A program made the position numbers and the translations under genes. 64,000 nt of DNA, taken from Macrostomum lignano (Eukaryota). Below the pieces are notes generated by a model. The model did not search any database. It worked only from the letters and a program-made list of their open reading frames with translations, and was not told the DNA's origin. Position 1 is the first letter of the stretch. Each line of letters opens with the position of its first letter. The stretch lies in the NCBI GenBank assembly GCA_002269645.1, contig NIVC01001816.1:1-64000 (forward strand), given 5' to 3'. Below are positions 1 to 64,000 of this stretch, piece after piece.

Positions 1-213
1 TGTGTTGAAATCAACAGGCTCTTATGGATTCTTGTGCAGTCAGCTTTCATGGAGAGTAAAAAACAATTGCTTGTTTGTCTTTTCCTCACTTTTTTTCTAA
101 CCTTTATGTACATAACACTGGCCTGTTCACACGCGCTCCTTCGAATAAACTTTTTCTTGACCACATCATGGAGCTGAGATCCGCAGCTTTCATTTGAATC
201 AAGTTACAATTGA

Positions 214-522
214 AACGGACTGAAATTATGTCCGCTAGAAGGCATCGTAGCAAGGTTCGGAACTTTTGACGACAGTATAGTTATTGCTTTTGGAAGTCAA
301 GTTGATGCCATTAGGCCGAACAATGGACAATCCTCAGCTGCAGCTGCGGCCATAGACAATACAGCCTATCGAGCTGATAAAAACTCAATTAATCGGGCAT
401 CTCGCCATTCCAAGCTGCCAGTCTCCCACAGACTGCAAGTCAAGTCAAGAATCTCTTTGGTTAAAGAGAACAAGAATGGGATTTTACCATTTGATCGGCT
501 CAATTATCAACCTGCAGACTGA
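214..522 (+). CDS. Possible terminal coding exon of a gene starting upstream of the window
   Basis: Stop-free frame 214-522 (...LEGIVARFGTFDDSIVIAFGSQVDAIRPNNG...NYQPAD*) with no ATG, followed by AT-rich sequence. No family recognised. Confidence 0.2.
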   Translation, partial: NGLKLCPLEGIVARFGTFDDSIVIAFGSQVDAIRPNNGQSSAAAAAIDNTAYRADKNSINRASRHSKLPVSHRLQVKSRISLVKENKNGILPFDRLNYQPAD

Positions 523-1640
523 CACAACAATAGTTCTAGGCATATTTTATTATAGATTTAAAATTCATAAGCAAAATAGTTCGAAAGACGGTGGTGTTTT
601 ATATAAAGTTCGATTCTGACAAATTATGTTTTTCCTCCGTTTAAATATTTGTGTAGAAAAAGGTTTAAAAATATTTTACTTTATTGATGTATTAAAAATT
701 GTTGTCCACAAAAGCCACTTTATTATAAGTCTTTATAACAATTATCGATTATTACATGTATAAAATTTGCAATGTAGCCTGTGTTTCTGAATTGTACAAT
801 TTGAGTTTCTATTCAACTGAATTTTTTGTTCTCAAATTTTTGTACAATTTATTAATCCATTTTTTTATATATTGAATCTAATCGTTTTCAGTTTCAGTCT
901 TTTTGTCCCGCACGCAATCTTTATTTTTTAAGCTTTCATTCGTCCTGGTACATTTAGCAGACATACACTTATATGTGCAATATTTATTCGGAATCTTACA
1001 AGGCTATTGTTACAATATTTATCTACATTCGAAAGCATTCCAGTTAAAATTCAAACATTCCATATTTTCTATTTTTTGTGCAAGATATTTCGTATTTTAA
1101 GTGATTTATGTATGCAGGTATAATGAATGGTATATAAGTATCCTTTTATTCAATGCAATTTTAACACTTTTTCGTATTATATAGTATTAACTTGACGTAA
1201 GTACATCGATGTGAACACCTATCTGTTATAAATTTGTTTTCACAAATAAATGGAAAAACTGGTTTTGCGATGAGCGATAAAAATTCAGCTGGTTTCGTTA
1301 AAACATCGTTTATTGTGTTAAGTTTTAGATTCGCTCAAAGTAAGGTTAGTAAAATGTATAGTTTAATCGTCAAGCATTCAATACAACTCATTATATTGCA
1401 CATTGCATCAAGCCAATAGCACCATCACAGACCCAATTCACCAAATAGTACATTAAATAGACCCAATTTCACATAATACGTAGACCCAATCGCACTTCTC
1501 ATAGAACCGAACAACATCATTACTTTGTTAAAAGGTTCTTACATAAATGATTGACTCATTATTCTAATTGATCAATCAAGTAAACAAAAACAATACAACC
1601 AAACACACCCATAATTAACATTAATCCGCAGAGAAAAACA

Positions 1641-2445
1641 ATGTCGTCATCGTCATCGGCAACTTCAGTCGACGTACCAATTTACGGAGCTCTATTAACG
1701 CTTACCTTAGTAATAATTTTAGGCGTATTCGCTTGCTTAGTTATCTGTTTAGTGTTCTGCCTAGTTGGCTGCATGAGGCGACACGCTACCGGTTTGTTCT
1801 GCTGTTTAGATTCGCCTGTTACTACTAATAATAGCAATATTATTAGCAATGATAACGCGGCGACTATTGTTGAAAGCTCCGCGGATCTGTTTGGCTGCCT
1901 GCCTCGTAGGCATCCTCGTACTAATGACCGACGGCATAGTCGTTATAGAAACTGTAGTCACGGCCAGCATCAGGTGCGCGAGTCTAATCAGCAGCACGTT
2001 GTGTACTGGAGAGCGCCGTGCGGTGAAAGTTTGGTGTCCTGTCTGCCGCTGCTACTTGATAGCGACGGCAGTTCGGGACGAAACGGCGGCGGAGCTGGTA
2101 GCAGCTGTGCAGCCGATCACTTTTCCAATTGTCGAATCTGTTCGGCGTTTATTTTCGGCGTCGAGCAGCCGTCATTTCATCGGCATCAGCTGCGTCACTG
2201 CTTGCTGCAGGTGCAGCATTACCATCGGTCGTCCAACTCGACCATACATTCTTGCCTGTCCATCGTATGAGAGTTTGGGACACAATATGCCGCCACCTCC
2301 GCTGTCTCCGTCTCCACCTCCTAGCTATTCAGCAGCTGTTGGCGGTGCATCGGTGACCGTTGAAGGACCAGAAGCGTTTGTGTCTCATTCATTGGAGTCG
2401 TGCGACGATATTAGCGAAGTTGATGGGCAAGTTATGTCTGTTTGA
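1641..2445 (+). CDS. Small putative single-pass membrane protein, reading frame disrupted (indel errors or pseudogene)
   Basis: ATG 1641 gives a hydrophobic segment LLTLTLVIILGVFACLVICLVFCLVGC then RRH. Coding-like sequence continues in other frames (AAVISSASAASLLAAG from ~2160; PSYESLGH...PPPSY to stop 2445). Confidence 0.4.
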
Positions 2446-2559
2446 ACCACCTGTGGTTTGAACTCGTGTCGGCTTTTTGTTAATATTATTCTGATTGTAA
2501 AAACTTTACGGTTCTTTAATTTTATTCAAAAAGAGGTAGGTTCAAGGACTGATAGAGCG

Positions 2560-3315
2560 GAGAGGCAGAGATCAGGGACTGGGGGAGCGGAGAGCAGAGA
2601 TCAGGGACTGAGGGAGCGGAGAGGCAGAGATCAGGGACTGAGGGAGCGGAGAGGCAGAGATCAGGGACTGAGGGAGCGGAGAGATAGATTCAGGGACTGG
2701 TGGAACGGAGAGGCGGAGACCAGGAACTGAGGGAGTGGAGAGATGGATTCAGGACTGGTGGAACGGAGAGGCGGAGATCAGGGACTGGGGGAACGGAGAG
2801 GCGGAGATCAGGGACTGGGGAGCGGAGAGGCAGAGATCAGGGACTGGTGGAACGGAGAGGCGGAGATCAGCGGACTGGGGAACGGAGAGGCGGAGATCAG
2901 GGACTGAGGGAGCGGAGAGGCAGAGATCAGGGACTGGGGGAACGGAGAGGCAGAGATCAGGGACTGAGGGAGCGGAGAGGCAGAGATCAGGGACTGAGGG
3001 AGCGGAGAGGCAGAGATCAGGGACTGAGGGAGCGGAGAGGCAGAGATCAGGGACTGAGGGAGCGGAGAGGCAGAGATCAGGGACTGAGGGAACGGAGAGG
3101 CAGAGATCAGGGACTGAGGGAGCGGAGAGGCAGAGATCAGGGACTGAGGGAGCGGAGAGGCAGAGATCAGGGACTGAGGGAGCGGAGAGGCAGAGATCAG
3201 GGACTGAGGGAGCGGAGAGGCAGAGATCAGGGACTGAGGGAGCGGAGAGGCAGAGATCAGGGACTGAGGGAGCGGAGAGGCAGAGATCAGGGACTGAGGG
3301 AGCGGAGAGGCAGAT
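2560..3315. repeat. 30-bp minisatellite (agcggagaggcagagatcagggactgaggg)n
   Basis: Directly visible tandem array; explains ORFs 2700-3331. Confidence 0.97.
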
Positions 3316-4467
3316 AAAATGGGTTTTCTAGATAAAAAATGCTCCGATATATTTCTTTTTGGTTAGCTTTGTCGATTAATTATGCCGGGAAATGTGTTGT
3401 GTTTGTACACGCGCATTAGTGTATAACCGCAATATACTATACTATTGCGTTTTTGTTCATAGATAGCGCATAGTTTACAACTCTGACGTGTATAATTGTA
3501 TGTTATTTATAAATCTTAAGCTTTTTATGCAGCAGAAAACTCATTTAATGCGCGATTTGCGACTCTTAGAGCCGAAGCAATACATTAAATTAACGTTGTT
3601 GATCTGCTTTATTTATTCTCGAGTCCGCCTCTCTCTCTCTCCGCTCCCCCCAGAGGGACTGGGGAGCGGAGAGGCAGAGATCAGGGACTGGTGGAACGGA
3701 GAGGCGGAGATAGGGACTGGGGGAACGGAGAGGCGGAGATCAGGGACTGAGGGAGCGGAGAGGCAGAGATCAGGGACTGGGGGAACGGAGAGGCAGAGAT
3801 CAGGGACTGAGGGAGCGGAGAGGCAGAGATCAGGGACTGAGGGAGCGGAGAGGCAGAGATCAGGGACTGAGGGAGCGGAGAGGCAGAGATCAGGGACTGA
3901 GGGAGCGGAGAGGCAGAGATCAGGGACTGAGGAACGGAGAGGCAGAGATCAGGGACTGAGGGAGCGGAGAGGCAGAGATCAGGGACTGAGGGAGCGGAGA
4001 GGCAGAGATCAGGGACTGAGGGAGCGGAGAGGCAGAGATCAGGGACTGAGGGAGCGGAGAGGCAGAGATCAGGGACTGAGGGAGCGGAGAGGCAGAGATC
4101 AGGGACTGAGGGAGCGGAGAGGCAGAGATCAGGGACTGAGGGAGCGGAGAGGCAGATAAAATGGGTTTTCTAGATAAAAAATGCTCCGATATATTTCTTT
4201 TTGGTTAGCTTTGTCGATTAATTATGCCGGGAAATGTGTTGTGTTTGTACACGCGCATTAGTGTATAACCGCAATATACTATACTATTGCGTTTCTTGTT
4301 CATAGATAGCGCATAGTTTACAACTCTGACGTGTATAATTGTATGTTATTTATAAATCTTAAGCTTTTTATGCAGCAGAAAACTCATTTAATGCGCGATT
4401 TGCGACTCTTAGAGCGAAGCATACATTAAATTAACGTTGTTGATCTGCTTTATTTATTCTCGAGTCC
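3316..4467. repeat. Direct duplication of ~310 bp unique sequence (3316-3625 and 4157-4467)
   Basis: Both copies start ataaaatgggttttctagat and end ttattctcgagtccg, differing by a few indels and substitutions. Confidence 0.95.
3650..4155. repeat. Second block of the same 30-bp minisatellite
   Basis: Same unit; followed by a second copy of the unique flank. Confidence 0.97.
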
Positions 4468-6309
4468 GATTCAAAAATTCGTTCGTTTTCCCTTCAAATT
4501 TTATCACAGAATCTCAATAAATTTAATTCAATTTTTTGTATTGTACAGTGCATATTTCAATGAAATAAATTCATACAGTGAAAAACTTTGTTTAGCGTCT
4601 GGATTTTCGGTGAGCGCAACGTTACTTGCAATATCAGCTTTTTGCCTGCAATAGAGCTTTATATGGATTGTCTTTTTCTCACTTTTTCAACATTCTGCAT
4701 AGCTAGGTGTAATTAAACTGTTGTAATTTCAGCTATATATACCTTTTCCTGCATCATTTTTCTGCGTTTTCTTTCTCTTTTGTTGTAATGCGATGAAGTG
4801 CAGTTTAAAATAGTTCGTTTTTCGTAGACCAAGTTTCTATTGTTGTCCACAAACACGAAGTCCATATTTGTTAGTTGATGTAGCTTTGAACTTTTTCATT
4901 TTTATTTGAAGCATTTTGCAGCTTTTTTAAAACATAGCTTTACACACTGTTTTCACGTATGTGGATTTGGAATGCAACATGGTTGAGTTGAGATTTGAGA
5001 ACCATCACTGTGATCTTAAACACACGATTTAAGACTGCGAAGAATAAATCTGCTAGTTGTAACAGCTACCGAAGAATCGCTTTGTATTTTACTAATAATA
5101 ATTGACCACAATACCAGTACAGTACTTTAGTTACTAGGTAGCTGGCTTAGTTAATACTTAGGGCCCTACTGGCTGGGTGGTAGGACAATTGGAGTGGGGT
5201 TGTGCGGCCAGTCTGAAAAATCGATAAACCTCACCCAACCCACCAAGTCGCTCTGGTTGGCTAATCAAGTTGGGGCTAGCGGGGGGGGGTAAGGATAGGG
5301 TGTGGCTGTCTGGCCAGCCAGAAAAATCAATAAACGATAACCATCACCAAACCCCACTCACTCACTGAAGCTGACCAACAGCAATTAAGTGGCCTGTCGG
5401 ATATGGGTTGACTGGTTTACTGAAATAAACAGCCTAGTGTGTAATAGAAAGTATTCTTAGTATAAATCTACTATCTTATATACATATCTTCTACAGGCGT
5501 CAGCTCCTGAATGGGGTTCTGGTTAGGAAAAAACGAAAGCTGAGGGGTTTAGTAGAGTTTAACTTAAGCGTAAAAAAGTAGTTAAACTTCGTTATCCGTT
5601 TTTAATTTTTGTGACTACCGTTTATCGTATATTTTATTTCGCGTTTTTATCGAATTCAAAGTACAAAGAAAATCAAGCAACTATAGTATTCCTGTCAATA
5701 ACGCATGAACTGTTGCGTTGCAAAAAGTTGTAGATTGCAGCGACTTGACGTTTCGAAACTGCGTTTATTTATCGATATGTGCAATTTTTTAATGCCGAGC
5801 GCAATATTGGAGCAAGTATTTTATTATCGTTAAGAGTACATATATAAAATAATGAATGCTGCTTAATGTTTATTGTAGAAATCTAATATACACTGTTGTA
5901 AAGCTACTTATCATCGCCATGTTTTCTCTAAACATAAATGTATGCTATTGTTTCTTTGCATTATTCTTGCTTTTTAGGCTGCAGCTAGGAATATTAAATC
6001 GTATTCTATAGATTTTAAAAAACTAGATGCTTCTACTTAGCTTGTGCAAGTACAAGTACACCTTTGTAGTCACAAAATAAAACAAACAATAATCAGATTT
6101 TTAATCCTGTAAATTATTCATAGGGCCAAATAAAACAGACAGCATAGCCTACTGCATTATACAGCTGCACTTGCATTTGAAGTATACTTAAATTCCTTTA
6201 TTCGTACTTTCCACCGTCCATATTTGACTCCAGGTTTTCCAAGTTCCAAGGCAAACACTTGCATGTCAAGCAGTCACGCTTTAAAACTTTCTGGTGGGCT
6301 TCTAAATGA

Positions 6310-7297
6310 CTGGCTATCATCAGACGCTCGCGGCTCTGTTTCGTTAATGGCTCCTCCGATCACGTGACCGCCTTTTTAGCCGAGCTCTGCGCTCATTGGC
6401 TGCCACCTCGGTTAATCTCAGCCAATCAACAGCGCTCTTCGGCCACTGTTTCGTCCCGTGTACATTGGGTGGCCACTTTAACTAGTGAGGAAGCTGCGCG
6501 TTCTGCTCTGCAAAAATTTGGCGCCAGACGCGACGCGTCTACTTATAGCAGCGTACATGAAATTTTACTAGCTAACGATGGCGATGAAAGAAGCTCGTTG
6601 GATCGACTTCTGGAACACCTAGCTCAGCAGTATGAAACACTGACTGCAGTCGAAGGCGGCAGACCTATTCTAGTCTTGGAAGATATTAGTCCTCTGGTAG
6701 GTCTGTTTAACTACTCTCTATCATTTGTCCCTAGTTAGTTGCATCTGATCAAATGGACTTTACTCATAAAGATCCCCAATTTATCCATTCTCGTGATCAG
6801 ATGCTCTTCATTCTACTCTTAGTCACTGTTGCAATCCATCATTATGATTTTACTCGTCCATTTCTTTAACGCCTTAATCCGCAATAATACCTGTGTGTTA
6901 ATTCAGCATCAATCTATTGCAGGTGTACCTTGGCCACAGTCCGTCCGAAGTAACTCACGCCATTCTGCGCCTGTGCCAGCGAACTCGCATCGGTCGCTCG
7001 GACAGTGCCGGTCTCTTTGTTATTGGCTGCCACTCGGCCTCTTCTGATGTTCAACTAAGAACATTATCGGCCGCTCTAATGTCCCTGGCAGTTTTTGTAA
7101 TCAATGCGGAGCCTCTAGAGACTGGCTACCTGCCCGAGGTTGACGGTCGGGTGACTTTAACTGCGCCAGCTTTGATTTCAAACAACGGCGAGTCTAGTTG
7201 CCATGGCAACTGGCGCTCGGCCGCTTATCACTATTTAGTGTCGGATCGGCAGGTGAAATGCTTTCCTATTGGTTTATCGGACTTTGCTGCTGGTTGA
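6310..7297 (+). CDS. ELP6: Elongator complex protein 6 homolog; exons ~6310-6696 and 6923-7297, true start uncertain
   Basis: Intron gtaggt(6697)...ttgcag(6922) joins LVLEDISPL|VYLGHS. C-terminal EPLETGYLPEVDG and YHYLVSDRQVKCF resemble ELP6 family motifs. Confidence 0.72.
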
Positions 7298-7917
7298 ATT
7301 GGTTTGTTGATCGGGCCTTTTGGCCTAAACTGGTCGTCATGTTTATTTTGGTTGCCTTCGCTTTCTCTTGTTTTTTATATTGTTCTTTTCACTGTTAATT
7401 GTGTTAAAGCTTTTTGATATATTAAAATCATCAGCTTGTTGTCAATTGCTTGAAGTATAAAAAAGCATTTCTACATGTATATTCCAGACTTTGTCAATCA
7501 AGTTGACAGAAAATGTGTTTATCAAACTGGGCTTGCTGCATTCTGGTTCGCTTGCGCAGTGCATGCATGATTGTGTACACGTATATTTTGTTATGTTCTC
7601 ATGAGAAGGCACTTAAATACATTAACAAACCAAGCTATAAATGTTTTGTCCTTTGCTTTTTTAATCGAGTATACAGATTCGGTAGGTATTTTATCTATAG
7701 GTTTTTCTTGCCAAGTTAAAAAAAAGTTTTTAGATGGATTTATTAAAAAAACTTTTCTTTCCCTATTCGCATTTTAATATTTCCTGCTTTATTTTAGAGT
7801 TATAATCGATTATAGAAACAAATGCAACTTAATAAACATATCTCATTTTTCACTAGGGTTAGTTATGCTAATACTAAAGTACATATTGTCTATTGAGAAT
7901 TCAATTAGTGTTTATTA

Positions 7918-10099
7918 TCAGCAATTTTGCGTCGGCTGATCCACGTCGACACCATTCGATATTTCCGATAGGAGAAGCTCTGGCGCTGCACTTTCAGCTT
8001 CTCCATAGGGCCCGCTCACTGCATCGGGCTCTTGTCGCTTCACTAACTGTAAAGTCTTGCCTCGTCTAGCAGCCGATGTCAAATTGATAAGGAATTCGCA
8101 CACCTCAATGACGCCAAGGAAACTCATGCCCAACCATAGTCCGATGATGCCACCTAGTTCTCCGAGCGCCTCCCAGATGCTGTATGCCGGTTCCTCTCTG
8201 TGCACATTGACTAGCACCTCGACTGGGTGTAGTTGCAGTTTAACAAAATTTTCTTTTACTAACTCCACTTGAGCTGTCCACTGGCCGTTCGAATCGAAGT
8301 CGAATAGATCGTGCGCTAATGGTCGATACTCAACTTTAGTTTTATTGCCGTCGCTAAGATTGTTCTTCGGTATGAGCAGTGCTGGAAGAATATCCTCCTC
8401 GATAATTTCTTGGATATCCGAATATCTTGGCCAGCTAGCTGTGCTATGAACAGATTTGTACTCGTTTTTCTGGCAGGCATAGAGCGCCTTTTCGCCGCCG
8501 TCAGTGCACTGTTGGATACTGTTGTAGTGCGGATCGCTGAACCTGTCCAATAGGCTATCATGACAGTTGACTCTTCGTAAATAGCGCTCCACCAGGCGAC
8601 TATTGGCGTGGCTAGATTGGATCGCTGTTTTACTGATATTAACTAGTTTGGCAGGATCCCCTTTCACCGATTTGACAATCTGGTTGACATCTAGCCCAAG
8701 ATCTAGTAACAAGCTAGTGCTGTTGTAGCACCAGCCTACTTGATCGCCACGATCAATGCTGTTAAACATTTTGTGATCTCGCTGCAGCGGTACTCGGTGG
8801 CTAGTGCAGCCGCACTCCTTGTATAGGTCTCGCTGTTGAAATTCGTAAATGCAGTCGCCAGGTTCGGCGTTGAATTCGCGAAACACAGGCCAACCAGATT
8901 CGTCTAAACTGGTTAGAAACCACACTTTTGGTTCAGTGTCAACACAGGGTGAGGATCCCTTGTTTAGTTTTCGTTCTTGTATCATACCTGTTGGTAGGTA
9001 AGTATAGTTTTTAAAGTAATGTTAATAGTTTCTCCCAGCTCACTTGTATCAAATTTCTAAGCGTGATTTAAAGACTAGCTTTTGTAAGTTTTATCAAATC
9101 GTAATCAAAGACTCCCTCGATAACATCTCGACGCGGGATCCTTTTCAGATCTAATTGTGTAATAAGAGCAAAGCAGTTAATTTTTTACCTACCTAATTCG
9201 ATCTCGCTAAACTGTCCGGCTCCCACAATCGAGCCAGCTGCTCTAAGAGCTGGGAATGCGTCTTTTTCGTGGAAGACAATTTTCACGCCTGCCGGTTCGT
9301 ACTCCGGTAGAAGAATTCGAGCAAACCAATCGTTGCCAGTTTCCCTTTTTTGACTAGTTGGTCGACTGCGGCTAGTTATGGTAGCGTTTTTGCCTGGAAA
9401 GATATTGTTCTTTTGGGCATTTCCTATGTACAGAAGCAGCAACAGGCCGTCTTCTGGTCTAGTAGTCTTTAAGTTTCGTTCCGGCGGTTGGAAGGTATAA
9501 CAGTTCAGATAATACGGATTCTGTAGTAAGGTGAACTGTAATCTGCAATCTGACTTGTGAAAGCTACATTTGATAACCAGCTCATCGAGGGCGAAACCTT
9601 TGTGCTTTGTTGGCATAGATGCATACTGGTGCTGTATTAGTCTTTTATGTAATAGAATTTCCTCTTTGTAGGGAAGCAAATGTACGGAATCGTATGTTTG
9701 ATTGTAAACCGGATACAAAAGAAGATCCATCGCTGTAAAGCCGTTTTGTATGTTTGGAAATTTTTCCGTTCCTCGTTCGTAGAATCGACTTGTTGTAGGC
9801 GTTTGCGAGCAGATTGTGACGTCGGGAAATTCGAATTCAGAACCTTCATGATCCAACGTGATAATGGTTGGCGATTCCAGAAATTGCATCGCATGAAATG
9901 TCAGATGCACTATAGTAGCAACGAGGCCAAGCACGAATACTGTTAGCCAAAAGATTTTCCGTTTTGATGTTTTCGATTGGTACATATGAGACAGGCCGTG
10001 TATAGTTGTGCGCTGACAGAATCCAGACACTTGGCAATAGAGATCGTTGCCTTTACCTAGACTATTCGCTTTGATTTGCTTACTGTCGTTGTTATTCAT
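7918..10099 (-). CDS. DEG/ENaC (ASIC/FaNaC-like) channel subunit 1; exons 10099-9193 and 8987-7918, 658 aa
   Basis: Pre-TM1 TTIHG motif, TM1, FPDVTICS, NPYYLNCYTF, Cys-rich thumb, TM2 GELGGIIGLWLGMS. Phase-1 intron; spliced length 1977 nt is divisible by 3. Confidence 0.93.
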
Positions 10100-11171
10100 G
10101 ATTAAGTCAGTGATGTTGCTGAATATCAGTTAGAGGTTTGCTTCTTGAGCTTCAGTATGATCTTGGGCTAATGAAAATTGCAGTCTCTTAATGCTGAACC
10201 AGTGCAACCACATTGAGCACATATTTCTATTCTAATATCTATCTCATTTTTTCTTTCATTGTTGGGTGCAGTAGGGTTTTCTACGGGGTTCTATTGGCTG
10301 GCGTAAAGATCGGCTGTGCGAGTCTAATGCTCACCTCTTGTGTGCCCTAGCATGTCTCTCTTATTTCCCTTTGCAGCAGCCATTGTTAGAAGCTCATGTT
10401 TTTGTTGCATTAGCATTTTGCTTCTCGAACACCGTCCATTTCAGCCCCACTTAGTTGAAAAGCATCTACTTAGTAATACTTCTATGTAATTGGCAGATTG
10501 TTTTCGTACATTGAGAACCTACGCTCGTATTTGGTCCGAAATATTCCGGGGTGAGACAGTCAATTGTACTCTCAAAACCGTCTGCATTTTCAAGCTGTCT
10601 GCCACTTCTCTCAAGTTGGTTATTCCCACACCTGAAAGTGTGCACGAATTACGGCAGCATCTTGAAACTCTTAAACCCTAGTTTTTTTACAATCGTAGGG
10701 AGGTAGAGACCCCCCCCATTGTACGCATAGCTTCTTTTCTTCGATTCAGTCTATACAAGCCTTAGTCAGCTTAGACAAGTGGTTTTTTTTCTTTCCTTGC
10801 TCGCCCGTGGGCTTTCTCAGAGAGTCCCAGACAAGTTTTAGCTAGCTTTTCGAGTCAGAAACTTCAAGCGTTCTTGCTTTTTTGCTTGCTTTCTGTAGCT
10901 GTTTTATTTCTCTCACGAGCTCTTTAAAGTACTCAGCTTCTTTAGTGGCATAATAAGTGGTTCAATTTGACAGTAAATTGTCTTAATTGCCATTTTATCA
11001 GTTTTTAAGTGTAATTATTTGAGCTTGATGAGATAATTTTTAACTTAAACTGCGCTTTGCGTGCAGTAGCCTAAACTCTTACTGGTAAAAACGTTATATA
11101 GCTTTATTAGAAATGGTAGCACATTTCTCGCATATAATGGACTGGCATTTGAAAAAATCAAATGTTATTGC

Positions 11172-11924
11172 ATGAATCGATTTAGGCAGCAAAGATACCA
11201 TGGCAACAATTGCCATCCAGCAGCAGCAGCTGCCGCTAACCCTGCTGCAGATGTAGGAGTAACCGAAGCAGGCGGCAATACTTCTCTAACTGGGCCAATC
11301 AATAACGGCTATAATAATTATCGAGGTGGCGGAGGAAGAGGCAGAGGCAGGGGAGGCGGAAGAGGCGGCTTCTCTGGCTATCGTGGTCGCGGAGGCGGCC
11401 GCGGTCGTGGTCGTGGCAGCGGTAGCGCCAGCGGAAGTTTCCTACGCCCGCGGCCTTTGCCTAAGCTTGATCGTCTTCGCTGCTCAGTATGCGAATCACC
11501 GGCGCCGAAGTACCGCTGCCCTGGCTGCCAGCTGGCTCGCTATTGTTCGACAGCTTGTTGCGCCCGTCATCGCGCCAGCTGCAATGCCAAAGAGGAGCGA
11601 GAGACTCGCGAATTTCTAGCCGAAAGAAGGCGACGTCAGCTAGCAGAAGAGCAGAAGAAGCAGCCGCCGCCCGCGCCTTGCGCCGAGCTGCTAGATCTCG
11701 GTCTGGACAGCGAAGATTATTTGGCAGCTGAAAATTTAGCCCGACTGCGGCAGTGCCCGCAGCTCATTAAGCTGCTAGGCAATCCGGAGCTGCGAGAGCT
11801 GCTCGTCCGACTTAACGGCAGTCGGAGACCGGAAGCTGACCTGGAGCGGGCGATGCAGCTGCCTCTGTTTGTAGACTTTGCCAACGTTTGCTTGGGAGTT
11901 ATTGAACCTGCGGATACTGATTGA
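11172..11924 (+). CDS. ZNHIT3: Zinc finger HIT domain protein 3 (Hit1) with RGG-rich N-terminal extension, intronless
   Basis: CSVC...KYRCPGC...YCSTACCARH zf-HIT, then C-terminal LENLARL...LLGNPELRELL...AMQLPLFVDFANVCL typical of ZNHIT3/Hit1. Confidence 0.85.
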   Translation: MNRFRQQRYHGNNCHPAAAAAANPAADVGVTEAGGNTSLTGPINNGYNNYRGGGGRGRGRGGGRGGFSGYRGRGGGRGRGRGSGSASGSFLRPRPLPKLDRLRCSVCESPAPKYRCPGCQLARYCSTACCARHRASCNAKEERETREFLAERRRRQLAEEQKKQPPPAPCAELLDLGLDSEDYLAAENLARLRQCPQLIKLLGNPELRELLVRLNGSRRPEADLERAMQLPLFVDFANVCLGVIEPADTD

Positions 11925-12065
11925 CGTGAGCAAATTGAAAAGGCTTACAATGCCTGTAGGTCATTTTAAATTTCTACATGTGCTTGGGACTTCTAGCTAT
12001 CCATTAAGCTGTCATCCCCCTGTCTAATCGCTCGGATAAACTAATAGGCTTATAAGATCTTAAAT

Positions 12066-12365
12066 GGGGTTGTAGCTTAGTGGTTAGAGCGTCCGACTCG
12101 CAGCTTAAGGTCGGGAGTTCGATTCCGGATCCCACTGGAACAATTTGTGTCCTTGAGCAAGACACTTAACTCTGCATTGCTTCAGTTTCCCCAGCTGTAA
12201 AACGGGTACCAGAATTAGCTGGGGTAATTCAGGGTGTGTGTGGTGACCTCCAGTCCTTGAACTGAACAGCCGTACGTAGTCTTCAGGTGCGCCGCGCATT
12301 AGCTGCCGCTAAGCTGTCGGTTGCACATCTGGCCCAATTGGGGCAGGAGTAATCAATCAACTAAT
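12066..12365 (+). mobile_element. tRNA-derived SINE with CORE (MIR-like) domain
   Basis: Pol III A box tagcttagtgg and B box gttcgattcc, then tgtgtccttgagcaagacacttaactctgc...cagtttccccagctgtaaaacggg, matching the recalled CORE consensus. Confidence 0.8.
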
Positions 12366-13289
12366 TAAAGATCTTTGGGTTATGACCACCTACCTACAGT
12401 ACAAATATATCCTATTGAGATTGCAAAAAGCCCCCATGCTTTATGTCGTTATGATAATCTTTGTATCTTTGAGGTACTGAGATTTCGGAAGCCCTCTGTC
12501 ACTAAAGGTTTGAAACATCTCGGATTTCTAGGATGACTGAGATGCTTATGTTGGATCTTTGCATCTTTGCATGCTGCCTTGGTGTGACGAATGATAATCT
12601 GCTATATTTGATTTCAATTCGTTGTTCTGCACTTCAGTACTCGAATTGGCATTTTGAGCATCAATTTATGGCTTCAATGCATTTTACCACATAACTCATT
12701 TCAAGCAATATTGCAAATGAGTTACAGTATGTGAATATTGTGTTACTGTGCAAATCGATGCAGTGTAGCTGCAATTATGCTTACAAAATGAAATAAATTA
12801 AGTCGTCCATTTGATTTGCTTTCGTCTGGAAATTTGTTTCTTTGTAGTTTTTTATCGATAAGTTCTTACCTTTAAATTCGTAAGCGCATGTAAAAATGTG
12901 TTCAGTAGATTAGATTGGTTAGTAAATTACTTCAAGTGAGTAGCTACCTATTGATAGTTGAATCCAACAGCTTGACACAGTGCGTTACTGTAAGTAGTGC
13001 ATGTGGGATTTTGCCAATATAATAAAACAGGGTCAACACCGAATACAATAAGCCTAATATTAAACTTATAAAATAATTTTTTATCTTCGTTAGAGGTGCA
13101 CGCTTAATTAACGGGAGAAAAAAGAACGTTAAAAGTAATACTTATATGGCCTGATTTAGTCTGTTACACTTGGTAATGGTAAAATATCGCTTAAGGATTT
13201 GATAGAGACCAGAATTTTCTGAATGTGCATGGTATAACTACGAATCTACGGTGTAAGGGTATAATGTAGGTTTAACAATAAGTTCGTCG

Positions 13290-13375
13290 ATCTGAATATG
13301 AAAAGTCCGTCAACTGAATATGAAAAGTCCGTCCATCTGAATATGAAATGTCCGTCTATCTGAATATAAGAAGTC
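13290..13375. repeat. Short 24-bp tandem repeat (tctgaatatgaaaagtccgtc...) x~4
   Basis: Visible just 3' of channel 2. Confidence 0.8.
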
Positions 13376-13458
13376 CATCTGTCTTTCTGTCCGCGTCTGT
13401 CTGCTCTTGTTTGAAATTGATCGGTTATTCTTGTAAATTAATAATCAAAGTTATTGCG

Positions 13459-16400
13459 TTAATGCTTATTTAACGGCACGGAATTTTCGGCAGCTTCACC
13501 CTGTTGTCCGCCGGTGCCAGTCGCGGCCTTTGCGGCAGCAGCAGCGGCAGCAGCAGTGGCAGCTATCTCAGCCTTGGTTGCCCTAGCGTTGATGCGCCAC
13601 CAATTCCACCAGTCGGCGACCCGTTTGCAGTAAGCCAGGCCCACGTAGACAGCTAGTTCTAGCAGTTCGCAGAATGTCAAAAGCGATATGCCGCACCATA
13701 GGCCCAGAGCGCCGCCCATCTCGGCTAGTAGATTATTAGCCGTGTAGGAGATCTCCTCCTCGATCATTAGACCGTGTTCAACCGCACTGCCGATTGTTAT
13801 CCAAACTAGATTGCTTCTAGCCGCGTCGATCATTTGTTGCATTGTCTGCACAATACTGGCATTCTCCGTTGTTGAAATGGATCTGGCTTTCTCGTGTGTG
13901 TAGAATAGCATTGATAGGCCAAGCTCCGGGCTGACTGTCTTGGGAAAGCCTTTCAGCGTGAGCAGCTTTTGCAGGGTTGTCATGAATCCATGGTAGAATA
14001 TGTCCGGCCAGTATTTGTTAATCTGTTTAATGAAGGATAGGGTTGAGACTAAAATAATATTTTGTTCCATTCATTGGTAAGACAAATAAAAGTAATCATG
14101 AATGCTAGATTTCTACTGTTTTTACTTTTACTGATTTACTAATGCGTATGTTTATCTGGGTCGCTAGACATGTTATTCATTTGTCGCTTTTGAGTCATGT
14201 TCAAACCCTTTGAGTCGTGTTAACCATATCGCCTTTAATTTTCTAAAAGACGAGTGAGTGCATCACACAAGTTTTTGTCTTTCGAGAAGCTTCGAAGTCT
14301 TCTTTGGCTGAAAAACCACAATCTGCAAAAAGTTTGTTTGATGTAAGATCTAATCTGCTTTTTGTCGGATTTTCTTTCATTAGCTTATTAGTACGCGCAA
14401 ACTTTTCGATTGTTTCTTCGTGATCAATCTGACTGTACTTAGCATGTCGGTGCAGAGAAGGGCTTGTTTTAGTCATACCTTAATTAGTTGCGAGTGGTCA
14501 TTTGAATGAAATTAAAAAGCTTACCGTTGACGTCTACAACTTACCTGTTGGATGTTGTAGCGCTCAATCTCGCAATTGACAGTGCAATGATTCCAGCCTT
14601 CGCTGCTAATGTCTTCCAGACTGTTGATTAACTCGGCAGAACAGGCGTCGTCTTTAATAAGCCTGCGCATCGCCGGCCCATAGTCGTCCGTGCCGCTCTT
14701 ATTCCATTGGTAGCACCACGGATACTTTAGGTACTTGGTTGGTATTGGCAGAAAGTATGGTAGACACTCGCAACGTTTAATGAACTTCGCCAAAACGTAG
14801 TCATTGATGCAGGTTTCTTGTGTGTTTCGGAATTTCATCGTTAGGTTGTTAACATCGCTGCAAAAAAGTGCAATCAGTTCTTACATGTTTATAGTAGAAC
14901 ATCAAGTTTGAATGAGTTCTACCTAATCAGCATCCGGTCTCACATTTCACAAAAATTCGTGTTTTACGCAGACTCTGTCGGCGTATCTACTGATTTCTAT
15001 GTAAAGTGGATAAGGTATGGCTAATCTGTATAATCTCTTCTGTATGAGCATACAGATACTACATAGGTTTCAAAAGAGCGCTTAGTCTTATTAGGGAATT
15101 CATCTCGCATATCTTTCCAGTGAAGTTATAGACCTGCTTACCCATACGACGGATCTAGATTATCCATAGTTTCCGTCAGTTTGTTCTGTCTGTCCATCTG
15201 CCGGTCCTTTATTGGTCTACCCTCTGAAGACCAGGTAGGAATGAAATACTCAACGCTATCTTGATCGTCAGTTTGTTCCGAGACGATACAATTCGAATCT
15301 TTAACAGGTACGCGTTTGTTTCTCTCGTAAGCAATCTTGAACTCAATGTGGCTGCCAGTGTTAGCCGTGTGAGCCTGGCCAATTACTGGAAAATGTCCTG
15401 GTGGTAGGATAAATGTGTAATAACCGGCTTGCCGTAATTCTTCCCGACTAGCCGGTCCAGCTACTATGCCTTTTATGTGCTCATAGCTTGGTGTTGTCTG
15501 GCCTTTATAGCTGTGATCGTCCGCGAATAGTCGAATGTTTAACTTTCGTCTCGCTTGCTGCTTCGGGGTTAGGCCACGTAGGAAGCGTTCGCTTTTGAAC
15601 TTGAAACAAGCCCCGTAGTACGGATGGTGCAGGGTATCGAAGTCTGCCGAAGTGCACTTCACCGAGCCGAACTGGCAGTCCAGTATTTCTGACTTGCTCT
15701 CGTGACCAAGTAGTTTAGAAAGTATGTACGGCTTGTGTTTTATGTGCATAACTCCGTAGATGCTCTGTATGTTATTGGCTGAAATCCGTTGTATTTTTCG
15801 ATTAGTTAAGATGAATACGGTGTTGTCAGAGTAACTGCGAATATGGAATTACTTTTAACTACTTATTAAGCTTACCGTACATAGTTCTGCAAAGCTTACC
15901 GCAGCTGTGAATCGCGCAAAACTCCTTGCTAATGTTGCCGCCTTGACCGGACACCAGGCACCAAGGTTGATTTTCAATATCGGCAATCTCCTCGCCATCT
16001 ATAAATAGTGAGCTGTCGCTTCTCCATCCTAGCTGTGCAGACCTGTCTTTGTACAGAACGACAGCTGAACGGCACATATTGTGCATTTTGGACGTGTTCT
16101 TTATCTCTGGTAGAAAAACTTTATATTCAAAGTTGGCATTAAGATTTCTATAGTGCGCGTCAAGTCGTTTGTTCTGCAGATCGGCCCAGTTCAAGCATGG
16201 CTTGCCAGACTTTGAAATACTAATGTTTCCCATGTAGATTGGCTTGTTTGATTCCTGCGTGACGCACTCGGTCTCTGGACGATGGTTCATGGCTGAAAAA
16301 GTAAGATGCAAGTTCTAACCGTTCACAAACAGCTCTGAATTTAAAAAGATTTGCGATTTTTATCCATTTATATTTGAGCTATAATGAAAGAATTTATTTT

Positions 16401-17783
16401 TGTTTCAGTAGTTTTAGTGATATGTAAAAATGCGAACGTTTTGGTAAAGGAGCTTTAATATACAAAGGTTAACTGAAGTCTACTTCATTTGCGCTGAAAA
16501 AAATCTTCCCATTATCAAAAACTCACCGCAAACCGGCGTGCCACAGTAGTTAAAATCCACCTGACCTGAACTTGTTCTGTGAAAACAGCCTGGCCCTTGC
16601 GATTCAAAAGTGATGGCTTGGATAAGATTGTTTGTAGTGCCTGTAAAAGAGGGTTCGATTTATGAGAGAGGGGTGTCTTGTTTCAATCGATGTAGATGAA
16701 ATCAAAGCGTCACTTACCAATCGATTTCTTAAACGCATGTACAGTCCAATGATCGAATGGTGGCGTTCTGCATCGACTGTGATTCCAATCTGGCGCCAGC
16801 TTTGATATGTTGTTGTTAAATAACTGGTGCAGTTCGCGTCTAGCCTGACTCCAGTTAATACACCGAGAGCGTTTTGTCACGAGCGTGTTGAGGTCGTAGA
16901 CTAACGCTTCGCTTGTGACGCCTTCAAACTCCAAGCCAGCCAACGTGTGGCGACAAATTGTCAGATCTTCTGAAAAGGCATTAGTGGTTTGAATTAAAAT
17001 TTCATGAGCTCTTAGCGCAGTTTTTATTTTATAAATGCGCTTAGTGATTAATTAGTTTCTCCTTGCGCCTTATTGCATATAAATATGGCTTAAACGGCAT
17101 GTTAACCAACGCGGGAAGACTTAGCCAAAGCATAAAGTAACTTTATAGCTTAGTCACCGCTTGAGTAATAAAACTTTGCCTCAATAAACAAGCATATTGC
17201 TTGCATCATTACCATGATTGTACTGCAGCATGGCATCTGTTATGTTTCTCTGCCATTTGACCAACTCTTCATTAAGCGCTTTAACGTGTGCAGTCTCTTC
17301 GGGGTTCTCCACTTCATTTCGTAGTAGACTCATATAGTCTTGCATTTCAGTGGCCCTGTAGATGCTCGCGTACCGACCGGTGTTGCTAATAGGATTGAGT
17401 GCCTTACTGTAGCTGACGGGATTGGTGTTGCACAGATAGATGTCCGGATAGCGGAAGTCAATGTTTGGATCTAGCTTAGTTGATCGCGGCTGGTTAAAAA
17501 ACGTGCTCATCAGTAGTATTGTATGCAACGATAAACCAGTGTAAGCGCATAGGATGAACACTATCCATAGTAAGCGACCAACGTTGCCTCTTGTTGATGT
17601 CGTCAGTCTAGCCAGTCCATGGGCCGTTGTATAAGCTGCGAATGCCTTCAAGAAGCCTTCACTTTGATCTTTTCCGCTGCTGTCCTCCTCAACTAATTGT
17701 TGCATGCTTAATGGTGTTGTTTTGATAGTTTCTTGATCAGTGTGAGTTTGACTAGCTGTTACACGGCTCTGCTGGTGATGCAT
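13459..17783 (-). CDS. DEG/ENaC channel subunit 2 with inserted kringle; exons 17783-17213, 16969-16718, 16292-15900, 15778-15142, 14857-14545, 14022-13459; 909 aa
   Basis: TTAHG, TM1, YPDIYLCNTNP, LGHESKSEILDCQFG...HPYYGACF, thumb Cys, YWP, TM2 AEMGGALGLWCGIS. All introns GT-AG and phase-compatible; total 2730 nt is divisible by 3. Confidence 0.9.
15900..16292 (-). other. Kringle-domain exon (393 nt, phase 1-1) within channel 2
   Basis: C...YMGNISISKSGKPCLNW...HNMCR...PWCL...EFCAIHSC: six Cys and the YxG, SGxxC-xx-W, HNxCR, PWC and ExCxIxxC kringle motifs. Confidence 0.82.
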
Positions 17784-18376
17784 TAATATCCGGAATTTTC
17801 TTTGCTCTGCCTTTGCCTGGCCGCTATTGGTCAGGTAAAGGAAGAGCCCGACACGGCTTGGCTAGCCGGATTGGCTTGGCAGAGATATATGAGCTTGCTT
17901 GCTTGCTGTATCCAGTTCGCAATTGTACAAAGTGATTACTTAGTACTTTTCATAACACGGATGCGTGATTTCTGACTCATTTTTATCGCTTCTAAGCATC
18001 ATTTGTTAGATTTTTCGTAAAACTCAAAGTAGAGAAACTAGCTATATAGTCAATCATAGTGTTTTGCTTTTATGTCGACCGGGTTTTGGAACATAGCCGT
18101 ACTTGATTACTCCATTTTTGACCCTAACATTTCAAGATATCAGTTTGAATATTCTTGAATATTCTTCAATATAGGTTGAAGAATAGAAATTTAGTACGAT
18201 CGTATACGTGCTTAAGATCTAAAATAGTAAGCTGACAGTAATAACTTAGCACTTCTCTGAATAGCTACGCTTGTGTCACGTGTGCTCAAAAAGTTTTTTA
18301 TGAATTGAAACGCAGTTTTTTTCGGGTACAGAGAGCTGACACTCTTGGAGATACGAGAGTAATTTCACCGCTAATA

Positions 18377-19020
18377 TACTTTTTTGCGATTGAATTCGTC
18401 CAAACTGCAAAACCTTTCGTCCACAAATGCTTTCTTAATGGGAGCTAAATTTAGATTATCCATAGACAACTGTGTTCACGCAAAACGGTTCATCCAGTTT
18501 GTAAAACATTTCGTCTAAACCCTTCGTCCAAACAGCTAAACGGAGCGACTTTATTTGATATCACGAGATATTGAACAAAGCAAAAACAGTGTCTCTTGTT
18601 AGAATGTTAGTTCAAAATGTCTTCGTAGTCCAAACAGCGGCCGTAGTAACCCACAGTGTGATTGGTCCATTGCTGGCACTTCTCCTGTGTAATCACGTGC
18701 AGTGCAGCTTCGACCTCTCTCTTCAAAATGTGCATCCGCCAGGCCTCGGTTCATCTTCGACTGTTTTGCCGGGTTCAGAATAGAAGATATGCGTTACTGT
18801 AGCTGTAGTGGTAGCAAAAGCAAACTGTCAATTGGGTGTTAACTATGGTAGGAACAGTACACTCGGTCTCTAGTCTAGGGGACGAAATGTTTTACAAACT
18901 GGATGAACCGTTTTGCGTGAACACAGTTGTCTATGGTATGATCTAAATTTAGCTCCCATTAAGAAAGCATTTGTGGACGAAAGGTTTTGCAGTTTGAACG
19001 AATTCAATCGCAAAAAAGTA
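18377..19020. mobile_element. Non-autonomous DNA transposon with ~140-bp TIRs, TA-flanked (Tc1/mariner-like)
   Basis: 18377-18515 is the near-perfect reverse complement of 18881-19020; TA at 18375 and 19021; internal minus-strand GKTVEDEPRPG resembles the mariner EDEPRSGRP motif. Confidence 0.78.
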
Positions 19021-19260
19021 TACTATATTACAATCCCTAGCACTGTCGGTAGTGTAGTAATTAATACGCTTCTAACACAAATCGATAGAACATCTGGTAA
19101 TATTCCGCTCACAAAAGGCACGTTATGGTGAAATGGTTAAGGATGTAATTAAGCTAAGTAACACGATTCATTTATTTTTTGGTTTTATTTATTCTTACAA
19201 TAAATATTTCAGATTAGAAAGCCGATATAAATTGCAAAACATACGCGCAACAAAAATTAC

Positions 19261-22200
19261 GATGGCGAATTCGTCGTCCGATACAAGCCGGAAAAATGTA
19301 ATTGAATTAAACGACAACAAAGCCGGCATGACCGGCATAGATAAAGCCCGCATTAGTCAGATTATTGAAGAGGCGTCGCGAGGCTCAAAGTTCTACCAGC
19401 GTCAACAGGCTAAAAGGCAGGCTGATGCTAAACGAGCCGAAGAAACTCGACGGAAAATTGACGCGCTTTCCAGAGAAGCCCTGCAAGCTGGCGAGCGGGC
19501 CGGAGACGCCGAGATCCGACGGGCCGTGTCCGCGGCAGATTTCAGTCGGACACACGTCCACATCGACATGGACGCCTTCTATGCGGCTGTTGAAATGCTG
19601 GATAATCCAAGATTGAGACACGTGCCAATGGCTGTTGGCGGTAACGATATGCTTAGCACTAGTAACTATGCTGCTAGAAGGTTCGGAGTTCGAGCCGCTA
19701 TGCCAGGCTTTATTGCCAAGAAGCTTTGTCCGCAACTAGTCATTGTGCCCTGTCGGTTTCGGAGGTACGTATTGATTTTTTGTGATGATCTAGTAATCAA
19801 GTGGAAGCTTTCTATTGTTTTTTTTTCAATGAGCTCTGCCGTTCCTGTTAACGTTTAATTAAAAAATTGTCCAGAGATTTCTTGGAGAAATTTCTAGAAT
19901 TTTATTCCCTTTGAAGGATTACTTTTGAGACTCGATATTGCACTGGCCTGGATTTTCAATTGTTTGGCCTTTTTCCCTTTGTTTGACAGTCACGTGTTTA
20001 TCTAATCTTCAGAGCAGTTCATTTCGGTTTTTTAATTAATTTTTCTTCAGATACAAAGAAGTCAGCCGCCAAGTGCAAGCTGTTCTGGCTGATTACGATC
20101 CTCAATTTTCGGCTGCTAGTCTTGATGAAGCTTATTTGGACATCACCGATCATTTAGCTAATAGACAGGCAATCAATTTGCTACCCGGGCCTAAGGCCAC
20201 CTGTCAGTGTTCGATTTCGGATTGTCATGTCGAACAGAATTCGCCAGACTCGAATATCGCTTCAACTTTACAACCGGCTTTTTGCACCAACTCGAATTCA
20301 GATTCAAATGCGGACGCTTTGGCCGATGCAAGCTGTAGCGAAGATTCTGACTCGGATGCGGATTCGAATGTTAAGACGGACATGGATGCTGAGGTAGATG
20401 CGGATTCGAATGTTGAGACGGACGCGGATGCTGAGGTAGATGCGGATTCGAATGTTAAGACGGACGCAGATGCTGAGGTAGATGCGGATGTTAACGCAAA
20501 TCCGGATGCTGAAGTAGATGATGTTATCAAGGCAGTAGACGCTAACGATGAGTGCTTTGATCCCAAAGCGGGAACAGACGATCGCAATCGCGTCTGTCCC
20601 AATTGTCATCTCGCGGCGCTATCGGGTAGGCGCCAATTCGGCGCTAGCGCCACTGAAGCTGTAGCGGAATTGCGCTATCGAGTATTCATCTCCAGCAGCC
20701 TGACCGCAAGCGCTGGCATCGGGCCGAATCCTATGGTAGCCAAAATTGGTTCAGATTTTAACAAGCCCAACGGTCAATACCGAGTTGCCGGTAGCTCAGA
20801 CCGGGTGCTGGAGTTTATTAGGCAACTTCCGGTTAGAAAAGTGCCCGGAATTGGTCGCGTAACCGAGGCCTGGTTAAACAGTCTTGGTGTGTCAACTTGC
20901 CGGGATTTGTACGAACAGCGTGGCGCTTTGTACCACGCCTGCCGGCCGCTCACTTATCAATTCTATATGCGGGCCTGCCTTGGCCTTTCTGGTGGATTTG
21001 GCTATGGGGTAAGCTTCGCATCAATCAGGGATATTAACAATGGAAAGTTGTACGCACTTTGGCGCAGCGCCTTCGGCGATACCGTCTCGCAGCTAGCGCT
21101 GAAGCAATTGGCGCTGACTCCTGAGCCAATGCTGTTCGCAGGCACACACTCACACAGGATGTACAGCATCCCTGACTTTCTTATCTTCAGGCATTTAGGT
21201 TCGTCCTCGTGGCTGTGAATTGCATGATGTAGCAACTTGTGAAAGGAATAAGGCAGAGCTAGGCGGTGGGTGGTTCGCCTTCGGTTTGTTTCTCTTGTTA
21301 GCACTTGAGTTTCTTGGAGTGTAGAAGAAAGAAGCTTGGAGAAAAAAACTGATTTAGCTACTATATAATCAATATCTAGTATTAAATTTAAATTTGGCCT
21401 TCCGGAAATTTCTAGAATCATTTTAGTAAAGTAAAACAAATTCTATAGTTAGTATAGTCCGTACGGTATTCATATTTTGCATGATGATAAATTACAGTAA
21501 TTAAACATCTATTGAGTATAAATATTTGCTACGAAATTAGAAATAGCTACAGAGAGAAGTTTCTAGAATTTATCTCGTACTCTATCGCAGAATTTTATAC
21601 TCGTAGAAATAAACATCGTACGGTGTAGAAATTTCGCGAAGGTCACTACAATGACAGCCTCAGCCTCAAACTTCAAATCTATGTAGTCATACTAAATGCG
21701 CTTAAAGGAATAAATATATATCAGCGTTGGAATTTTCTATACGTTTGCTTAGGCCTAAAACTGTAGCAAAATGGCCCAGCCAGAGAGCTCAGTTGCCAGT
21801 CCAGATTTCTAAGTTTAGGCGTCCTTGTCCATCGTGACCATCTGTTGCATTCATTTGAGTTTATCTCTGACTCTGACGAATCTGTCAGCTTATCTGTAAT
21901 ATAGTATCTGCCTGTCAATTTTGGTGTATATCTTGCACTGTTTCGTTGATTTTCATTTTTGAAAATCTGGATGGTTTTTTTTCAAATAAGTATTCTAAAT
22001 ATAGCTTGAGTCTTGGTCTTGATTTAACAAAGGATCAAATTTAAAGGGGAATTCCAGTTGCTCATCGACACATGAAAGTTCAAGAACACAGGGTACTTTT
22101 ATATTTCGTCAATCCTCTAACGTACGCAATAGTTTTCATCGTGACTTTTAGGCTTTTGCGTGGAAATTGGCCAGTCTGGGGCTTGGCGTGCGATTCACGC

Positions 22201-23826
22201 CTCTAAGGGCCAAACCCCCAAGGCACAGAATGTGTACATACTCGTACCTGACGGAAATAGTATGCCTGAATACTTATCTGTGTACCTGTGTGTGGTCAAG
22301 TTCGTGAGCGCTCGTACAGCAGGATCCGTGCTATTTGGGACAAGAAGATTGTTGCGACAGTTTCAATAATTGCGTCCCAGAATTCAGATTCGCAGAAGGA
22401 ATCAAATCATAAAAGAAGCACAGAAAAGTGGGGTTAGTGGCAAAGAAATAAGAAGTCTGTTAGAGACTTATTGGAACGTCAGTGGTTTAGTCCTCTTTGG
22501 AGAATTTCTCCAGAAATATTTAGATATTCCTACTTTAAGTAGTTTTCAAGCGCGTTGCACAACATTACAGCAGTTTTTCTGTTTGAGTGCACAAAATATT
22601 AGTTCAAGCCAGGCTTGTATCTAAGCTGTAATACTTTGCTAGGCTTCTAGAAAGTATGCCAGAATCAGGAGGGCTCAGAAAAAGTGTAGCGGGTTATAAA
22701 TAAATTGGAGCATTGGAGAAGACCGGTAGGACTTGTTGATCACACACTGTATGTGGCAAGGACTATGGCAGTGCTGTTAAGTCACCACATGCATACGAGT
22801 ATTTATGCTGCTAGAAGCTACTTTAACAAAAAATGTTTTTGTTAAAAAATGCATTTTTCTCATCATATTCAGACAGAACAGTCAAGCAGCTCAGTTAGCA
22901 GCGAAACGGACCCCGATAGGAAAAGTGTCAGCGTTGAGCGAACCTTTCAAGCTACTGACAGTTTAACCTGGCTACTAGACGAGAAACTTCCGGAGCTGTG
23001 CGAATCTCTTGTGCGACACCTGACCAAGTCCGGCTTCCTTGGTCGAACGGTGACTATTAAATTAAAGCTGGACACGTTCGAGGTGCTCACTAGAAGTCAC
23101 GGCTTGCCCTCGGCTACGGATTCTGTGCAGGCGATCCAATCAGCTGCCGCGGCTTTGCTGCGCCAGGAGTTCCTGCCGGGACGTCCTGCACCGCGTATTC
23201 GCTTGCTGGGCGTCCGGGTGTCCTCGTTGACGCCTAGGAAGGCCGTCATTGCTGACTGCAGCAGCGGTGTCGGCAGTGCAGGACCAAAGCAGGCTCGGTT
23301 AGATGAGCTGCTCGTCAGATCGACAAAGACTATCGCTGAAACGTCAACAAAGACCAATACTACTGCGGCTGTTTGTTCCTCCAGTTCTAACGAAACTGTT
23401 TCAAAATCGTCTACGCCAGTGACGAGTTCAACATCAGAAAACGCATCGAAATTCAACTTAGTTGAATCAACGAGCGTTGAAACAAAGACTAGCGCCAGTA
23501 GTGCTAGCGAATCTGCACTGTCATGCCCAATCTGCTCAGCGTCGCAGCCAGGCGGCCTAGCGGGTCTCAATCGTCATCTGGACTTTTGTTTAAGTCGATC
23601 GGCTATTCAAACAGCCGTTAACGATTATTCAAACGATGGCTCGGCGTGCTTCACACCAGGCTCCAACTCTGCTAGTAGTCGGAAACGAATTGAAGCAGCT
23701 TCATCGTCTGGTAGACCTGCCGGTGGATCAGCATCCGGCGGTGGAAAACGAGCCAGGATTGCAGCGGATGGACGAACCGGCGTTGGTACTATTGAGCGTT
23801 ATTTTGCTAAGCCAAAGACTGACTAA
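19261..23826 (+). CDS. POLK: DNA polymerase kappa; exons 19261-19764, 20051-21008, 22873-23826
   Basis: LNDNKAGM N-clasp, HIDMDAFYAAVE, STSNYAARRFGV, SLDEAYLD, little finger RKSVSVERTF, UBZ CPIC...LNRHLDFC, C-terminal PIP-like IERYF. Splice phases consistent. Confidence 0.97.
21055..21260 (-). mobile_element. Degraded copy of SINE family 2 in POLK intron 2
   Basis: gcaggcacacactcacacaggatgtacagc matches 62730-62760. Confidence 0.65.
22190..22300 (+). mobile_element. Fragment of SINE family 2
   Basis: ccccaaggcacagaatgtgtacata matches the family's central motif. Confidence 0.4.
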
Positions 23827-24299
23827 ATCATTGGTGTTGCGCCCGTACGATGTAAGGCAACTTCAAGATAGGTGGGCATTTAAACTAGCTAGATTTTGCG
23901 TTGCATATTGTTCAATCGTGTTTAAATTCGAAATCATTTTGTTTATTTTACCCTATTTTCGTACTTGCGTAAATGCGTTATTTTCAACATTTCGTGTACT
24001 TTTACTATTAGTGGCATTACCTATAATAGTTTACCTAGTATATACATATAAATTACGTTTTATTTATCCAGCGGATAGCAAAAGTGACGCCATTTTTATT
24101 ATCCAGTTGTCTGCGTTTACTTGAACTGTTTGCATTCTAAGATTTTTTCTAAATTGTATTTCATTTATTATTTTAATTTTATGTTCAATCGAGTAAAATA
24201 AATCTGTAAACTTGAATAGATCATCGATCTGTAGCTTATTGATCTTTTTGCATGCAAACTCATTTGTTTATTTTGGTTTTCATTCAGAAAAGAATATGT

Positions 24300-24605
24300 T
24301 AACCCTTAACCTGATCCCTAATCAGGGACAACTGAAACTAGTTAAAATAGTTAGTTTAAGTTGTCCCTGACCCTAATATTTATTCTAAACCCTAATCATA
24401 ACCTTAACCTAACCCTACCCTCAATGATCGGTTATCAAAGTCACTGGCAGTCAAATGTCACTGGTAGTCAAACTGTCACTGGCAGTTAAATGTCACTGGT
24501 AGTCAATTGTCACTGGTAGTCAAATGTCACTGGTAGTCAATTGTCACTGGCAGTCAAATGTCACTGGCAATCAAATGTCACTGGTAGTCAAATGTCATCA
24601 GCAGT
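24300..24605. repeat. Degenerate ccctaa tract with 12-bp hairpin, followed by 17-bp tandem (agtcaaatgtcactggt)
   Basis: tcagggacaact...agttgtccctga inverted pair; about 9 tandem units after it. Confidence 0.75.
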
Positions 24606-24802
24606 CAAAATTTTAAGAACTAAGTTTTTGTAGTTTAATCACGGTAGCTATCCCCAGTAAATTCGAGCTTAAAATGTACGATTTCGCTGTGTTTGATCAA
24701 TATAATGCTCTAATTTTGCAATAGTTGTCTCAATTTCCTGTTCATGAAAGGACAGAAGGAGACCCATACAAACATTTTTTAAAAAGCAACAGCAACAAAA
24801 TC

Positions 24803-27800
24803 ATGTCGATTCGAGCTCGTTTAAAATCGGCTAACGAAGCTCTTTCAGCTGAGCGGTTCGACGAGGCGGCGGAACTCTGCCAGGCTGTGCTCAAAGATTC
24901 GCCAGACAATTACAATGCTAATATATTTCTTGGCGCCGCTTATGAAGGATTGAAACGCGATGATGAAGCGTTGGCCTGTTATAGGAAAGCGACGACCGAT
25001 CAGCCTAAGCAACTGCTGGGTTGGAAAGCTATGGCTAAGTAAGACTTTTTATAATGGATTTTCTAAAAAACGCAAAACGTGCTTAAAATGAAAACTGACT
25101 TACATAAAAACGTGGTAGTCAATTACTAATACGCACGCTTGTTTCTTAGAAACAGTTGCTTGAATAATGCGGTCTATTTCTTAGAAATTTTCAGCTAATT
25201 TTTAACCATTTTACATGTTTAAGTTTTACTTATTTTACTTTTTTCAGCCAGTCTATGTAAACACCCCACTGATAAAACCCCCACCCCAATCAGGTCTAGC
25301 CCTCCCTTTTCAGCCAGTCTATGTACACACGCCACTGATAAAACCCCCACCCCAATCAGGTCTAGCCCTCCCTTTTCAGCCAGTCTATGTACACACGCCA
25401 CTGATAAAACCCCCACCCCAATCAGGTCTAGCCCTCCCTTTTCAGCCAGTCTATGTACACACGCCACTGAAACCCCCACCCTCAAGAAAAAACCCCAAGA
25501 AAAACTGCCCGTGATTCTTGAACGGCATTACAAACATTCGAAATAGTTTTTTTTTAATATTTTGTCCATCTACTAAAAATTCCATAAAACTTATCTGCTA
25601 CGTTTTTAAAGCTTGAATTTGTTAACCATCTTAGTGTCAGTAGAAATCCAAGTAAAGTAGCTACTATCTACCGGTATATCCTATATTCTATAATTTTTCT
25701 TATGTGACGAATATCTGGTCCGAGAGTTCGCGTGCTGACGGGCTGCTATTCAAGTAGTATTTGAACACACAGTTAGTGGTGACCAATACTGACGGAGTCG
25801 ATTATTCGATTACGGATTATGTATATTTGTAGGTTACAGACACGAACGGTACATGTAGTGGTAAATAGCTGATGCTAAACAGGTTAAATTGGTAACGAAC
25901 AGCTGCAGTGTCGATGGAGTGGCTTGGAATGACTACTTAATTGAGAGCGATTTTGAACTACTGTTTGTCAATGTTACGGAAATCAAATTTCTGGCGATAG
26001 GAATAGCAGCCGCACTCCACGCCAGTCTTCTCCGAAGCTACAGAATTCAAAATGTTAAATATAACTATTTTAATTCAGTAAAACAAAACATTGTTTACTA
26101 TTGTCAATAAACATAAAAATGAAACCATTTTTTTATTTTGATTGAAACCAATTGATATAAATAAAAAACATATTAAATATTTTTAGTATATGTTAATCGA
26201 CGAACTGGGAGAATAAAAGAACCACCAACGTCACACTTAAAAGCTTTTTTTCTTAAAAAGCTTTTTTTGCTATGCGAATAATGATATTTGTTTAATCAGT
26301 TAATAAAAAGGCTAAAAAATCAAATTTTTAGGTACTGCGAATCGCACTACGATCGGCATTTAAAGCAGGAGCTGCCAGATGTCTACGACAAAGTGCTAGA
26401 ACTGACGGACCCTACCGACGCTAGACACGCTGAAACGCTTGCGAAATTAATTGAATTACTTTGTAGGCAGCGCCAGAGTCGTCGAGCTGTTGATACTGGC
26501 CAATTTTGGTTGACCCGCTACACAACGTCTGAAGCTAGAGTTCGAGTGCAATTGCAATTGTTGGATGTTATGGAAAAAGCCAGCGAAGGAGTACCTGATG
26601 AGGCTAGTAGTGTTTCAATATTGCTGCTTTTAGTGACTTCATAAAATGTCTAGCATTGTCCGCACTTTGCCAGATAGCTCGTACTGTAAGAATAAACAAC
26701 GAAAGGCTGGCTGTGGTTTTTTGTGTTGTCGGGGTTTTGTCCCGCAAATCCGGCGTTTGGGGATTTAGAATAAGGTTTTATCATTAGAAGCAAGTGCTTG
26801 TACGTGTAGGCCAGTCGAGAAAAAGTTAAGGCTTAGGCCTGCTGATTGGTGTGGAGTTTTATTGAAAAGGCGTGTACGTAGACTGTCGGAAATTGTGAGT
26901 GCTGTGCTAGGCCTCTGATTGGGTGGGGTTTTATTAAAAGGCTCGTGTGCATATACTAGCGTAGAAAGGTCTGGGCACGGCTGCCTGTAGAGTTTGGGGT
27001 GGGGGTTTTATCAGTGGCGTGTGTACATAGACTGGCTGAAAAGGGAGGGATAGACCTAATTGGGGTGGAGGTTTTATCAGTGGCATTTGTACATAGACTA
27101 GCGGATAAGGGAGGGCTAGACCTAATTGGGGTGGAATTTTATCAGTGGCGTGTGTACATAGACTGTCGGGAGCAAAGAAAGGGAAGGCTAGGCCTATTAA
27201 TTGGGTGGGGTTTTATTAGGCACGTATCTATGTACTACTACTAAGCATCCTAAGATGGGCTAGGCCTTAAGTGTCATATGTGGGGTTGGGGTTTGTCAGT
27301 GGCGTACATAGGCGTACATAGTGGCGTACATCAACGAGTACATATACTGGCAGAAAAAAAGAGGGAGGTTGAGCTATAGGCCTACTGATTAGGGGAGTAT
27401 CAAAGGAAGCGCGCGTACAATATTCAGACTTAATTTATTATTTGTGAAATTAATCCATAGTTAACTAAGTAGACTTATTTAATAAACAGAGTTTTATTTC
27501 AGAAGTAAGAATACTTATTACCGAAAGACATATCTTATATACGCTATCTAATTCCAGGAGCTTTTCAGCCAGTTCGAGTCAGTTTTAAGCCTGCCAAAAT
27601 CGGCATTAGCCAGCAGCTGTGCAACAGCAGGAGCAGAATCATCATCAGCAGATCGTGAGCGAAGCCCGCTTCAACTGCTTCACGATCGTTACTGCGATTT
27701 TCTGGCTAAGCGCGGCGCCGATCCCGAGCGAAGATTGCGCGCTCTGTCGGACGCTGTTAACGAGTGCCCTGACGATGTTGAAGCTGTTGATCGATTGGCA

Positions 27801-30800
27801 TTTGCCAGAGCCGAACTGTGCATTGTCTGTCACGGTTGGCGGCTGACTAAGCTGGCTAAGCATCTTGGCTCCGTGGAGGTTTCTGGCTCCGTGGCTGTGG
27901 ATTTTTCAGATCAAGTGAGAAGGCTGAGACTGAAATTTCCAACCAGGATATTCTACACTTTTTCGACCGGGATTCTCCATGTTTTTCAACTGAGAACTGG
28001 AATTCCCCTTATTCTATGGCTGGGATTCCCCTTATTCTATGGCTGGGATTCCCCTCATTATGAGGCTGGGATTCCCCTCATTATGAGGCTGGGATTCCCC
28101 TCCTTATACGGCTGGGATTCCCCTCATTATACGGCTGGGATTCCCCTCATTCTATGGCTGGGATTCCCCTCATTACACGGCTGAGATTCACCTCATTCTA
28201 TGGCTGGGGTTCCCCCCATTATACGACTGGGATTCCCCTTTATTGGGCTGGGATTACCCTTATTATACGACTGGGATTCCCCTTTATTGGGCTGGGATTA
28301 CCCTTATTATACGGCTGGGATTCCCCTCATTATACGGCTGAGATTCCCCTCTTTATACGACTGGGATTCCCCTCATTCTATGGCTGGGATTCCCATCATT
28401 ATACGGCTGGGATTCCCATCATTATACGGCTGGGATTCCCATCATTCTATGGCTGGGATTCCCCTCATTATACGGCTGGGATTCCCATCAATATACGGCT
28501 GGGATTCCCCTAATTCTCTACAGATATTCTGTTTTTTTTTCATTTAAGATCGCCTTTATTTTCGATTGCAATTCGTCAATTCTGAATTGACACGGGGATC
28601 ATTCACAGATAGATTTCCCATTTTAGGACAAAATTTACTGTTCAAATTTATTATCTCAATTTGCCTAAAAATACCAGGTGGTCTCGCCAGCAATTCGCGG
28701 CAAACTGACCGAAGCTCTGGCTGCTCTCAGATCGCCTCGCTGGTCTTTGCCGCCCGCTCCCATCGAAGCAGCCGTGGCCCTCTCCGCTCCGTCGGGTTCC
28801 ATTGTCTCCGCTCTCGTTGGCGTCCTGTGCGCCAAGGCCAGCCGTCGATACGCCGACTGCTCGGCCGCTCTCCAGCAGCTTCAATCGGTGGCGGATTCGG
28901 TCAGTCAGCATAGGAAAATCTGCTGTCTGACCAGCGGAGCCCGGCACCTGCTGGACGGCTGGTCGCGACGCATCGGATGGCGCTGTCTGGCTTGCTACGC
29001 CGACGAGCAGCTGTTGACGGCCGGCGAACTCGAGGCAATGTCTGCTCAGGCGGCTGCTGAGGACTTCACCAACCAGGAGGACATCCAGGACTGGAGTTAT
29101 TGGGTGTCAGCTTCCCTGTCGATCGCTCTTGGCCGGCTTGGACGGCTTGAAAAAGCTTCAGCTGTTTGGCCCAGCAAGCGCGGTTTAATTGGACGTCGAG
29201 TTCAAGCGTTTCTAGCGTTTCAAGCCGGCGACTGGAGTCGAGCTCGGGACCTACTTGACGAGTTGATTAATCTAGGAATTGAGGAGGCCGATTCTGTTGA
29301 AGGCGTCGGATTGATTCGGCGGCGACCGTGGGATCGATTGATGCTGGCTCGTTGTATGTGGGCTTTGAATCAGGAGCCTGCCGAGATCGCTGCTCAGTTG
29401 CGCCGCTGCACCGAGGAAGATCGGTTAGTTTGACGCTGCTGTCGATCTTCCTGCTTATTGTAGGGGAGGAGTACAGCTCAGTCCCCAAGGCACAGAGACT
29501 GTACATGCCTGATGATTAGAAAGTCAAAGGGCCGCTGTACACCCTGTGTGAGCGTGTGTATGAGTGCGTGCCTGAGTACAGTATTGGCGCTCTTGAATGT
29601 GCTCAGGAGTCAACGGAATGGGTAGAATTGCCGTTAGCGCTGGTTGTGGGGGTCGCGTTGATTTCAGAGTGCCCACAGCCCTGAAATTACGAGTATTTGT
29701 TTACCGCCAATAAAGCGCCACAGGTAGAATTTAGCGCCAAGTAAGCGCCACAAGCAAAGGGTTTAGCGCCAAAAAAGCGCCACAGACAAAGTTTAGCGGA
29801 AAAAACGCCACAGGCAAACAGTTTAGCGCCAATAAAGCGCCACAGGCGAAGAGTTAAGCGCCAAAAAAACGCCACAGACAGAGTTTAGCGCTAATTAAGC
29901 GCCACAGGCAAACAGTTTAGCGCCAATTAAGCGCCACAGACAAAAAGGTTAGCGCCAATTAAGCGCCACAGGCAAACAGTTTAGCGCCAATTAAGCGCCA
30001 CAGACCAAGAAAGAGTTTAGCGCCAATTAAGCGCCACAGACAGAGGTTAGCACCAATAAAGCGCCACAGACCAAGAAAGAGTTTAGCGCCAATTAAGCGC
30101 CACAGACAGAGGTTAGCACCAATAAAGCGCCACAGACCAAGAAAGAGGTTAGCGCCAATTAAGCGCCACAGACAAAGAGGTTAGCGCCAATTAAGCGCCA
30201 CAGACCAAGAAAGAGTTTAGCGCCAATTAAGCGCCACAGACAGAGGTTAGCACCAATAAAGCGCCACAGACCAAGAAAGAGTTTAGCGCCAATTAAGCGC
30301 CACAGACAAAGAGGTTAGCACCAATAAAGCGCCACAGACAGAGTTTAGCGCCAATTAAGCGCCACAGACAGAGGTTAGCACCAATAAAGCGCCACAGACC
30401 AAGAAAGAGTTTAGCGCCAATTAAGCGCCACAGACAGAGCTTAGCACCAATAAAGCGCCACAGACCAAGAAAGAGTTTAGCGCCAATTAAGCGCCACAGA
30501 CCAAGAAAGAGGTTAGCACCAATAAAGCGCCACAGACCAAGAAAGAGGTTAGCGCCAATTAAGCGCCACAGACAAAGAGGTTAGCACCAATAAAGCGCCA
30601 CAGACCAAGAAAGAGTTTAGCGCCAATTAAGCGCCACAGACAGAGGTTAGCACCAATAAAGCGCCACAGACCAAGAAAGAGTTTAGCGCCAATTAAGCGC
30701 CACAGACCAAGAAAGAGTTTAGCGCCAATTAAGCGCCACAGACAAAGAGGTTAGCGCCAATTAAGCGCCACAGACCAAGAAAGAGTTTAGCGCCAATTAA

Positions 30801-33800
30801 GCGCCACAGACAGAGGTTAGCACCAATAAAGCGCCACAGACCAAGAAAGAGTTTAGCGCCAATTAAGCGCCACAGACAAAGAGGTTAGCACCAATAAAGC
30901 GCCACAGACCAAGAAAGAGTTTAGCGCCAATTAAGCGCCACAGACAGAGGTTAGCGCCAATTAAACGCCACAGACAAAGAGTTTAGCGCCAATTAAGCGC
31001 CACAGACCAAGAAAGAGTTTAGCGCCAATAAAGCGCCACAGACAAAGAGGTTAGCGCCAATAAAGCGCCACAGACAAAGAGGTTAGCGCCAATTAAGCGC
31101 CACAGACAAAGAGGTTAGCGCCAATAAAGCGCCACAGACAAAGAGGTTAGCGCCAATTAAGCGCCACAGACAAAGAGGTTAGCGCCAATTAAGCGCCACA
31201 GACAAAGAGGTTAGCGCCAATTAAGCGCCACAGACAAAGAGGTTAGCGCCAATAAAGCGCCACAGACAGAGTTTAGCGCCAAGAAACGCCAATGAAGCAC
31301 CACAGGCAAGTTTTTAGCTTCTATCCGTCCTCCAAACTCGTTCTCAAAACCCAAACTCCAGCTACTACGCTGACGCATACTACTGGTACGGCTGCCTCGC
31401 CGAGGACGCCATGCATGACGAAGCCCTAGCCGAGCAGATGTACTTAGGCGCTCAGCAGCTAGATGGCGATCACGAGGCGGCTTTGAAACGCCTCTGCGAT
31501 TTGCTGTTGCGCAGTCACCGCGAGACCGAATGTGTTGAATTATTAACCCGATTTGCTGCCAGGTTCTACAGGGTGGCGCCGTGGTGCTACTTTAAACTGG
31601 GCCTGGCCCACCTCAATATGGCCAATTATCACGACGCTATTGACTGTCTGCAGCGAGTTGTGCACCTGGATAAGTCTAATCCGCACGCTTGGACCTGCTT
31701 GGGAGAGGCCTATCGGCTTAGGGGCAGCTACGAGTCTGCTGGCAAGGTGACACGGACTGGTGGGAGTGGGGATAATATGGTAGATATGAAAAGAATGGGA
31801 GTGGGGATAATAAATGTGGTAAAAACAGGTATGGGAAGAATAGGAGTTGGAGATAATATATATGGGAAGAGTGGGAGTGGGGATAATATATATGGGAAGA
31901 ATGGGAGTGAGGATAATATATATGGGAAGAATGGGAGTGAGGATAAAAGATATGGGAAAGAATGAGAGTTAGGGATAATAGAATGGGGAGTTGGGGATAA
32001 CATATGGGAATAATAGGAGTGGGGATTATAGATATGGGAAGAATGGAAGTGAGGATTATAGATATGGGAAGAATGTGACTAGGGACAATAGATATGAGAA
32101 ATTTTTCTTCCCCAAAGCGGGAAGAATCCAAATAGAAGCATTGAAGTTGGAAGAGTCACACCGGGAAGAATGAGAGTGGGAAAAATTAGCCCCCATTCTC
32201 AAACATTCAGACAAGGAACGGCATGACTAGAAGGAACACTTTTGCTGTGCCAAATTGCAAAGTGCAACAGCTTTTTAAAACTCTTTCGCAACTGCAGGTA
32301 TTCGAGCGAGTTGTTAAGCTCGCGCCAAACGATTGGTACTCCCGACTTCAGTTGGCCTCCGTGCTGCACAAGCAGCGCCAGTTTTTGCGTGCTGTCAGCC
32401 TGCTAAATCAGCTGCTGTCTGAGGAGGATGCTTTCGGTGCATCGGCTGACTGTGGGGATAGCCAGGTATTCAAAATGCCTTCTTAACAGGCTCCGTTTTC
32501 TGCTTTTGGGAAATTTCTTTTCTACTCATTCTCCACACCCATTCTAAACACACATTCCCCACGCCCATTCCCCACACCCATTCCCCACACCCATTCCCCA
32601 CACCCATTCCCCACACCCATTCCCCACACCCATTCCCCACACCCATTCCCCACACCCATTCCCCACACACATTCGATCCCCACACTCATTCCTGACACCC
32701 ATTCCCCACACACATTCGATCCCCACACTCATTCCTGACACCCATTCACCACACCCATTCGCCACACCCATTCCCCACACCCATTCCCCACACCCATTCG
32801 ATCCCCACACCCATTCGCCACACCCATTCCCCACACCCATTCGATCCCCACACTCATTCCCGACACCCATTCCCCATACCCATTCCCCACACCCATTCCC
32901 CATACCCATTCCCCACACCCATTCCCCATACCCATTCCCCATACCTATTCCCCACACCCATTCCCCATACCCATTCCCCACACCCATTTCCATACCCATT
33001 CCCCATACCTATTTCCCACACCCATTCCCTATACCCATTCCCCACACCCATTCCCCACACTCATTCCCATACCCATTCCTCACACCCATTTCCCACACCC
33101 ATCCCTCACACCCATTCCCCACACCCATTCCCACACCCATTCCCACCGTTCCCAGCACCATATCTGAAGTGAAGCCCGCATCCCCACCCCACCCTCCGCA
33201 GATATCCCTAAAGCTCCTAGCCTACAAGCAGCTCTCCGAGTCCCACCTGCAGCTTGGCGTGGATTGCTCTGGCAGCGGCCAGCACCTCTCCGCTGCCGAG
33301 CATCTGGCCTTGGCCGCCAACGCCGCCTGCGAAGCCGTGCACATCAATAATAATCTTGTGTGCGTCTGGAAACTGCTGGGCGACTCACTCTATCGCCTTG
33401 GCGTCTACGAATCCGCTTTGCTAAATGAGCTGCCCTTCTCTGAGCAGTTGAATCAGCTCATTCCTAATGGCACCTCCTGTCAGTCCCGTGTACTGCAGGG
33501 ATGCACCAATGCTTATGCTAGTAGATTGAATCAGGCCCAGGCTATGGCTGCTAAGGGTAAGGTTGGATTATAATTGGGCCTATATAAAATTTAGTTTGTA
33601 GCCTATATAAACTGTAATCTGTAGCCTATAAAACTGCAGTCTGTAGCCTATATAAACTGTAGTCTGTAGCCTATGTAAACTGCAGTCTGTTGCCTATATA
33701 AACTGCAGTCTGTAGCCTATAAAACTGCAGTCTGTAGCCTATATAAACTGCAGTCTGTAGCCTATGTAAACTGTAGTCTGTAGCCTATGTAAACTGCAGT

Positions 33801-36033
33801 CTGTAGCCTATATAAACTGCAGTCTGTAGCCTATAAAACTGCAGTCTGTAGCCTATATAACTGCAGTCTGTAGCCTATATAAACTGTAGTCTGTAGCCTA
33901 TGTAAACTGCAGTCTGTAGCCTATGTAAACTGCAGTCTGTAGCCTATATAAACTGCAGTCTGTAGCCTATAAAACTGCAGTCTGTAGCCTATATAACTGC
34001 AGTCTGTAGCCTATATAAACTGTAGTCTGTAGCCTATGTAAACTGCAGTCTGTAGCCTATGTAAACTGCAGTCTGTAGCCTATATAAACTGCAGTCTGTA
34101 GCCTATGTAAACTGCAGTCTGTAGCCTATATAAACTGCAGTCTGTAGCCTATGTAAACTGTAGTCTGTAGCCTATATAAACTGCAGTCTGTAGCCTATAA
34201 AACTGCAGTCTGTAGCCTATATAACTGCAGTCTGTAGCCTATAAAACTGCAGTCTGTAGCCTATAAAACTGCAGTCTGTAGCCTATATAACTGCAGTCTG
34301 TAGCCTATATAAACTGTAGTCTGTAGCCTATGTAAACTGCAGTCTGCAGCCTATATAAACTGCAGTCTGTAGCCTATGTAAACTAATCTGTATAAACTGT
34401 AGTCTGTAGCCTATCTAAACTGCAGTCTGTAGCCTATGTAAACTGCAGTCTGTAGCCTATATAAACTGCAGTCTGTAGCCTATGTAAACTGCAGTCTATA
34501 GCCTATATAATCTGCAGTCTGTAGCCTATGTAAACTGCAGTCTGTAGCCTATGTAAACTGCAGTCTGTAGCCTATGTAAACTGTAGTCTGTAGCCTATGT
34601 AAACTGTAGTCTGTAGCCTATGTAAACTGTAGTCTGTAGCCTATGTAAACTGCAGTCTGTAGCCTATATAACTGCAGTCTGTAGCCTATGTAAACTGCAG
34701 TCTGTAGCCTATGTAAACTGCAGTCTGTAGCCTATGTAAACTGCAGTCTGTAGCCTATGTAAACTGCAGTCTGTAGCCTATGTAAACTGCAGTCTGTAGC
34801 CTATGTAAACTGTAGTCTGTAGCCTATATAAACTGCAGTCTGTAGCCTATAAAACTGCAGTCTGTAGCCTATATAACTGCAGTCTGTAGCCTATAAAACT
34901 GCAGTCTGTAGCCTATAAAACTGCAGTCTGTAGCCTATATAACTGCAGTCTGTAGCCTATATAAACTGTAGTCTGTAGCCTATGTAAACTGCAGTCTGCA
35001 GCCTATATAAACTGCAGTCTGTAGCCTATGTAAACTAATCTGTATAAACTGTAGTCTGTAGCCTATCTAAACTGCAGTCTGTAGCCTATGTAAACTGCAG
35101 TCTGTAGCCTATATAAACTGCAGTCTGTAGCCTATGTAAACTGCAGTCTGTAGCCTATATAAACTGCAGTCTGTAGCCTATGTAAACTGCAGTCTGTAGC
35201 CTATGTAAACTGCAGTCTGTAGCCTATGTAAACTGTAGTCTGTAGCCTATGTAAACTGTAGTCTGTAGCCTATGTAAACTGTAGTCTGTAGCCTATGTAA
35301 ACTGTAGTCTGTAGCCTATATAAACTGCAGTCTGTAGCCTATGTAAACTGCAGTCTGTAGCTTATGTAAACTGCAGTCTGTAGCCTATGTAAACTAATCT
35401 GTATAAACTGTAGTCTGTAGCCTATCTAAACTGTAGTCTGTAGCCTATATAAACTGCAGTCTGTAGCCTATGTAAACTGTAGTCTGTAGCCTATGTAAAC
35501 TGTAGTCTGTAGCCTATCTAAACTGTAGTCTGTAGCCTATATAAACTGCAGTCTGTAGCCTATGTAAACTGCAGTCTGTAGCCTATGTAAACTGCAGTCT
35601 GTAGCCCATGTAAACTGCAGTCTGTAGCCTATATAAACTGAAGTCTGTTGCCTATATAAACTGTCTATAAGCCTGAAAAAACCTTTAAACTTATCAAGCT
35701 TCATCTCTATCGCAGGCCAAAGCTCAGCTGGCGGTAGTCTATTAGAATCCAATGCGCGACTCGACTGCGCACTTGTACTCTTGCGCGTCTTTCGCGTGTC
35801 CGCCGAGACGGCGACGGAAGCCTCCAGATCTGGCGGCAGAGAGTCTGAAGTGTTGAATAGCGCAACGGAACACTGCCTGTGCTCGTTGAAACTGAGGCCT
35901 GATCGACCGGATGTTTGGTACATCATGGGCTTGATTGAGGTGAGCTAGTGAATACTAACTAGCTAACTAGCTAGTTAACTAACTAACTAACTAACTAACT
36001 AGCTAACCAACTAACTGGCTGACTAACTAACTG

Positions 36034-36076
<43 letters not shown>

Positions 36077-37813
36077 GAGTAACTGACTAACTAACTAACT
36101 AACTAATTAACTAACTAACTAACTAACTAACTAACTGACCAACTAACTAACTAACAAACAAACAAACTAACTAACTAACTAACTAACTAACAAAAAAACT
36201 AACTAACTAACCAACCAAATACCCCCATTCAGACTCACAGAGAGAACCGGGCCTTGGCGCAGCACTGCTTCATCAAATCGCTGCAGCTGGACCCCGGCCA
36301 AGCCGATGTGTGGACCGCACTCGGCCTGTTCTACTGCCAGCTGTACAAACTGGAGCACGGCGCCGCCTGCTTCAACAAGGCGGTAGACGCGGATCCGACC
36401 TCGTCGGCAGCCTGGGCCGGATGCGCCGTGGCCGCGCGCCTGGACGGCAGGGCGGACCAGACCCGGGATCTGCTGCGGCACGCGTGCAGCCTGGCTAATC
36501 CGCCATTAGAAGTGAGCGAATTGGCTTTTGTGTAACACCCTAATCCTGCACCCTAATATCGAAGTAGCCTCTCTTTAATCTTTAAATCTATCAAAGTAAA
36601 GTCGGTCTCTCCCTTTAGACTACGATATCATAAAACCTTTGCCACAATAAAATTCATTACCTTACTACTATAATATTTCCACGCTAAAATATCACTCATA
36701 TAAACTTAAATCCAAGAAACTCTTCTCTTAATAAACGTCGACCTAGGCTCCGTCACCGTAAACTCATCAACTCATAAACTCCTCACTTTAATAAACTCCT
36801 CACCCATAAACTCCTCACCCATAAACTCCTCACCCATAAACTCCTCACCCATAAACTCCTCACCCATAAACTCACCACCCATAAACACATCACCCATAAA
36901 CTCCTCACCCATAAACTCCTCACCTATAAACTCCTCACCCATAAACTCCTCACCCATAAACTCCTCACCCATAAACTCCTCACCCATAAACTCACCACCC
37001 CATAAACTCCTCACCTCATAAACTCCTCACCCATAAACTCCTCAACCATAAACTCCTCACCCATAAACTCCTCACCCATAAACTCCTCACCCAAAAATTC
37101 ACCACCCATAAACTCCTCACCCATAAACTCACCACCCCATAAACTCCTCACCTCATAAACTCCTCACCCATAAACTCCTCACCCATAAACTCCTCACCCA
37201 TAAACTCCTCACCCATAAACTCACCACCCCATAAACTCGCCACCCAATAAACTCATAAAAATTTCCCCAACCCATAAACTCCCACTCCGCACATGCTCAA
37301 TATCCAACTGCCGATATGTATCGAAAAAACGAATCCATAAAACTTTCTCAAGGCCCTACGCGGTTTCGTTCGCTGCGTCGCTCTGGAAATCACTGGGCGC
37401 GAAGAATTGCCAACTGAAAACTCCCGACTAGCCGCCGACTTCATTGACGCCCTGAGTAGGCTGGCCGTTCCAGCGTCCGAGTCTGCTCAGCCTCTGGCCC
37501 AGACCCCCCGTGATCGCCTGGCCCTGCTCAACCACCGGCTATTGTGCCTGGAACGTCTCGGCCTGATGAAAGAGGCTGCCAATACCGCTTTGGACTTGTT
37601 CAGCCTCGCTTTGGATGACATGCGGCTTGCCGAGGGCGCGGCCGAAGCTGCCGCCGCCGCTCCTCCGGAGTCTTCGTTGGAGCTGCGAGCCACCGTGTCC
37701 AACTGCTTGAGGTGCCTCAGCCTGGCTGGTCGGTACGAGGAGGTGGCGGCCAATGCTGACTACCTGCGGGACTGCCTGGGCAGCGATCTTTCTGCTCAGG
37801 TGAGAGGCGGAGC

Positions 37814-37857
<44 letters not shown>

Positions 37858-37859
37858 AT

Positions 37860-37898
<39 letters not shown>

Positions 37899-37907
37899 TT
37901 CTGTCAT

Positions 37908-37949
<42 letters not shown>

Positions 37950-37950
37950 A

Positions 37951-38000
<50 letters not shown>

Positions 38001-38065
38001 TTGTCTGTGTGTCTGTCTGTCTGTCTGTTTGTCTGTGTGTCTGTCTGTCTGTCTGTCTGTCTGTG

Positions 38066-38124
<59 letters not shown>

Positions 38125-38133
38125 TTGTCTGTG

Positions 38134-38164
<31 letters not shown>

Positions 38165-38165
38165 G

Positions 38166-38205
<40 letters not shown>

Positions 38206-38265
38206 ATTCTGTCTGTCTGTCTGTCTGTCTTTCTGTCATTCTGTCTGTCTGTCTGTCTGTCTGTG

Positions 38266-38296
<31 letters not shown>

Positions 38297-38389
38297 TTGT
38301 CTGTGTGTCTGTCTGTCTGTCTGTTTGTCTGTGTGTCTGTCTGTCTGTCTGTTTGTCTGTGTGTCTGTCTGTCTGTCTGTTTGTCTGTG

Positions 38390-38444
<55 letters not shown>

Positions 38445-38445
38445 G

Positions 38446-38516
<71 letters not shown>

Positions 38517-38517
38517 G

Positions 38518-38548
<31 letters not shown>

Positions 38549-39751
38549 GTCCTGACGAAACGCAACAGCCGGCAACCCGAACCCATCCCAGGACCTGTGC
38601 TACATCGGGTTCAGCATAGCGAAGCTGTCAACCAGAGACGCACCGGACGCGTACGAACAGCTGGAGCTGGCATCCAGTTACTTCTGCTTGGCCGTGGAAC
38701 GGGTGACCCACAGCGAGCTGGCCGGTTCCGTGTGGGCCACCTTCATGGCGGCGGCGGAGCACCTGAGCATGGAAGACACCGCCAAAGACGCTATGCGGTC
38801 GGCGTTGGAGAGGGCGCCAGCAGATGTCAACGTTGTCCGCTGTGTACTGGCCTATGTGTCACACTACGTGCCGGCTATGGTGGGTGCTCTTGATATTGTT
38901 CCTAGTTTCCTAATCCTTTCTAGAAATATCACGTTTTCCTTGACATCCTGTGTTTTTCAGTTTATCCTATTTTTAGCTAATATCCCAGTTTCATAAATAT
39001 CCCCTTTTTTATAAATATCCCTTTTTTCACAGATATCCCATATTTTATAAATGTCACTTATTTCATAAATAACCCGTATCTCATAAATATCACATATTTC
39101 ATAAATACCACATATTTCATAAATACCCCATATTTCATAAGTATCATTTATTTCATAAATATACCATATTTAATAAATATCCCATATTTCATAAACATCC
39201 CATTTCCCACTACAGCAAAATAATCACTTGCAATTATTCCACAGGTGCCGCCAGGATTAACTATGCTTCGCGATCTGTTGCCCCCGGGAACCGCTGACTC
39301 AGATCCTCAGATTGGCCTAACCGAAGTAACCGAAGCTCTACTCTCCGGTGACTCAAACGTTGCCATAGCAACCGCTCTGCGGCTGACTCGCTGCTCAGCT
39401 GAGCAATCGCAAGCGGCTGGTTGGATAGCGGCTCTGCGCACTTTGGCGACGATGAAATTCGAGCACGGCTCGAAGCCAGTTTCGAGTTTGAAATCGTTGG
39501 GCTCTGTTGCACTTTTCGATCGATGCCTGCGCCAGCTGGACCGCATCAAAGTGCCAGCGGTTTCGGCAGGTTACTTGGGTCGCCAGTACCTGGACGAAGT
39601 GGCCGCTTGTCTGTCTGTCTCGCCTTTGCTAAAAGCTCTCTGTACTGGAAGTAACTTGAGGTCCGGAGTTCGAGTCTCGCTGAAGCATCTATGCGCGAGT
39701 TGGCCAAGCCATCCTGCTCTGTCGGACATTGTTGATGCTGTGCGGGTTTAA
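24803..39751 (+). CDS. TTC37: Superkiller complex protein 3 (TPR protein); exons 24803-25038, 26332-~26590/26602, 27559-27914, 28678-29423, 31362-31746, 32298-32465, 33202-33556, 35716-35939, 36233-36511, 37353-37799, 38592-38879, 39245-39751
   Basis: N-terminus [11 protein letters not shown]...[11 protein letters not shown]...QLLGWKA resembles TTC37/Ski3; TPR repeats throughout; exon phases join consistently. Confidence 0.85.
25245..25480 (+). repeat. 66-bp tandem repeat in TTC37 intron 1
   Basis: About 3.5 units cagccagtctatgtacacacgccactgataaaacccccacccc... Confidence 0.9.
26830..27235 (-). repeat. Inverted copy of the 66-bp repeat in TTC37 intron 2
   Basis: ggggtgggggttttatcagtggcgtgtgtacatagactggctgaaaaggg is the reverse complement of the intron 1 unit. 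Confidence 0.88.
27990..28510. repeat. ~23-bp minisatellite (ggctgggattcccctcattata) in TTC37 intron 3
   Basis: Visible array. Confidence 0.92.
29480..29690 (+). mobile_element. Copy of SINE family 2 in TTC37 intron 4
   Basis: ccccaaggcacagagactgtacatgcc...gggccgctgtacaccctgtgtgag matches the reverse complement of 62730-62820. Confidence 0.7.
29700..31300. repeat. ~31-36-bp minisatellite (ttagcgccaattaagcgccacagacaaagagg)
   Basis: Visible array. Confidence 0.95.
31760..32200. repeat. ~30-bp purine-rich repeat in TTC37 intron 5
   Basis: ggataatatatatgggaagaatgggagtg units. Confidence 0.85.
32530..33150. repeat. 14-bp minisatellite (cacacccattcccc)
   Basis: Visible array. Confidence 0.95.
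33590..35660. repeat. 21-bp minisatellite (aaactgcagtctgtagcctat-) with higher-order structure
   Basis: Visible array; variant blocks recur at ~34380 and ~35030. Confidence 0.96.
35950..36215. repeat. (ctaa)n microsatellite
   Basis: Visible. Confidence 0.95.
36760..37290. repeat. 15-bp minisatellite (cctcacccataaact)
   Basis: Visible. Confidence 0.95.
37810..38550. repeat. (ctgt)n microsatellite
   Basis: Visible; source of the CLSV/TDRQ pseudo-ORFs. Confidence 0.97.
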
Positions 39752-40069
39752 GAAACATAAAAAAACATTTCTTTACTTTGTTTTACTAATTTTTCCGGTC
39801 TAGCTACCTTGTGAGGTAAAATTATTCGATAAATAGTAAATAAACCCGTTCATTCGGTTTTTACGAGTGTTATTTGTTAGCTGTAATAGTTTGGATTTAT
39901 CATTAGTAAATTTTCTTAAATCTATAATTGCTCTTTATTATTAACATAGTAAACTAGTTATTTGTCTAATTTATAAGACTGTCTAATAGCCGGCCCTGTC
40001 AGCTCACTGCCTACAAACCCCTATTCTCATTATCAATACGTATTATTCACCTCGTTGCTTCCTTCATCA

Positions 40070-40575
40070 CCTATGTAACTACCCCATCACCTCACTGTCT
40101 ACCCCATCACCTCACTGTCTACCCCATCACCTCACTGTCTACCCCATCACCTCACTATCTACCCCATCACCTCAATATCTACCCCATCACCTCAATATCT
40201 ACTCCATCGCTTCACTGTCCACCCCATCACCTCACTATCTACCCCATCACCTCAATATCTACCCCATCGCTTCACTGTCCGCCCCATCACTTCACTGTCT
40301 ACCCCATCACCTCATCATCTACCCCATCACCTCATCATCTACCCCATCACCTCACTATCTACCCCATCACCTCACTGTCTACCCCATCACCTCACTGTCT
40401 ACCCCATCACCTCACTGTCTACCCCATCGCTTTACTGTCTACCCCATCACTTCACTGTCTACCCCATCACCTCAATATCTACCCCATCACTTCACTGTCT
40501 ACCCCATCACCTCAATATCTACCCCATCACTTCACTGTCTACCCCATCACCTTACTGTCTACCCCATCACTTCAT
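40070..40575. repeat. 20-bp minisatellite (accccatcacctcactgtct)
   Basis: Visible; the longer copy is at 46175-46865. Confidence 0.95.
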
Positions 40576-40589
40576 GGGCCTATGTAAAC

Positions 40590-42146
40590 TAACGTAGCCT
40601 ATGTAAACTAATCTGTATAAACTGTAGTCTGTAGCCTATCTAAACTGCAGTCTGTAGCCTATGTAAACTGCAGTCTGTAGCCTATATAAACTGCAGTCTG
40701 TAGCCTATGTAAACTGCAGTCTATAGCCTATATAATCTGCAGTCTGTAGCCTATGTAAACTGCAGTCTGTAGCCTATGTAAACTGCAGTCTGTAGCCTAT
40801 GTAAACTGTAGTCTGTAGCCTATGTAAACTGTAGTCTGTAGCCTATGTAAACTGTAGTCTGTAGCCTATGTAAACTGCAGTCTGTAGCCTATATAACTGC
40901 AGTCTGTAGCCTATGTAAACTGCAGTCTGTAGCCTATGTAAACTGCAGTCTGTAGCCTATGTAAACTGCAGTCTGTAGCCCATGTAAACTGCAGTCTGTA
41001 GCCTATGTAAACTGCAGTCTGTAGCCTATGTAAACTGTAGTCTGTAGCCTATATAAACTGCAGTCTGTAGCCTATAAAACTGCAGTCTGTAGCCTATATA
41101 ACTGCAGTCTGCAGCCTATATAAACTGCAGTCTGTAGCCTATGTAAACTAATCTGTATAAACTGTAGTCTGTAGCCTATCTAAACTGCAGTCTGTAGCCT
41201 ATGTAAACTGCAGTCTGTAGCCTATATAAACTGCAGTCTGTAGCCTATGTAAACTGCAGTCTGTAGCCTATATAAACTGCAGTCTGTAGCCTATGTAAAC
41301 TGCAGTCTGTAGCCTATGTAAACTGCAGTCTGTAGCCTATGTAAACTGTAGTCTGTAGCCTATGTAAACTGTAGTCTGTAGCCTATGTAAACTGTAGTCT
41401 GTAGCCTATGTAAACTGTAGTCTGTAGCCTATATAAACTGCAGTCTGTAGCCTATGTAAACTGCAGTCTGTAGCTTATGTAAACTGCAGTCTGTAGCCTA
41501 TGTAAACTAATCTGTATAAACTGTAGTCTGTAGCCTATCTAAACTGTAGTCTGTAGCCTATATAAACTGCAGTCTGTAGCCTATGTAAACTGTAGTCTGT
41601 AGCCTATGTAAACTGTAGTCTGTAGCCTATCTAAACTGTAGTCTGTAGCCTATATAAACTGCAGTCTGTAGCCTATGTAAACTGCAGTCTGTAGCCTATG
41701 TAAACTGCAGTCTGTAGCCCATGTAAACTGCAGTCTGTAGCCTATATAAACTGAAGTCTGTTGCCTATATAAACTGTCTATAAGCCTGAAAAAACCTTTA
41801 AACTTATCAAGCTTCATCTCTATCGCAGGCCAAAGCTCAGCTGGCGGTAGTCTATTAGAATCCAATGCGCGACTCGACTGCGCACTTGTACTCTTGCGCG
41901 TCTTTCGCGTGTCCGCCGAGACGGCGACGGAAGCCTCCAGATCTGGCGGCAGAGAGTCTGAAGTGTTGAATAGCGCAACGGAACACTGCCTGTGCTCGTT
42001 GAAACTGAGGCCTGATCGACCGGATGTTTGGTACATCATGGGCTTGATTGAGGTGAGCTAGTGAATACTAACTAGCTAACTAGCTAGTTAACTAACTAAC
42101 TAACTAACTAACTAGCTAACCAACTAACTGGCTGACTAACTAACTG

Positions 42147-42189
<43 letters not shown>

Positions 42190-43926
42190 GAGTAACTGAC
42201 TAACTAACTAACTAACTAATTAACTAACTAACTAACTAACTAACTAACTGACCAACTAACTAACTAACAAACAAACAAACTAACTAACTAACTAACTAAC
42301 TAACAAAAAAACTAACTAACTAACCAACCAAATACCCCCATTCAGACTCACAGAGAGAACCGGGCCTTGGCGCAGCACTGCTTCATCAAATCGCTGCAGC
42401 TGGACCCCGGCCAAGCCGATGTGTGGACCGCACTCGGCCTGTTCTACTGCCAGCTGTACAAACTGGAGCACGGCGCCGCCTGCTTCAACAAGGCGGTAGA
42501 CGCGGATCCGACCTCGTCGGCAGCCTGGGCCGGATGCGCCGTGGCCGCGCGCCTGGACGGCAGGGCGGACCAGACCCGGGATCTGCTGCGGCACGCGTGC
42601 AGCCTGGCTAATCCGCCATTAGAAGTGAGCGAATTGGCTTTTGTGTAACACCCTAATCCTGCACCCTAATATCGAAGTAGCCTCTCTTTAATCTTTAAAT
42701 CTATCAAAGTAAAGTCGGTCTCTCCCTTTAGACTACGATATCATAAAACCTTTGCCACAATAAAATTCATTACCTTACTACTATAATATTTCCACGCTAA
42801 AATATCACTCATATAAACTTAAATCCAAGAAACTCTTCTCTTAATAAACGTCGACCTAGGCTCCGTCACCGTAAACTCATCAACTCATAAACTCCTCACT
42901 TTAATAAACTCCTCACCCATAAACTCCTCACCCATAAACTCCTCACCCATAAACTCCTCACCCATAAACTCCTCACCCATAAACTCACCACCCATAAACA
43001 CATCACCCATAAACTCCTCACCCATAAACTCCTCACCCATAAACTCCTCACCCATAAACTCCTCACCCATAAACTCCTCACCCATAAACTCCTCACCCAT
43101 AAACTCACCACCCCATAAACTCCTCACCTCATAAACTCCTCACCCATAAACTCCTCAACCATAAACTCCTCACCCATAAACTCCTCACCCATAAACTCCT
43201 CACCCAAAAATTCACCACCCATAAACTCCTCACCCATAAACTCACCACCCCATAAACTCCTCACCTCATAAACTCCTCACCCATAAACTCCTCACCCATA
43301 AACTCCTCACCCATAAACTCCTCACCCATAAACTCACCACCCCATAAACTCGCCACCCAATAAACTCATAAAAATTTCCCCAACCCATAAACTCCCACTC
43401 CGCACATGCTCAATATCCAACTGCCGATATGTATCGAAAAAACGAATCCATAAAACTTTCTCAAGGCCCTACGCGGTTTCGTTCGCTGCGTCGCTCTGGA
43501 AATCACTGGGCGCGAAGAATTGCCAACTGAAAACTCCCGACTAGCCGCCGACTTCATTGACGCCCTGAGTAGGCTGGCCGTTCCAGCGTCCGAGTCTGCT
43601 CAGCCTCTGGCCCAGACCCCCCGTGATCGCCTGGCCCTGCTCAACCACCGGCTATTGTGCCTGGAACGTCTCGGCCTGATGAAAGAGGCTGCCAATACCG
43701 CTTTGGACTTGTTCAGCCTCGCTTTGGATGACATGCGGCTTGCCGAGGGCGCGGCCGAAGCTGCCGCCGCCGCTCCTCCGGAGTCTTCGTTGGAGCTGCG
43801 AGCCACCGTGTCCAACTGCTTGAGGTGCCTCAGCCTGGCTGGTCGGTACGAGGAGGTGGCGGCCAATGCTGACTACCTGCGGGACTGCCTGGGCAGCGAT
43901 CTTTCTGCTCAGGTGAGAGGCGGAGC

Positions 43927-43970
<44 letters not shown>

Positions 43971-43972
43971 AT

Positions 43973-44015
<43 letters not shown>

Positions 44016-44024
44016 TTCTGTCAT

Positions 44025-44105
<81 letters not shown>

Positions 44106-44170
44106 TTGTCTGTGTGTCTGTCTGTCTGTCTGTTTGTCTGTGTGTCTGTCTGTCTGTCTGTCTGTCTGTG

Positions 44171-44229
<59 letters not shown>

Positions 44230-44238
44230 TTGTCTGTG

Positions 44239-44269
<31 letters not shown>

Positions 44270-44270
44270 G

Positions 44271-44306
<36 letters not shown>

Positions 44307-44366
44307 ATTCTGTCTGTCTGTCTGTCTGTCTTTCTGTCATTCTGTCTGTCTGTCTGTCTGTCTGTG

Positions 44367-44397
<31 letters not shown>

Positions 44398-44490
44398 TTG
44401 TCTGTGTGTCTGTCTGTCTGTCTGTTTGTCTGTGTGTCTGTCTGTCTGTCTGTTTGTCTGTGTGTCTGTCTGTCTGTCTGTTTGTCTGTG

Positions 44491-44545
<55 letters not shown>

Positions 44546-44546
44546 G

Positions 44547-44609
<63 letters not shown>

Positions 44610-44610
44610 G

Positions 44611-44641
<31 letters not shown>

Positions 44642-46680
44642 GTCCTGACGAAACGCAACAGCCGGCAACCCGAACCCATCCCAGGACCTGTGCTACATCG
44701 GGTTCAGCATAGCGAAGCTGTCAACCAGAGACGCACCGGACGCGTACGAACAGCTGGAGCTGGCATCCAGTTACTTCTGCTTGGCCGTGGAACGGGTGAC
44801 CCACAGCGAGCTGGCCGGTTCCGTGTGGGCCACCTTCATGGCGGCGGCGGAGCACCTGAGCATGGAAGACACCGCCAAAGACGCTATGCGGTCGGCGTTG
44901 GAGAGGGCGCCAGCAGATGTCAACGTTGTCCGCTGTGTACTGGCCTATGTGTCACACTACGTGCCGGCTATGGTGGGTGCTCTTGATATTGTTCCTAGTT
45001 TCCTAATCCTTTCTAGAAATATCACGTTTTCCTTGACATCCTGTGTTTTTCAGTTTATCCTATTTTTAGCTAATATCCCAGTTTCATAAATATCCCCTTT
45101 TTTATAAATATCCCTTTTTTTCACAGATATCCCATATTTTATAAATGTCACTTATTTCATAAATAACCCGTATCTCATAAATATCACATATTTCATAAAT
45201 ACCACATATTTCATAAATACCCCATATTTCATAAGTATCATTTATTTCATAAATATACCATATTTAATAAATATCCCATATTTCATAAACATCCCATTTC
45301 CCACTACAGCAAAATAATCACTTGCAATTATTCCACAGGTGCCGCCAGGATTAACTATGCTTCGCGATCTGTTGCCCCCGGGAACCGCTGACTCAGATCC
45401 TCAGATTGGCCTAACCGAAGTAACCGAAGCTCTACTCTCCGGTGACTCAAACGTTGCCATAGCAACCGCTCTGCGGCTGACTCGCTGCTCAGCTGAGCAA
45501 TCGCAAGCGGCTGGTTGGATAGCGGCTCTGCGCACTTTGGCGACGATGAAATTCGAGCACGGCTCGAAGCCAGTTTCGAGTTTGAAATCGTTGGGCTCTG
45601 TTGCACTTTTCGATCGATGCCTGCGCCAGCTGGACCGCATCAAAGTGCCAGCGGTTTCGGCAGGTTACTTGGGTCGCCAGTACCTGGACGAAGTGGCCGC
45701 TTGTCTGTCTGTCTCGCCTTTGCTAAAAGCTCTCTGTACTGGAAGTAACTTGAGGTCCGGAGTTCGAGTCTCGCTGAAGCATCTATGCGCGAGTTGGCCA
45801 AGCCATCCTGCTCTGTCGGACATTGTTGATGCTGTGCGGGTTTAAGAAACATAAAAAAACATTTCTTTACTTTGTTTTACTAATTTTTCCGGTCTAGCTA
45901 CCTTGTGAGGTAAAATTATTCGATAAATAGTAAATAAACCCGTTCATTCGGTTTTTACGAGTGTTATTTGTTAGCTGTAATAGTTTGGATTTATCATTAG
46001 TAAATTTTCTTAAATCTATAATTGCTCTTTATTATTAACATAGTAAACTAGTTATTTGTCTAATTTATAAGACTGTCTAATAGCCGGCCCTGTCAGCTCA
46101 CTGCCTACAAACCCCTATTCTCATTATCAATACGTATTATTCACCTCGTTGCTTCCTTCATCACCTATGTAACTACCCCATCACCTCACTGTCTACCCCA
46201 TCACCTCACTGTCTACCCCATCACCTCACTGTCTACCCCATCACCTCACTATCTACCCCATCACCTCAATATCTACCCCATCACCTCAATATCTACTCCA
46301 TCGCTTCACTGTCCACCCCATCACCTCACTATCTACCCCATCACCTCAATATCTACCCCATCGCTTCACTGTCCGCCCCATCACTTCACTGTCTACCCCA
46401 TCACCTCATCATCTACCCCATCACCTCATCATCTACCCCATCACCTCACTATCTACCCCATCACCTCACTGTCTACCCCATCACCTCACTGTCTACCCCA
46501 TCACCTCACTGTCTACCCCATCGCTTTACTGTCTACCCCATCACTTCACTGTCTACCCCATCACCTCAATATCTACCCCATCACTTCACTGTCTACCCCA
46601 TCACCTCAATATCTACCCCATCACTTCACTGTCTACCCCATCACCTTACTGTCTACCCCATCACTTCACTGTCTACCCCA
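40590..46680 (+). repeat. Tandem duplicate of ~34375-40574 containing TTC37 exons 8-12
   Basis: ORFs repeat at offsets 6113 and 6093-6094; coding exons appear identical; differences seen mainly in repeat tracts and a homopolymer. Confidence 0.95.
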
Positions 46681-46900
46681 TCACCTCAATATCTACCCCA
46701 TCACTTCACTGTCTACCCCATCACCTCAATATCTACCCCATCACTTCACTGTCTACCCCATCACCTCACTGTCTACCCCATCACCTCACTGTCTACCCCA
46801 TCGCTTCACTGTCTACCCCATCACCTCACTGTCTACCCCATCGCTTCACTATCTACTCCATCACCTAATTTCCCAATTGATGAATCCGCACTAATCAGTC

Positions 46901-48765
<1,865 letters not shown>

Positions 48766-49229
48766 ATTATATTTAGAGGTTTGGCCATAGACAATTAATT
48801 AATAATAAAATCCAAGATAGTTCACGAAACAAAAAAACTCGTTGAAGCTACTATTTTGCTAGTAGTGTGAACGAGTTTAATTATTTGGTTTTATAATCAA
48901 TCAAAGAAAAAAGTTCATAGTTGAAACGCTATTAAGAATTTTTTGCTATAATCTATTAATTTTGAATTCGATTTTAATACACTCGCAACAGCGTTCCCTT
49001 GACTCTAATCGATGTGCTTAATGATTGTATCGATATTCCTTTGAAGCATTGTATTTTTGTCATTTTCAACCGCTAGAACCCATTACTGCGGCTCAAGTGT
49101 AAAAATGGCTTGTAGTACTTGAATAGAAAGCTGCTATATTTATTGTTCTAAAAACGCTTAAATTGTGTTTTAGTTTTTTCATCAAATCTTGTTTGCATAC
49201 AATATAGTCCTAAAAACTATTTCATACCT

Positions 49230-49855
49230 GACTCACCACTCTGACCCACCAATCGCTGACCCACTGACTCAGCCCGCTGAACAACCAATCGCTGACTCAC
49301 CCCGTTGACCCACTAATCATTGACCCACCAATCCCTGAACACCACACTGACCCACCAATCGCTGACTCACCGCGCTGACCCAACAATCGCTGACCCACCA
49401 ATTGCTGACTCATCACACTGACCCACCAATCAGTGACTCACAAATCACTGACCCACCAATCACTGACTCACCAATCACTGACTCACCAATCACTGACTCA
49501 CCAATCACTGACTCACCACACTGACCCACCAATCACTGACTCACCACACTGACCCACCAATCACTGACTCACCAATCACTGACTCACCACACTGACCCAC
49601 CAATCACTGACTCACAAATCACTAACCCACCATTCGCTGACCCACCAATCACTGACTCACCACACTGACCCACCAATAACTGACTTACCAATAACTGACT
49701 CACCAATCACTGACTCACCAATCACTGACTCACCAATCACTGACTCACCAATCACTGACTCACCAATCACTGACTCACCAATCGCTGACCCACCAATCAC
49801 TGACTCACCAATCGCTGACCCACCAATCACTGACTCACCACACTGACCCACTAAC
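49230..49855. repeat. ~15-bp minisatellite (ccaatcactgactca)
   Basis: Visible array upstream of PLCXD-A. Confidence 0.92.
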
Positions 49856-49857
49856 CA

Positions 49858-51751
49858 TTGATCGGTCAATCGTCTATTTTCCTGTCTCGACGATCCTCAT
49901 CAAGAGCATCAGAAGCTGCCGGCGCCACCGCCGCTGCAGCTCCAGACGGTGCCGTGGTCCCAAATTTCGACCCCGCCAACTGGATGTCCCAGCTTCCACC
50001 AGCTGTTGCTGCGATGCCGCTGTGCCAGCTGGCTCTGCCTGGCTCTCACGACAGCTTCGCTTCGAGCTTCGATCTCAACCGGTCTTTGGGCCCGGACTCA
50101 CCCGAGCTGCTGCTGGCTTTGTTGAATAATCGGCTGGGCAGACGGCTGGTACTGCGCTGGTCCAAGACTCAATCGTTAAGTCTGCTACGTCAGCTGGAGT
50201 CGGGGATTCGATACCTGGACCTTCGGGTCGCGCTGATCAAGGGCCAGTTCTATTTGCTGCACTCTTTGGTTGCCATTAGCGTGCCGGATGCGCTGGATGA
50301 GGTGAGCGACTGGGCCATAGACAGTCACTCTCCGATTCACTAAGTCACTATCTGATTCACTCAGTCACTCCCTGACTCACTCAGTCACTCCCTGATTCAC
50401 TGAGTCACTCTCCAATTCACTCAGTCACTCCCTGATTCACTGAGTCACTCCCTGATTCACTGAGTCACTCTCCGATTCACTAAGTCACTCTCTGACTCAC
50501 CCAGTCACTCTCTGATTCACTCAGTCACTCCCTGATTCACTGAGTCACTCCCTGATTCACTGAGTCACTCTCCGATTCACTAAGTCACTCTCTGACTCAC
50601 CCAGTCACTCTCTGATTCACTCAGTCACTCGCTGATTCACTCAGTCACTCGCTGATTCACTCAGTCACTCGCTGATTCACTCAGTCACTCGCTGATTCAC
50701 TCAGTCACTCTCTGATTTACTCAGTCACTCTCTGATTTACTCAGTCACTCCCTGATTCACTCAGTCACTCTCCAATTCACTGAGTCACTCCCTGATTCAC
50801 TGAGTCACTCCCTGATTCACTGAGTCACTCTCCGATTCACTAAGTCACTCTCTGACTCACTCAGTCACTCTCTGATTCACTCAGTCACTCCCTGATTCAC
50901 TCAGTCACTCCCTGATTTACTGAGTCACTCTCCGATTCACTCAGTCACTCTCTGACTCACTCAGTCACTCTCTGATTCACTCAGTCACTCGCTGATTCAC
51001 TCAGTCACTCGCTGATTCACTCAGTCACTCGCTGATTCACTCAGTCACTCTTTGATTTACTCAGTCACTCCCTGATTCACTCAGTCACTCTCTGATTTAC
51101 TTAGTCACTCCCTCATTCACTCGCCGCATTCAGACCAGTCCGCCATAATTCCAATTTCACTAATTCATTTCGTTCACCCAGGTGGCCACCTTCGTGGCGG
51201 CGCACCCCGCCGAGGCGGTGCTGCTGGACTTCAACCATTTCTACAGCATGGACAGCCTGTCGGACATGCGGGCCTTCCAGCAGCTGCTCATCTCCAAGCT
51301 GGGCCGCCGCCTCAGCCCGCCAGCCTCCGAGGTGCCGAGCCTGGCCCAGCTGCGCTCCCAGAACCAGTCGGTGCTGGCATTTCAGGCCTCCCAGTTCGAC
51401 CGCAGCGAACTGCCAGCCCTGTGGGAGAGCGGCACCTGGATGCCCAGTCCGTGGCCCAACACCACCGACATTGGCGAGATGGTGGCGGCTCTGGACCGCA
51501 CCTACTCCATGCCGCATGGCAACCACTTTCTGGTGCTGCAGGCTGTGCTCACGCCAGATGCCGGCTTCATCCTGCGGCATCCCCTGAGCAGCTTGCGCAA
51601 TTCCCTCAGCCTGCCCGGCAACCGGGCCTTCGTGAGCTGGCTGCGACAGGGCAAGAAGGCGCTCGGCTGCCAAGGCGTGAACGTGGCCATCACCGACTTT
51701 GTGGAGGACAGCGACTTCGTGCAGGCGGTTGCCGGGCTCAACTTCCAGTGA
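49858..51751 (+). CDS. PLCXD: PI-PLC X-domain protein, paralog A; exons ~49858/49984-50301 and 51182-51751, start uncertain
   Basis: NWMSQLP...LALPGSHDS, QLESGIRYLDLRV, VLLDFNHFY, VAITDFVE. Confidence 0.88.
50330..51120. repeat. 20-bp minisatellite (tgattcactcagtcactc..) filling the PLCXD-A intron
   Basis: Visible. Confidence 0.95.
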
Positions 51752-51829
51752 TGACGCGGAGAGTCTGGATTTGAGAGGGAGTTACTGGGATGGTCCTGAT
51801 TTTTCGGATTTGGGATATCTGGTTTGTGG

Positions 51830-52230
51830 TGGCACCTGGGATCGTGGGATCAGTGATTTGCAACACCTGGGATTTTGGGCATGTGATTTGCAACACCTGG
51901 GATTTGGGGATCTGTGATTTGCAGCACCTTGGATTTTGAGATCTGTGAGCTGCAATACCTGGGATTTTAAGATCTGTGAGCTGCAACACCTGGGATTTTG
52001 AGATCTGTGAGCTGCAATACCTGGAATTTTGGGATCTGTGATTTGCAATACCTGGGATTTTGGGATCTGTGATTTGCAATACCTGGGATTTTGGGATCTG
52101 TGATTTGCAACACCTGGGATTTTGATCTGTGATTTGCAGCACGTGGGATTTTAAGATCTGTGAGTTGCAGCACCTGCGATTTGAGGATCTGAGATTGCAA
52201 CGCCAGGGATTTTGAGTTCTGTGATTTGCA
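51830..52230. repeat. ~29-bp repeat (gggatctgtgatttgcaacacctgggatttt), also at 56690-56970
   Basis: Visible in the 3' flank of both PLCXD copies. Confidence 0.9.
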
Positions 52231-52699
52231 GGCGTTTTTTATCGCTAAATAAAACTCACAATATAAACGCACGCCTTTTTAATCATATATCAAGTGACCA
52301 TTCAAATACGATTCTCCACTTATTAGAGCTAATATTTGAAGTAATTTATTACTTGATTTGATTTTAAGCTGTGTCCCATTGTTCTAATCACGTTTTGTGG
52401 TTTAGATTTTTGTTACCGTGAGTAAAACCAAGTTTAATCGATTTGAACAAGTGTTATTGCACATATAGACCCTGACTGTAACATTCTTTCCGATGTCTGT
52501 GCTAAACCCGTCTTTCGTCTGTGATGTTTGAAATCTGATTAAAATACAATAAATAATTCTGTGCCTTTGATTATTAATCAATAATTATGACAAGTATTTT
52601 TTTTCTAAAATACAAACTAATTTGTGTCAATTTTATATCTTTAATTCTGCAGAATCTAAGTAACATTATAGTTCTAATGCTAGTAATTTTGTGCCTGAG

Positions 52700-53700
52700 A
52701 ATGGGTTCAGTAATTGTGTCTTGGAGGGTTCAGCAATTGTGTCTCAGAGGGTTCAGCAAATGTGTCTTGGAGGGTTCAGCAGTTGTGTCTCAGAGGGTTC
52801 AGCAATTGTGTCTTGGAGGGTTCAGCAGTTGTGTCTTGGAGGGTTCAGCAATTGTGTCTTGGAGGGTTCAGCAGTTGTTTCTCGGAGGGTTCAGCAGTTG
52901 TGTCTTGGAGGGTTCAGCAATTGTGTCTCAGAGGGTTCAGCAAATGTGTCTTGGAGGGTTCAGCAATTGTGTCTCAGAGGGTTCAGCAAATGTGTCTTGG
53001 AGGGTTCAGCAATTGTGTCTCAGAGGGTTCAGCAATTGTGTCTTGGAGGGTTCAGCAATTGTGTCTCAGAGGGTTCAGCAAATGTGTCTTGGAGGGTTCA
53101 GCAGTTGTGTCTCAGAGGGTTCAGCAATTGTGTCTTGGAGGGTTCAGCAATTGTGTCTCAGAGGGTTCAGCAAATGTGTCTTGGAGGGTTCAGCAATTGT
53201 GTCTTGGAGGGTTCAGCAGTTGTGTCTTGGAGGGTTCAGCAGTTGTGTCTTGGAGGGTTCAGCAGTTGTTTCTCGGAGGGTTCAGCAGTTGTGTCTTGGA
53301 GGGTTCAGCAATTGTGTCTTGGAGGGTTCAGCAGTTGTGTCTTGGAGGGTTCAGCAATTGTGTCTTGGAGGGTTCAGCAATTGTGTCTTGAATGGTTCAG
53401 CAATTGTGTCTTGAATGGTTCAGCAGTTGTGTCTTGGAGGGTTCAGCAATTGTGTCTCAGAGGGTTCAGCAAATGTGTCTTGGAGGGTTCAGCAATTGTG
53501 TCTTGGAGGGTTCAGCAGTTGTGTCTTGGAGGGTTCAGCTTGTGTGTCTTGGAGGGTTCAGCAATTGTGTCTTGGATGGTTCAGCAAATGTGTCTTGAAT
53601 GGTTCAGCAGTTGTGTCTTGGAGGGTTCAGCAATTGTGTCTTGGATGGTTCAGCAAATGTGTCTTGAATGGTTCAGCAGTTGTGTCTTGGAGGGTTCACC
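52700..53700. repeat. 23-bp minisatellite (agggttcagcaattgtgtcttgg)
   Basis: Visible. Confidence 0.96.
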
Positions 53701-53769
53701 TGTGGTATCCACTACACCGACCGCAACGCAATCCCATGCATGTCTTTGCAGCAGCCGTCAGCTGACACC

Positions 53770-56600
53770 ATGACCAGCGGTTGCTCAGCAAAGTCATTCA
53801 ACGGCACCGACTGGATGTCACAGCTGCCAGAGTCTGCGGCTCAGCTGCCCCTGTGCCAGCTGGCTCTGCCGGGCTCCCACGACAGCTGTACCGAGTTCTT
53901 GGACCTGCACCGGTGCATCGGGCCCGACTCGCCGGAGGCGCCCCGACGGTATGGGGAGAATTCTTCCAGTCAGTGCTAATCCATCACCATAATTGGGATT
54001 AACCTGTTTAGACTACTCACTCTAAATCCATCTTGAATACTGACTCTTAATCCATCCTGAATACTGACTCTTAATCCATCTTGAATACTGACTCTTAATC
54101 CATCCTGAATACTGACTCTTAATCCATCCTGAATACTGACTCTTAATCCATCCTGAATACTGACTCTTAATCCATCCTGAATACTGAATCTTAATCCATC
54201 TTGAATACTGACTCTTAATCCATCTTGAATACTGACTCTTAATCCATCCTGAATACTGACTCTTAATCCATCTTGAATACTGACTCTTAATCCATCCTGA
54301 ATACTGACTCTTAATCCATCCTGAATACTGACTCTTAATCCATCCTGAATACTGACTCTTAATCCATCCTGAATACTGACTCTTAATCCATCTTGAATAC
54401 TGACTCTTAATCCATCCTGAATACTGACTCTTAATCCATCTTGAATACTGACTCTTAATCCATCTTGAATACTGACTCTTAATCCATCTTGAATACTGAC
54501 TCTTAATCCATCTTGAATACTGACTCTTAATCCATCCTGAATACTGACTCTTAATCCATCCTGAATACTGACTCTTAATCCATCCTGAATACTGACTCTT
54601 AATCCATCCTGAATACTGACTCTTAATCCATCTTGAATACTGACTCTTAATCCATCTTGAATACTGACTCTTAATCCATCTTGAATACTGACTCTTAATC
54701 CATCTTGAATACTGACTCTTAATCCATCCTGAATACTGACTCTTAATCCATCTTGAATACTGACTCTTAATCCATCCTGAATACTGACTCTTAATCCATC
54801 TTTAATACTGACTCTTAATCCATCTTGAATACTGACTCTTAATCCATCTTTAATACTGACTCTTAATCCATCCTGAATACTGACTCTTAATCCATCTTGA
54901 ATACTGACTCTTAATCCATCTTGAATACTGACTCTTAATCAGTGGTGTGATTCAGGCGCGAATTCGCGCCAGGCGCGAAAATGGCGCGAATGCGCGAATC
55001 CTGGGGGTCTGGCGCGAAATTTTGTGGAACCATGGGCGCGAAAATTGCATTCTTATTTTCTGCTTTTTACACTTATTCTCTTGTCAGACAGTATGAAATA
55101 CAAGAATGTCATAGCTTAGGAGATTAATCTCGAGAATTTCGAGATTCGTGGAGAATTTCGTGGTCGCAAAGAAGCAAAGTGACAATGAAGATGTGGCTGC
55201 TACGTCTGCAAGGGCGGCAGAGATCAGATGTGTGTGTTGTCAGGATTGCACTGAAGAATCGCAGCTTCGAGTCAGAAGAGGACCTTGCCGAGGATCTGAT
55301 GGCCATTTGCCCAGATTCAAAGATTCCACCCAACATCGCCAACAAGAAGTTCAGGCGGGACACGGCTGGGACTTGAGAGACATGCTAATTGGTAGCCAGA
55401 CGCATCCTCAAAAGTGTCATCAATTGACTTATTTGGCTGTCAGTAGAATATCATTGGCATGGCGCGAAAATTTTCAGTCGGCGCGAAATTTGGCAAACTT
55501 TCCAATCACACCACTGCTCTTAATCCATCTTTAATACTGACTCTTAATCCATCCTGAATACTGACTCTTAATCCATCTTGAATACTGACTCTTAATCCAT
55601 CTTTAATACTGACTCCATAATGCTCCTCTCTAGCTAATCCACTCATACAATATTAATCCGCCGTAGTAACTGCTCCGGCTCTTGCAGCTACTTCAACAAC
55701 ACGGCAGGCCGCCTCTACCTGAGGAGGTGGTGGCGCACCCAGTCGCTGACCATCCGCCAGCAGCTGGACCTCGGCATTCGCTATTTGGACCTGCGAGTCG
55801 CCAAATTTGACGACGGATTCCGGCTGCTGCACTCTCTGATCTCCATCAGCCTGGAGGAGGTGCTGGATCAGGTTGGACACTCTTACCTGCGCTCTGTACC
55901 AGCGGCCCAGGCTCGATTCCAAGTGCAGTTACATTAATTTGGGACTAAATTGGAATCTCGGCTTGGCTCTGCTCGTGCAATTAACGGCCTTGAGATTGGC
56001 ACGTTTGACACGGCCAAACCCAACCCTCAGATTGCCGACTTCGTAGCGGCGCACCCCGCCGAGGCGGTGCTGCTGGACTTCAACCATTTCTACAGCATGG
56101 ACAGCCTGTCGGACATGCGGGCCTTCCAGCAGCTGCTCATCTCCAAGCTGGGCCGCCGCCTCAGCCCGCCAGCCTCCGAGGTGCCGAGCCTGGCCCAGCT
56201 GCGCTCCCAGAACCAGTCGGTGCTGGCATTTCAGGCCTCCCAGTTCGACCGCAGCGAACTGCCAGCCCTGTGGGAGAGCGGCACCTGGATGCCCAGTCCG
56301 TGGCCCAACACCACCGACATTGGCGAGATGGTGGCGGCTCTGGACCGCACCTACTCCATGCCGCATGGCAACCACTTTCTGGTGCTGCAGGCTGTGCTCA
56401 CGCCAGATGCCGGCTTCATCCTGCGGCATCCCCTGAGCAGCTTGCGCAATTCCCTCAGCCTGCCCGGCAACCGGGCCTTCGTGAGCTGGCTGCGACAGGG
56501 CAAGAAGGCGCTCGGCTGCCAAGGCGTGAACGTGGCCATCACCGACTTTGTGGAGGACAGCGACTTCGTGCAGGCGGTTGCCGGGCTCAACTTCCAGTGA
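53770..56600 (+). CDS. PLCXD: PI-PLC X-domain protein, paralog B; exons 53770-53948, 55688-55871, 56031-56600
   Basis: TDWMSQLP...PGSHDS, PRR|YFNN...QLDLGIRYLDLRV...LDQ|IADFVAAHP; phases consistent. Confidence 0.87.
54030..55620. repeat. 20-bp minisatellite (aatccatcctgaatactgactctt-like unit) in PLCXD-B intron 1, interrupted by a MITE
   Basis: Visible on both sides of the insertion. Confidence 0.93.
54940..55516. mobile_element. hAT-type non-autonomous element (577 bp)
   Basis: 13-bp TIR cagtggtgtgatt / aatcacaccactg, 8-bp TSD ctcttaat at 54932 and 55517, subterminal ggcgcgaa repeats at both ends. Confidence 0.9.
55885..55995 (+). mobile_element. 5' fragment of SINE family 2 in PLCXD-B intron 2
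   Basis: cccaggctcgattccaagtgcagttacattaatttgggactaaattggaatctcggcttggc matches the reverse complement of 62830-62910. Confidence 0.85.
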
Positions 56601-57656
56601 TGACGCGGAGAGTCTGGATTTGAGAGGGAGTTACTGGGATGGTCCTGATTTTTCGGATTTGGGATATCTGGTTTGTGGTGGCACCTGGGATCGTGGGATC
56701 AGTGATTTGCAACACCTGGGATTTTGGGCATGTGATTTGCAACACCTGGGATTTTGATCTGTGATTTGCAGCACGTGGGATTTTGGGATCTGTGATTTGC
56801 AATACCTGGGATTTTGGGATCTGTGATTTGCAACACCTGAGATTTTGGGATCTGTGATTTGCAACACCTGGGATTTGCGGATCTGTGATTTGCAGCACCT
56901 GGGATTTTGGGATCTGTGATTTGCAGCACCTGGGATTTTGGGATCTGTGATTTGCAACACCTGGGATTTGATATCTTTGAATTACTGACAACTTCTTTGT
57001 TAAAGACTGTGAAAGATCGAATGGGTTGTTTTTTATTTGTGCAGTCTCGGTGCTGCTCAAAAAGCACACCGTATTTTTCTCAATTCCACTTTTAGTTTAT
57101 CTTTAATTTCTGGATTTTACATTTTTTATTTTTTAGCTTGTAAAAGGATACACAAACAAAGACCATGATGAAGTTTTCTTTTTTTAGTTTTAAATTTTAA
57201 CTTTAATGCGACAATAGAATAACAGCAATGGATTTCTTGACTGAATTGCCACCGCTTGATAAACACACGCGTTTGTTGCCATTGCTAACGATTTATTAAT
57301 TTCATTAATTAATAAACAAAGGACTTAAATAAGAAAACGAATAACAATAAGTAAGCATGCGGCAAACGGGCTTATAAGAATGGATATACATTGACAGAAT
57401 GTACTCAAGCTGCTAAACTATAATTAGTTGAATGACAAAACAGCAATTTTGTTTTCTATAACCGTACATGTTATTTAAAACGCAACTTTTACTATTTACA
57501 GTACCGAATTATACTACCGAATAAAATATATGTGAGTAGTATGTAAAAAATGCGAATTTTCTCATCTTAAACTGACCAAAATAAAAGTAGAATTAATATT
57601 AATATAAAAAATAAGCACAGTTAAATATTGATCAGTCGGACACCAGTGCCGCAATG

Positions 57657-60600
57657 TTACCGCACCCGTTTCTCAGCCTTGGGCGACTTCGGATACAGCG
57701 GCGACCACTGAAGGCAGGCGGCATCGATGAGCTGCGGCTTCCTCGGCAGGATGCGCAGCAGGTGCTCTTGAACGGTGCGCTGCGGCAGGCACAGGTCGTA
57801 GCTGCCGCGCCAGTATTGCAGCAGGCCGAGCCCGTGCAGAGTGTCTTGCACGTCATCGCGAGAGATCGCCGTGGCCGAGCAGATGTCGCGGACTGTGCAG
57901 GACGGATGCGACTGGATGTAGTCTAGGATGGCGTACTCCCAGTAGCTCCTGTGGGGGTTGGGATTGAATCGGTGATCTAGCGAAGCACAGGGCAGTGGAT
58001 ACGAGGGGCGACACAGGAGAGACAGAGGCAGGCACGGCAGGGACACAGAGGCAGACACAACAGGGACACAGAGGCAGACAGCAGACACAGCTTGGACACA
58101 GAGACAGACACAGCAGAGGCAAAGATGCAGACGCAGCAGGGACACAGAGGCAGACAGCAGACACAGCTTGGACACAGAGACAGACACAGCAGAGGCACAG
58201 ATGCAGACACAGCAGGGACACAGAGACAAACACAACAGGGACAGAGACAGACAGCAGACACAGCACGGACACAGAGACAGACACAACAGGGACAGAGACA
58301 GACAACAGACACAGCTTGGACACAGAGACAGACACAGCAGAGGCACAGATGCAGACACAGCAGGGACACAGACAGACACAGCAGAGACACAGACAGACAC
58401 AGCGGGGACAGAGGCAGACACAGCAGGGACACAGACAGACACAGCGGGGACAGAGGCAGACACAGCAGGGACACAGACAGACACAGCAGAGACACAGACA
58501 GACACAGCGGGGACAGAGGCAGACAGCAGAGACACAGACAGACACAGCAGAGACACAGACAGACACAGCGGGGACAGAGGCAGATACAGCAGGGACACAG
58601 ACAGACACAGCAGAGACACAGACAGACACAGCGGGGACAGAGACAGACAGCAGAGACACAGACAGACACAGCGGGGACAGAGGCAGACACAGCAGGGACA
58701 CAGACAGACACAGCAGAGACACAGACAGACACAGCGGGGACAGAGGCAGACACATAGACAGACACAACAGGGACAGAGACAGACAGCAGACACAGCACGG
58801 ACACAGAGACAGACAGCAGACACAGCTTGGACACAGAGAGACACAGCAGAGGCACAGATGCAGACACAGCAGGGACACAGAGACAGACAGCAGACACAGC
58901 TTGGACACATAGACAGACACAACAGGGACACAGGCAGACCCAGCAGGGACACAGAAGCTACCTACCTGTAGGTGACTTTCCCCAAATCGCTAAGCGGTTT
59001 CTCGGGGCCGCCAACCAGCCCCTCAACCCTGGCCAACTCGTAGCTCAGCGAAATGAGCAGCTTGCCGTAGCCTTTGCGCTGATGCGGCGGCAGGGTGAGG
59101 ATGCAGGCCAGGTTGTTGCTATCCGGCGAGTCCTTCTCCTTGCTAAAATAGCCCACAATGTGACAGCCGTGCCGGTCCACTTCGCACAGAATGTAGAACA
59201 GGAAGCCGGACACGTCAAAGTACAGAGTTTTGTGATCCAGGAACAGCTTGGCCAGCAGGCAGAGGCACTGGCAGTAGAGTTTGCGCTGCTTGCCATCCAC
59301 TTCAAATACTGACAGATTGCCTTTGCGGTAGATTTCTCTGCCGGGGGGCTGGCGGTATTCGCACTGGGACAGGTGATATTTGTGCGACTTCTCCAGGCCC
59401 ATGTACTTCAGGCAGTACTCGCAGATCCACAGCTTTGTCTGCTTGCCGTATTCGTCAGGATAGGGGCTGAAGTACCAGGTGGTGATCTCGTATTTGCCAA
59501 TCTGGATGAGGTCGATGTACTTCACCTGGGATGGGGGCGGTGCGGGTGGGCAGGTGGTCTGCTGAACAACTTGTCAATAAATTATTATATCAATCAATCA
59601 ATTGATTAGTAAAAAATCTGCGAATTTGTATATCGATTAATCAATCTATCAACCAATACCAACCAGCTTGCAGATTGCATGTTTTATTAATTGATTGGTT
59701 GATTCTTTAACTGCTTGTTAGATTTTTTGATTAAATCAATCAACCATTAAATCGATCAATCAATAAAACATCAATCAATCTACCAACCAACCAACTAATC
59801 AATTAATAAATCAACCAACCATTAAATCAATCAATTGATCTATCTATCAATCAGTCAACCAATCAATCAATCTACTAACCAAGCAACTAATCAATTAATA
59901 AATCAACCAACCATTAAATCAATCAATTGATCTATCTATCAATCAATCAACCAATCAATCAATCTACTAACCAAGCAACTAATCAATTAATAAATCAACC
60001 AACCATTAAATCAATCAATTGATCTATCTATCAATCAATCGATCAACTTATGAGCCAATCAATCAACTAATCAATGAACCAATCAATCAATAAAACATCA
60101 ATCAATCTACCAACCAACCAATAAACTAATCAATCAATCACTCAATTCCCCTAGCTAGCCACCTTAGTCAGCTCCTGGTGCTCCCTCTCCAACGCGGCGG
60201 TGGCAGCGTCCATCTCTTCAACCGACTGCGGCACGTGGTGAATCTCGTGAAATTTCCGCTTCTGATGCCGAGTCAGGCGTGTCTTGTCCCCGCCGCTGGA
60301 GGCCAGCGGGTCCAGCCCGGCGGACTCGAGAGTCCCAGCTGGGTTGCTCACATCGATCCGGTCAATGCTGACCCATTCATCAAGGCGCCTGTCAAAGTCC
60401 AGATAGTGAATGAAATACTCCTGCGAGTTGGCCCGATCGGCGGTCTCCCGTTTGTGCACGATCTCGGCCGGGTACCACTGCCCGTCCGCGACTCGCAGCA
60501 CTGGGAACCGGCCACCGATCTCCAGGGCCGGCTGCGGACCTGCAGCCGCTGCTGCTGCGCTTGATGCGCCCGAGGATGATGAAGCGATGGCTGAGGACAT
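57657..60600 (-). CDS. KAT8: MYST histone acetyltransferase KAT8/MOF; exons 60600-60163, 59525-58966, 57948-57657
   Basis: Tudor-knot (YFIHY...RRLDEWV), [14 protein letters not shown]...EREHQELTK|VKYID, CEYCLKY zinc finger, [16 protein letters not shown]...YR|SYW. Confidence 0.95.
57990..58960. repeat. acag-rich compound minisatellite in KAT8 intron 2
   Basis: Visible. Confidence 0.95.
59570..60140. repeat. (atca)n-derived repeat in KAT8 intron 1
   Basis: Visible. Confidence 0.88.
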
Positions 60601-60709
60601 TTGCTGGTTTGGTTTCGTTTAGGCTGGCTGGCTTTTGCCGGGGGTTGGAAGGCTGGAATGGCGACACGAGTGGAGCTGCTTGATTGGGCTGAATCTGCCA
60701 TTGTCTGTC

Positions 60710-61270
60710 CCAGTGTCTTGCGTCCGTCCTAGTGTCTTGGTGTCTGTCCTAGTGTCTGTCTGTCCTAGTGTCTTGGTGTCTGTCTTGGTGTCTGTCCTAG
60801 TGTCTGTCTGTCCTAGTGTCTTGGTGTCTGTCTTGGTGTCTGTCCTAGTGTCTGTCTGTCCTAGTGTCTGTCTGTCCTAGTGTCTTGGTGTCTGTCTTGG
60901 TGTCTGTCCTAGTGTCTGTCTGTCCTAGTGTCTTGGTGTCTGTCTTGGTGTCTGTCCTAGTGTCTGTCTGTCCTAGTGTCTTGGTGTCTGTCTTGGTGTC
61001 TGTCCTAGTGTCTGTCTGTCCTAGTGTCTTGGTGTCTGTCTTGGTGTCTGTCCTAGTGTCTGTCTGTCCTAGTGTCTTGGTGTCTGTCTTGGTGTCTGTC
61101 CTAGTGTCTTGGTGTCTGTCTTGGTGTCTGTCCTAGTGTCTTGGTGTCTGTCTTGGTGTCTGTCCTAGTGTCTTGGTGTCTGTCTTGGTGTCTGTCCTAG
61201 TGTCTTGGTGTCTGTCTTGGTGTCTGTCCTAGTGTCATGGTGTCTGTCTTGGTGTCTGTCCTAGCCTCTT
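60710..61270. repeat. 12/24-bp minisatellite (gtgtctgtcttg/gtgtctgtccta) upstream of KAT8
   Basis: Visible. Confidence 0.95.
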
Positions 61271-61510
61271 GGTGTCTGTCCTAATTCCTAAGTGTCCCGT
61301 GTCCTTAGCACTCGTATATTGTTGTCTACATGCCTTGATAGCTAATGTCCCTATCCCTGGTTTTTGTCTGTCTCTTAAAGTATAAATGAAAATGAAAATA
61401 ACAAAATTAACTAAGTACTGCTTAACAAGAAGCAAGTTCGACATGCATAATAATATATTGAGAAAGTTGAAAACACTGGACTTAATTCATCCATATTACT
61501 AAAAAGCTAC

Positions 61511-63423
61511 CTAAATGCAGTTCACAGCTACTCTGCCAGACGGTTCATTATCAAACAGCAGTGAATCCCTGGCCTGTTTAAGCTGAACTAAAATCTCGTC
61601 ACTATGAATAGTGTTGCAGTTCAAGGCCAGCCGGATCACGCGTCTGCTATCAGTCTCTAAGAAATAGCGGCGCCTGCTATGGCGATACAGCGGATCGTAA
61701 TGATCAGTTAGCAATAGATGGACCAGCTTAGGAATGTCGCCTGCAGCGGCTGCGGCAAGCCAGTTTGCCTGTGTGGATTTTGAATGGTGCCTGCCGAGTA
61801 GATTGAGCCTCTCAATCAGCAGTTCAGTACGTTCTACAAGCGAGCCGTACTGTTCAATCAGATGCTTGACTCGATCGTCTGCACTTTCTGCTTCTAAAAG
61901 TATTCTGGGCGACCGGGCCAGGGTGGCTACTAGCGACTGCGGCAGAGAGCGATACCCAATGCGAGCCGACTCGCATTCCAGCCACACCGGCTTGTCCGCG
62001 TCCAGCTGGCTGAGAGTTCGAAAAAGCGACGATTCGAACGATTTCTGACTTGGCTGATCGGGTCTGTTGGGATCTGAGCCGAGCAGGGAGCCTCGGTGAT
62101 TTGCTAGGGACTCCAGATCGACTACCTGGTAATTGTAAAAAAGGAAGTCAAGTTTTAAATGACCCTTTTCGGGCAGGTTATTTACAGGCAATTCTAGTCT
62201 AGTTCTACTAAATCTAGTCAGTTCAAACGGCCCTTTTAAGGCAGGTTAATTACAGACACTTTTAGTCTAGTCTAGTTCTACTAAATCTAGTCGGTTAAAA
62301 CGGCCCTTTTAAGGCAGGTTACTTACAGTCACTTCTAGTCTAGTCTAGTTCTACTAAATCTAGTCAGTTAAAACGGCCCTTTTAAGGCAGGTTACCTACA
62401 GACACTTTTAGTCTAGTTCTACTAAATCTAGTCAGTTAAAACGGCCCTTTTAAGGCAGGTTACCTACAGACACTTTTAGTCTAGTTCTACTAAATCTAGT
62501 CAGTTAAAACGGCCCTTTTAAGGCAGGTTAATTACAGACACTTCTAGTTCTACTGAATCTAGTCAGTTAAAACGGCCCTTTTAAGGCAGGATACTTTTTT
62601 TTATTAGAGGCAGGGGGGTTGTGTGCACCCTGGCGCACTTTAAGCGACATGGGCACGCAACCGGCGAGAGGCATTACTGCCCATTCCGCCGACTCCCCTG
62701 AGCAGGCACACAAGCGCGCGGATACGTACGCAGGCACACACTCACACAGGAGTGTACAGCGGCCCTAACTTTATATTATCGTTAGGCATGTACACTTCAC
62801 TGCGCCTTGGGGGGTTGGCTCTCAAGGCCGTTAATTGCACGAGCAGAGCCAAGCCGAGATTCCAATTTAGCCCCAAATTAATGTGACTGCACTTGGAATC
62901 GAGCCTGGGTCGCTGGCACACCAGAGCAGCTGCGCTACCGCTGGGCTACGCCCCCCCTAGGCAGGATACTTACAGACACTTCTAGTTCTACTACATCTAG
63001 TTCAGTTAAAACGGCCCTTTTCAGGCAGGTAATTACAGATTACTAATGTTATGCTCATAAGCAAAAACTTACACCTAAAATGGCTAAAATTAAAACGGCT
63101 CTTTTCGGGCAGCGCTTTAAAAACTAGACGAGATCTACTGTTAACTCTATAAAACAGTATAATTGCATACCTGCTCTCCTTGTCTAGCCAATCGTTCAAG
63201 CAGGTAAGTCTTGCCTGAACCTGTCAGCCCAGCTAAAACCACTGCGCGTTTAAGTCGTCCAACAGGCGGCTCAACACCGGCAAGGTCATTCAGTGACTTC
63301 ACAACGACGCGCCTGTAGGCCCGGTAGCCGCCGGCAAGAACTGTTGGCTGGTAGCCAATCTGGGAAAGCACGATCGCTAGAGAGTGGGAGCGCTGGCCGC
63401 CGCGCCAGCAGTAGATTAAAGGC
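61511..63423 (-). CDS. selU: tRNA 2-selenouridine synthase (SelU/MnmH/YbbB) homolog, 3' partial; exons 63423-63171 and 62125-61511
   Basis: Rhodanese PLIYCWRGGQRS, LAGGYRAYR, P-loop GLTGSGKT, DLESLANHRGS, QPSQKSFES, ECESARIG, HYDPLY. GT-AG phase-0 intron 63170-62126. Confidence 0.9.
62160..63130. repeat. ~60-bp minisatellite filling the selU intron
   Basis: tctagttctactaaatctagtcagttaaaacggcccttttaaggcagg units on both sides of the SINE. Confidence 0.9.
62597..62958 (-). mobile_element. Full-length tRNA-derived SINE (family 2) with 13-bp TSD
   Basis: Head ggggggcgtagcccagcggtag (A box) and ggctcgattcc (B box), A-tail ctaataaaaaaaa, TSD aggcaggatactt at 62584 and 62959. Confidence 0.9.
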
Positions 63424-63559
63424 CTGGCGAGGATTTCAATAATTATGGAGAATTATGAAATTTGCAAGACACCTTGCGACGCATTTTAGGGCACTAAGAT
63501 ATTGGGATGCGAAGATATAATTCTAATAATTTAAGGATTTTTTGCAATGGGAAAAGGGG

Positions 63560-64000
63560 ATTTTGTAGACACATCTACTCCATCTAGTCAGTTTCTAACC
63601 AGGATTCTGGGAAAGGGGATTTTGTAGGATTTCAGGCAAAGGGGATATTGTAGGATTCCAGGCAAAGGGGACTTTGTAGGATTCTAAGTAAAGGGGATTT
63701 TGTAGGATTCTAGGTAAAAGGGGATTTTGTGGGATTCTAAGAAATGGGGATTTTGTAGGATTCTACAAAAAATGGGGATTTTGTAGGATCCTAGAAAAAT
63801 TGGGATTTGTGGGATTCTAGGAAATGGGGATTTTTGTAGAATTCTAAGAAATGGGGATTTTGTAGGATTCTAAGAAAAAGGATTTTGTAGGATTCTAGGA
63901 AATAAGGATTTTGTAGGATTCTAGGAAATAAGGATTTTGTAGGATTCTAGGAAATAAGGATTTTGTAGGATTCTAGGAAATAAGGATTTTGTAGGATTCT
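63560..64000. repeat. ~21-bp minisatellite (aaggggattttgtaggattct) in the upstream selU intron
   Basis: Visible to the window end. Confidence 0.92.

What the first reader, a model, noticed from the sequence alone, without database searches (positions are those of the whole stretch)
15900..16292. Kringle domain shuffled into the finger region of a DEG/ENaC channel
Seen: a 393-nt exon with phase-1 introns on both sides encodes six Cys with kringle motifs (YMGNISISKSGKPCLNW; HNMCR; PWC; EFCAIHSC). It lies between the post-TM1 YPDIYLCN motif and the GH...C-x-F...YGxC motif. Established: that interval is the variable finger domain, which binds peptide in FaNaC and holds the protease-released inhibitory tract in ENaC; kringles are classic class 1-1 shuffled protein-binding modules. 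Inference: a channel gated or tethered by an extracellular protein or protease partner through a trimer of kringles. I do not know this architecture as characterised.
Basis: partly seen in the sequence, partly recalled or inferred. Interest (0 to 1): 0.9.

Follow-up and report, generated by a model that had tools for sequence, protein, structure and literature searches.

The report
Two kringles inside a flatworm sodium-channel finger
A flatworm (Macrostomum lignano) DEG/ENaC ion-channel gene carries two divergent kringle modules, not one, spliced into its outer "finger" region, so an extracellular partner may tether or gate the channel, although no channel of this design has been studied.

Summary
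Window 16292-15900 (- strand) is a 393-nt GT-AG exon with phase-1 introns on both sides. It encodes six Cys with kringle motifs and lies between the two halves of an ASC (DEG/ENaC) domain.

The kringle call rests on sequence. Pfam Kringle gives E 4.5e-7 but 30.5 bits, below the 34.3 cut-off. A profile of the family hits 81 PDB chains; the 60 listed are all kringle proteins. The structure test was weak.

With it, exons 2+3 form a first six-Cys kringle. The subunit is then 947 aa with two tandem kringles.

The gene belongs to a Macrostomum lignano subfamily. In several paralogs a WSC domain, on one phase 1-1 exon, sits inside kringle 1 exactly where the window gene has a 77-nt intron.

Predicted hemichordate and amphioxus DEG/ENaCs carry canonical kringles, LDLa, PAN and CUB modules at the same finger position. 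I found no paper on any of them.

Function is inferred. The canonical lysine-binding residues are absent. The most likely role is a glycosylated partner- or matrix-binding extension of the finger.

The parts
17213..17783 (-). Exon 1. Runs from the ATG through the cytoplasmic N-terminus with the HG motif (aa 54-55), TM1 (about aa 68-93), the post-TM1 YPDIYLC motif (aa 112) and the first finger segment. Ends in a phase-1 donor (ATCATG|gtaatg).
   Evidence: ASC profile positions 1-179 match aa 48-227
16718..16969 (-). Exon 2, phase 1-1, 252 nt. N-terminal part of kringle 1, carrying Cys1-3 at aa 196, 227 and 257, with the motifs CINW and RCRTPP.
   Evidence: paralogs hit it by tblastn (P0005 E 3.7e-4)
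16641..16717 (-). Intron 2, 77 nt, phase 1. It splits kringle 1 in its Cys3-Cys4 loop. Paralogs carry a single phase 1-1 WSC exon at this position.
   Evidence: paralog locus L001 exon map and phases
16527..16640 (-). Exon 3, phase 1-1, 114 nt. It is the C-terminal part of kringle 1 (GPGCFHRTSSGQVDFNYCGTPVC; Cys4-6 at aa 293, 307 and 312).
   Evidence: splice sites tcttttacag|GC and TTTGCG|gtgagt; paralog tblastn hits P0003 E 4e-5 and P0002 E 0.005; HGF and prothrombin kringles align across it into exon 4
15900..16292 (-). Exon 4, the finding. Phase 1-1, 393 nt. Encodes the whole of kringle 2 (Cys at aa 322, 345, 386, 424, 438 and 443), with long insertions in the Cys2-3 and Cys3-4 loops and three N-glycosylation sequons.
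15142..15778 (-). Exon 5. The ASC domain resumes here with the end of the finger, the GH...C.F....C...YG.C motif and the palm/beta-ball region.
   Evidence: ASC profile positions 141-455 match from aa 463
14545..14857 (-). Exon 6. Cys-rich thumb region of the ASC domain.
13459..14022 (-). Exon 7. Covers the ASC domain from the YWPD motif (aa 764-767) to TM2, then TM2 with the G-I-S filter motif (aa 871-873), the C-terminal tail and the stop codon.

Best explanation
The exon is the second of two divergent kringle modules built into the finger region of a DEG/ENaC channel subunit of the flatworm Macrostomum lignano. K1 is exons 2+3 and K2 is exon 4.

Shown:
- The gene has 7 exons and encodes 947 aa.
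- The channel hallmarks are intact: HG motif, two hydrophobic TM segments, the post-TM1 motif, a Cys-rich thumb and a G-x-S filter.
- Every module boundary is a phase-1 intron.
- The same boundaries recur in a paralog in which an extra WSC domain, on one phase 1-1 exon, is nested inside K1. The modules were therefore gained or lost by exon shuffling.

Inferred mechanism:
K1-K2 form a disulfide-rich, N-glycosylated extension of the extracellular domain, two per subunit and six per trimer. This extension binds an extracellular partner, either a matrix or secreted protein or a glycan. It does not use the classical lysine pocket, whose residues are missing here. In other DEG/ENaCs the finger sits on the gating interface. 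Partner binding, or force passed through the partner, would therefore bias opening, or would anchor the channel at a particular surface.

My confidence is about 0.9 in the architecture and about 0.3 in the partner-coupled gating or tethering mechanism.
For: - Gene model: all splice sites are GT-AG, all phases are consistent, and the reading frame stays open for 947 aa.
- Channel identity: ASC 1.1e-41, 143.7 bits. HG, TM1, TM2 and GIS motifs are present.
- K2: Pfam Kringle E 4.5e-7. The K2 family profile hits 81 PDB sequences; the 60 listed are all kringle proteins, best 6.5e-11.
- K1: six Cys are invariant in all 7 aligned K1 sequences. hhalign of K1 against K2 gives probability 95%, E 4e-8. 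PDB kringles align across the end of K1, the linker and the start of K2, E 9e-6. All six Cys of both modules align to a canonical amphioxus kringle.
- Exon 3 is hit independently by paralog proteins.
- Family: the top phmmer hits are all M. lignano proteins with the same layout.
- The paralog locus L001 has a phase 1-1 WSC exon at the window's intron-2 position, and phase-1 introns at the other module boundaries.
- The WSC fold is confirmed: Foldseek finds Kremen at 2.6e-5 and yeast Wsc1 at 1.4e-4.
- Predicted hemichordate and amphioxus DEG/ENaCs carry kringle, LDLa, PAN and CUB modules at the same ASC profile position.
- There are six N-glycosylation sequons across K1 and K2.
Against: - K2 scores below Pfam's gathering threshold, and K1 gets no Pfam Kringle hit at all.
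- The K1 profile gives only weak PDB hits, E 0.06-0.9.
- The AlphaFold model of K2 is mediocre (pLDDT 67.9). Its Foldseek matches are not significant: prothrombin leads at E 0.02, probability 0.92.
- No transcript evidence for this locus was reachable, so inclusion of exon 3 rests on conservation, not on RNA.
- Nothing tests binding, gating or expression.
- The lysine-binding residues are absent and both modules carry long loop insertions. They could have drifted to a purely structural role.
Confidence: 0.6

Rival explanations
1. Single-kringle isoform, as in the first reader's model and UniProt A0A1I8FXR6. Exon 3 is skipped, so only exon 4 is a complete kringle, and exon 2 contributes an unpaired three-Cys stretch.
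For: Skipping keeps the reading frame because exon 3 is 114 nt and phase 1-1. The existing UniProt model uses the 16718/16292 junction.
Against: Exon 3 has good splice sites and is conserved in the paralog proteins that cover it (GPxCF...YC..P.C is invariant in 7 sequences). Without it, K1 is left with three Cys. The UniProt model also lacks exon 1, so it is an incomplete prediction and not evidence from a transcript.
Confidence: 0.1
2. Protease-controlled inhibitory module. Like the GRIP domain and inhibitory tracts in the ENaC alpha and gamma fingers, K1-K2 would hold the channel shut until a protease clips them out.
For: The insertion lies in the same general region of the fold, the finger. 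In vertebrates kringles occur in proteases and in protease-binding proteins (established knowledge). One KRSR motif lies inside K1 at aa 223.
Against: No paired polybasic sites flank the modules. The only basic motif lies inside a disulfide-locked loop. No sequence similarity to ENaC inhibitory tracts came up in any search. The modules' two ends are joined by the Cys1-Cys6 bond expected in kringles, so a single cut would not release them.
Confidence: 0.1
3. Structural, assembly or sorting role only. The kringles are degenerate spacers. They affect folding, subunit choice or surface targeting but not gating, and have no specific ligand.
For: Canonical lysine-binding residues are absent and both modules have long loop insertions. 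Paralogs are only about 20-40% identical in this region. The subfamily is seen only in M. lignano among the listed hits from 1.84 billion representative proteins.
Against: All twelve Cys and the flanking motifs are kept across paralog groups that are less than 50% identical. Unrelated lineages independently place binding modules (LDLa, PAN, CUB, F5/8C, kringle) at the same site. That pattern looks like selection for ligand capture.
Confidence: 0.2
4. Annotation or assembly artefact, or a pseudogene. On this reading the kringle exons belong to another gene, or the locus is dead.
For: No transcript for this locus could be retrieved. M. lignano assemblies are repeat-rich.
Against: Seven exons with consistent phases give one open 947-aa frame with no stops. 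The same order, TM1 then K1 then K2 then the ASC C-terminal part, is present in NCBI models of paralogs on other contigs (PAA82974.1, PAA86857.1, PAA47210.1).
Confidence: 0.05

Closest known systems
ENaC alpha/gamma finger with the GRIP domain (protease-released inhibitory tracts)
   Same: A lineage-specific insertion in the finger region of a DEG/ENaC subunit that regulates the channel from outside the cell.
   Different: GRIP is not a mobile module family. It works through furin or prostasin cleavage at polybasic sites. Here the inserts are two disulfide-locked kringle-type modules, and I found no flanking polybasic sites.
Predicted mosaic DEG/ENaCs of hemichordates and amphioxus (Saccoglossus XP_077867543.1, Ptychodera XP_070544098.1, Branchiostoma XP_035696828.1)
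   Same: Kringle domains, together with LDLa, PAN, F5/8C and Xlink modules, lie between the post-TM1 FPSVT.C motif and ASC profile position about 130, the same insertion point.
   Different: Their kringles are canonical (91-316 bits) and are combined with other modules. There is no close sequence relationship to the flatworm subfamily, so independent acquisition is likely. All are uncharacterised computer predictions.
Kremen1/2 (Kringle-WSC-CUB Wnt co-receptors)
   Same: They pair a kringle with a WSC domain in an extracellular binding unit. The paralog K1[WSC]K2 model's best structural matches are Kremen (E 2.6e-5), and the K1 profile's best (weak) PDB hit is the Kremen1 kringle.
   Different: In Kremen the WSC follows the kringle. 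In the flatworm paralogs it is nested inside a kringle loop. There is no CUB domain here, the window gene itself has no WSC, and the host protein is an ion channel.
C. elegans degenerins MEC-4/MEC-10 and the tether model (MEC-1, MEC-5, MEC-9 matrix partners)
   Same: DEG/ENaC channels whose extracellular domain carries extra family-specific Cys-rich regions and is thought to be coupled to extracellular matrix proteins.
   Different: In nematodes the EGF/Kunitz and collagen modules are on separate proteins. Here binding-type modules are fused into the channel subunit itself.
FaNaC/HyNaC peptide-gated channels
   Same: Ligand recognition involves the finger region.
   Different: The ligand there is a small peptide binding a pocket of the ordinary finger, with no inserted module. 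M. lignano DEG/ENaCs tested so far did not respond to FMRFamide-type peptides (PMC9234716), and those genes were not identified as kringle-bearing.
Tmed-krg1 of the polyclad Theama mediterranea (PMC9229212)
   Same: A flatworm membrane protein with multiple extracellular kringles, predicted to have intracellular regions on both sides of a large ectodomain. It is specific to the anchor cell, RNAi abolishes adhesion, and an M. lignano homologue (RNA815_8153) is tail-specific.
   Different: It has six kringles described as lysine-binding. The paper never mentions a channel or ASC domain. Any relationship is untested.

Membership tests
DEG/ENaC (Pfam ASC, PF00858) | Significant match to the ASC profile above the curated cut-off | tested here: met
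   143.7 bits against a cut-off of 23.6, E 1.1e-41. The match is in two pieces, aa 48-227 (profile 1-179) and aa 463-883 (profile 141-455).
DEG/ENaC (Pfam ASC, PF00858) | Two TM segments, N-terminal HG motif, post-TM1 [FY]P..[TY].C motif and a G-x-S filter in TM2 | tested here: met
   HG at aa 54-55, hydrophobic 19-mers starting at aa 68-75 and 865-874, YPDIYLC at aa 112, GIS at aa 871-873.
DEG/ENaC (Pfam ASC, PF00858) | Trimeric, amiloride-sensitive cation channel activity | not testable with these tools
   Needs expression and electrophysiology.
Kringle (PF00051) | Profile match at or above Pfam's gathering score | tested here: not met
   K2 alone scores 30.5 bits against 34.3, although E is 4.5e-7. 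K1 gets no hit. These are therefore divergent kringle-type modules, not textbook members.
Kringle (PF00051) | Six Cys in kringle order, with the motifs Y.G....SG..C..W, N.CR, P.C and C....C | tested here: met
   K1 Cys at 196/227/257/293/307/312 and K2 Cys at 322/345/386/424/438/443. All align with the six Cys of a canonical amphioxus kringle. They are conserved across paralogs. The 1-6/2-4/3-5 connectivity itself cannot be tested here.
Kringle (PF00051) | Homology to solved kringles detectable by profile search | tested here: met
   The K2 family profile gives 81 PDB hits at E<=1; the 60 listed are all kringle proteins, best 6.5e-11, single tPA K2 at 3.6e-6. The K1 profile gives only weak hits (E 0.06-0.9), though all are kringle proteins. 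K1 against K2 by hhalign gives 95%.
Kringle (PF00051) | Kringle three-dimensional fold | tested here: inconclusive
   The AF2 model of K2 has pLDDT 67.9. The top two Foldseek hits are prothrombin (probability 0.92 and 0.90), but E is 0.02 and 0.13 with TM about 0.35, and nothing reaches E<=1e-3.
Lysine-binding kringles (plasminogen K1/K4 type) | Asp55/Asp57 anionic centre, Arg71 cationic centre, Trp62/Phe64/Trp72 aromatic trough (numbering recalled from the plasminogen K4 literature) | tested here: not met
   After Cys3, K2 reads RSAVVL and K1 reads RTPPFD, where the consensus is RNPD.D. K2 keeps only the Trp of PWC, and K1 has GPGC. The alignment was made by eye, anchored on the Cys.
WSC domain (PF01822) | WSC profile match | tested here: not met
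   Absent from the window gene. Present in paralogs P0002, P0007 and P0013 above the cut-off and in P0005, P0011 and P0012 just below it, and confirmed by fold in P0002.

The most novel reading that the evidence does not exclude
The DEG/ENaC finger is a general docking site for shuffled extracellular binding modules. This flatworm subfamily (K1-K2, with WSC nested in K1 in its sisters) and the hemichordate and amphioxus mosaics would then be a previously unrecognised class of channels. Such channels would be gated or anchored directly by extracellular proteins or glycans, or by force carried through them. That would be a built-in version of the matrix tether long postulated for mechanosensory degenerins.
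Probability: 0.3. Interest if true: 0.85.

Novelty: new variant of a known kind. Interest (0 to 1): 0.62.

Why it matters
DEG/ENaC channels are known to respond to protons, peptides, proteases and force, and the finger is where much of that diversity is thought to reside. A subunit with ready-made protein- or glycan-binding modules in the finger would give a directly testable case of a channel coupled to a macromolecular extracellular partner. That bears on the long-standing tether question in mechanosensation.

The locus is also a clear example of exon shuffling in an invertebrate. It shows phase-1 boundaries at every module edge, and in paralogs a WSC exon dropped into an intron that splits a kringle. 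That gives a domain within a domain within a domain.

Practically, the public gene model for this locus is wrong: it lacks exons 1 and 3.

Tried and rejected
- Transcript evidence. An exact look-up of the UniProt model found no contig. My spliced model was not accepted for look-up. Inclusion of exon 3 therefore rests on conservation.
- Word-indexed homolog search. It found only the locus's own UniProt entry. The exhaustive phmmer search was needed to find relatives.
- Structure of the window's K1-K2. I therefore modelled K2 alone (weak) and a paralog's K1[WSC]K2 segment. The paralog model confirmed WSC and matched Kremen, but at pLDDT 65 it says little about the K1 fold.
- P0003 as a proxy for K1. 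I rejected it. It is a fragmentary prediction with a seventh Cys in K1 and no CR motif after Cys3, so part of it may be mis-annotated.
- Link to the adhesion protein Tmed-krg1 and transcript RNA815_8153. Only a tail-specific expression row was found, with no sequence. I leave this as an untested lead.
- Literature. Five searches on kringle with ENaC/degenerin/sodium channel, and on DEG/ENaC phylogeny, found nothing on kringle-bearing DEG/ENaCs. Three further searches followed the flatworm kringle and adhesion lead.
- ENaC-like polybasic cleavage sites around the modules. Only one KRSR motif was found, and it lies inside K1.
Full report
**What is at the coordinates.**
- On the - strand, 16292-15900 is a 393-nt exon with acceptor actttttcag|CC and donor TGCG|gtaagc. 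Both flanking introns are phase 1.
- It encodes AMNHRPETECVTQESNKPIYMGNISISKSGKPCLNW...HNMCRSAVV...QPWCLVSGQGGNISKEFCAIHSC, with six Cys.

**Gene model.**
- I assembled a seven-exon gene on the - strand: 17783-17213, 16969-16718, 16640-16527, 16292-15900, 15778-15142, 14857-14545 and 14022-13459.
- Every intron is GT-AG and the phases are consistent. The open frame is 947 aa.
- The only hit of the word-indexed search was UniRef A0A1I8FXR6, "Kringle domain-containing protein", Macrostomum lignano, 718 aa. It is identical to my model except that it lacks exon 1 and exon 3.
- So the window is M. lignano DNA.

**Exon 3 and the first kringle.**
- Exon 3 is 114 nt, phase 1-1, and has strong splice sites. 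It encodes GTTNNLIQAITFESQGPGCFHRTSSGQVDFNYCGTPVC.
- This is the "P-W-C-[FY] ... Y-C-x-x-P-x-C" end of a kringle.
- Exon 2 supplies the start: C-x30-CINW ... HSRCRTPP.
- Together they give six Cys, at aa 196, 227, 257, 293, 307 and 312.
- Evidence that exon 3 is coding:
  - Paralog proteins hit it independently by tblastn (P0003 E 4e-5, P0002 E 0.005).
  - GP.CF...C..P.C is invariant in seven family members.
  - A phmmer search of PDB aligns HGF and prothrombin tandem kringles continuously across the end of exon 3, the linker and the start of exon 4 (E 9e-6).
  - Without exon 3, K1 keeps only three Cys.
- K1 and K2 profiles align to each other with 95% probability, E 4e-8.
- The subunit therefore has two tandem kringle-type modules.

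**How good is the kringle call?**
- For K2:
  - Pfam Kringle gives E 4.5e-7 but 30.5 bits, under the 34.3 gathering score.
  - A profile of K2 and its paralogs hits 81 PDB sequences at E<=1. The 60 listed are all kringle proteins (HGF, tPA, plasminogen, ROR1/2, prothrombin, apo(a), uPA). The best is 6.5e-11 and a single tPA kringle scores 3.6e-6.
- For K1:
  - Pfam finds nothing.
  - The family profile gives only weak PDB hits (E 0.06-0.9), though all are kringle proteins, led by Kremen1.
- Both modules align on all six Cys with a canonical amphioxus kringle. They carry insertions of about 25 aa in the Cys3-Cys4 loop. K1 has a further insertion in the Cys1-2 loop and K2 in the Cys2-3 loop.
- The structural test was inconclusive.
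  - The AlphaFold2 model of K2, built from 11 sequences, reached pLDDT 67.9.
  - Its two best Foldseek matches are prothrombin (probability 0.92 and 0.90), but at E 0.02 and 0.13.
- I therefore call these divergent kringle-type modules, on sequence evidence.
- The residues that make the lysine-binding site in plasminogen-type kringles are not conserved (by-eye alignment anchored on the Cys; residue roles from the literature). Each module has three N-glycosylation sequons.

**Position in the channel.**
- The ASC profile matches in two pieces: aa 48-227 to profile 1-179, and aa 463-883 to profile 141-455.
- K1-K2 (aa 191-443) lie between YPDIYLC and GH...C.F....C...YG.C, which is the finger interval.
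- The HG motif, two hydrophobic segments and a G-I-S filter are intact, so this looks like a working channel subunit.
- A second DEG/ENaC gene in the window (10099-7921, - strand) has an uninterrupted ASC match and about 55 aa in that interval, encoded in one exon.

**Family context.**
- An exhaustive phmmer search of 1.84 billion representative proteins gave 753 hits.
- Those that align through the kringle region are all M. lignano proteins. They fall into at least five groups that are less than 50% identical to each other, several of them NCBI models on other contigs.
- The alignment shows the same order throughout: TM1, K1, K2, then the C-terminal part of ASC.
- Three of these proteins have a WSC domain above Pfam's cut-off and three more just below it. 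It sits between Cys3 and Cys4 of K1.
- I fetched the locus of one such paralog (PAA82974.1, L001) and mapped its exons.
  - The N-terminal part of K1, the WSC domain and the C-terminal part of K1 are three consecutive exons.
  - WSC is a single phase 1-1 exon.
  - The boundaries exon2|K1, K1-N|WSC, WSC|K1-C, K1|K2 and K2|ASC are all phase 1. Apart from the WSC exon itself, these boundaries lie at the same positions as the window's introns 1-4.
- The window's 77-nt intron 2 is therefore the slot that holds WSC in the sister genes.
- An AlphaFold2 model of that paralog's K1[WSC]K2 segment (pLDDT 65.2) matched Kremen (E 2.6e-5, about 188 aligned columns) and the yeast Wsc1 sensor domain (E 1.4e-4, TM 0.72). 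That confirms the WSC fold.

**Beyond flatworms.**
- Among the long ASC hits, predicted proteins of several deuterostomes have HG, TM1 and FPSVT.C, followed by blocks of shuffled modules, followed by ASC from profile position about 130 and a G-x-S TM2. The species are Saccoglossus kowalevskii, Ptychodera flava and three Branchiostoma species.
- Examples:
  - 4 LDLa + 4-5 canonical kringles + 5 PAN (both hemichordates)
  - Xlink + F5/8C + kringle (amphioxus, same length in three species)
  - CUB + TSP1 + LDLa
  - 8 LDLa
- The finger is therefore a recurrent insertion site, and kringles have been placed there at least twice.
- All of these proteins are named "uncharacterized" or carry only an automatic name.

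**Literature.**
- Eight full-text searches were run. The five aimed at this question found no paper describing a kringle-bearing DEG/ENaC.
- One lead came from PMC9229212. It describes Tmed-krg1, a six-kringle membrane protein of a polyclad flatworm.
  - The protein is predicted to have intracellular regions on both sides of a roughly 1060-aa ectodomain.
  - It is specific to the anchor cell and is required for adhesion.
  - A tail-specific M. lignano homologue exists.
- That paper never mentions a channel domain, and I could not obtain the sequence. Any link is untested.

**Mechanism.**
- Shown: the architecture, the exon-shuffling signature and the conservation of all Cys.
- Inferred: K1-K2 form a glycosylated, disulfide-rich binding extension, six per trimer. 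It would couple an extracellular protein, glycan or matrix element to the finger and so to gating or localisation.
- The WSC domain in sister genes points towards matrix or glycan contact and not towards the classical lysine pocket. WSC is a glycan-binding module and the sensor domain of a yeast wall-stress sensor. The LDLa, PAN and CUB modules in the deuterostome mosaics point the same way.
- Rivals:
  - a protease-released inhibitory module, ENaC-like; I found no flanking polybasic sites
  - a purely structural role
  - an exon-3-skipping single-kringle isoform
  - an artefact or pseudogene, which is unlikely given the open 947-aa frame and the paralogs

**Verdict.**
The functional reading is plausible but untested.
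- The architecture is uncharacterised, but it is not unique and is already auto-annotated.
- I rate it a new variant of a known kind, with interest 0.62.

Noticed in passing
window 7921-10099 (- strand): A second DEG/ENaC gene, about 20% identical to the kringle gene. It has at least two coding exons (10099-9188 and 9021-7921). Its ASC match is uninterrupted (185.7 bits) and it has no inserted module. Its finger interval is about 55 aa, encoded in one exon.
   Followed up: partly
window 11172-11924 (+ strand): An ORF with zf-HIT and ZNHIT3_C domains lies between the two channel genes on the opposite strand.
   Followed up: partly
window 19133-23826 (+ strand): Three ORFs carry the IMS, IMS_HHH and IMS_C domains. 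This is a Y-family (translesion) DNA polymerase gene just upstream of the kringle-channel gene, transcribed divergently.
   Followed up: partly
window 46901-47755 (+ strand): A 284-aa ORF with a short-chain dehydrogenase (adh_short) domain is embedded in satellite-rich sequence.
   Followed up: no
window 26000-64000, e.g. 35954-40574 and 42067-46866: The right-hand half of the window is dominated by many different tandem-repeat arrays. A block of five arrays (ACTA, a 15-mer, CTGT, an 18-mer and a 20-mer) recurs in the same order about 6.1 kb downstream, which indicates a recent segmental tandem duplication.
   Followed up: no
window 16527-16640 and 17213-17783: The public model for this locus (UniRef A0A1I8FXR6, 718 aa) lacks exon 1 (N-terminus, TM1) and exon 3 (the second half of kringle 1). 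It should be corrected to 947 aa.
   Followed up: yes
L001 13063-19782: In the paralog BOX15_Mlig007204g1, the 6.7-kb gap between two K2 exons has no GT-AG boundaries, and both edges share the sequence TGTAC. This may be a transposon insertion or an assembly problem in that copy.
   Followed up: no
L001 11592-11894; proteins P0002, P0005, P0007, P0011, P0012, P0013: In sister genes a WSC domain, encoded by one phase 1-1 exon, is nested inside the Cys3-Cys4 loop of kringle 1. That kringle is itself nested in the ASC finger, giving three levels of domain nesting.
   Followed up: yes
protein P0092 (M. lignano, 1562 aa): Another M. lignano ASC protein model has about 500 residues before the channel domain and an Ig domain near its C-terminus. 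It may be a fused gene model.
   Followed up: no

What the first reader, a model, noticed from the sequence alone, without database searches (positions are those of the whole stretch)
61511..63423. Spliced animal gene for tRNA 2-selenouridine synthase (SelU/MnmH)
Seen: rhodanese CWRGG active-site Cys, Walker A GLTGSGKT and downstream SelU motifs are intact. The gene is split by GT-AG introns holding host minisatellites and a host SINE, and sits beside KAT8, so it is genome-integrated rather than bacterial contamination. Established: SelU geranylates s2U34 and swaps S for Se in tRNA-Lys/Glu/Gln in prokaryotes using selenophosphate; this is not an established animal pathway to my knowledge. Inference: old horizontal or organellar acquisition, or patchy retention, giving an animal Se- or geranyl-modified cytosolic or mitochondrial tRNA.
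Basis: partly seen in the sequence, partly recalled or inferred. Interest (0 to 1): 0.85.

Follow-up and report, generated by a model that had tools for sequence, protein, structure and literature searches.

The report
Flatworm nuclear gene for tRNA selenouridine synthase
The flatworm Macrostomum lignano carries an intact, spliced, selection-maintained nuclear copy of the bacterial-type enzyme that puts selenium into the wobble base of tRNAs. The selenium literature treats this as a prokaryote-only trait, although I found unpublished look-alike genes in mollusc and amphioxus genomes too.

Summary
The window is Macrostomum lignano contig NIVC01001816.1. On the minus strand, 61511-63423 holds the last two of three coding exons of a SelU/MnmH orthologue. 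The full-length protein scores 382 bits against a curated cut-off of 266. The experimentally defined residues G67, C97 and K155 are all conserved.

The gene is a host gene, not contamination:
- It has GT-AG introns filled with minisatellites and one recent SINE-like insertion.
- Yip1-SelU-KAT8 order is kept in three homeologous loci.
- Its codon usage matches the host's.
- Annotated models are RNA-seq-derived.
- It is under purifying selection.

Exon 1 lies 277 bases beyond the window. It adds about 55 residues that resemble a mitochondrial presequence. The protein has no internal Met. It can start at a genomic ATG or at the AUG donated by the flatworm spliced leader.

The gene is not unique among animals. 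"tRNA 2-selenouridine synthase-like" genes sit on chromosomes of many molluscs and of amphioxus, and form a clade with 98% bootstrap support. The flatworm gene falls outside that clade, so a separate acquisition is the more likely origin.

Reviews state that selenocysteine is the only selenium trait in eukaryotes. Enzyme activity, cellular compartment and donor lineage remain untested. Interest 0.7.

The parts
61511..62125 (-). Coding exon 3 of the SelU/MnmH gene (residues V222-I425 plus the TAG stop at 61511-61513). It encodes the rest of the P-loop domain (Pfam AAA_SelU), with the conserved motifs DLE..A.HRGS, QPSQK.FE, E.ES..IG and HYDP.Y.
   Evidence: Translation; exon mapping against P0001/P0123; motifs invariant in alignments A1 and A2.
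62126..63170 (-). Intron 2, 1045 bp, phase 0, GT...AG, lying between Q221 and V222 in GEQ|VVDLE.
   Evidence: Junction contexts GGAGAGCAG|GTATGC and TTACCAG|GTAGTC. The same position is used in all three homeologs, with lengths of 1045, 1034 and 596 bp.
62163..62596 (.). 68-bp minisatellite inside intron 2 (6.3 copies, 90% matches).
   Evidence: Tandem Repeats Finder.
62595..62958 (-). SINE-like retroposon inserted into the minisatellite, in the same orientation as the gene. It has a tRNA-like head with A and B boxes (62895-62948) and an A-rich tail (62595-62604). It is flanked by the 11-bp target-site duplication GTATCCTGCCT (62584-62594 and 62959-62969). It is present only in this homeolog.
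   Evidence: Sequence read on the minus strand; A/B-box pattern found once, 0 of 100 shuffles; absent from intron 2 of L002 and L003, with 101-bp fragments at 94-96% identity elsewhere in the window and loci. Not called as a tRNA by ARAGORN or Rfam.
63171..63423 (-). Coding exon 2 (last base of the R137 codon through Q221). It encodes the rhodanese active-site loop YCWRGGQRS (Cys142 at 63408-63410, equivalent to E. coli C97) and the Walker A motif GLTGSGKT (63207-63230; K208, equivalent to E. coli K155).
   Evidence: Translation; alignment with E. coli SelU; roles of C97 and K155 from PMC4830565.
63424..64000 (-). The 3' part of intron 1 (853 bp in all, phase 2, donor GTGAGT outside the window). 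It contains a 26-bp minisatellite at 63601-64000. Exon 1 (M1 to the first two bases of R137) lies at record positions 64277-64686, just beyond the window.
   Evidence: L001 is the same contig extended past the window; exon 1 and its junctions; minisatellite.
57657..60600 (-). Downstream neighbour on the same strand: KAT8 (MYST-family histone acetyltransferase), with minisatellite-filled introns. It anchors the SelU gene in animal chromatin.
   Evidence: Called gene with Tudor-knot, zf-MYST and MOZ_SAS domains; best PDB matches are human KAT8.

Best explanation
This is a functional nuclear gene of the flatworm Macrostomum lignano (locus Mlig025034, three homeologous copies). It encodes an orthologue of bacterial tRNA 2-selenouridine synthase (SelU/MnmH/YbbB).

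Shown here:
- The gene has three coding exons. The last two lie in the window.
- It sits between the host genes Yip1 and KAT8.
- The annotated gene models, which carry these exon junctions, are RNA-seq-derived.
- The coding sequence is under purifying selection.
- It keeps the two-domain SelU architecture and every experimentally defined catalytic residue.

Inferred mechanism, taken from the bacterial enzyme:
1. The P-loop domain binds geranyl pyrophosphate and S-geranylates the 2-thiouridine at wobble position 34 of tRNA-Glu, tRNA-Gln and possibly tRNA-Lys.
2. The rhodanese cysteine (Cys142) then uses selenophosphate from the animal's SPS2 to replace the geranylthio group with selenium, giving a 2-selenouridine.

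Inferred compartment. A eukaryote-specific N-terminal extension of about 55 residues is basic, free of acidic residues, and has a predicted amphipathic helix. This suggests import into mitochondria. Mitochondria are where bacterial-type xm5s2U34 tRNAs, the native SelU substrate made by the MnmA/MnmE/MnmG homologues MTU1, GTPBP3 and MTO1, are found.

Inferred start codon. The protein has no internal methionine. Translation starts either at a genomic ATG 15 bases upstream of the earliest annotated transcript-model end, or at the AUG supplied by the trans-spliced leader. The leader would join at an in-frame TTGCAG acceptor.

Inferred origin. The gene was acquired from a non-animal donor, which I could not resolve. 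This happened before the polyploidisation of M. lignano, and independently of the SelU-like gene shared by molluscs and amphioxus.
For: Identity:
- Full-length protein scores 382.2 bits on NF008752 (cut-off 266) and 307.3 on TIGR03167 (cut-off 219.75).
- Pfam finds Rhodanese plus AAA_SelU.
- E. coli G67, C97 and K155 correspond to Mlig G113, C142 and K208, which are invariant in the alignments. Their roles are described in PMC4830565.
- The AlphaFold model is confident: pLDDT 86.3, pTM 0.82, core above 90.
- Its rhodanese half matches the SelU-like N-terminal domain 3g5j. Its P-loop half resembles NMP kinases and the tRNA prenyltransferase MiaA.

Host gene:
- The window is 100% identical to M. 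lignano contig NIVC01001816.1.
- Yip1-SelU-KAT8 order holds at three loci.
- GT-AG introns sit at identical positions with different repeat loads. The SINE-like insertion is in one copy only.
- RSCU correlation with pooled host ORFs is r = 0.80. GC3 is 0.547 against 0.535.
- Other window genes are of animal type: ASC channel, ZNHIT3, Y-family polymerase, SDR.

Expression and selection:
- GenBank models BOX15_Mlig025034g1-3 come from a genome-guided RNA-seq assembly (PMC5730564).
- All three ORFs are intact, with dN/dS of 0.16-0.37.
- There are 18 synonymous against 16 non-synonymous changes where 75% non-synonymous is expected; binomial p = 4.4e-4.

N-terminus:
- The first 54 residues have no D or E, 6 R/K and 11 S/T. 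The peak helical hydrophobic moment is 0.53 at residues 14-31.
- AlphaFold predicts a helix there, followed by a disordered linker.
- The mollusc and amphioxus proteins have the same kind of extension. Bacterial ones do not.

Start codon:
- An in-frame ATG and a TTGCAG|TTC acceptor are both conserved in the three loci.
- The M. lignano SL ends in ATG and its acceptor motif is [T/C]TNCAG (PMC8629364).
- Use of the SL AUG as initiator in flatworms is cited in PMC12582326.

Selenophosphate supply: flatworms have a single SPS2 (PMC4561486).

Independent origin:
- Molluscs, Branchiostoma and P0127 form a clade with 98% bootstrap support. Mlig joins it in 0 of 300 replicates.
- Mlig shares 0 of 5 clade signature residues.
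- In a leave-one-out HMM test, true clade members gain 60 to 145 bits on the animal profile. Mlig loses 22.6 bits.
- No intron position is shared, and gene neighbourhoods differ.
Against: - No biochemical evidence exists: no activity assay and no detection of se2U or ges2U in flatworm tRNA.
- The mitochondrial assignment rests on composition and a predicted helix. No dedicated targeting predictor was available. 12% of shuffles of the N-terminus reach the same hydrophobic moment.
- It is unknown whether selenophosphate or geranyl pyrophosphate reaches the flatworm mitochondrial matrix.
- SPS2, MTU1, GTPBP3 and MTO1 were not looked for in M. lignano itself.
- The position of the gene among bacterial and eukaryotic sequences is unresolved. 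Bootstrap support for any sister group is at most 17%. Only neighbour-joining could be run.
- Flatworms evolve fast and turn over introns, so an extremely diverged vertical orthologue is not strictly excluded.
- The best bacterial BLASTP hit beats the best animal hit only modestly: 282 against 264 bits, an alien index of about 14.
- Use of the spliced-leader acceptor is not shown. Annotated 5' ends are ragged.
Confidence: 0.6

Rival explanations
1. Vertical inheritance with patchy retention. The flatworm gene would be the same ancient bilaterian (or older eukaryotic) SelU gene that survives in molluscs and amphioxus. It would simply have diverged too far in the fast-evolving flatworm lineage to cluster with them.
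For: - SelU-like genes exist in both a deuterostome (Branchiostoma) and spiralians (molluscs), and form one clade. An ancestral bilaterian gene is therefore plausible, and flatworms are spiralians.
- All animal proteins, Mlig included, carry a similar presequence-like extension.
- Mlig is a long branch with no supported sister group.
Against: - Mlig is never recovered with the animal clade: 0 of 300 bootstraps.
- It has none of the 5 clade signature residues.
- It scores 22.6 bits worse on the animal-clade profile than on bacterial profiles of the same size. Every true member scores 60 to 145 bits better.
- Mean distance from Mlig to the animals (1.13) equals that from Mlig to bacteria (1.14). 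Branchiostoma to molluscs is 0.82.
- No intron position or neighbouring gene is shared.
Confidence: 0.25
2. The enzyme acts in the cytosol on mcm5s2U34 of cytoplasmic tRNA-Lys, tRNA-Glu and tRNA-Gln rather than in mitochondria. The N-terminal extension would be a linker or a regulatory region.
For: - Selenophosphate synthetase and geranyl-PP synthesis are cytosolic in animals (established knowledge).
- Bacterial MnmH still geranylates s2U that lacks the (c)mnm5 side chain, at about 40% of the normal level (PMC4830565). The C5 substituent is therefore not strictly required.
- A review lists mnm5se2U under Eukarya as well (PMC7694415).
Against: - The N-terminal 54 residues have no acidic residue and hold an amphipathic helix followed by a disordered linker. 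This is the classic mitochondrial presequence pattern.
- The independently derived mollusc and amphioxus proteins have the same kind of extension.
- Mitochondria contain the bacterial-type substrate and its biosynthetic enzymes (established knowledge).
Confidence: 0.25
3. The gene is retained for a function other than selenation. Candidates are S-geranylation of tRNA alone, or a sulfur or persulfide relay.
For: - Geranylation needs only the P-loop and not the catalytic Cys (PMC4830565).
- Supply of selenophosphate to the relevant compartment is unproven.
- The protein is only about 31% identical to E. coli SelU and 43-49% identical to its best hits.
Against: - The selenation-specific Cys and its whole loop, YCWRGGQRS, are invariant in Mlig and in all 91 aligned homologues.
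- The protein passes equivalog-level cut-offs.
- Flatworms have SPS2 (PMC4561486).
Confidence: 0.15
4. Artefact: bacterial contamination of the assembly, or a dead pseudogene from a recent transfer.
For: The nearest sequences by BLASTP are bacterial-length proteins from metagenomes.
Against: - It lies on a 234-kb contig between animal genes and has two spliceosomal introns.
- There are three syntenic homeologs with intact ORFs under purifying selection.
- Codon usage matches the host's.
- The gene models are transcript-derived.
- A host retroposon and host minisatellites sit inside its introns.
Confidence: 0.02

Closest known systems
Bacterial tRNA 2-selenouridine(34) synthase SelU / MnmH / YbbB (E. 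coli b0503; NCBIfam NF008752, TIGR03167)
   Same: - N-terminal rhodanese domain with the SelU-specific insertion, followed by a P-loop domain.
- Catalytic Cys in C-W-R-G-G-Q-R-S, Walker A G-x-T-G-S-G-K-T, and the G67 equivalent.
- Full-length score well above the equivalog cut-offs.
   Different: - 31% identity to E. coli SelU and 43-49% to its best bacterial hits.
- Nuclear gene of an animal with two spliceosomal introns.
- About 45 extra N-terminal residues resembling a presequence, and about 30 extra C-terminal residues.
- No internal Met.
'tRNA 2-selenouridine synthase-like' genes of molluscs (Littorina, Haliotis, Dreissena, Mercenaria, Saccostrea and others) and amphioxus (Branchiostoma floridae, B. 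lanceolatum), named by automated annotation in NCBI records
   Same: - Animal chromosomal, intron-containing SelU homologues.
- All catalytic residues kept.
- A basic N-terminal extension of 40-60 residues with few acidic residues.
   Different: - They form their own clade with 98% bootstrap support, which excludes the flatworm gene.
- The flatworm protein is 40-43% identical to them.
- It lacks their signature residues and fits their profile worse than bacterial profiles.
- Intron positions and neighbouring genes differ.
SelU homologues of microbial eukaryotes (cryptophyte Baffinella frigidus; unnamed TARA/ENA/JGI contigs with eukaryote-like gene density)
   Same: Eukaryotic SelU proteins with long N-terminal extensions. 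Some look like signal-plus-transit peptides and some like presequences.
   Different: - They fall in several separate small clades.
- None is a supported sister of the flatworm gene.
- Their profile scores Mlig about the same as bacterial profiles do: 387.5 against 387.4 bits.
Archaeal split SelU of Methanococcales (TIGR04568 and TIGR04569)
   Same: The same two modules.
   Different: In Methanococcales the modules are encoded as two separate genes. The flatworm protein scores only 52.5 and 30.2 bits against cut-offs of 200 and 180.
tRNA isopentenyltransferase MiaA (PDB 3exa, 3d3q) and P-loop NMP kinases
   Same: The modelled P-loop domain resembles these folds. MiaA likewise uses a P-loop to bind a prenyl pyrophosphate and transfers the prenyl group to a tRNA anticodon-loop base. 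This is a 'works like' analogy for the geranylation step.
   Different: No significant sequence similarity; Foldseek E-values are only 2e-3 to 1e-2. MiaA has no rhodanese domain and modifies A37, not U34.

Membership tests
SelU/MnmH tRNA 2-selenouridine synthase | Score above the curated equivalog cut-off of the family models | tested here: met
   NF008752 at 382.2 bits (cut-off 266) and TIGR03167 at 307.3 (cut-off 219.75) for the full-length protein. The in-window fragment alone scores 282.8 and 239.6.
SelU/MnmH tRNA 2-selenouridine synthase | Two-domain architecture: an N-terminal rhodanese domain with the SelU-specific insertion of about 36 residues (containing the G67 equivalent), followed by a P-loop domain (AAA_SelU) | tested here: met
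   Pfam PF00581 plus PF26341. G113 aligns with E. coli G67 and is invariant. The model is confident, with helices 87-121 forming the insertion. The domain definition comes from PMC4830565.
SelU/MnmH tRNA 2-selenouridine synthase | Catalytic cysteine of the rhodanese loop (E. coli C97, C-x-x-G), required for selenation | tested here: met
   C142 in YCWRGGQRS is invariant in alignments A1 and A2. The requirement is shown in PMC4830565.
SelU/MnmH tRNA 2-selenouridine synthase | Intact Walker A motif (E. coli K155), required for geranylation | tested here: met
   GLTGSGKT with K208; the G, G and K columns are invariant. The requirement is shown in PMC4830565.
SelU/MnmH tRNA 2-selenouridine synthase | Co-occurrence with selenophosphate synthetase (SelD/SPS2) in the same genome | not testable with these tools
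There is only literature support that flatworms carry a single SPS2 (PMC4561486).
SelU/MnmH tRNA 2-selenouridine synthase | Catalytic activity: conversion of s2U34 via ges2U34 to se2U34 in tRNA-Lys, tRNA-Glu and tRNA-Gln | not testable with these tools
   This needs an enzyme assay, complementation of ΔselU, or LC-MS of tRNA nucleosides.
Metazoan SelU-like clade (molluscs + cephalochordates) | Groups with the clade in a phylogeny | tested here: not met
   The clade has 98% bootstrap support without Mlig. Animals plus Mlig are monophyletic in 0 of 300 replicates. Neighbour-joining only.
Metazoan SelU-like clade (molluscs + cephalochordates) | Fits the clade profile better than bacterial profiles, and carries the clade's signature residues | tested here: not met
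   Mlig loses 22.6 bits, whereas six leave-one-out members gain 60 to 145 bits. It shares 0 of 5 signature residues.
Metazoan SelU-like clade (molluscs + cephalochordates) | Shared intron positions or shared synteny | tested here: not met
   Mlig introns: R137 phase 2, and Q221|V222 phase 0. Branchiostoma introns: after residues 110, 151, 186, 214 and 246. Dreissena and Littorina share one intron before GLTGxGKT. None coincides with a Mlig intron. Neighbouring genes also differ: KxDL and an RRM protein in Branchiostoma, RNase_T in Littorina, against Yip1 and KAT8 in Mlig.
Mitochondrial matrix protein with a cleavable presequence | N-terminal extension lacking acidic residues, rich in R/K, S/T, A and L, and able to form an amphipathic helix | tested here: met
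   The first 54 residues have no D or E, 6 R/K and 11 S/T, with a peak hydrophobic moment of 0.53. AlphaFold predicts a helix and then a disordered linker. Bacterial homologues lack the extension. The shuffle control is weak, at 12%.
Mitochondrial matrix protein with a cleavable presequence | Call by a dedicated targeting predictor, or experimental localisation | not testable with these tools
   No TargetP- or MitoFates-type tool was available, and there are no localisation data.
SL trans-spliced mRNA with an SL-donated initiator AUG (flatworms) | Acceptor matching the M. lignano trans-splice motif [T/C]TNCAG at the 5' end of the ORF, in frame with the terminal ATG of the SL | tested here: met
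   TTGCAG|TTC GGT CGC at L001 9992-10000 is conserved in all three loci. The SL sequence and acceptor motif come from PMC8629364. In-frame placement has a one-in-three chance of occurring by accident.
SL trans-spliced mRNA with an SL-donated initiator AUG (flatworms) | SL-bearing reads mapping to that acceptor | not testable with these tools
The locus was not found in the supplements or papers held.
tRNA-derived SINE | Internal pol III A and B boxes, an A-rich tail, a target-site duplication, and dispersed copies | tested here: met
   A and B boxes; tail and 11-bp duplication; the insertion differs between homeologs, and 101-bp fragments occur elsewhere.
tRNA-derived SINE | The head folds or scores as a tRNA | tested here: not met
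   No ARAGORN call and no Rfam tRNA hit at E <= 1.

The most novel reading that the evidence does not exclude
Animals have a second, unrecognised selenium-utilisation trait besides selenocysteine. Under this reading, 2-selenouridine (or its geranylated precursor) sits at the wobble position of mitochondrial tRNAs. It is installed by nuclear-encoded SelU enzymes that were captured from non-animal donors at least twice: once in the ancestor of the mollusc/amphioxus gene, and once in the Macrostomum lineage. Each capture was separately fitted with a mitochondrial presequence. In the flatworm the captured ORF has no methionine of its own beyond the extreme N-terminus, and may depend on the spliced leader's AUG for translation.
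Probability: 0.35. Interest if true: 0.85.

Novelty: new member of a known kind. Interest (0 to 1): 0.7.

Why it matters
Selenium biology currently holds that eukaryotes use selenium only as selenocysteine (PMC8744743, 2021), and that selenouridine belongs to 'certain prokaryotic organisms' (PMC13188914, 2026). Old reports of selenium-containing tRNA nucleosides in eukaryotes, still reflected in the 'E' domain assignment for mnm5se2U in PMC7694415, have never had an enzyme behind them.

An intact, expressed and selected SelU gene in M. lignano makes the question directly testable, because this flatworm is a laboratory model with RNAi and transgenesis. The parallel genes in molluscs and amphioxus add further test systems.

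If the enzyme is active, several things follow:
- Selenium status would affect decoding of Glu, Gln and possibly Lys codons, probably in mitochondria.
- SPS2 would have a second client pathway in animals.
- SelU would be a clean case of a bacterial tRNA-modification enzyme domesticated by animals more than once.

If the enzyme is inactive or repurposed, the strict conservation of the selenation cysteine would itself need an explanation.

Tried and rejected
1. Bacterial contamination or pseudogene. Rejected on synteny, introns, three intact homeologs, codon usage and transcript-derived models.

2. Uniqueness to Macrostomum. Rejected: searches seeded with eukaryote-like hits uncovered annotated homologues in amphioxus, many molluscs and a cryptophyte.

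3. Orthology with the mollusc/amphioxus clade. Tested four ways and not met.

4. Finding the donor lineage. This led nowhere.
   - Neighbour-joining trees on 130, 68 and 93 sequences place Mlig as a long, unstable branch. The best sister frequency is 17%.
   - The weak pull towards an alphaproteobacterial group has 1% support.
   - Partial hits with higher percent identity (P0161, P0273 and others) simply cover the better-conserved N-terminal half.
   - No maximum-likelihood program was available.

5. An exact-sequence look-up of the UniProt model P0001 found no contig. The NCBI cluster members did.

6. ARAGORN and Rfam on the SINE-like head gave no tRNA call. The only Rfam hit is a chance match in the minisatellite, at 20 bits against a gathering score of 175.

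7. PDB sequence and fold searches found no full-length SelU structure, only the rhodanese half, 3g5j.

8. Literature.
   - One search was badly designed and uninformative.
   - 'selenouridine synthase-like' and 'Mlig025034' return no paper.
   - The supplements held for two M. lignano papers do not list the locus.
   - HGT papers that mention Macrostomum do not concern this gene.


Full report
**What is in the window**

Reading 60500-64000 and translating the minus strand gives two open stretches.
- 63171-63423 encodes ...RPLIYCWRGGQRSHSLAIVLSQIGYQPTVLAGGYRAYRR...VVLAGLTGSGKTYLLERLARQGEQ.
- 61511-62125 encodes VVDLESLANHRGSLLGSDPNRPDQPSQKSFE... and ends in TAG.

They are joined by a 1045-bp GT...AG intron (62126-63170, phase 0), and an AG acceptor precedes 63423. 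The spliced 290-residue fragment already passes two curated NCBIfam equivalog cut-offs for tRNA 2-selenouridine(34) synthase MnmH.

**Whose genome, and the rest of the gene**

A protein search returned a 100% identical 420-residue UniProt entry from the free-living flatworm Macrostomum lignano. Its cluster holds three GenBank models, BOX15_Mlig025034g1, g2 and g3.
- The contig carrying g1 (NIVC01001816.1) is 100% identical to the window over 12.5 kb. Window coordinates equal record coordinates.
- This recovered the missing 5' part. It is a single further coding exon at record positions 64277-64686, 277 bases beyond the window.
- An 853-bp phase-2 intron with a GTGAGT donor separates that exon from exon 2.

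The complete ORF is 425 codons.
- It scores 382 bits on NF008752 (cut-off 266) and 307 bits on TIGR03167 (cut-off 219.75).
- Aligned with E. coli SelU, the three residues with genetic and biochemical support are conserved and lie in invariant columns. G67 corresponds to G113, C97 to C142, and K155 to K208.
- In E. coli or Salmonella, G67 changes boost geranylation, C97 is absolutely required for selenation, and K155 of the Walker A motif is required for geranylation (PMC4830565).
- An AlphaFold model is confident (pLDDT 86, pTM 0.82).
- Its rhodanese half matches the only solved SelU-like fragment, 3g5j. Its P-loop half resembles NMP kinases and the tRNA prenyltransferase MiaA. No full-length SelU structure is in the PDB.

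**A host gene, not contamination**

- The gene lies between Yip1 and KAT8 on a 234-kb contig.
- The rest of the window holds animal-type genes: a DEG/ENaC channel, ZNHIT3, a Y-family DNA polymerase and an SDR. It also holds many minisatellites.
- Two other contigs carry homeologous copies with the same Yip1-SelU-KAT8 order, the same two intron positions and intact 425-codon ORFs. Intron lengths differ: 853, 1884 and 1432 bp for intron 1, and 1045, 1034 and 596 bp for intron 2.
- Intron 2 of the window copy contains a 68-bp minisatellite, and inserted into that array is a 364-bp SINE-like element.
  - The element has A and B boxes, an A-rich tail and an 11-bp target-site duplication.
  - The other two copies lack it.
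  - ARAGORN and Rfam do not recognise its head as a tRNA.
- Codon usage matches pooled host ORFs: RSCU r = 0.80, and GC3 of 0.547 against 0.535.
- Among the three copies there are 18 synonymous and 16 non-synonymous changes, where neutrality predicts 75% non-synonymous (p = 4.4e-4). Pairwise dN/dS is 0.16-0.37, and no catalytic residue is touched.
- The GenBank annotation of this assembly consists of genome-guided RNA-seq transcript models (PMC5730564). The annotated exon junctions therefore rest on transcript data.
- The acquisition predates the duplication that produced the three copies.

**The N-terminus**

The family profile starts matching at residue 61. The roughly 55 residues before that are eukaryote-specific.
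- They contain no Asp or Glu, 6 Arg/Lys and 11 Ser/Thr.
- The stretch CRVTTAALATVCRVFSRY has a helical hydrophobic moment of 0.53.
- AlphaFold models that stretch as a helix followed by a disordered linker.
- This is the composition of a mitochondrial presequence. From my own knowledge, RVF|S also fits the R-3 processing motif.
- No dedicated predictor was available, and the shuffle control is weak (12%).

The protein has no methionine after position 1. Two initiators are possible.
- One is an in-frame genomic ATG, which lies 15 bases upstream of the earliest annotated transcript-model end.
- The other is the AUG at the 3' end of the M. lignano spliced leader.
- A TTGCAG|TTC site matches the published trans-splice acceptor motif [T/C]TNCAG. 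It would place the leader's ATG in frame, giving M-FGRCRV....
- Flatworm SL AUGs are known to serve as initiators (Cheng et al. 2006, cited in PMC12582326).
- All annotated models are 5'-partial and lack a Met. That fits either an SL-donated AUG or incomplete assembly.

**Is it unique among animals? No**

The exhaustive representative search gave no relative above 56% identity. Several hits had long N-terminal extensions and sat on eukaryote-like contigs. Re-seeding the search with those hits revealed three things.
- A cryptophyte homologue, from Baffinella frigidus.
- 'tRNA 2-selenouridine synthase-like' genes on chromosome-scale scaffolds of Branchiostoma.
- The same in at least 12 mollusc species, among them Littorina, Haliotis, Dreissena, Mercenaria, Saccostrea, Ruditapes and Gigantopelta.

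These genes have introns: five in Branchiostoma, one in Dreissena and two in Littorina. The two molluscs share an intron just before GLTGxGKT. They keep the catalytic residues and have basic N-termini with few acidic residues.

I found no paper describing them. [quoted passage not shown] Earlier ybbB surveys report it only in prokaryotes.

**Origin of the flatworm gene**

- In bootstrapped neighbour-joining trees, the molluscs, Branchiostoma and one unnamed sequence form a clade with 98% support. The flatworm protein joins it in 0 of 300 replicates, and no sister group exceeds 17%.
- The flatworm protein has none of the clade's five signature residues.
- In a leave-one-out profile test, genuine clade members score 60-145 bits better on the animal profile than on bacterial profiles of equal size. 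The flatworm protein scores 22.6 bits worse.
- Its introns and neighbouring genes differ from theirs.
- Its best BLASTP hits are bacterial-length proteins at 43-49% identity and up to 282 bits. Animal hits reach 40-43% identity and at most 264 bits.

I conclude that an acquisition independent of the mollusc/amphioxus gene is more likely than patchy vertical retention, roughly 0.6 against 0.25. The donor is unresolved, and only distance methods could be run.

**How it most likely works**

Shown: the gene, its structure, its conservation, transcript-derived gene models and purifying selection.

Inferred from the bacterial enzyme (PMC4830565; Sierant et al. 2018 as cited in PMC7694415):
1. The P-loop domain transfers a geranyl group from geranyl-PP to the sulfur of s2U34.
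2. Cys142 and selenophosphate then replace that group with selenium.

Inferred from the presequence-like N-terminus: the reaction takes place in mitochondria. From established knowledge, mitochondrial tRNAs carry the bacterial-type xm5s2U34 made by the MnmA, MnmE and MnmG homologues. Selenophosphate would come from the single SPS2 of flatworms (PMC4561486). How it would reach the matrix is unknown. A cytosolic role on mcm5s2U tRNAs, or a geranylation-only role, cannot be excluded.

**Verdict**

- Novelty is tempered, because the enzyme family is well known and automated annotation already names homologues in other animals.
- Against that, the trait is absent from the selenium and tRNA-modification literature I could search. 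The flatworm copy appears to be a separate capture. M. lignano is also an experimentally tractable model.
- Classification: a new member of a known kind. Interest 0.7.

Noticed in passing
L011 10001-13147 (Branchiostoma chr CM027632.1); L012 3001-4434 (Dreissena polymorpha); L013 3001-5022 (Littorina saxatilis); proteins P0334, P0433-P0449, P0458, P0477: Intron-containing 'tRNA 2-selenouridine synthase-like' genes lie on chromosomes of amphioxus and at least 12 mollusc species. They form a clade with 98% bootstrap support, keep the catalytic Cys and Walker A motif, and have presequence-like N-termini. The two molluscs examined share an intron before GLTGxGKT. I found no publication on them.
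   Followed up: partly
L005-L010; proteins P0129, P0131, P0132, P0141, P0146, P0152, P0154, P0159, P0161, P0322: SelU homologues with N-terminal extensions of 50-240 residues occur on eukaryote-like contigs. Examples are a 929-kb contig with sparse ORFs, a contig that also carries AATF-Che1, TARA Oceans scaffolds, and the cryptophyte Baffinella frigidus. They fall into several separate clades, which suggests repeated capture of SelU by microbial eukaryotes.
   Followed up: partly
L001 9968-10000 (record 64654-64686, just outside the window): The 425-residue SelU protein has no methionine apart from a possible N-terminal one. An in-frame TTGCAG trans-splice acceptor, conserved in all three homeologs, would let the terminal AUG of the spliced leader act as start codon. 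All database models are 5'-partial and lack a Met.
   Followed up: partly
window 36388-40574 and 42501-46668: A segment of more than 4.2 kb is repeated in tandem at 99.4% identity with a period of about 6.1 kb. Each copy carries the same set of minisatellites (15-bp, 8-bp CTGTCTGT and 20-bp units). This is either a recent segmental duplication or an assembly duplication.
   Followed up: partly
window 57657-58971 (KAT8 intron): A GACACA-rich minisatellite (21-bp and 76-bp periods, 58010-58933) produces long spurious ORFs of 220-430 residues in all six frames. These are repeat artefacts and not genes.
   Followed up: no
window 2542-4156, 27997-28515, 29699-31282, 32527-35663, 47894-54940, 59730-61283; L001 8990-9880: Minisatellite density is very high: dozens of arrays with 13-96-bp units, often 0.5-2 kb long, fill most introns and intergenic spacers, including all spacers around the SelU gene. 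The same 31-bp unit recurs at 51833-52230 and 56682-56969.
   Followed up: no
window 7918-10099 (-), 11172-11924 (+), 19133-23826 (+), 46901-47755 (+): Other host genes in the window are a DEG/ENaC (ASC) channel, a ZNHIT3-like zinc-finger HIT protein, a Y-family (impB/UmuC-type) DNA polymerase split over several exons, and a short-chain dehydrogenase.
   Followed up: no
window 55895-55995; L002 18789-18889 and 21735-21835: Fragments of 101 bp, 94-96% identical to the central part of the SINE-like element in SelU intron 2, occur downstream of KAT8 in all three homeologous loci. This points to a dispersed repeat family whose full-length member inserted into only one SelU copy.
   Followed up: partly
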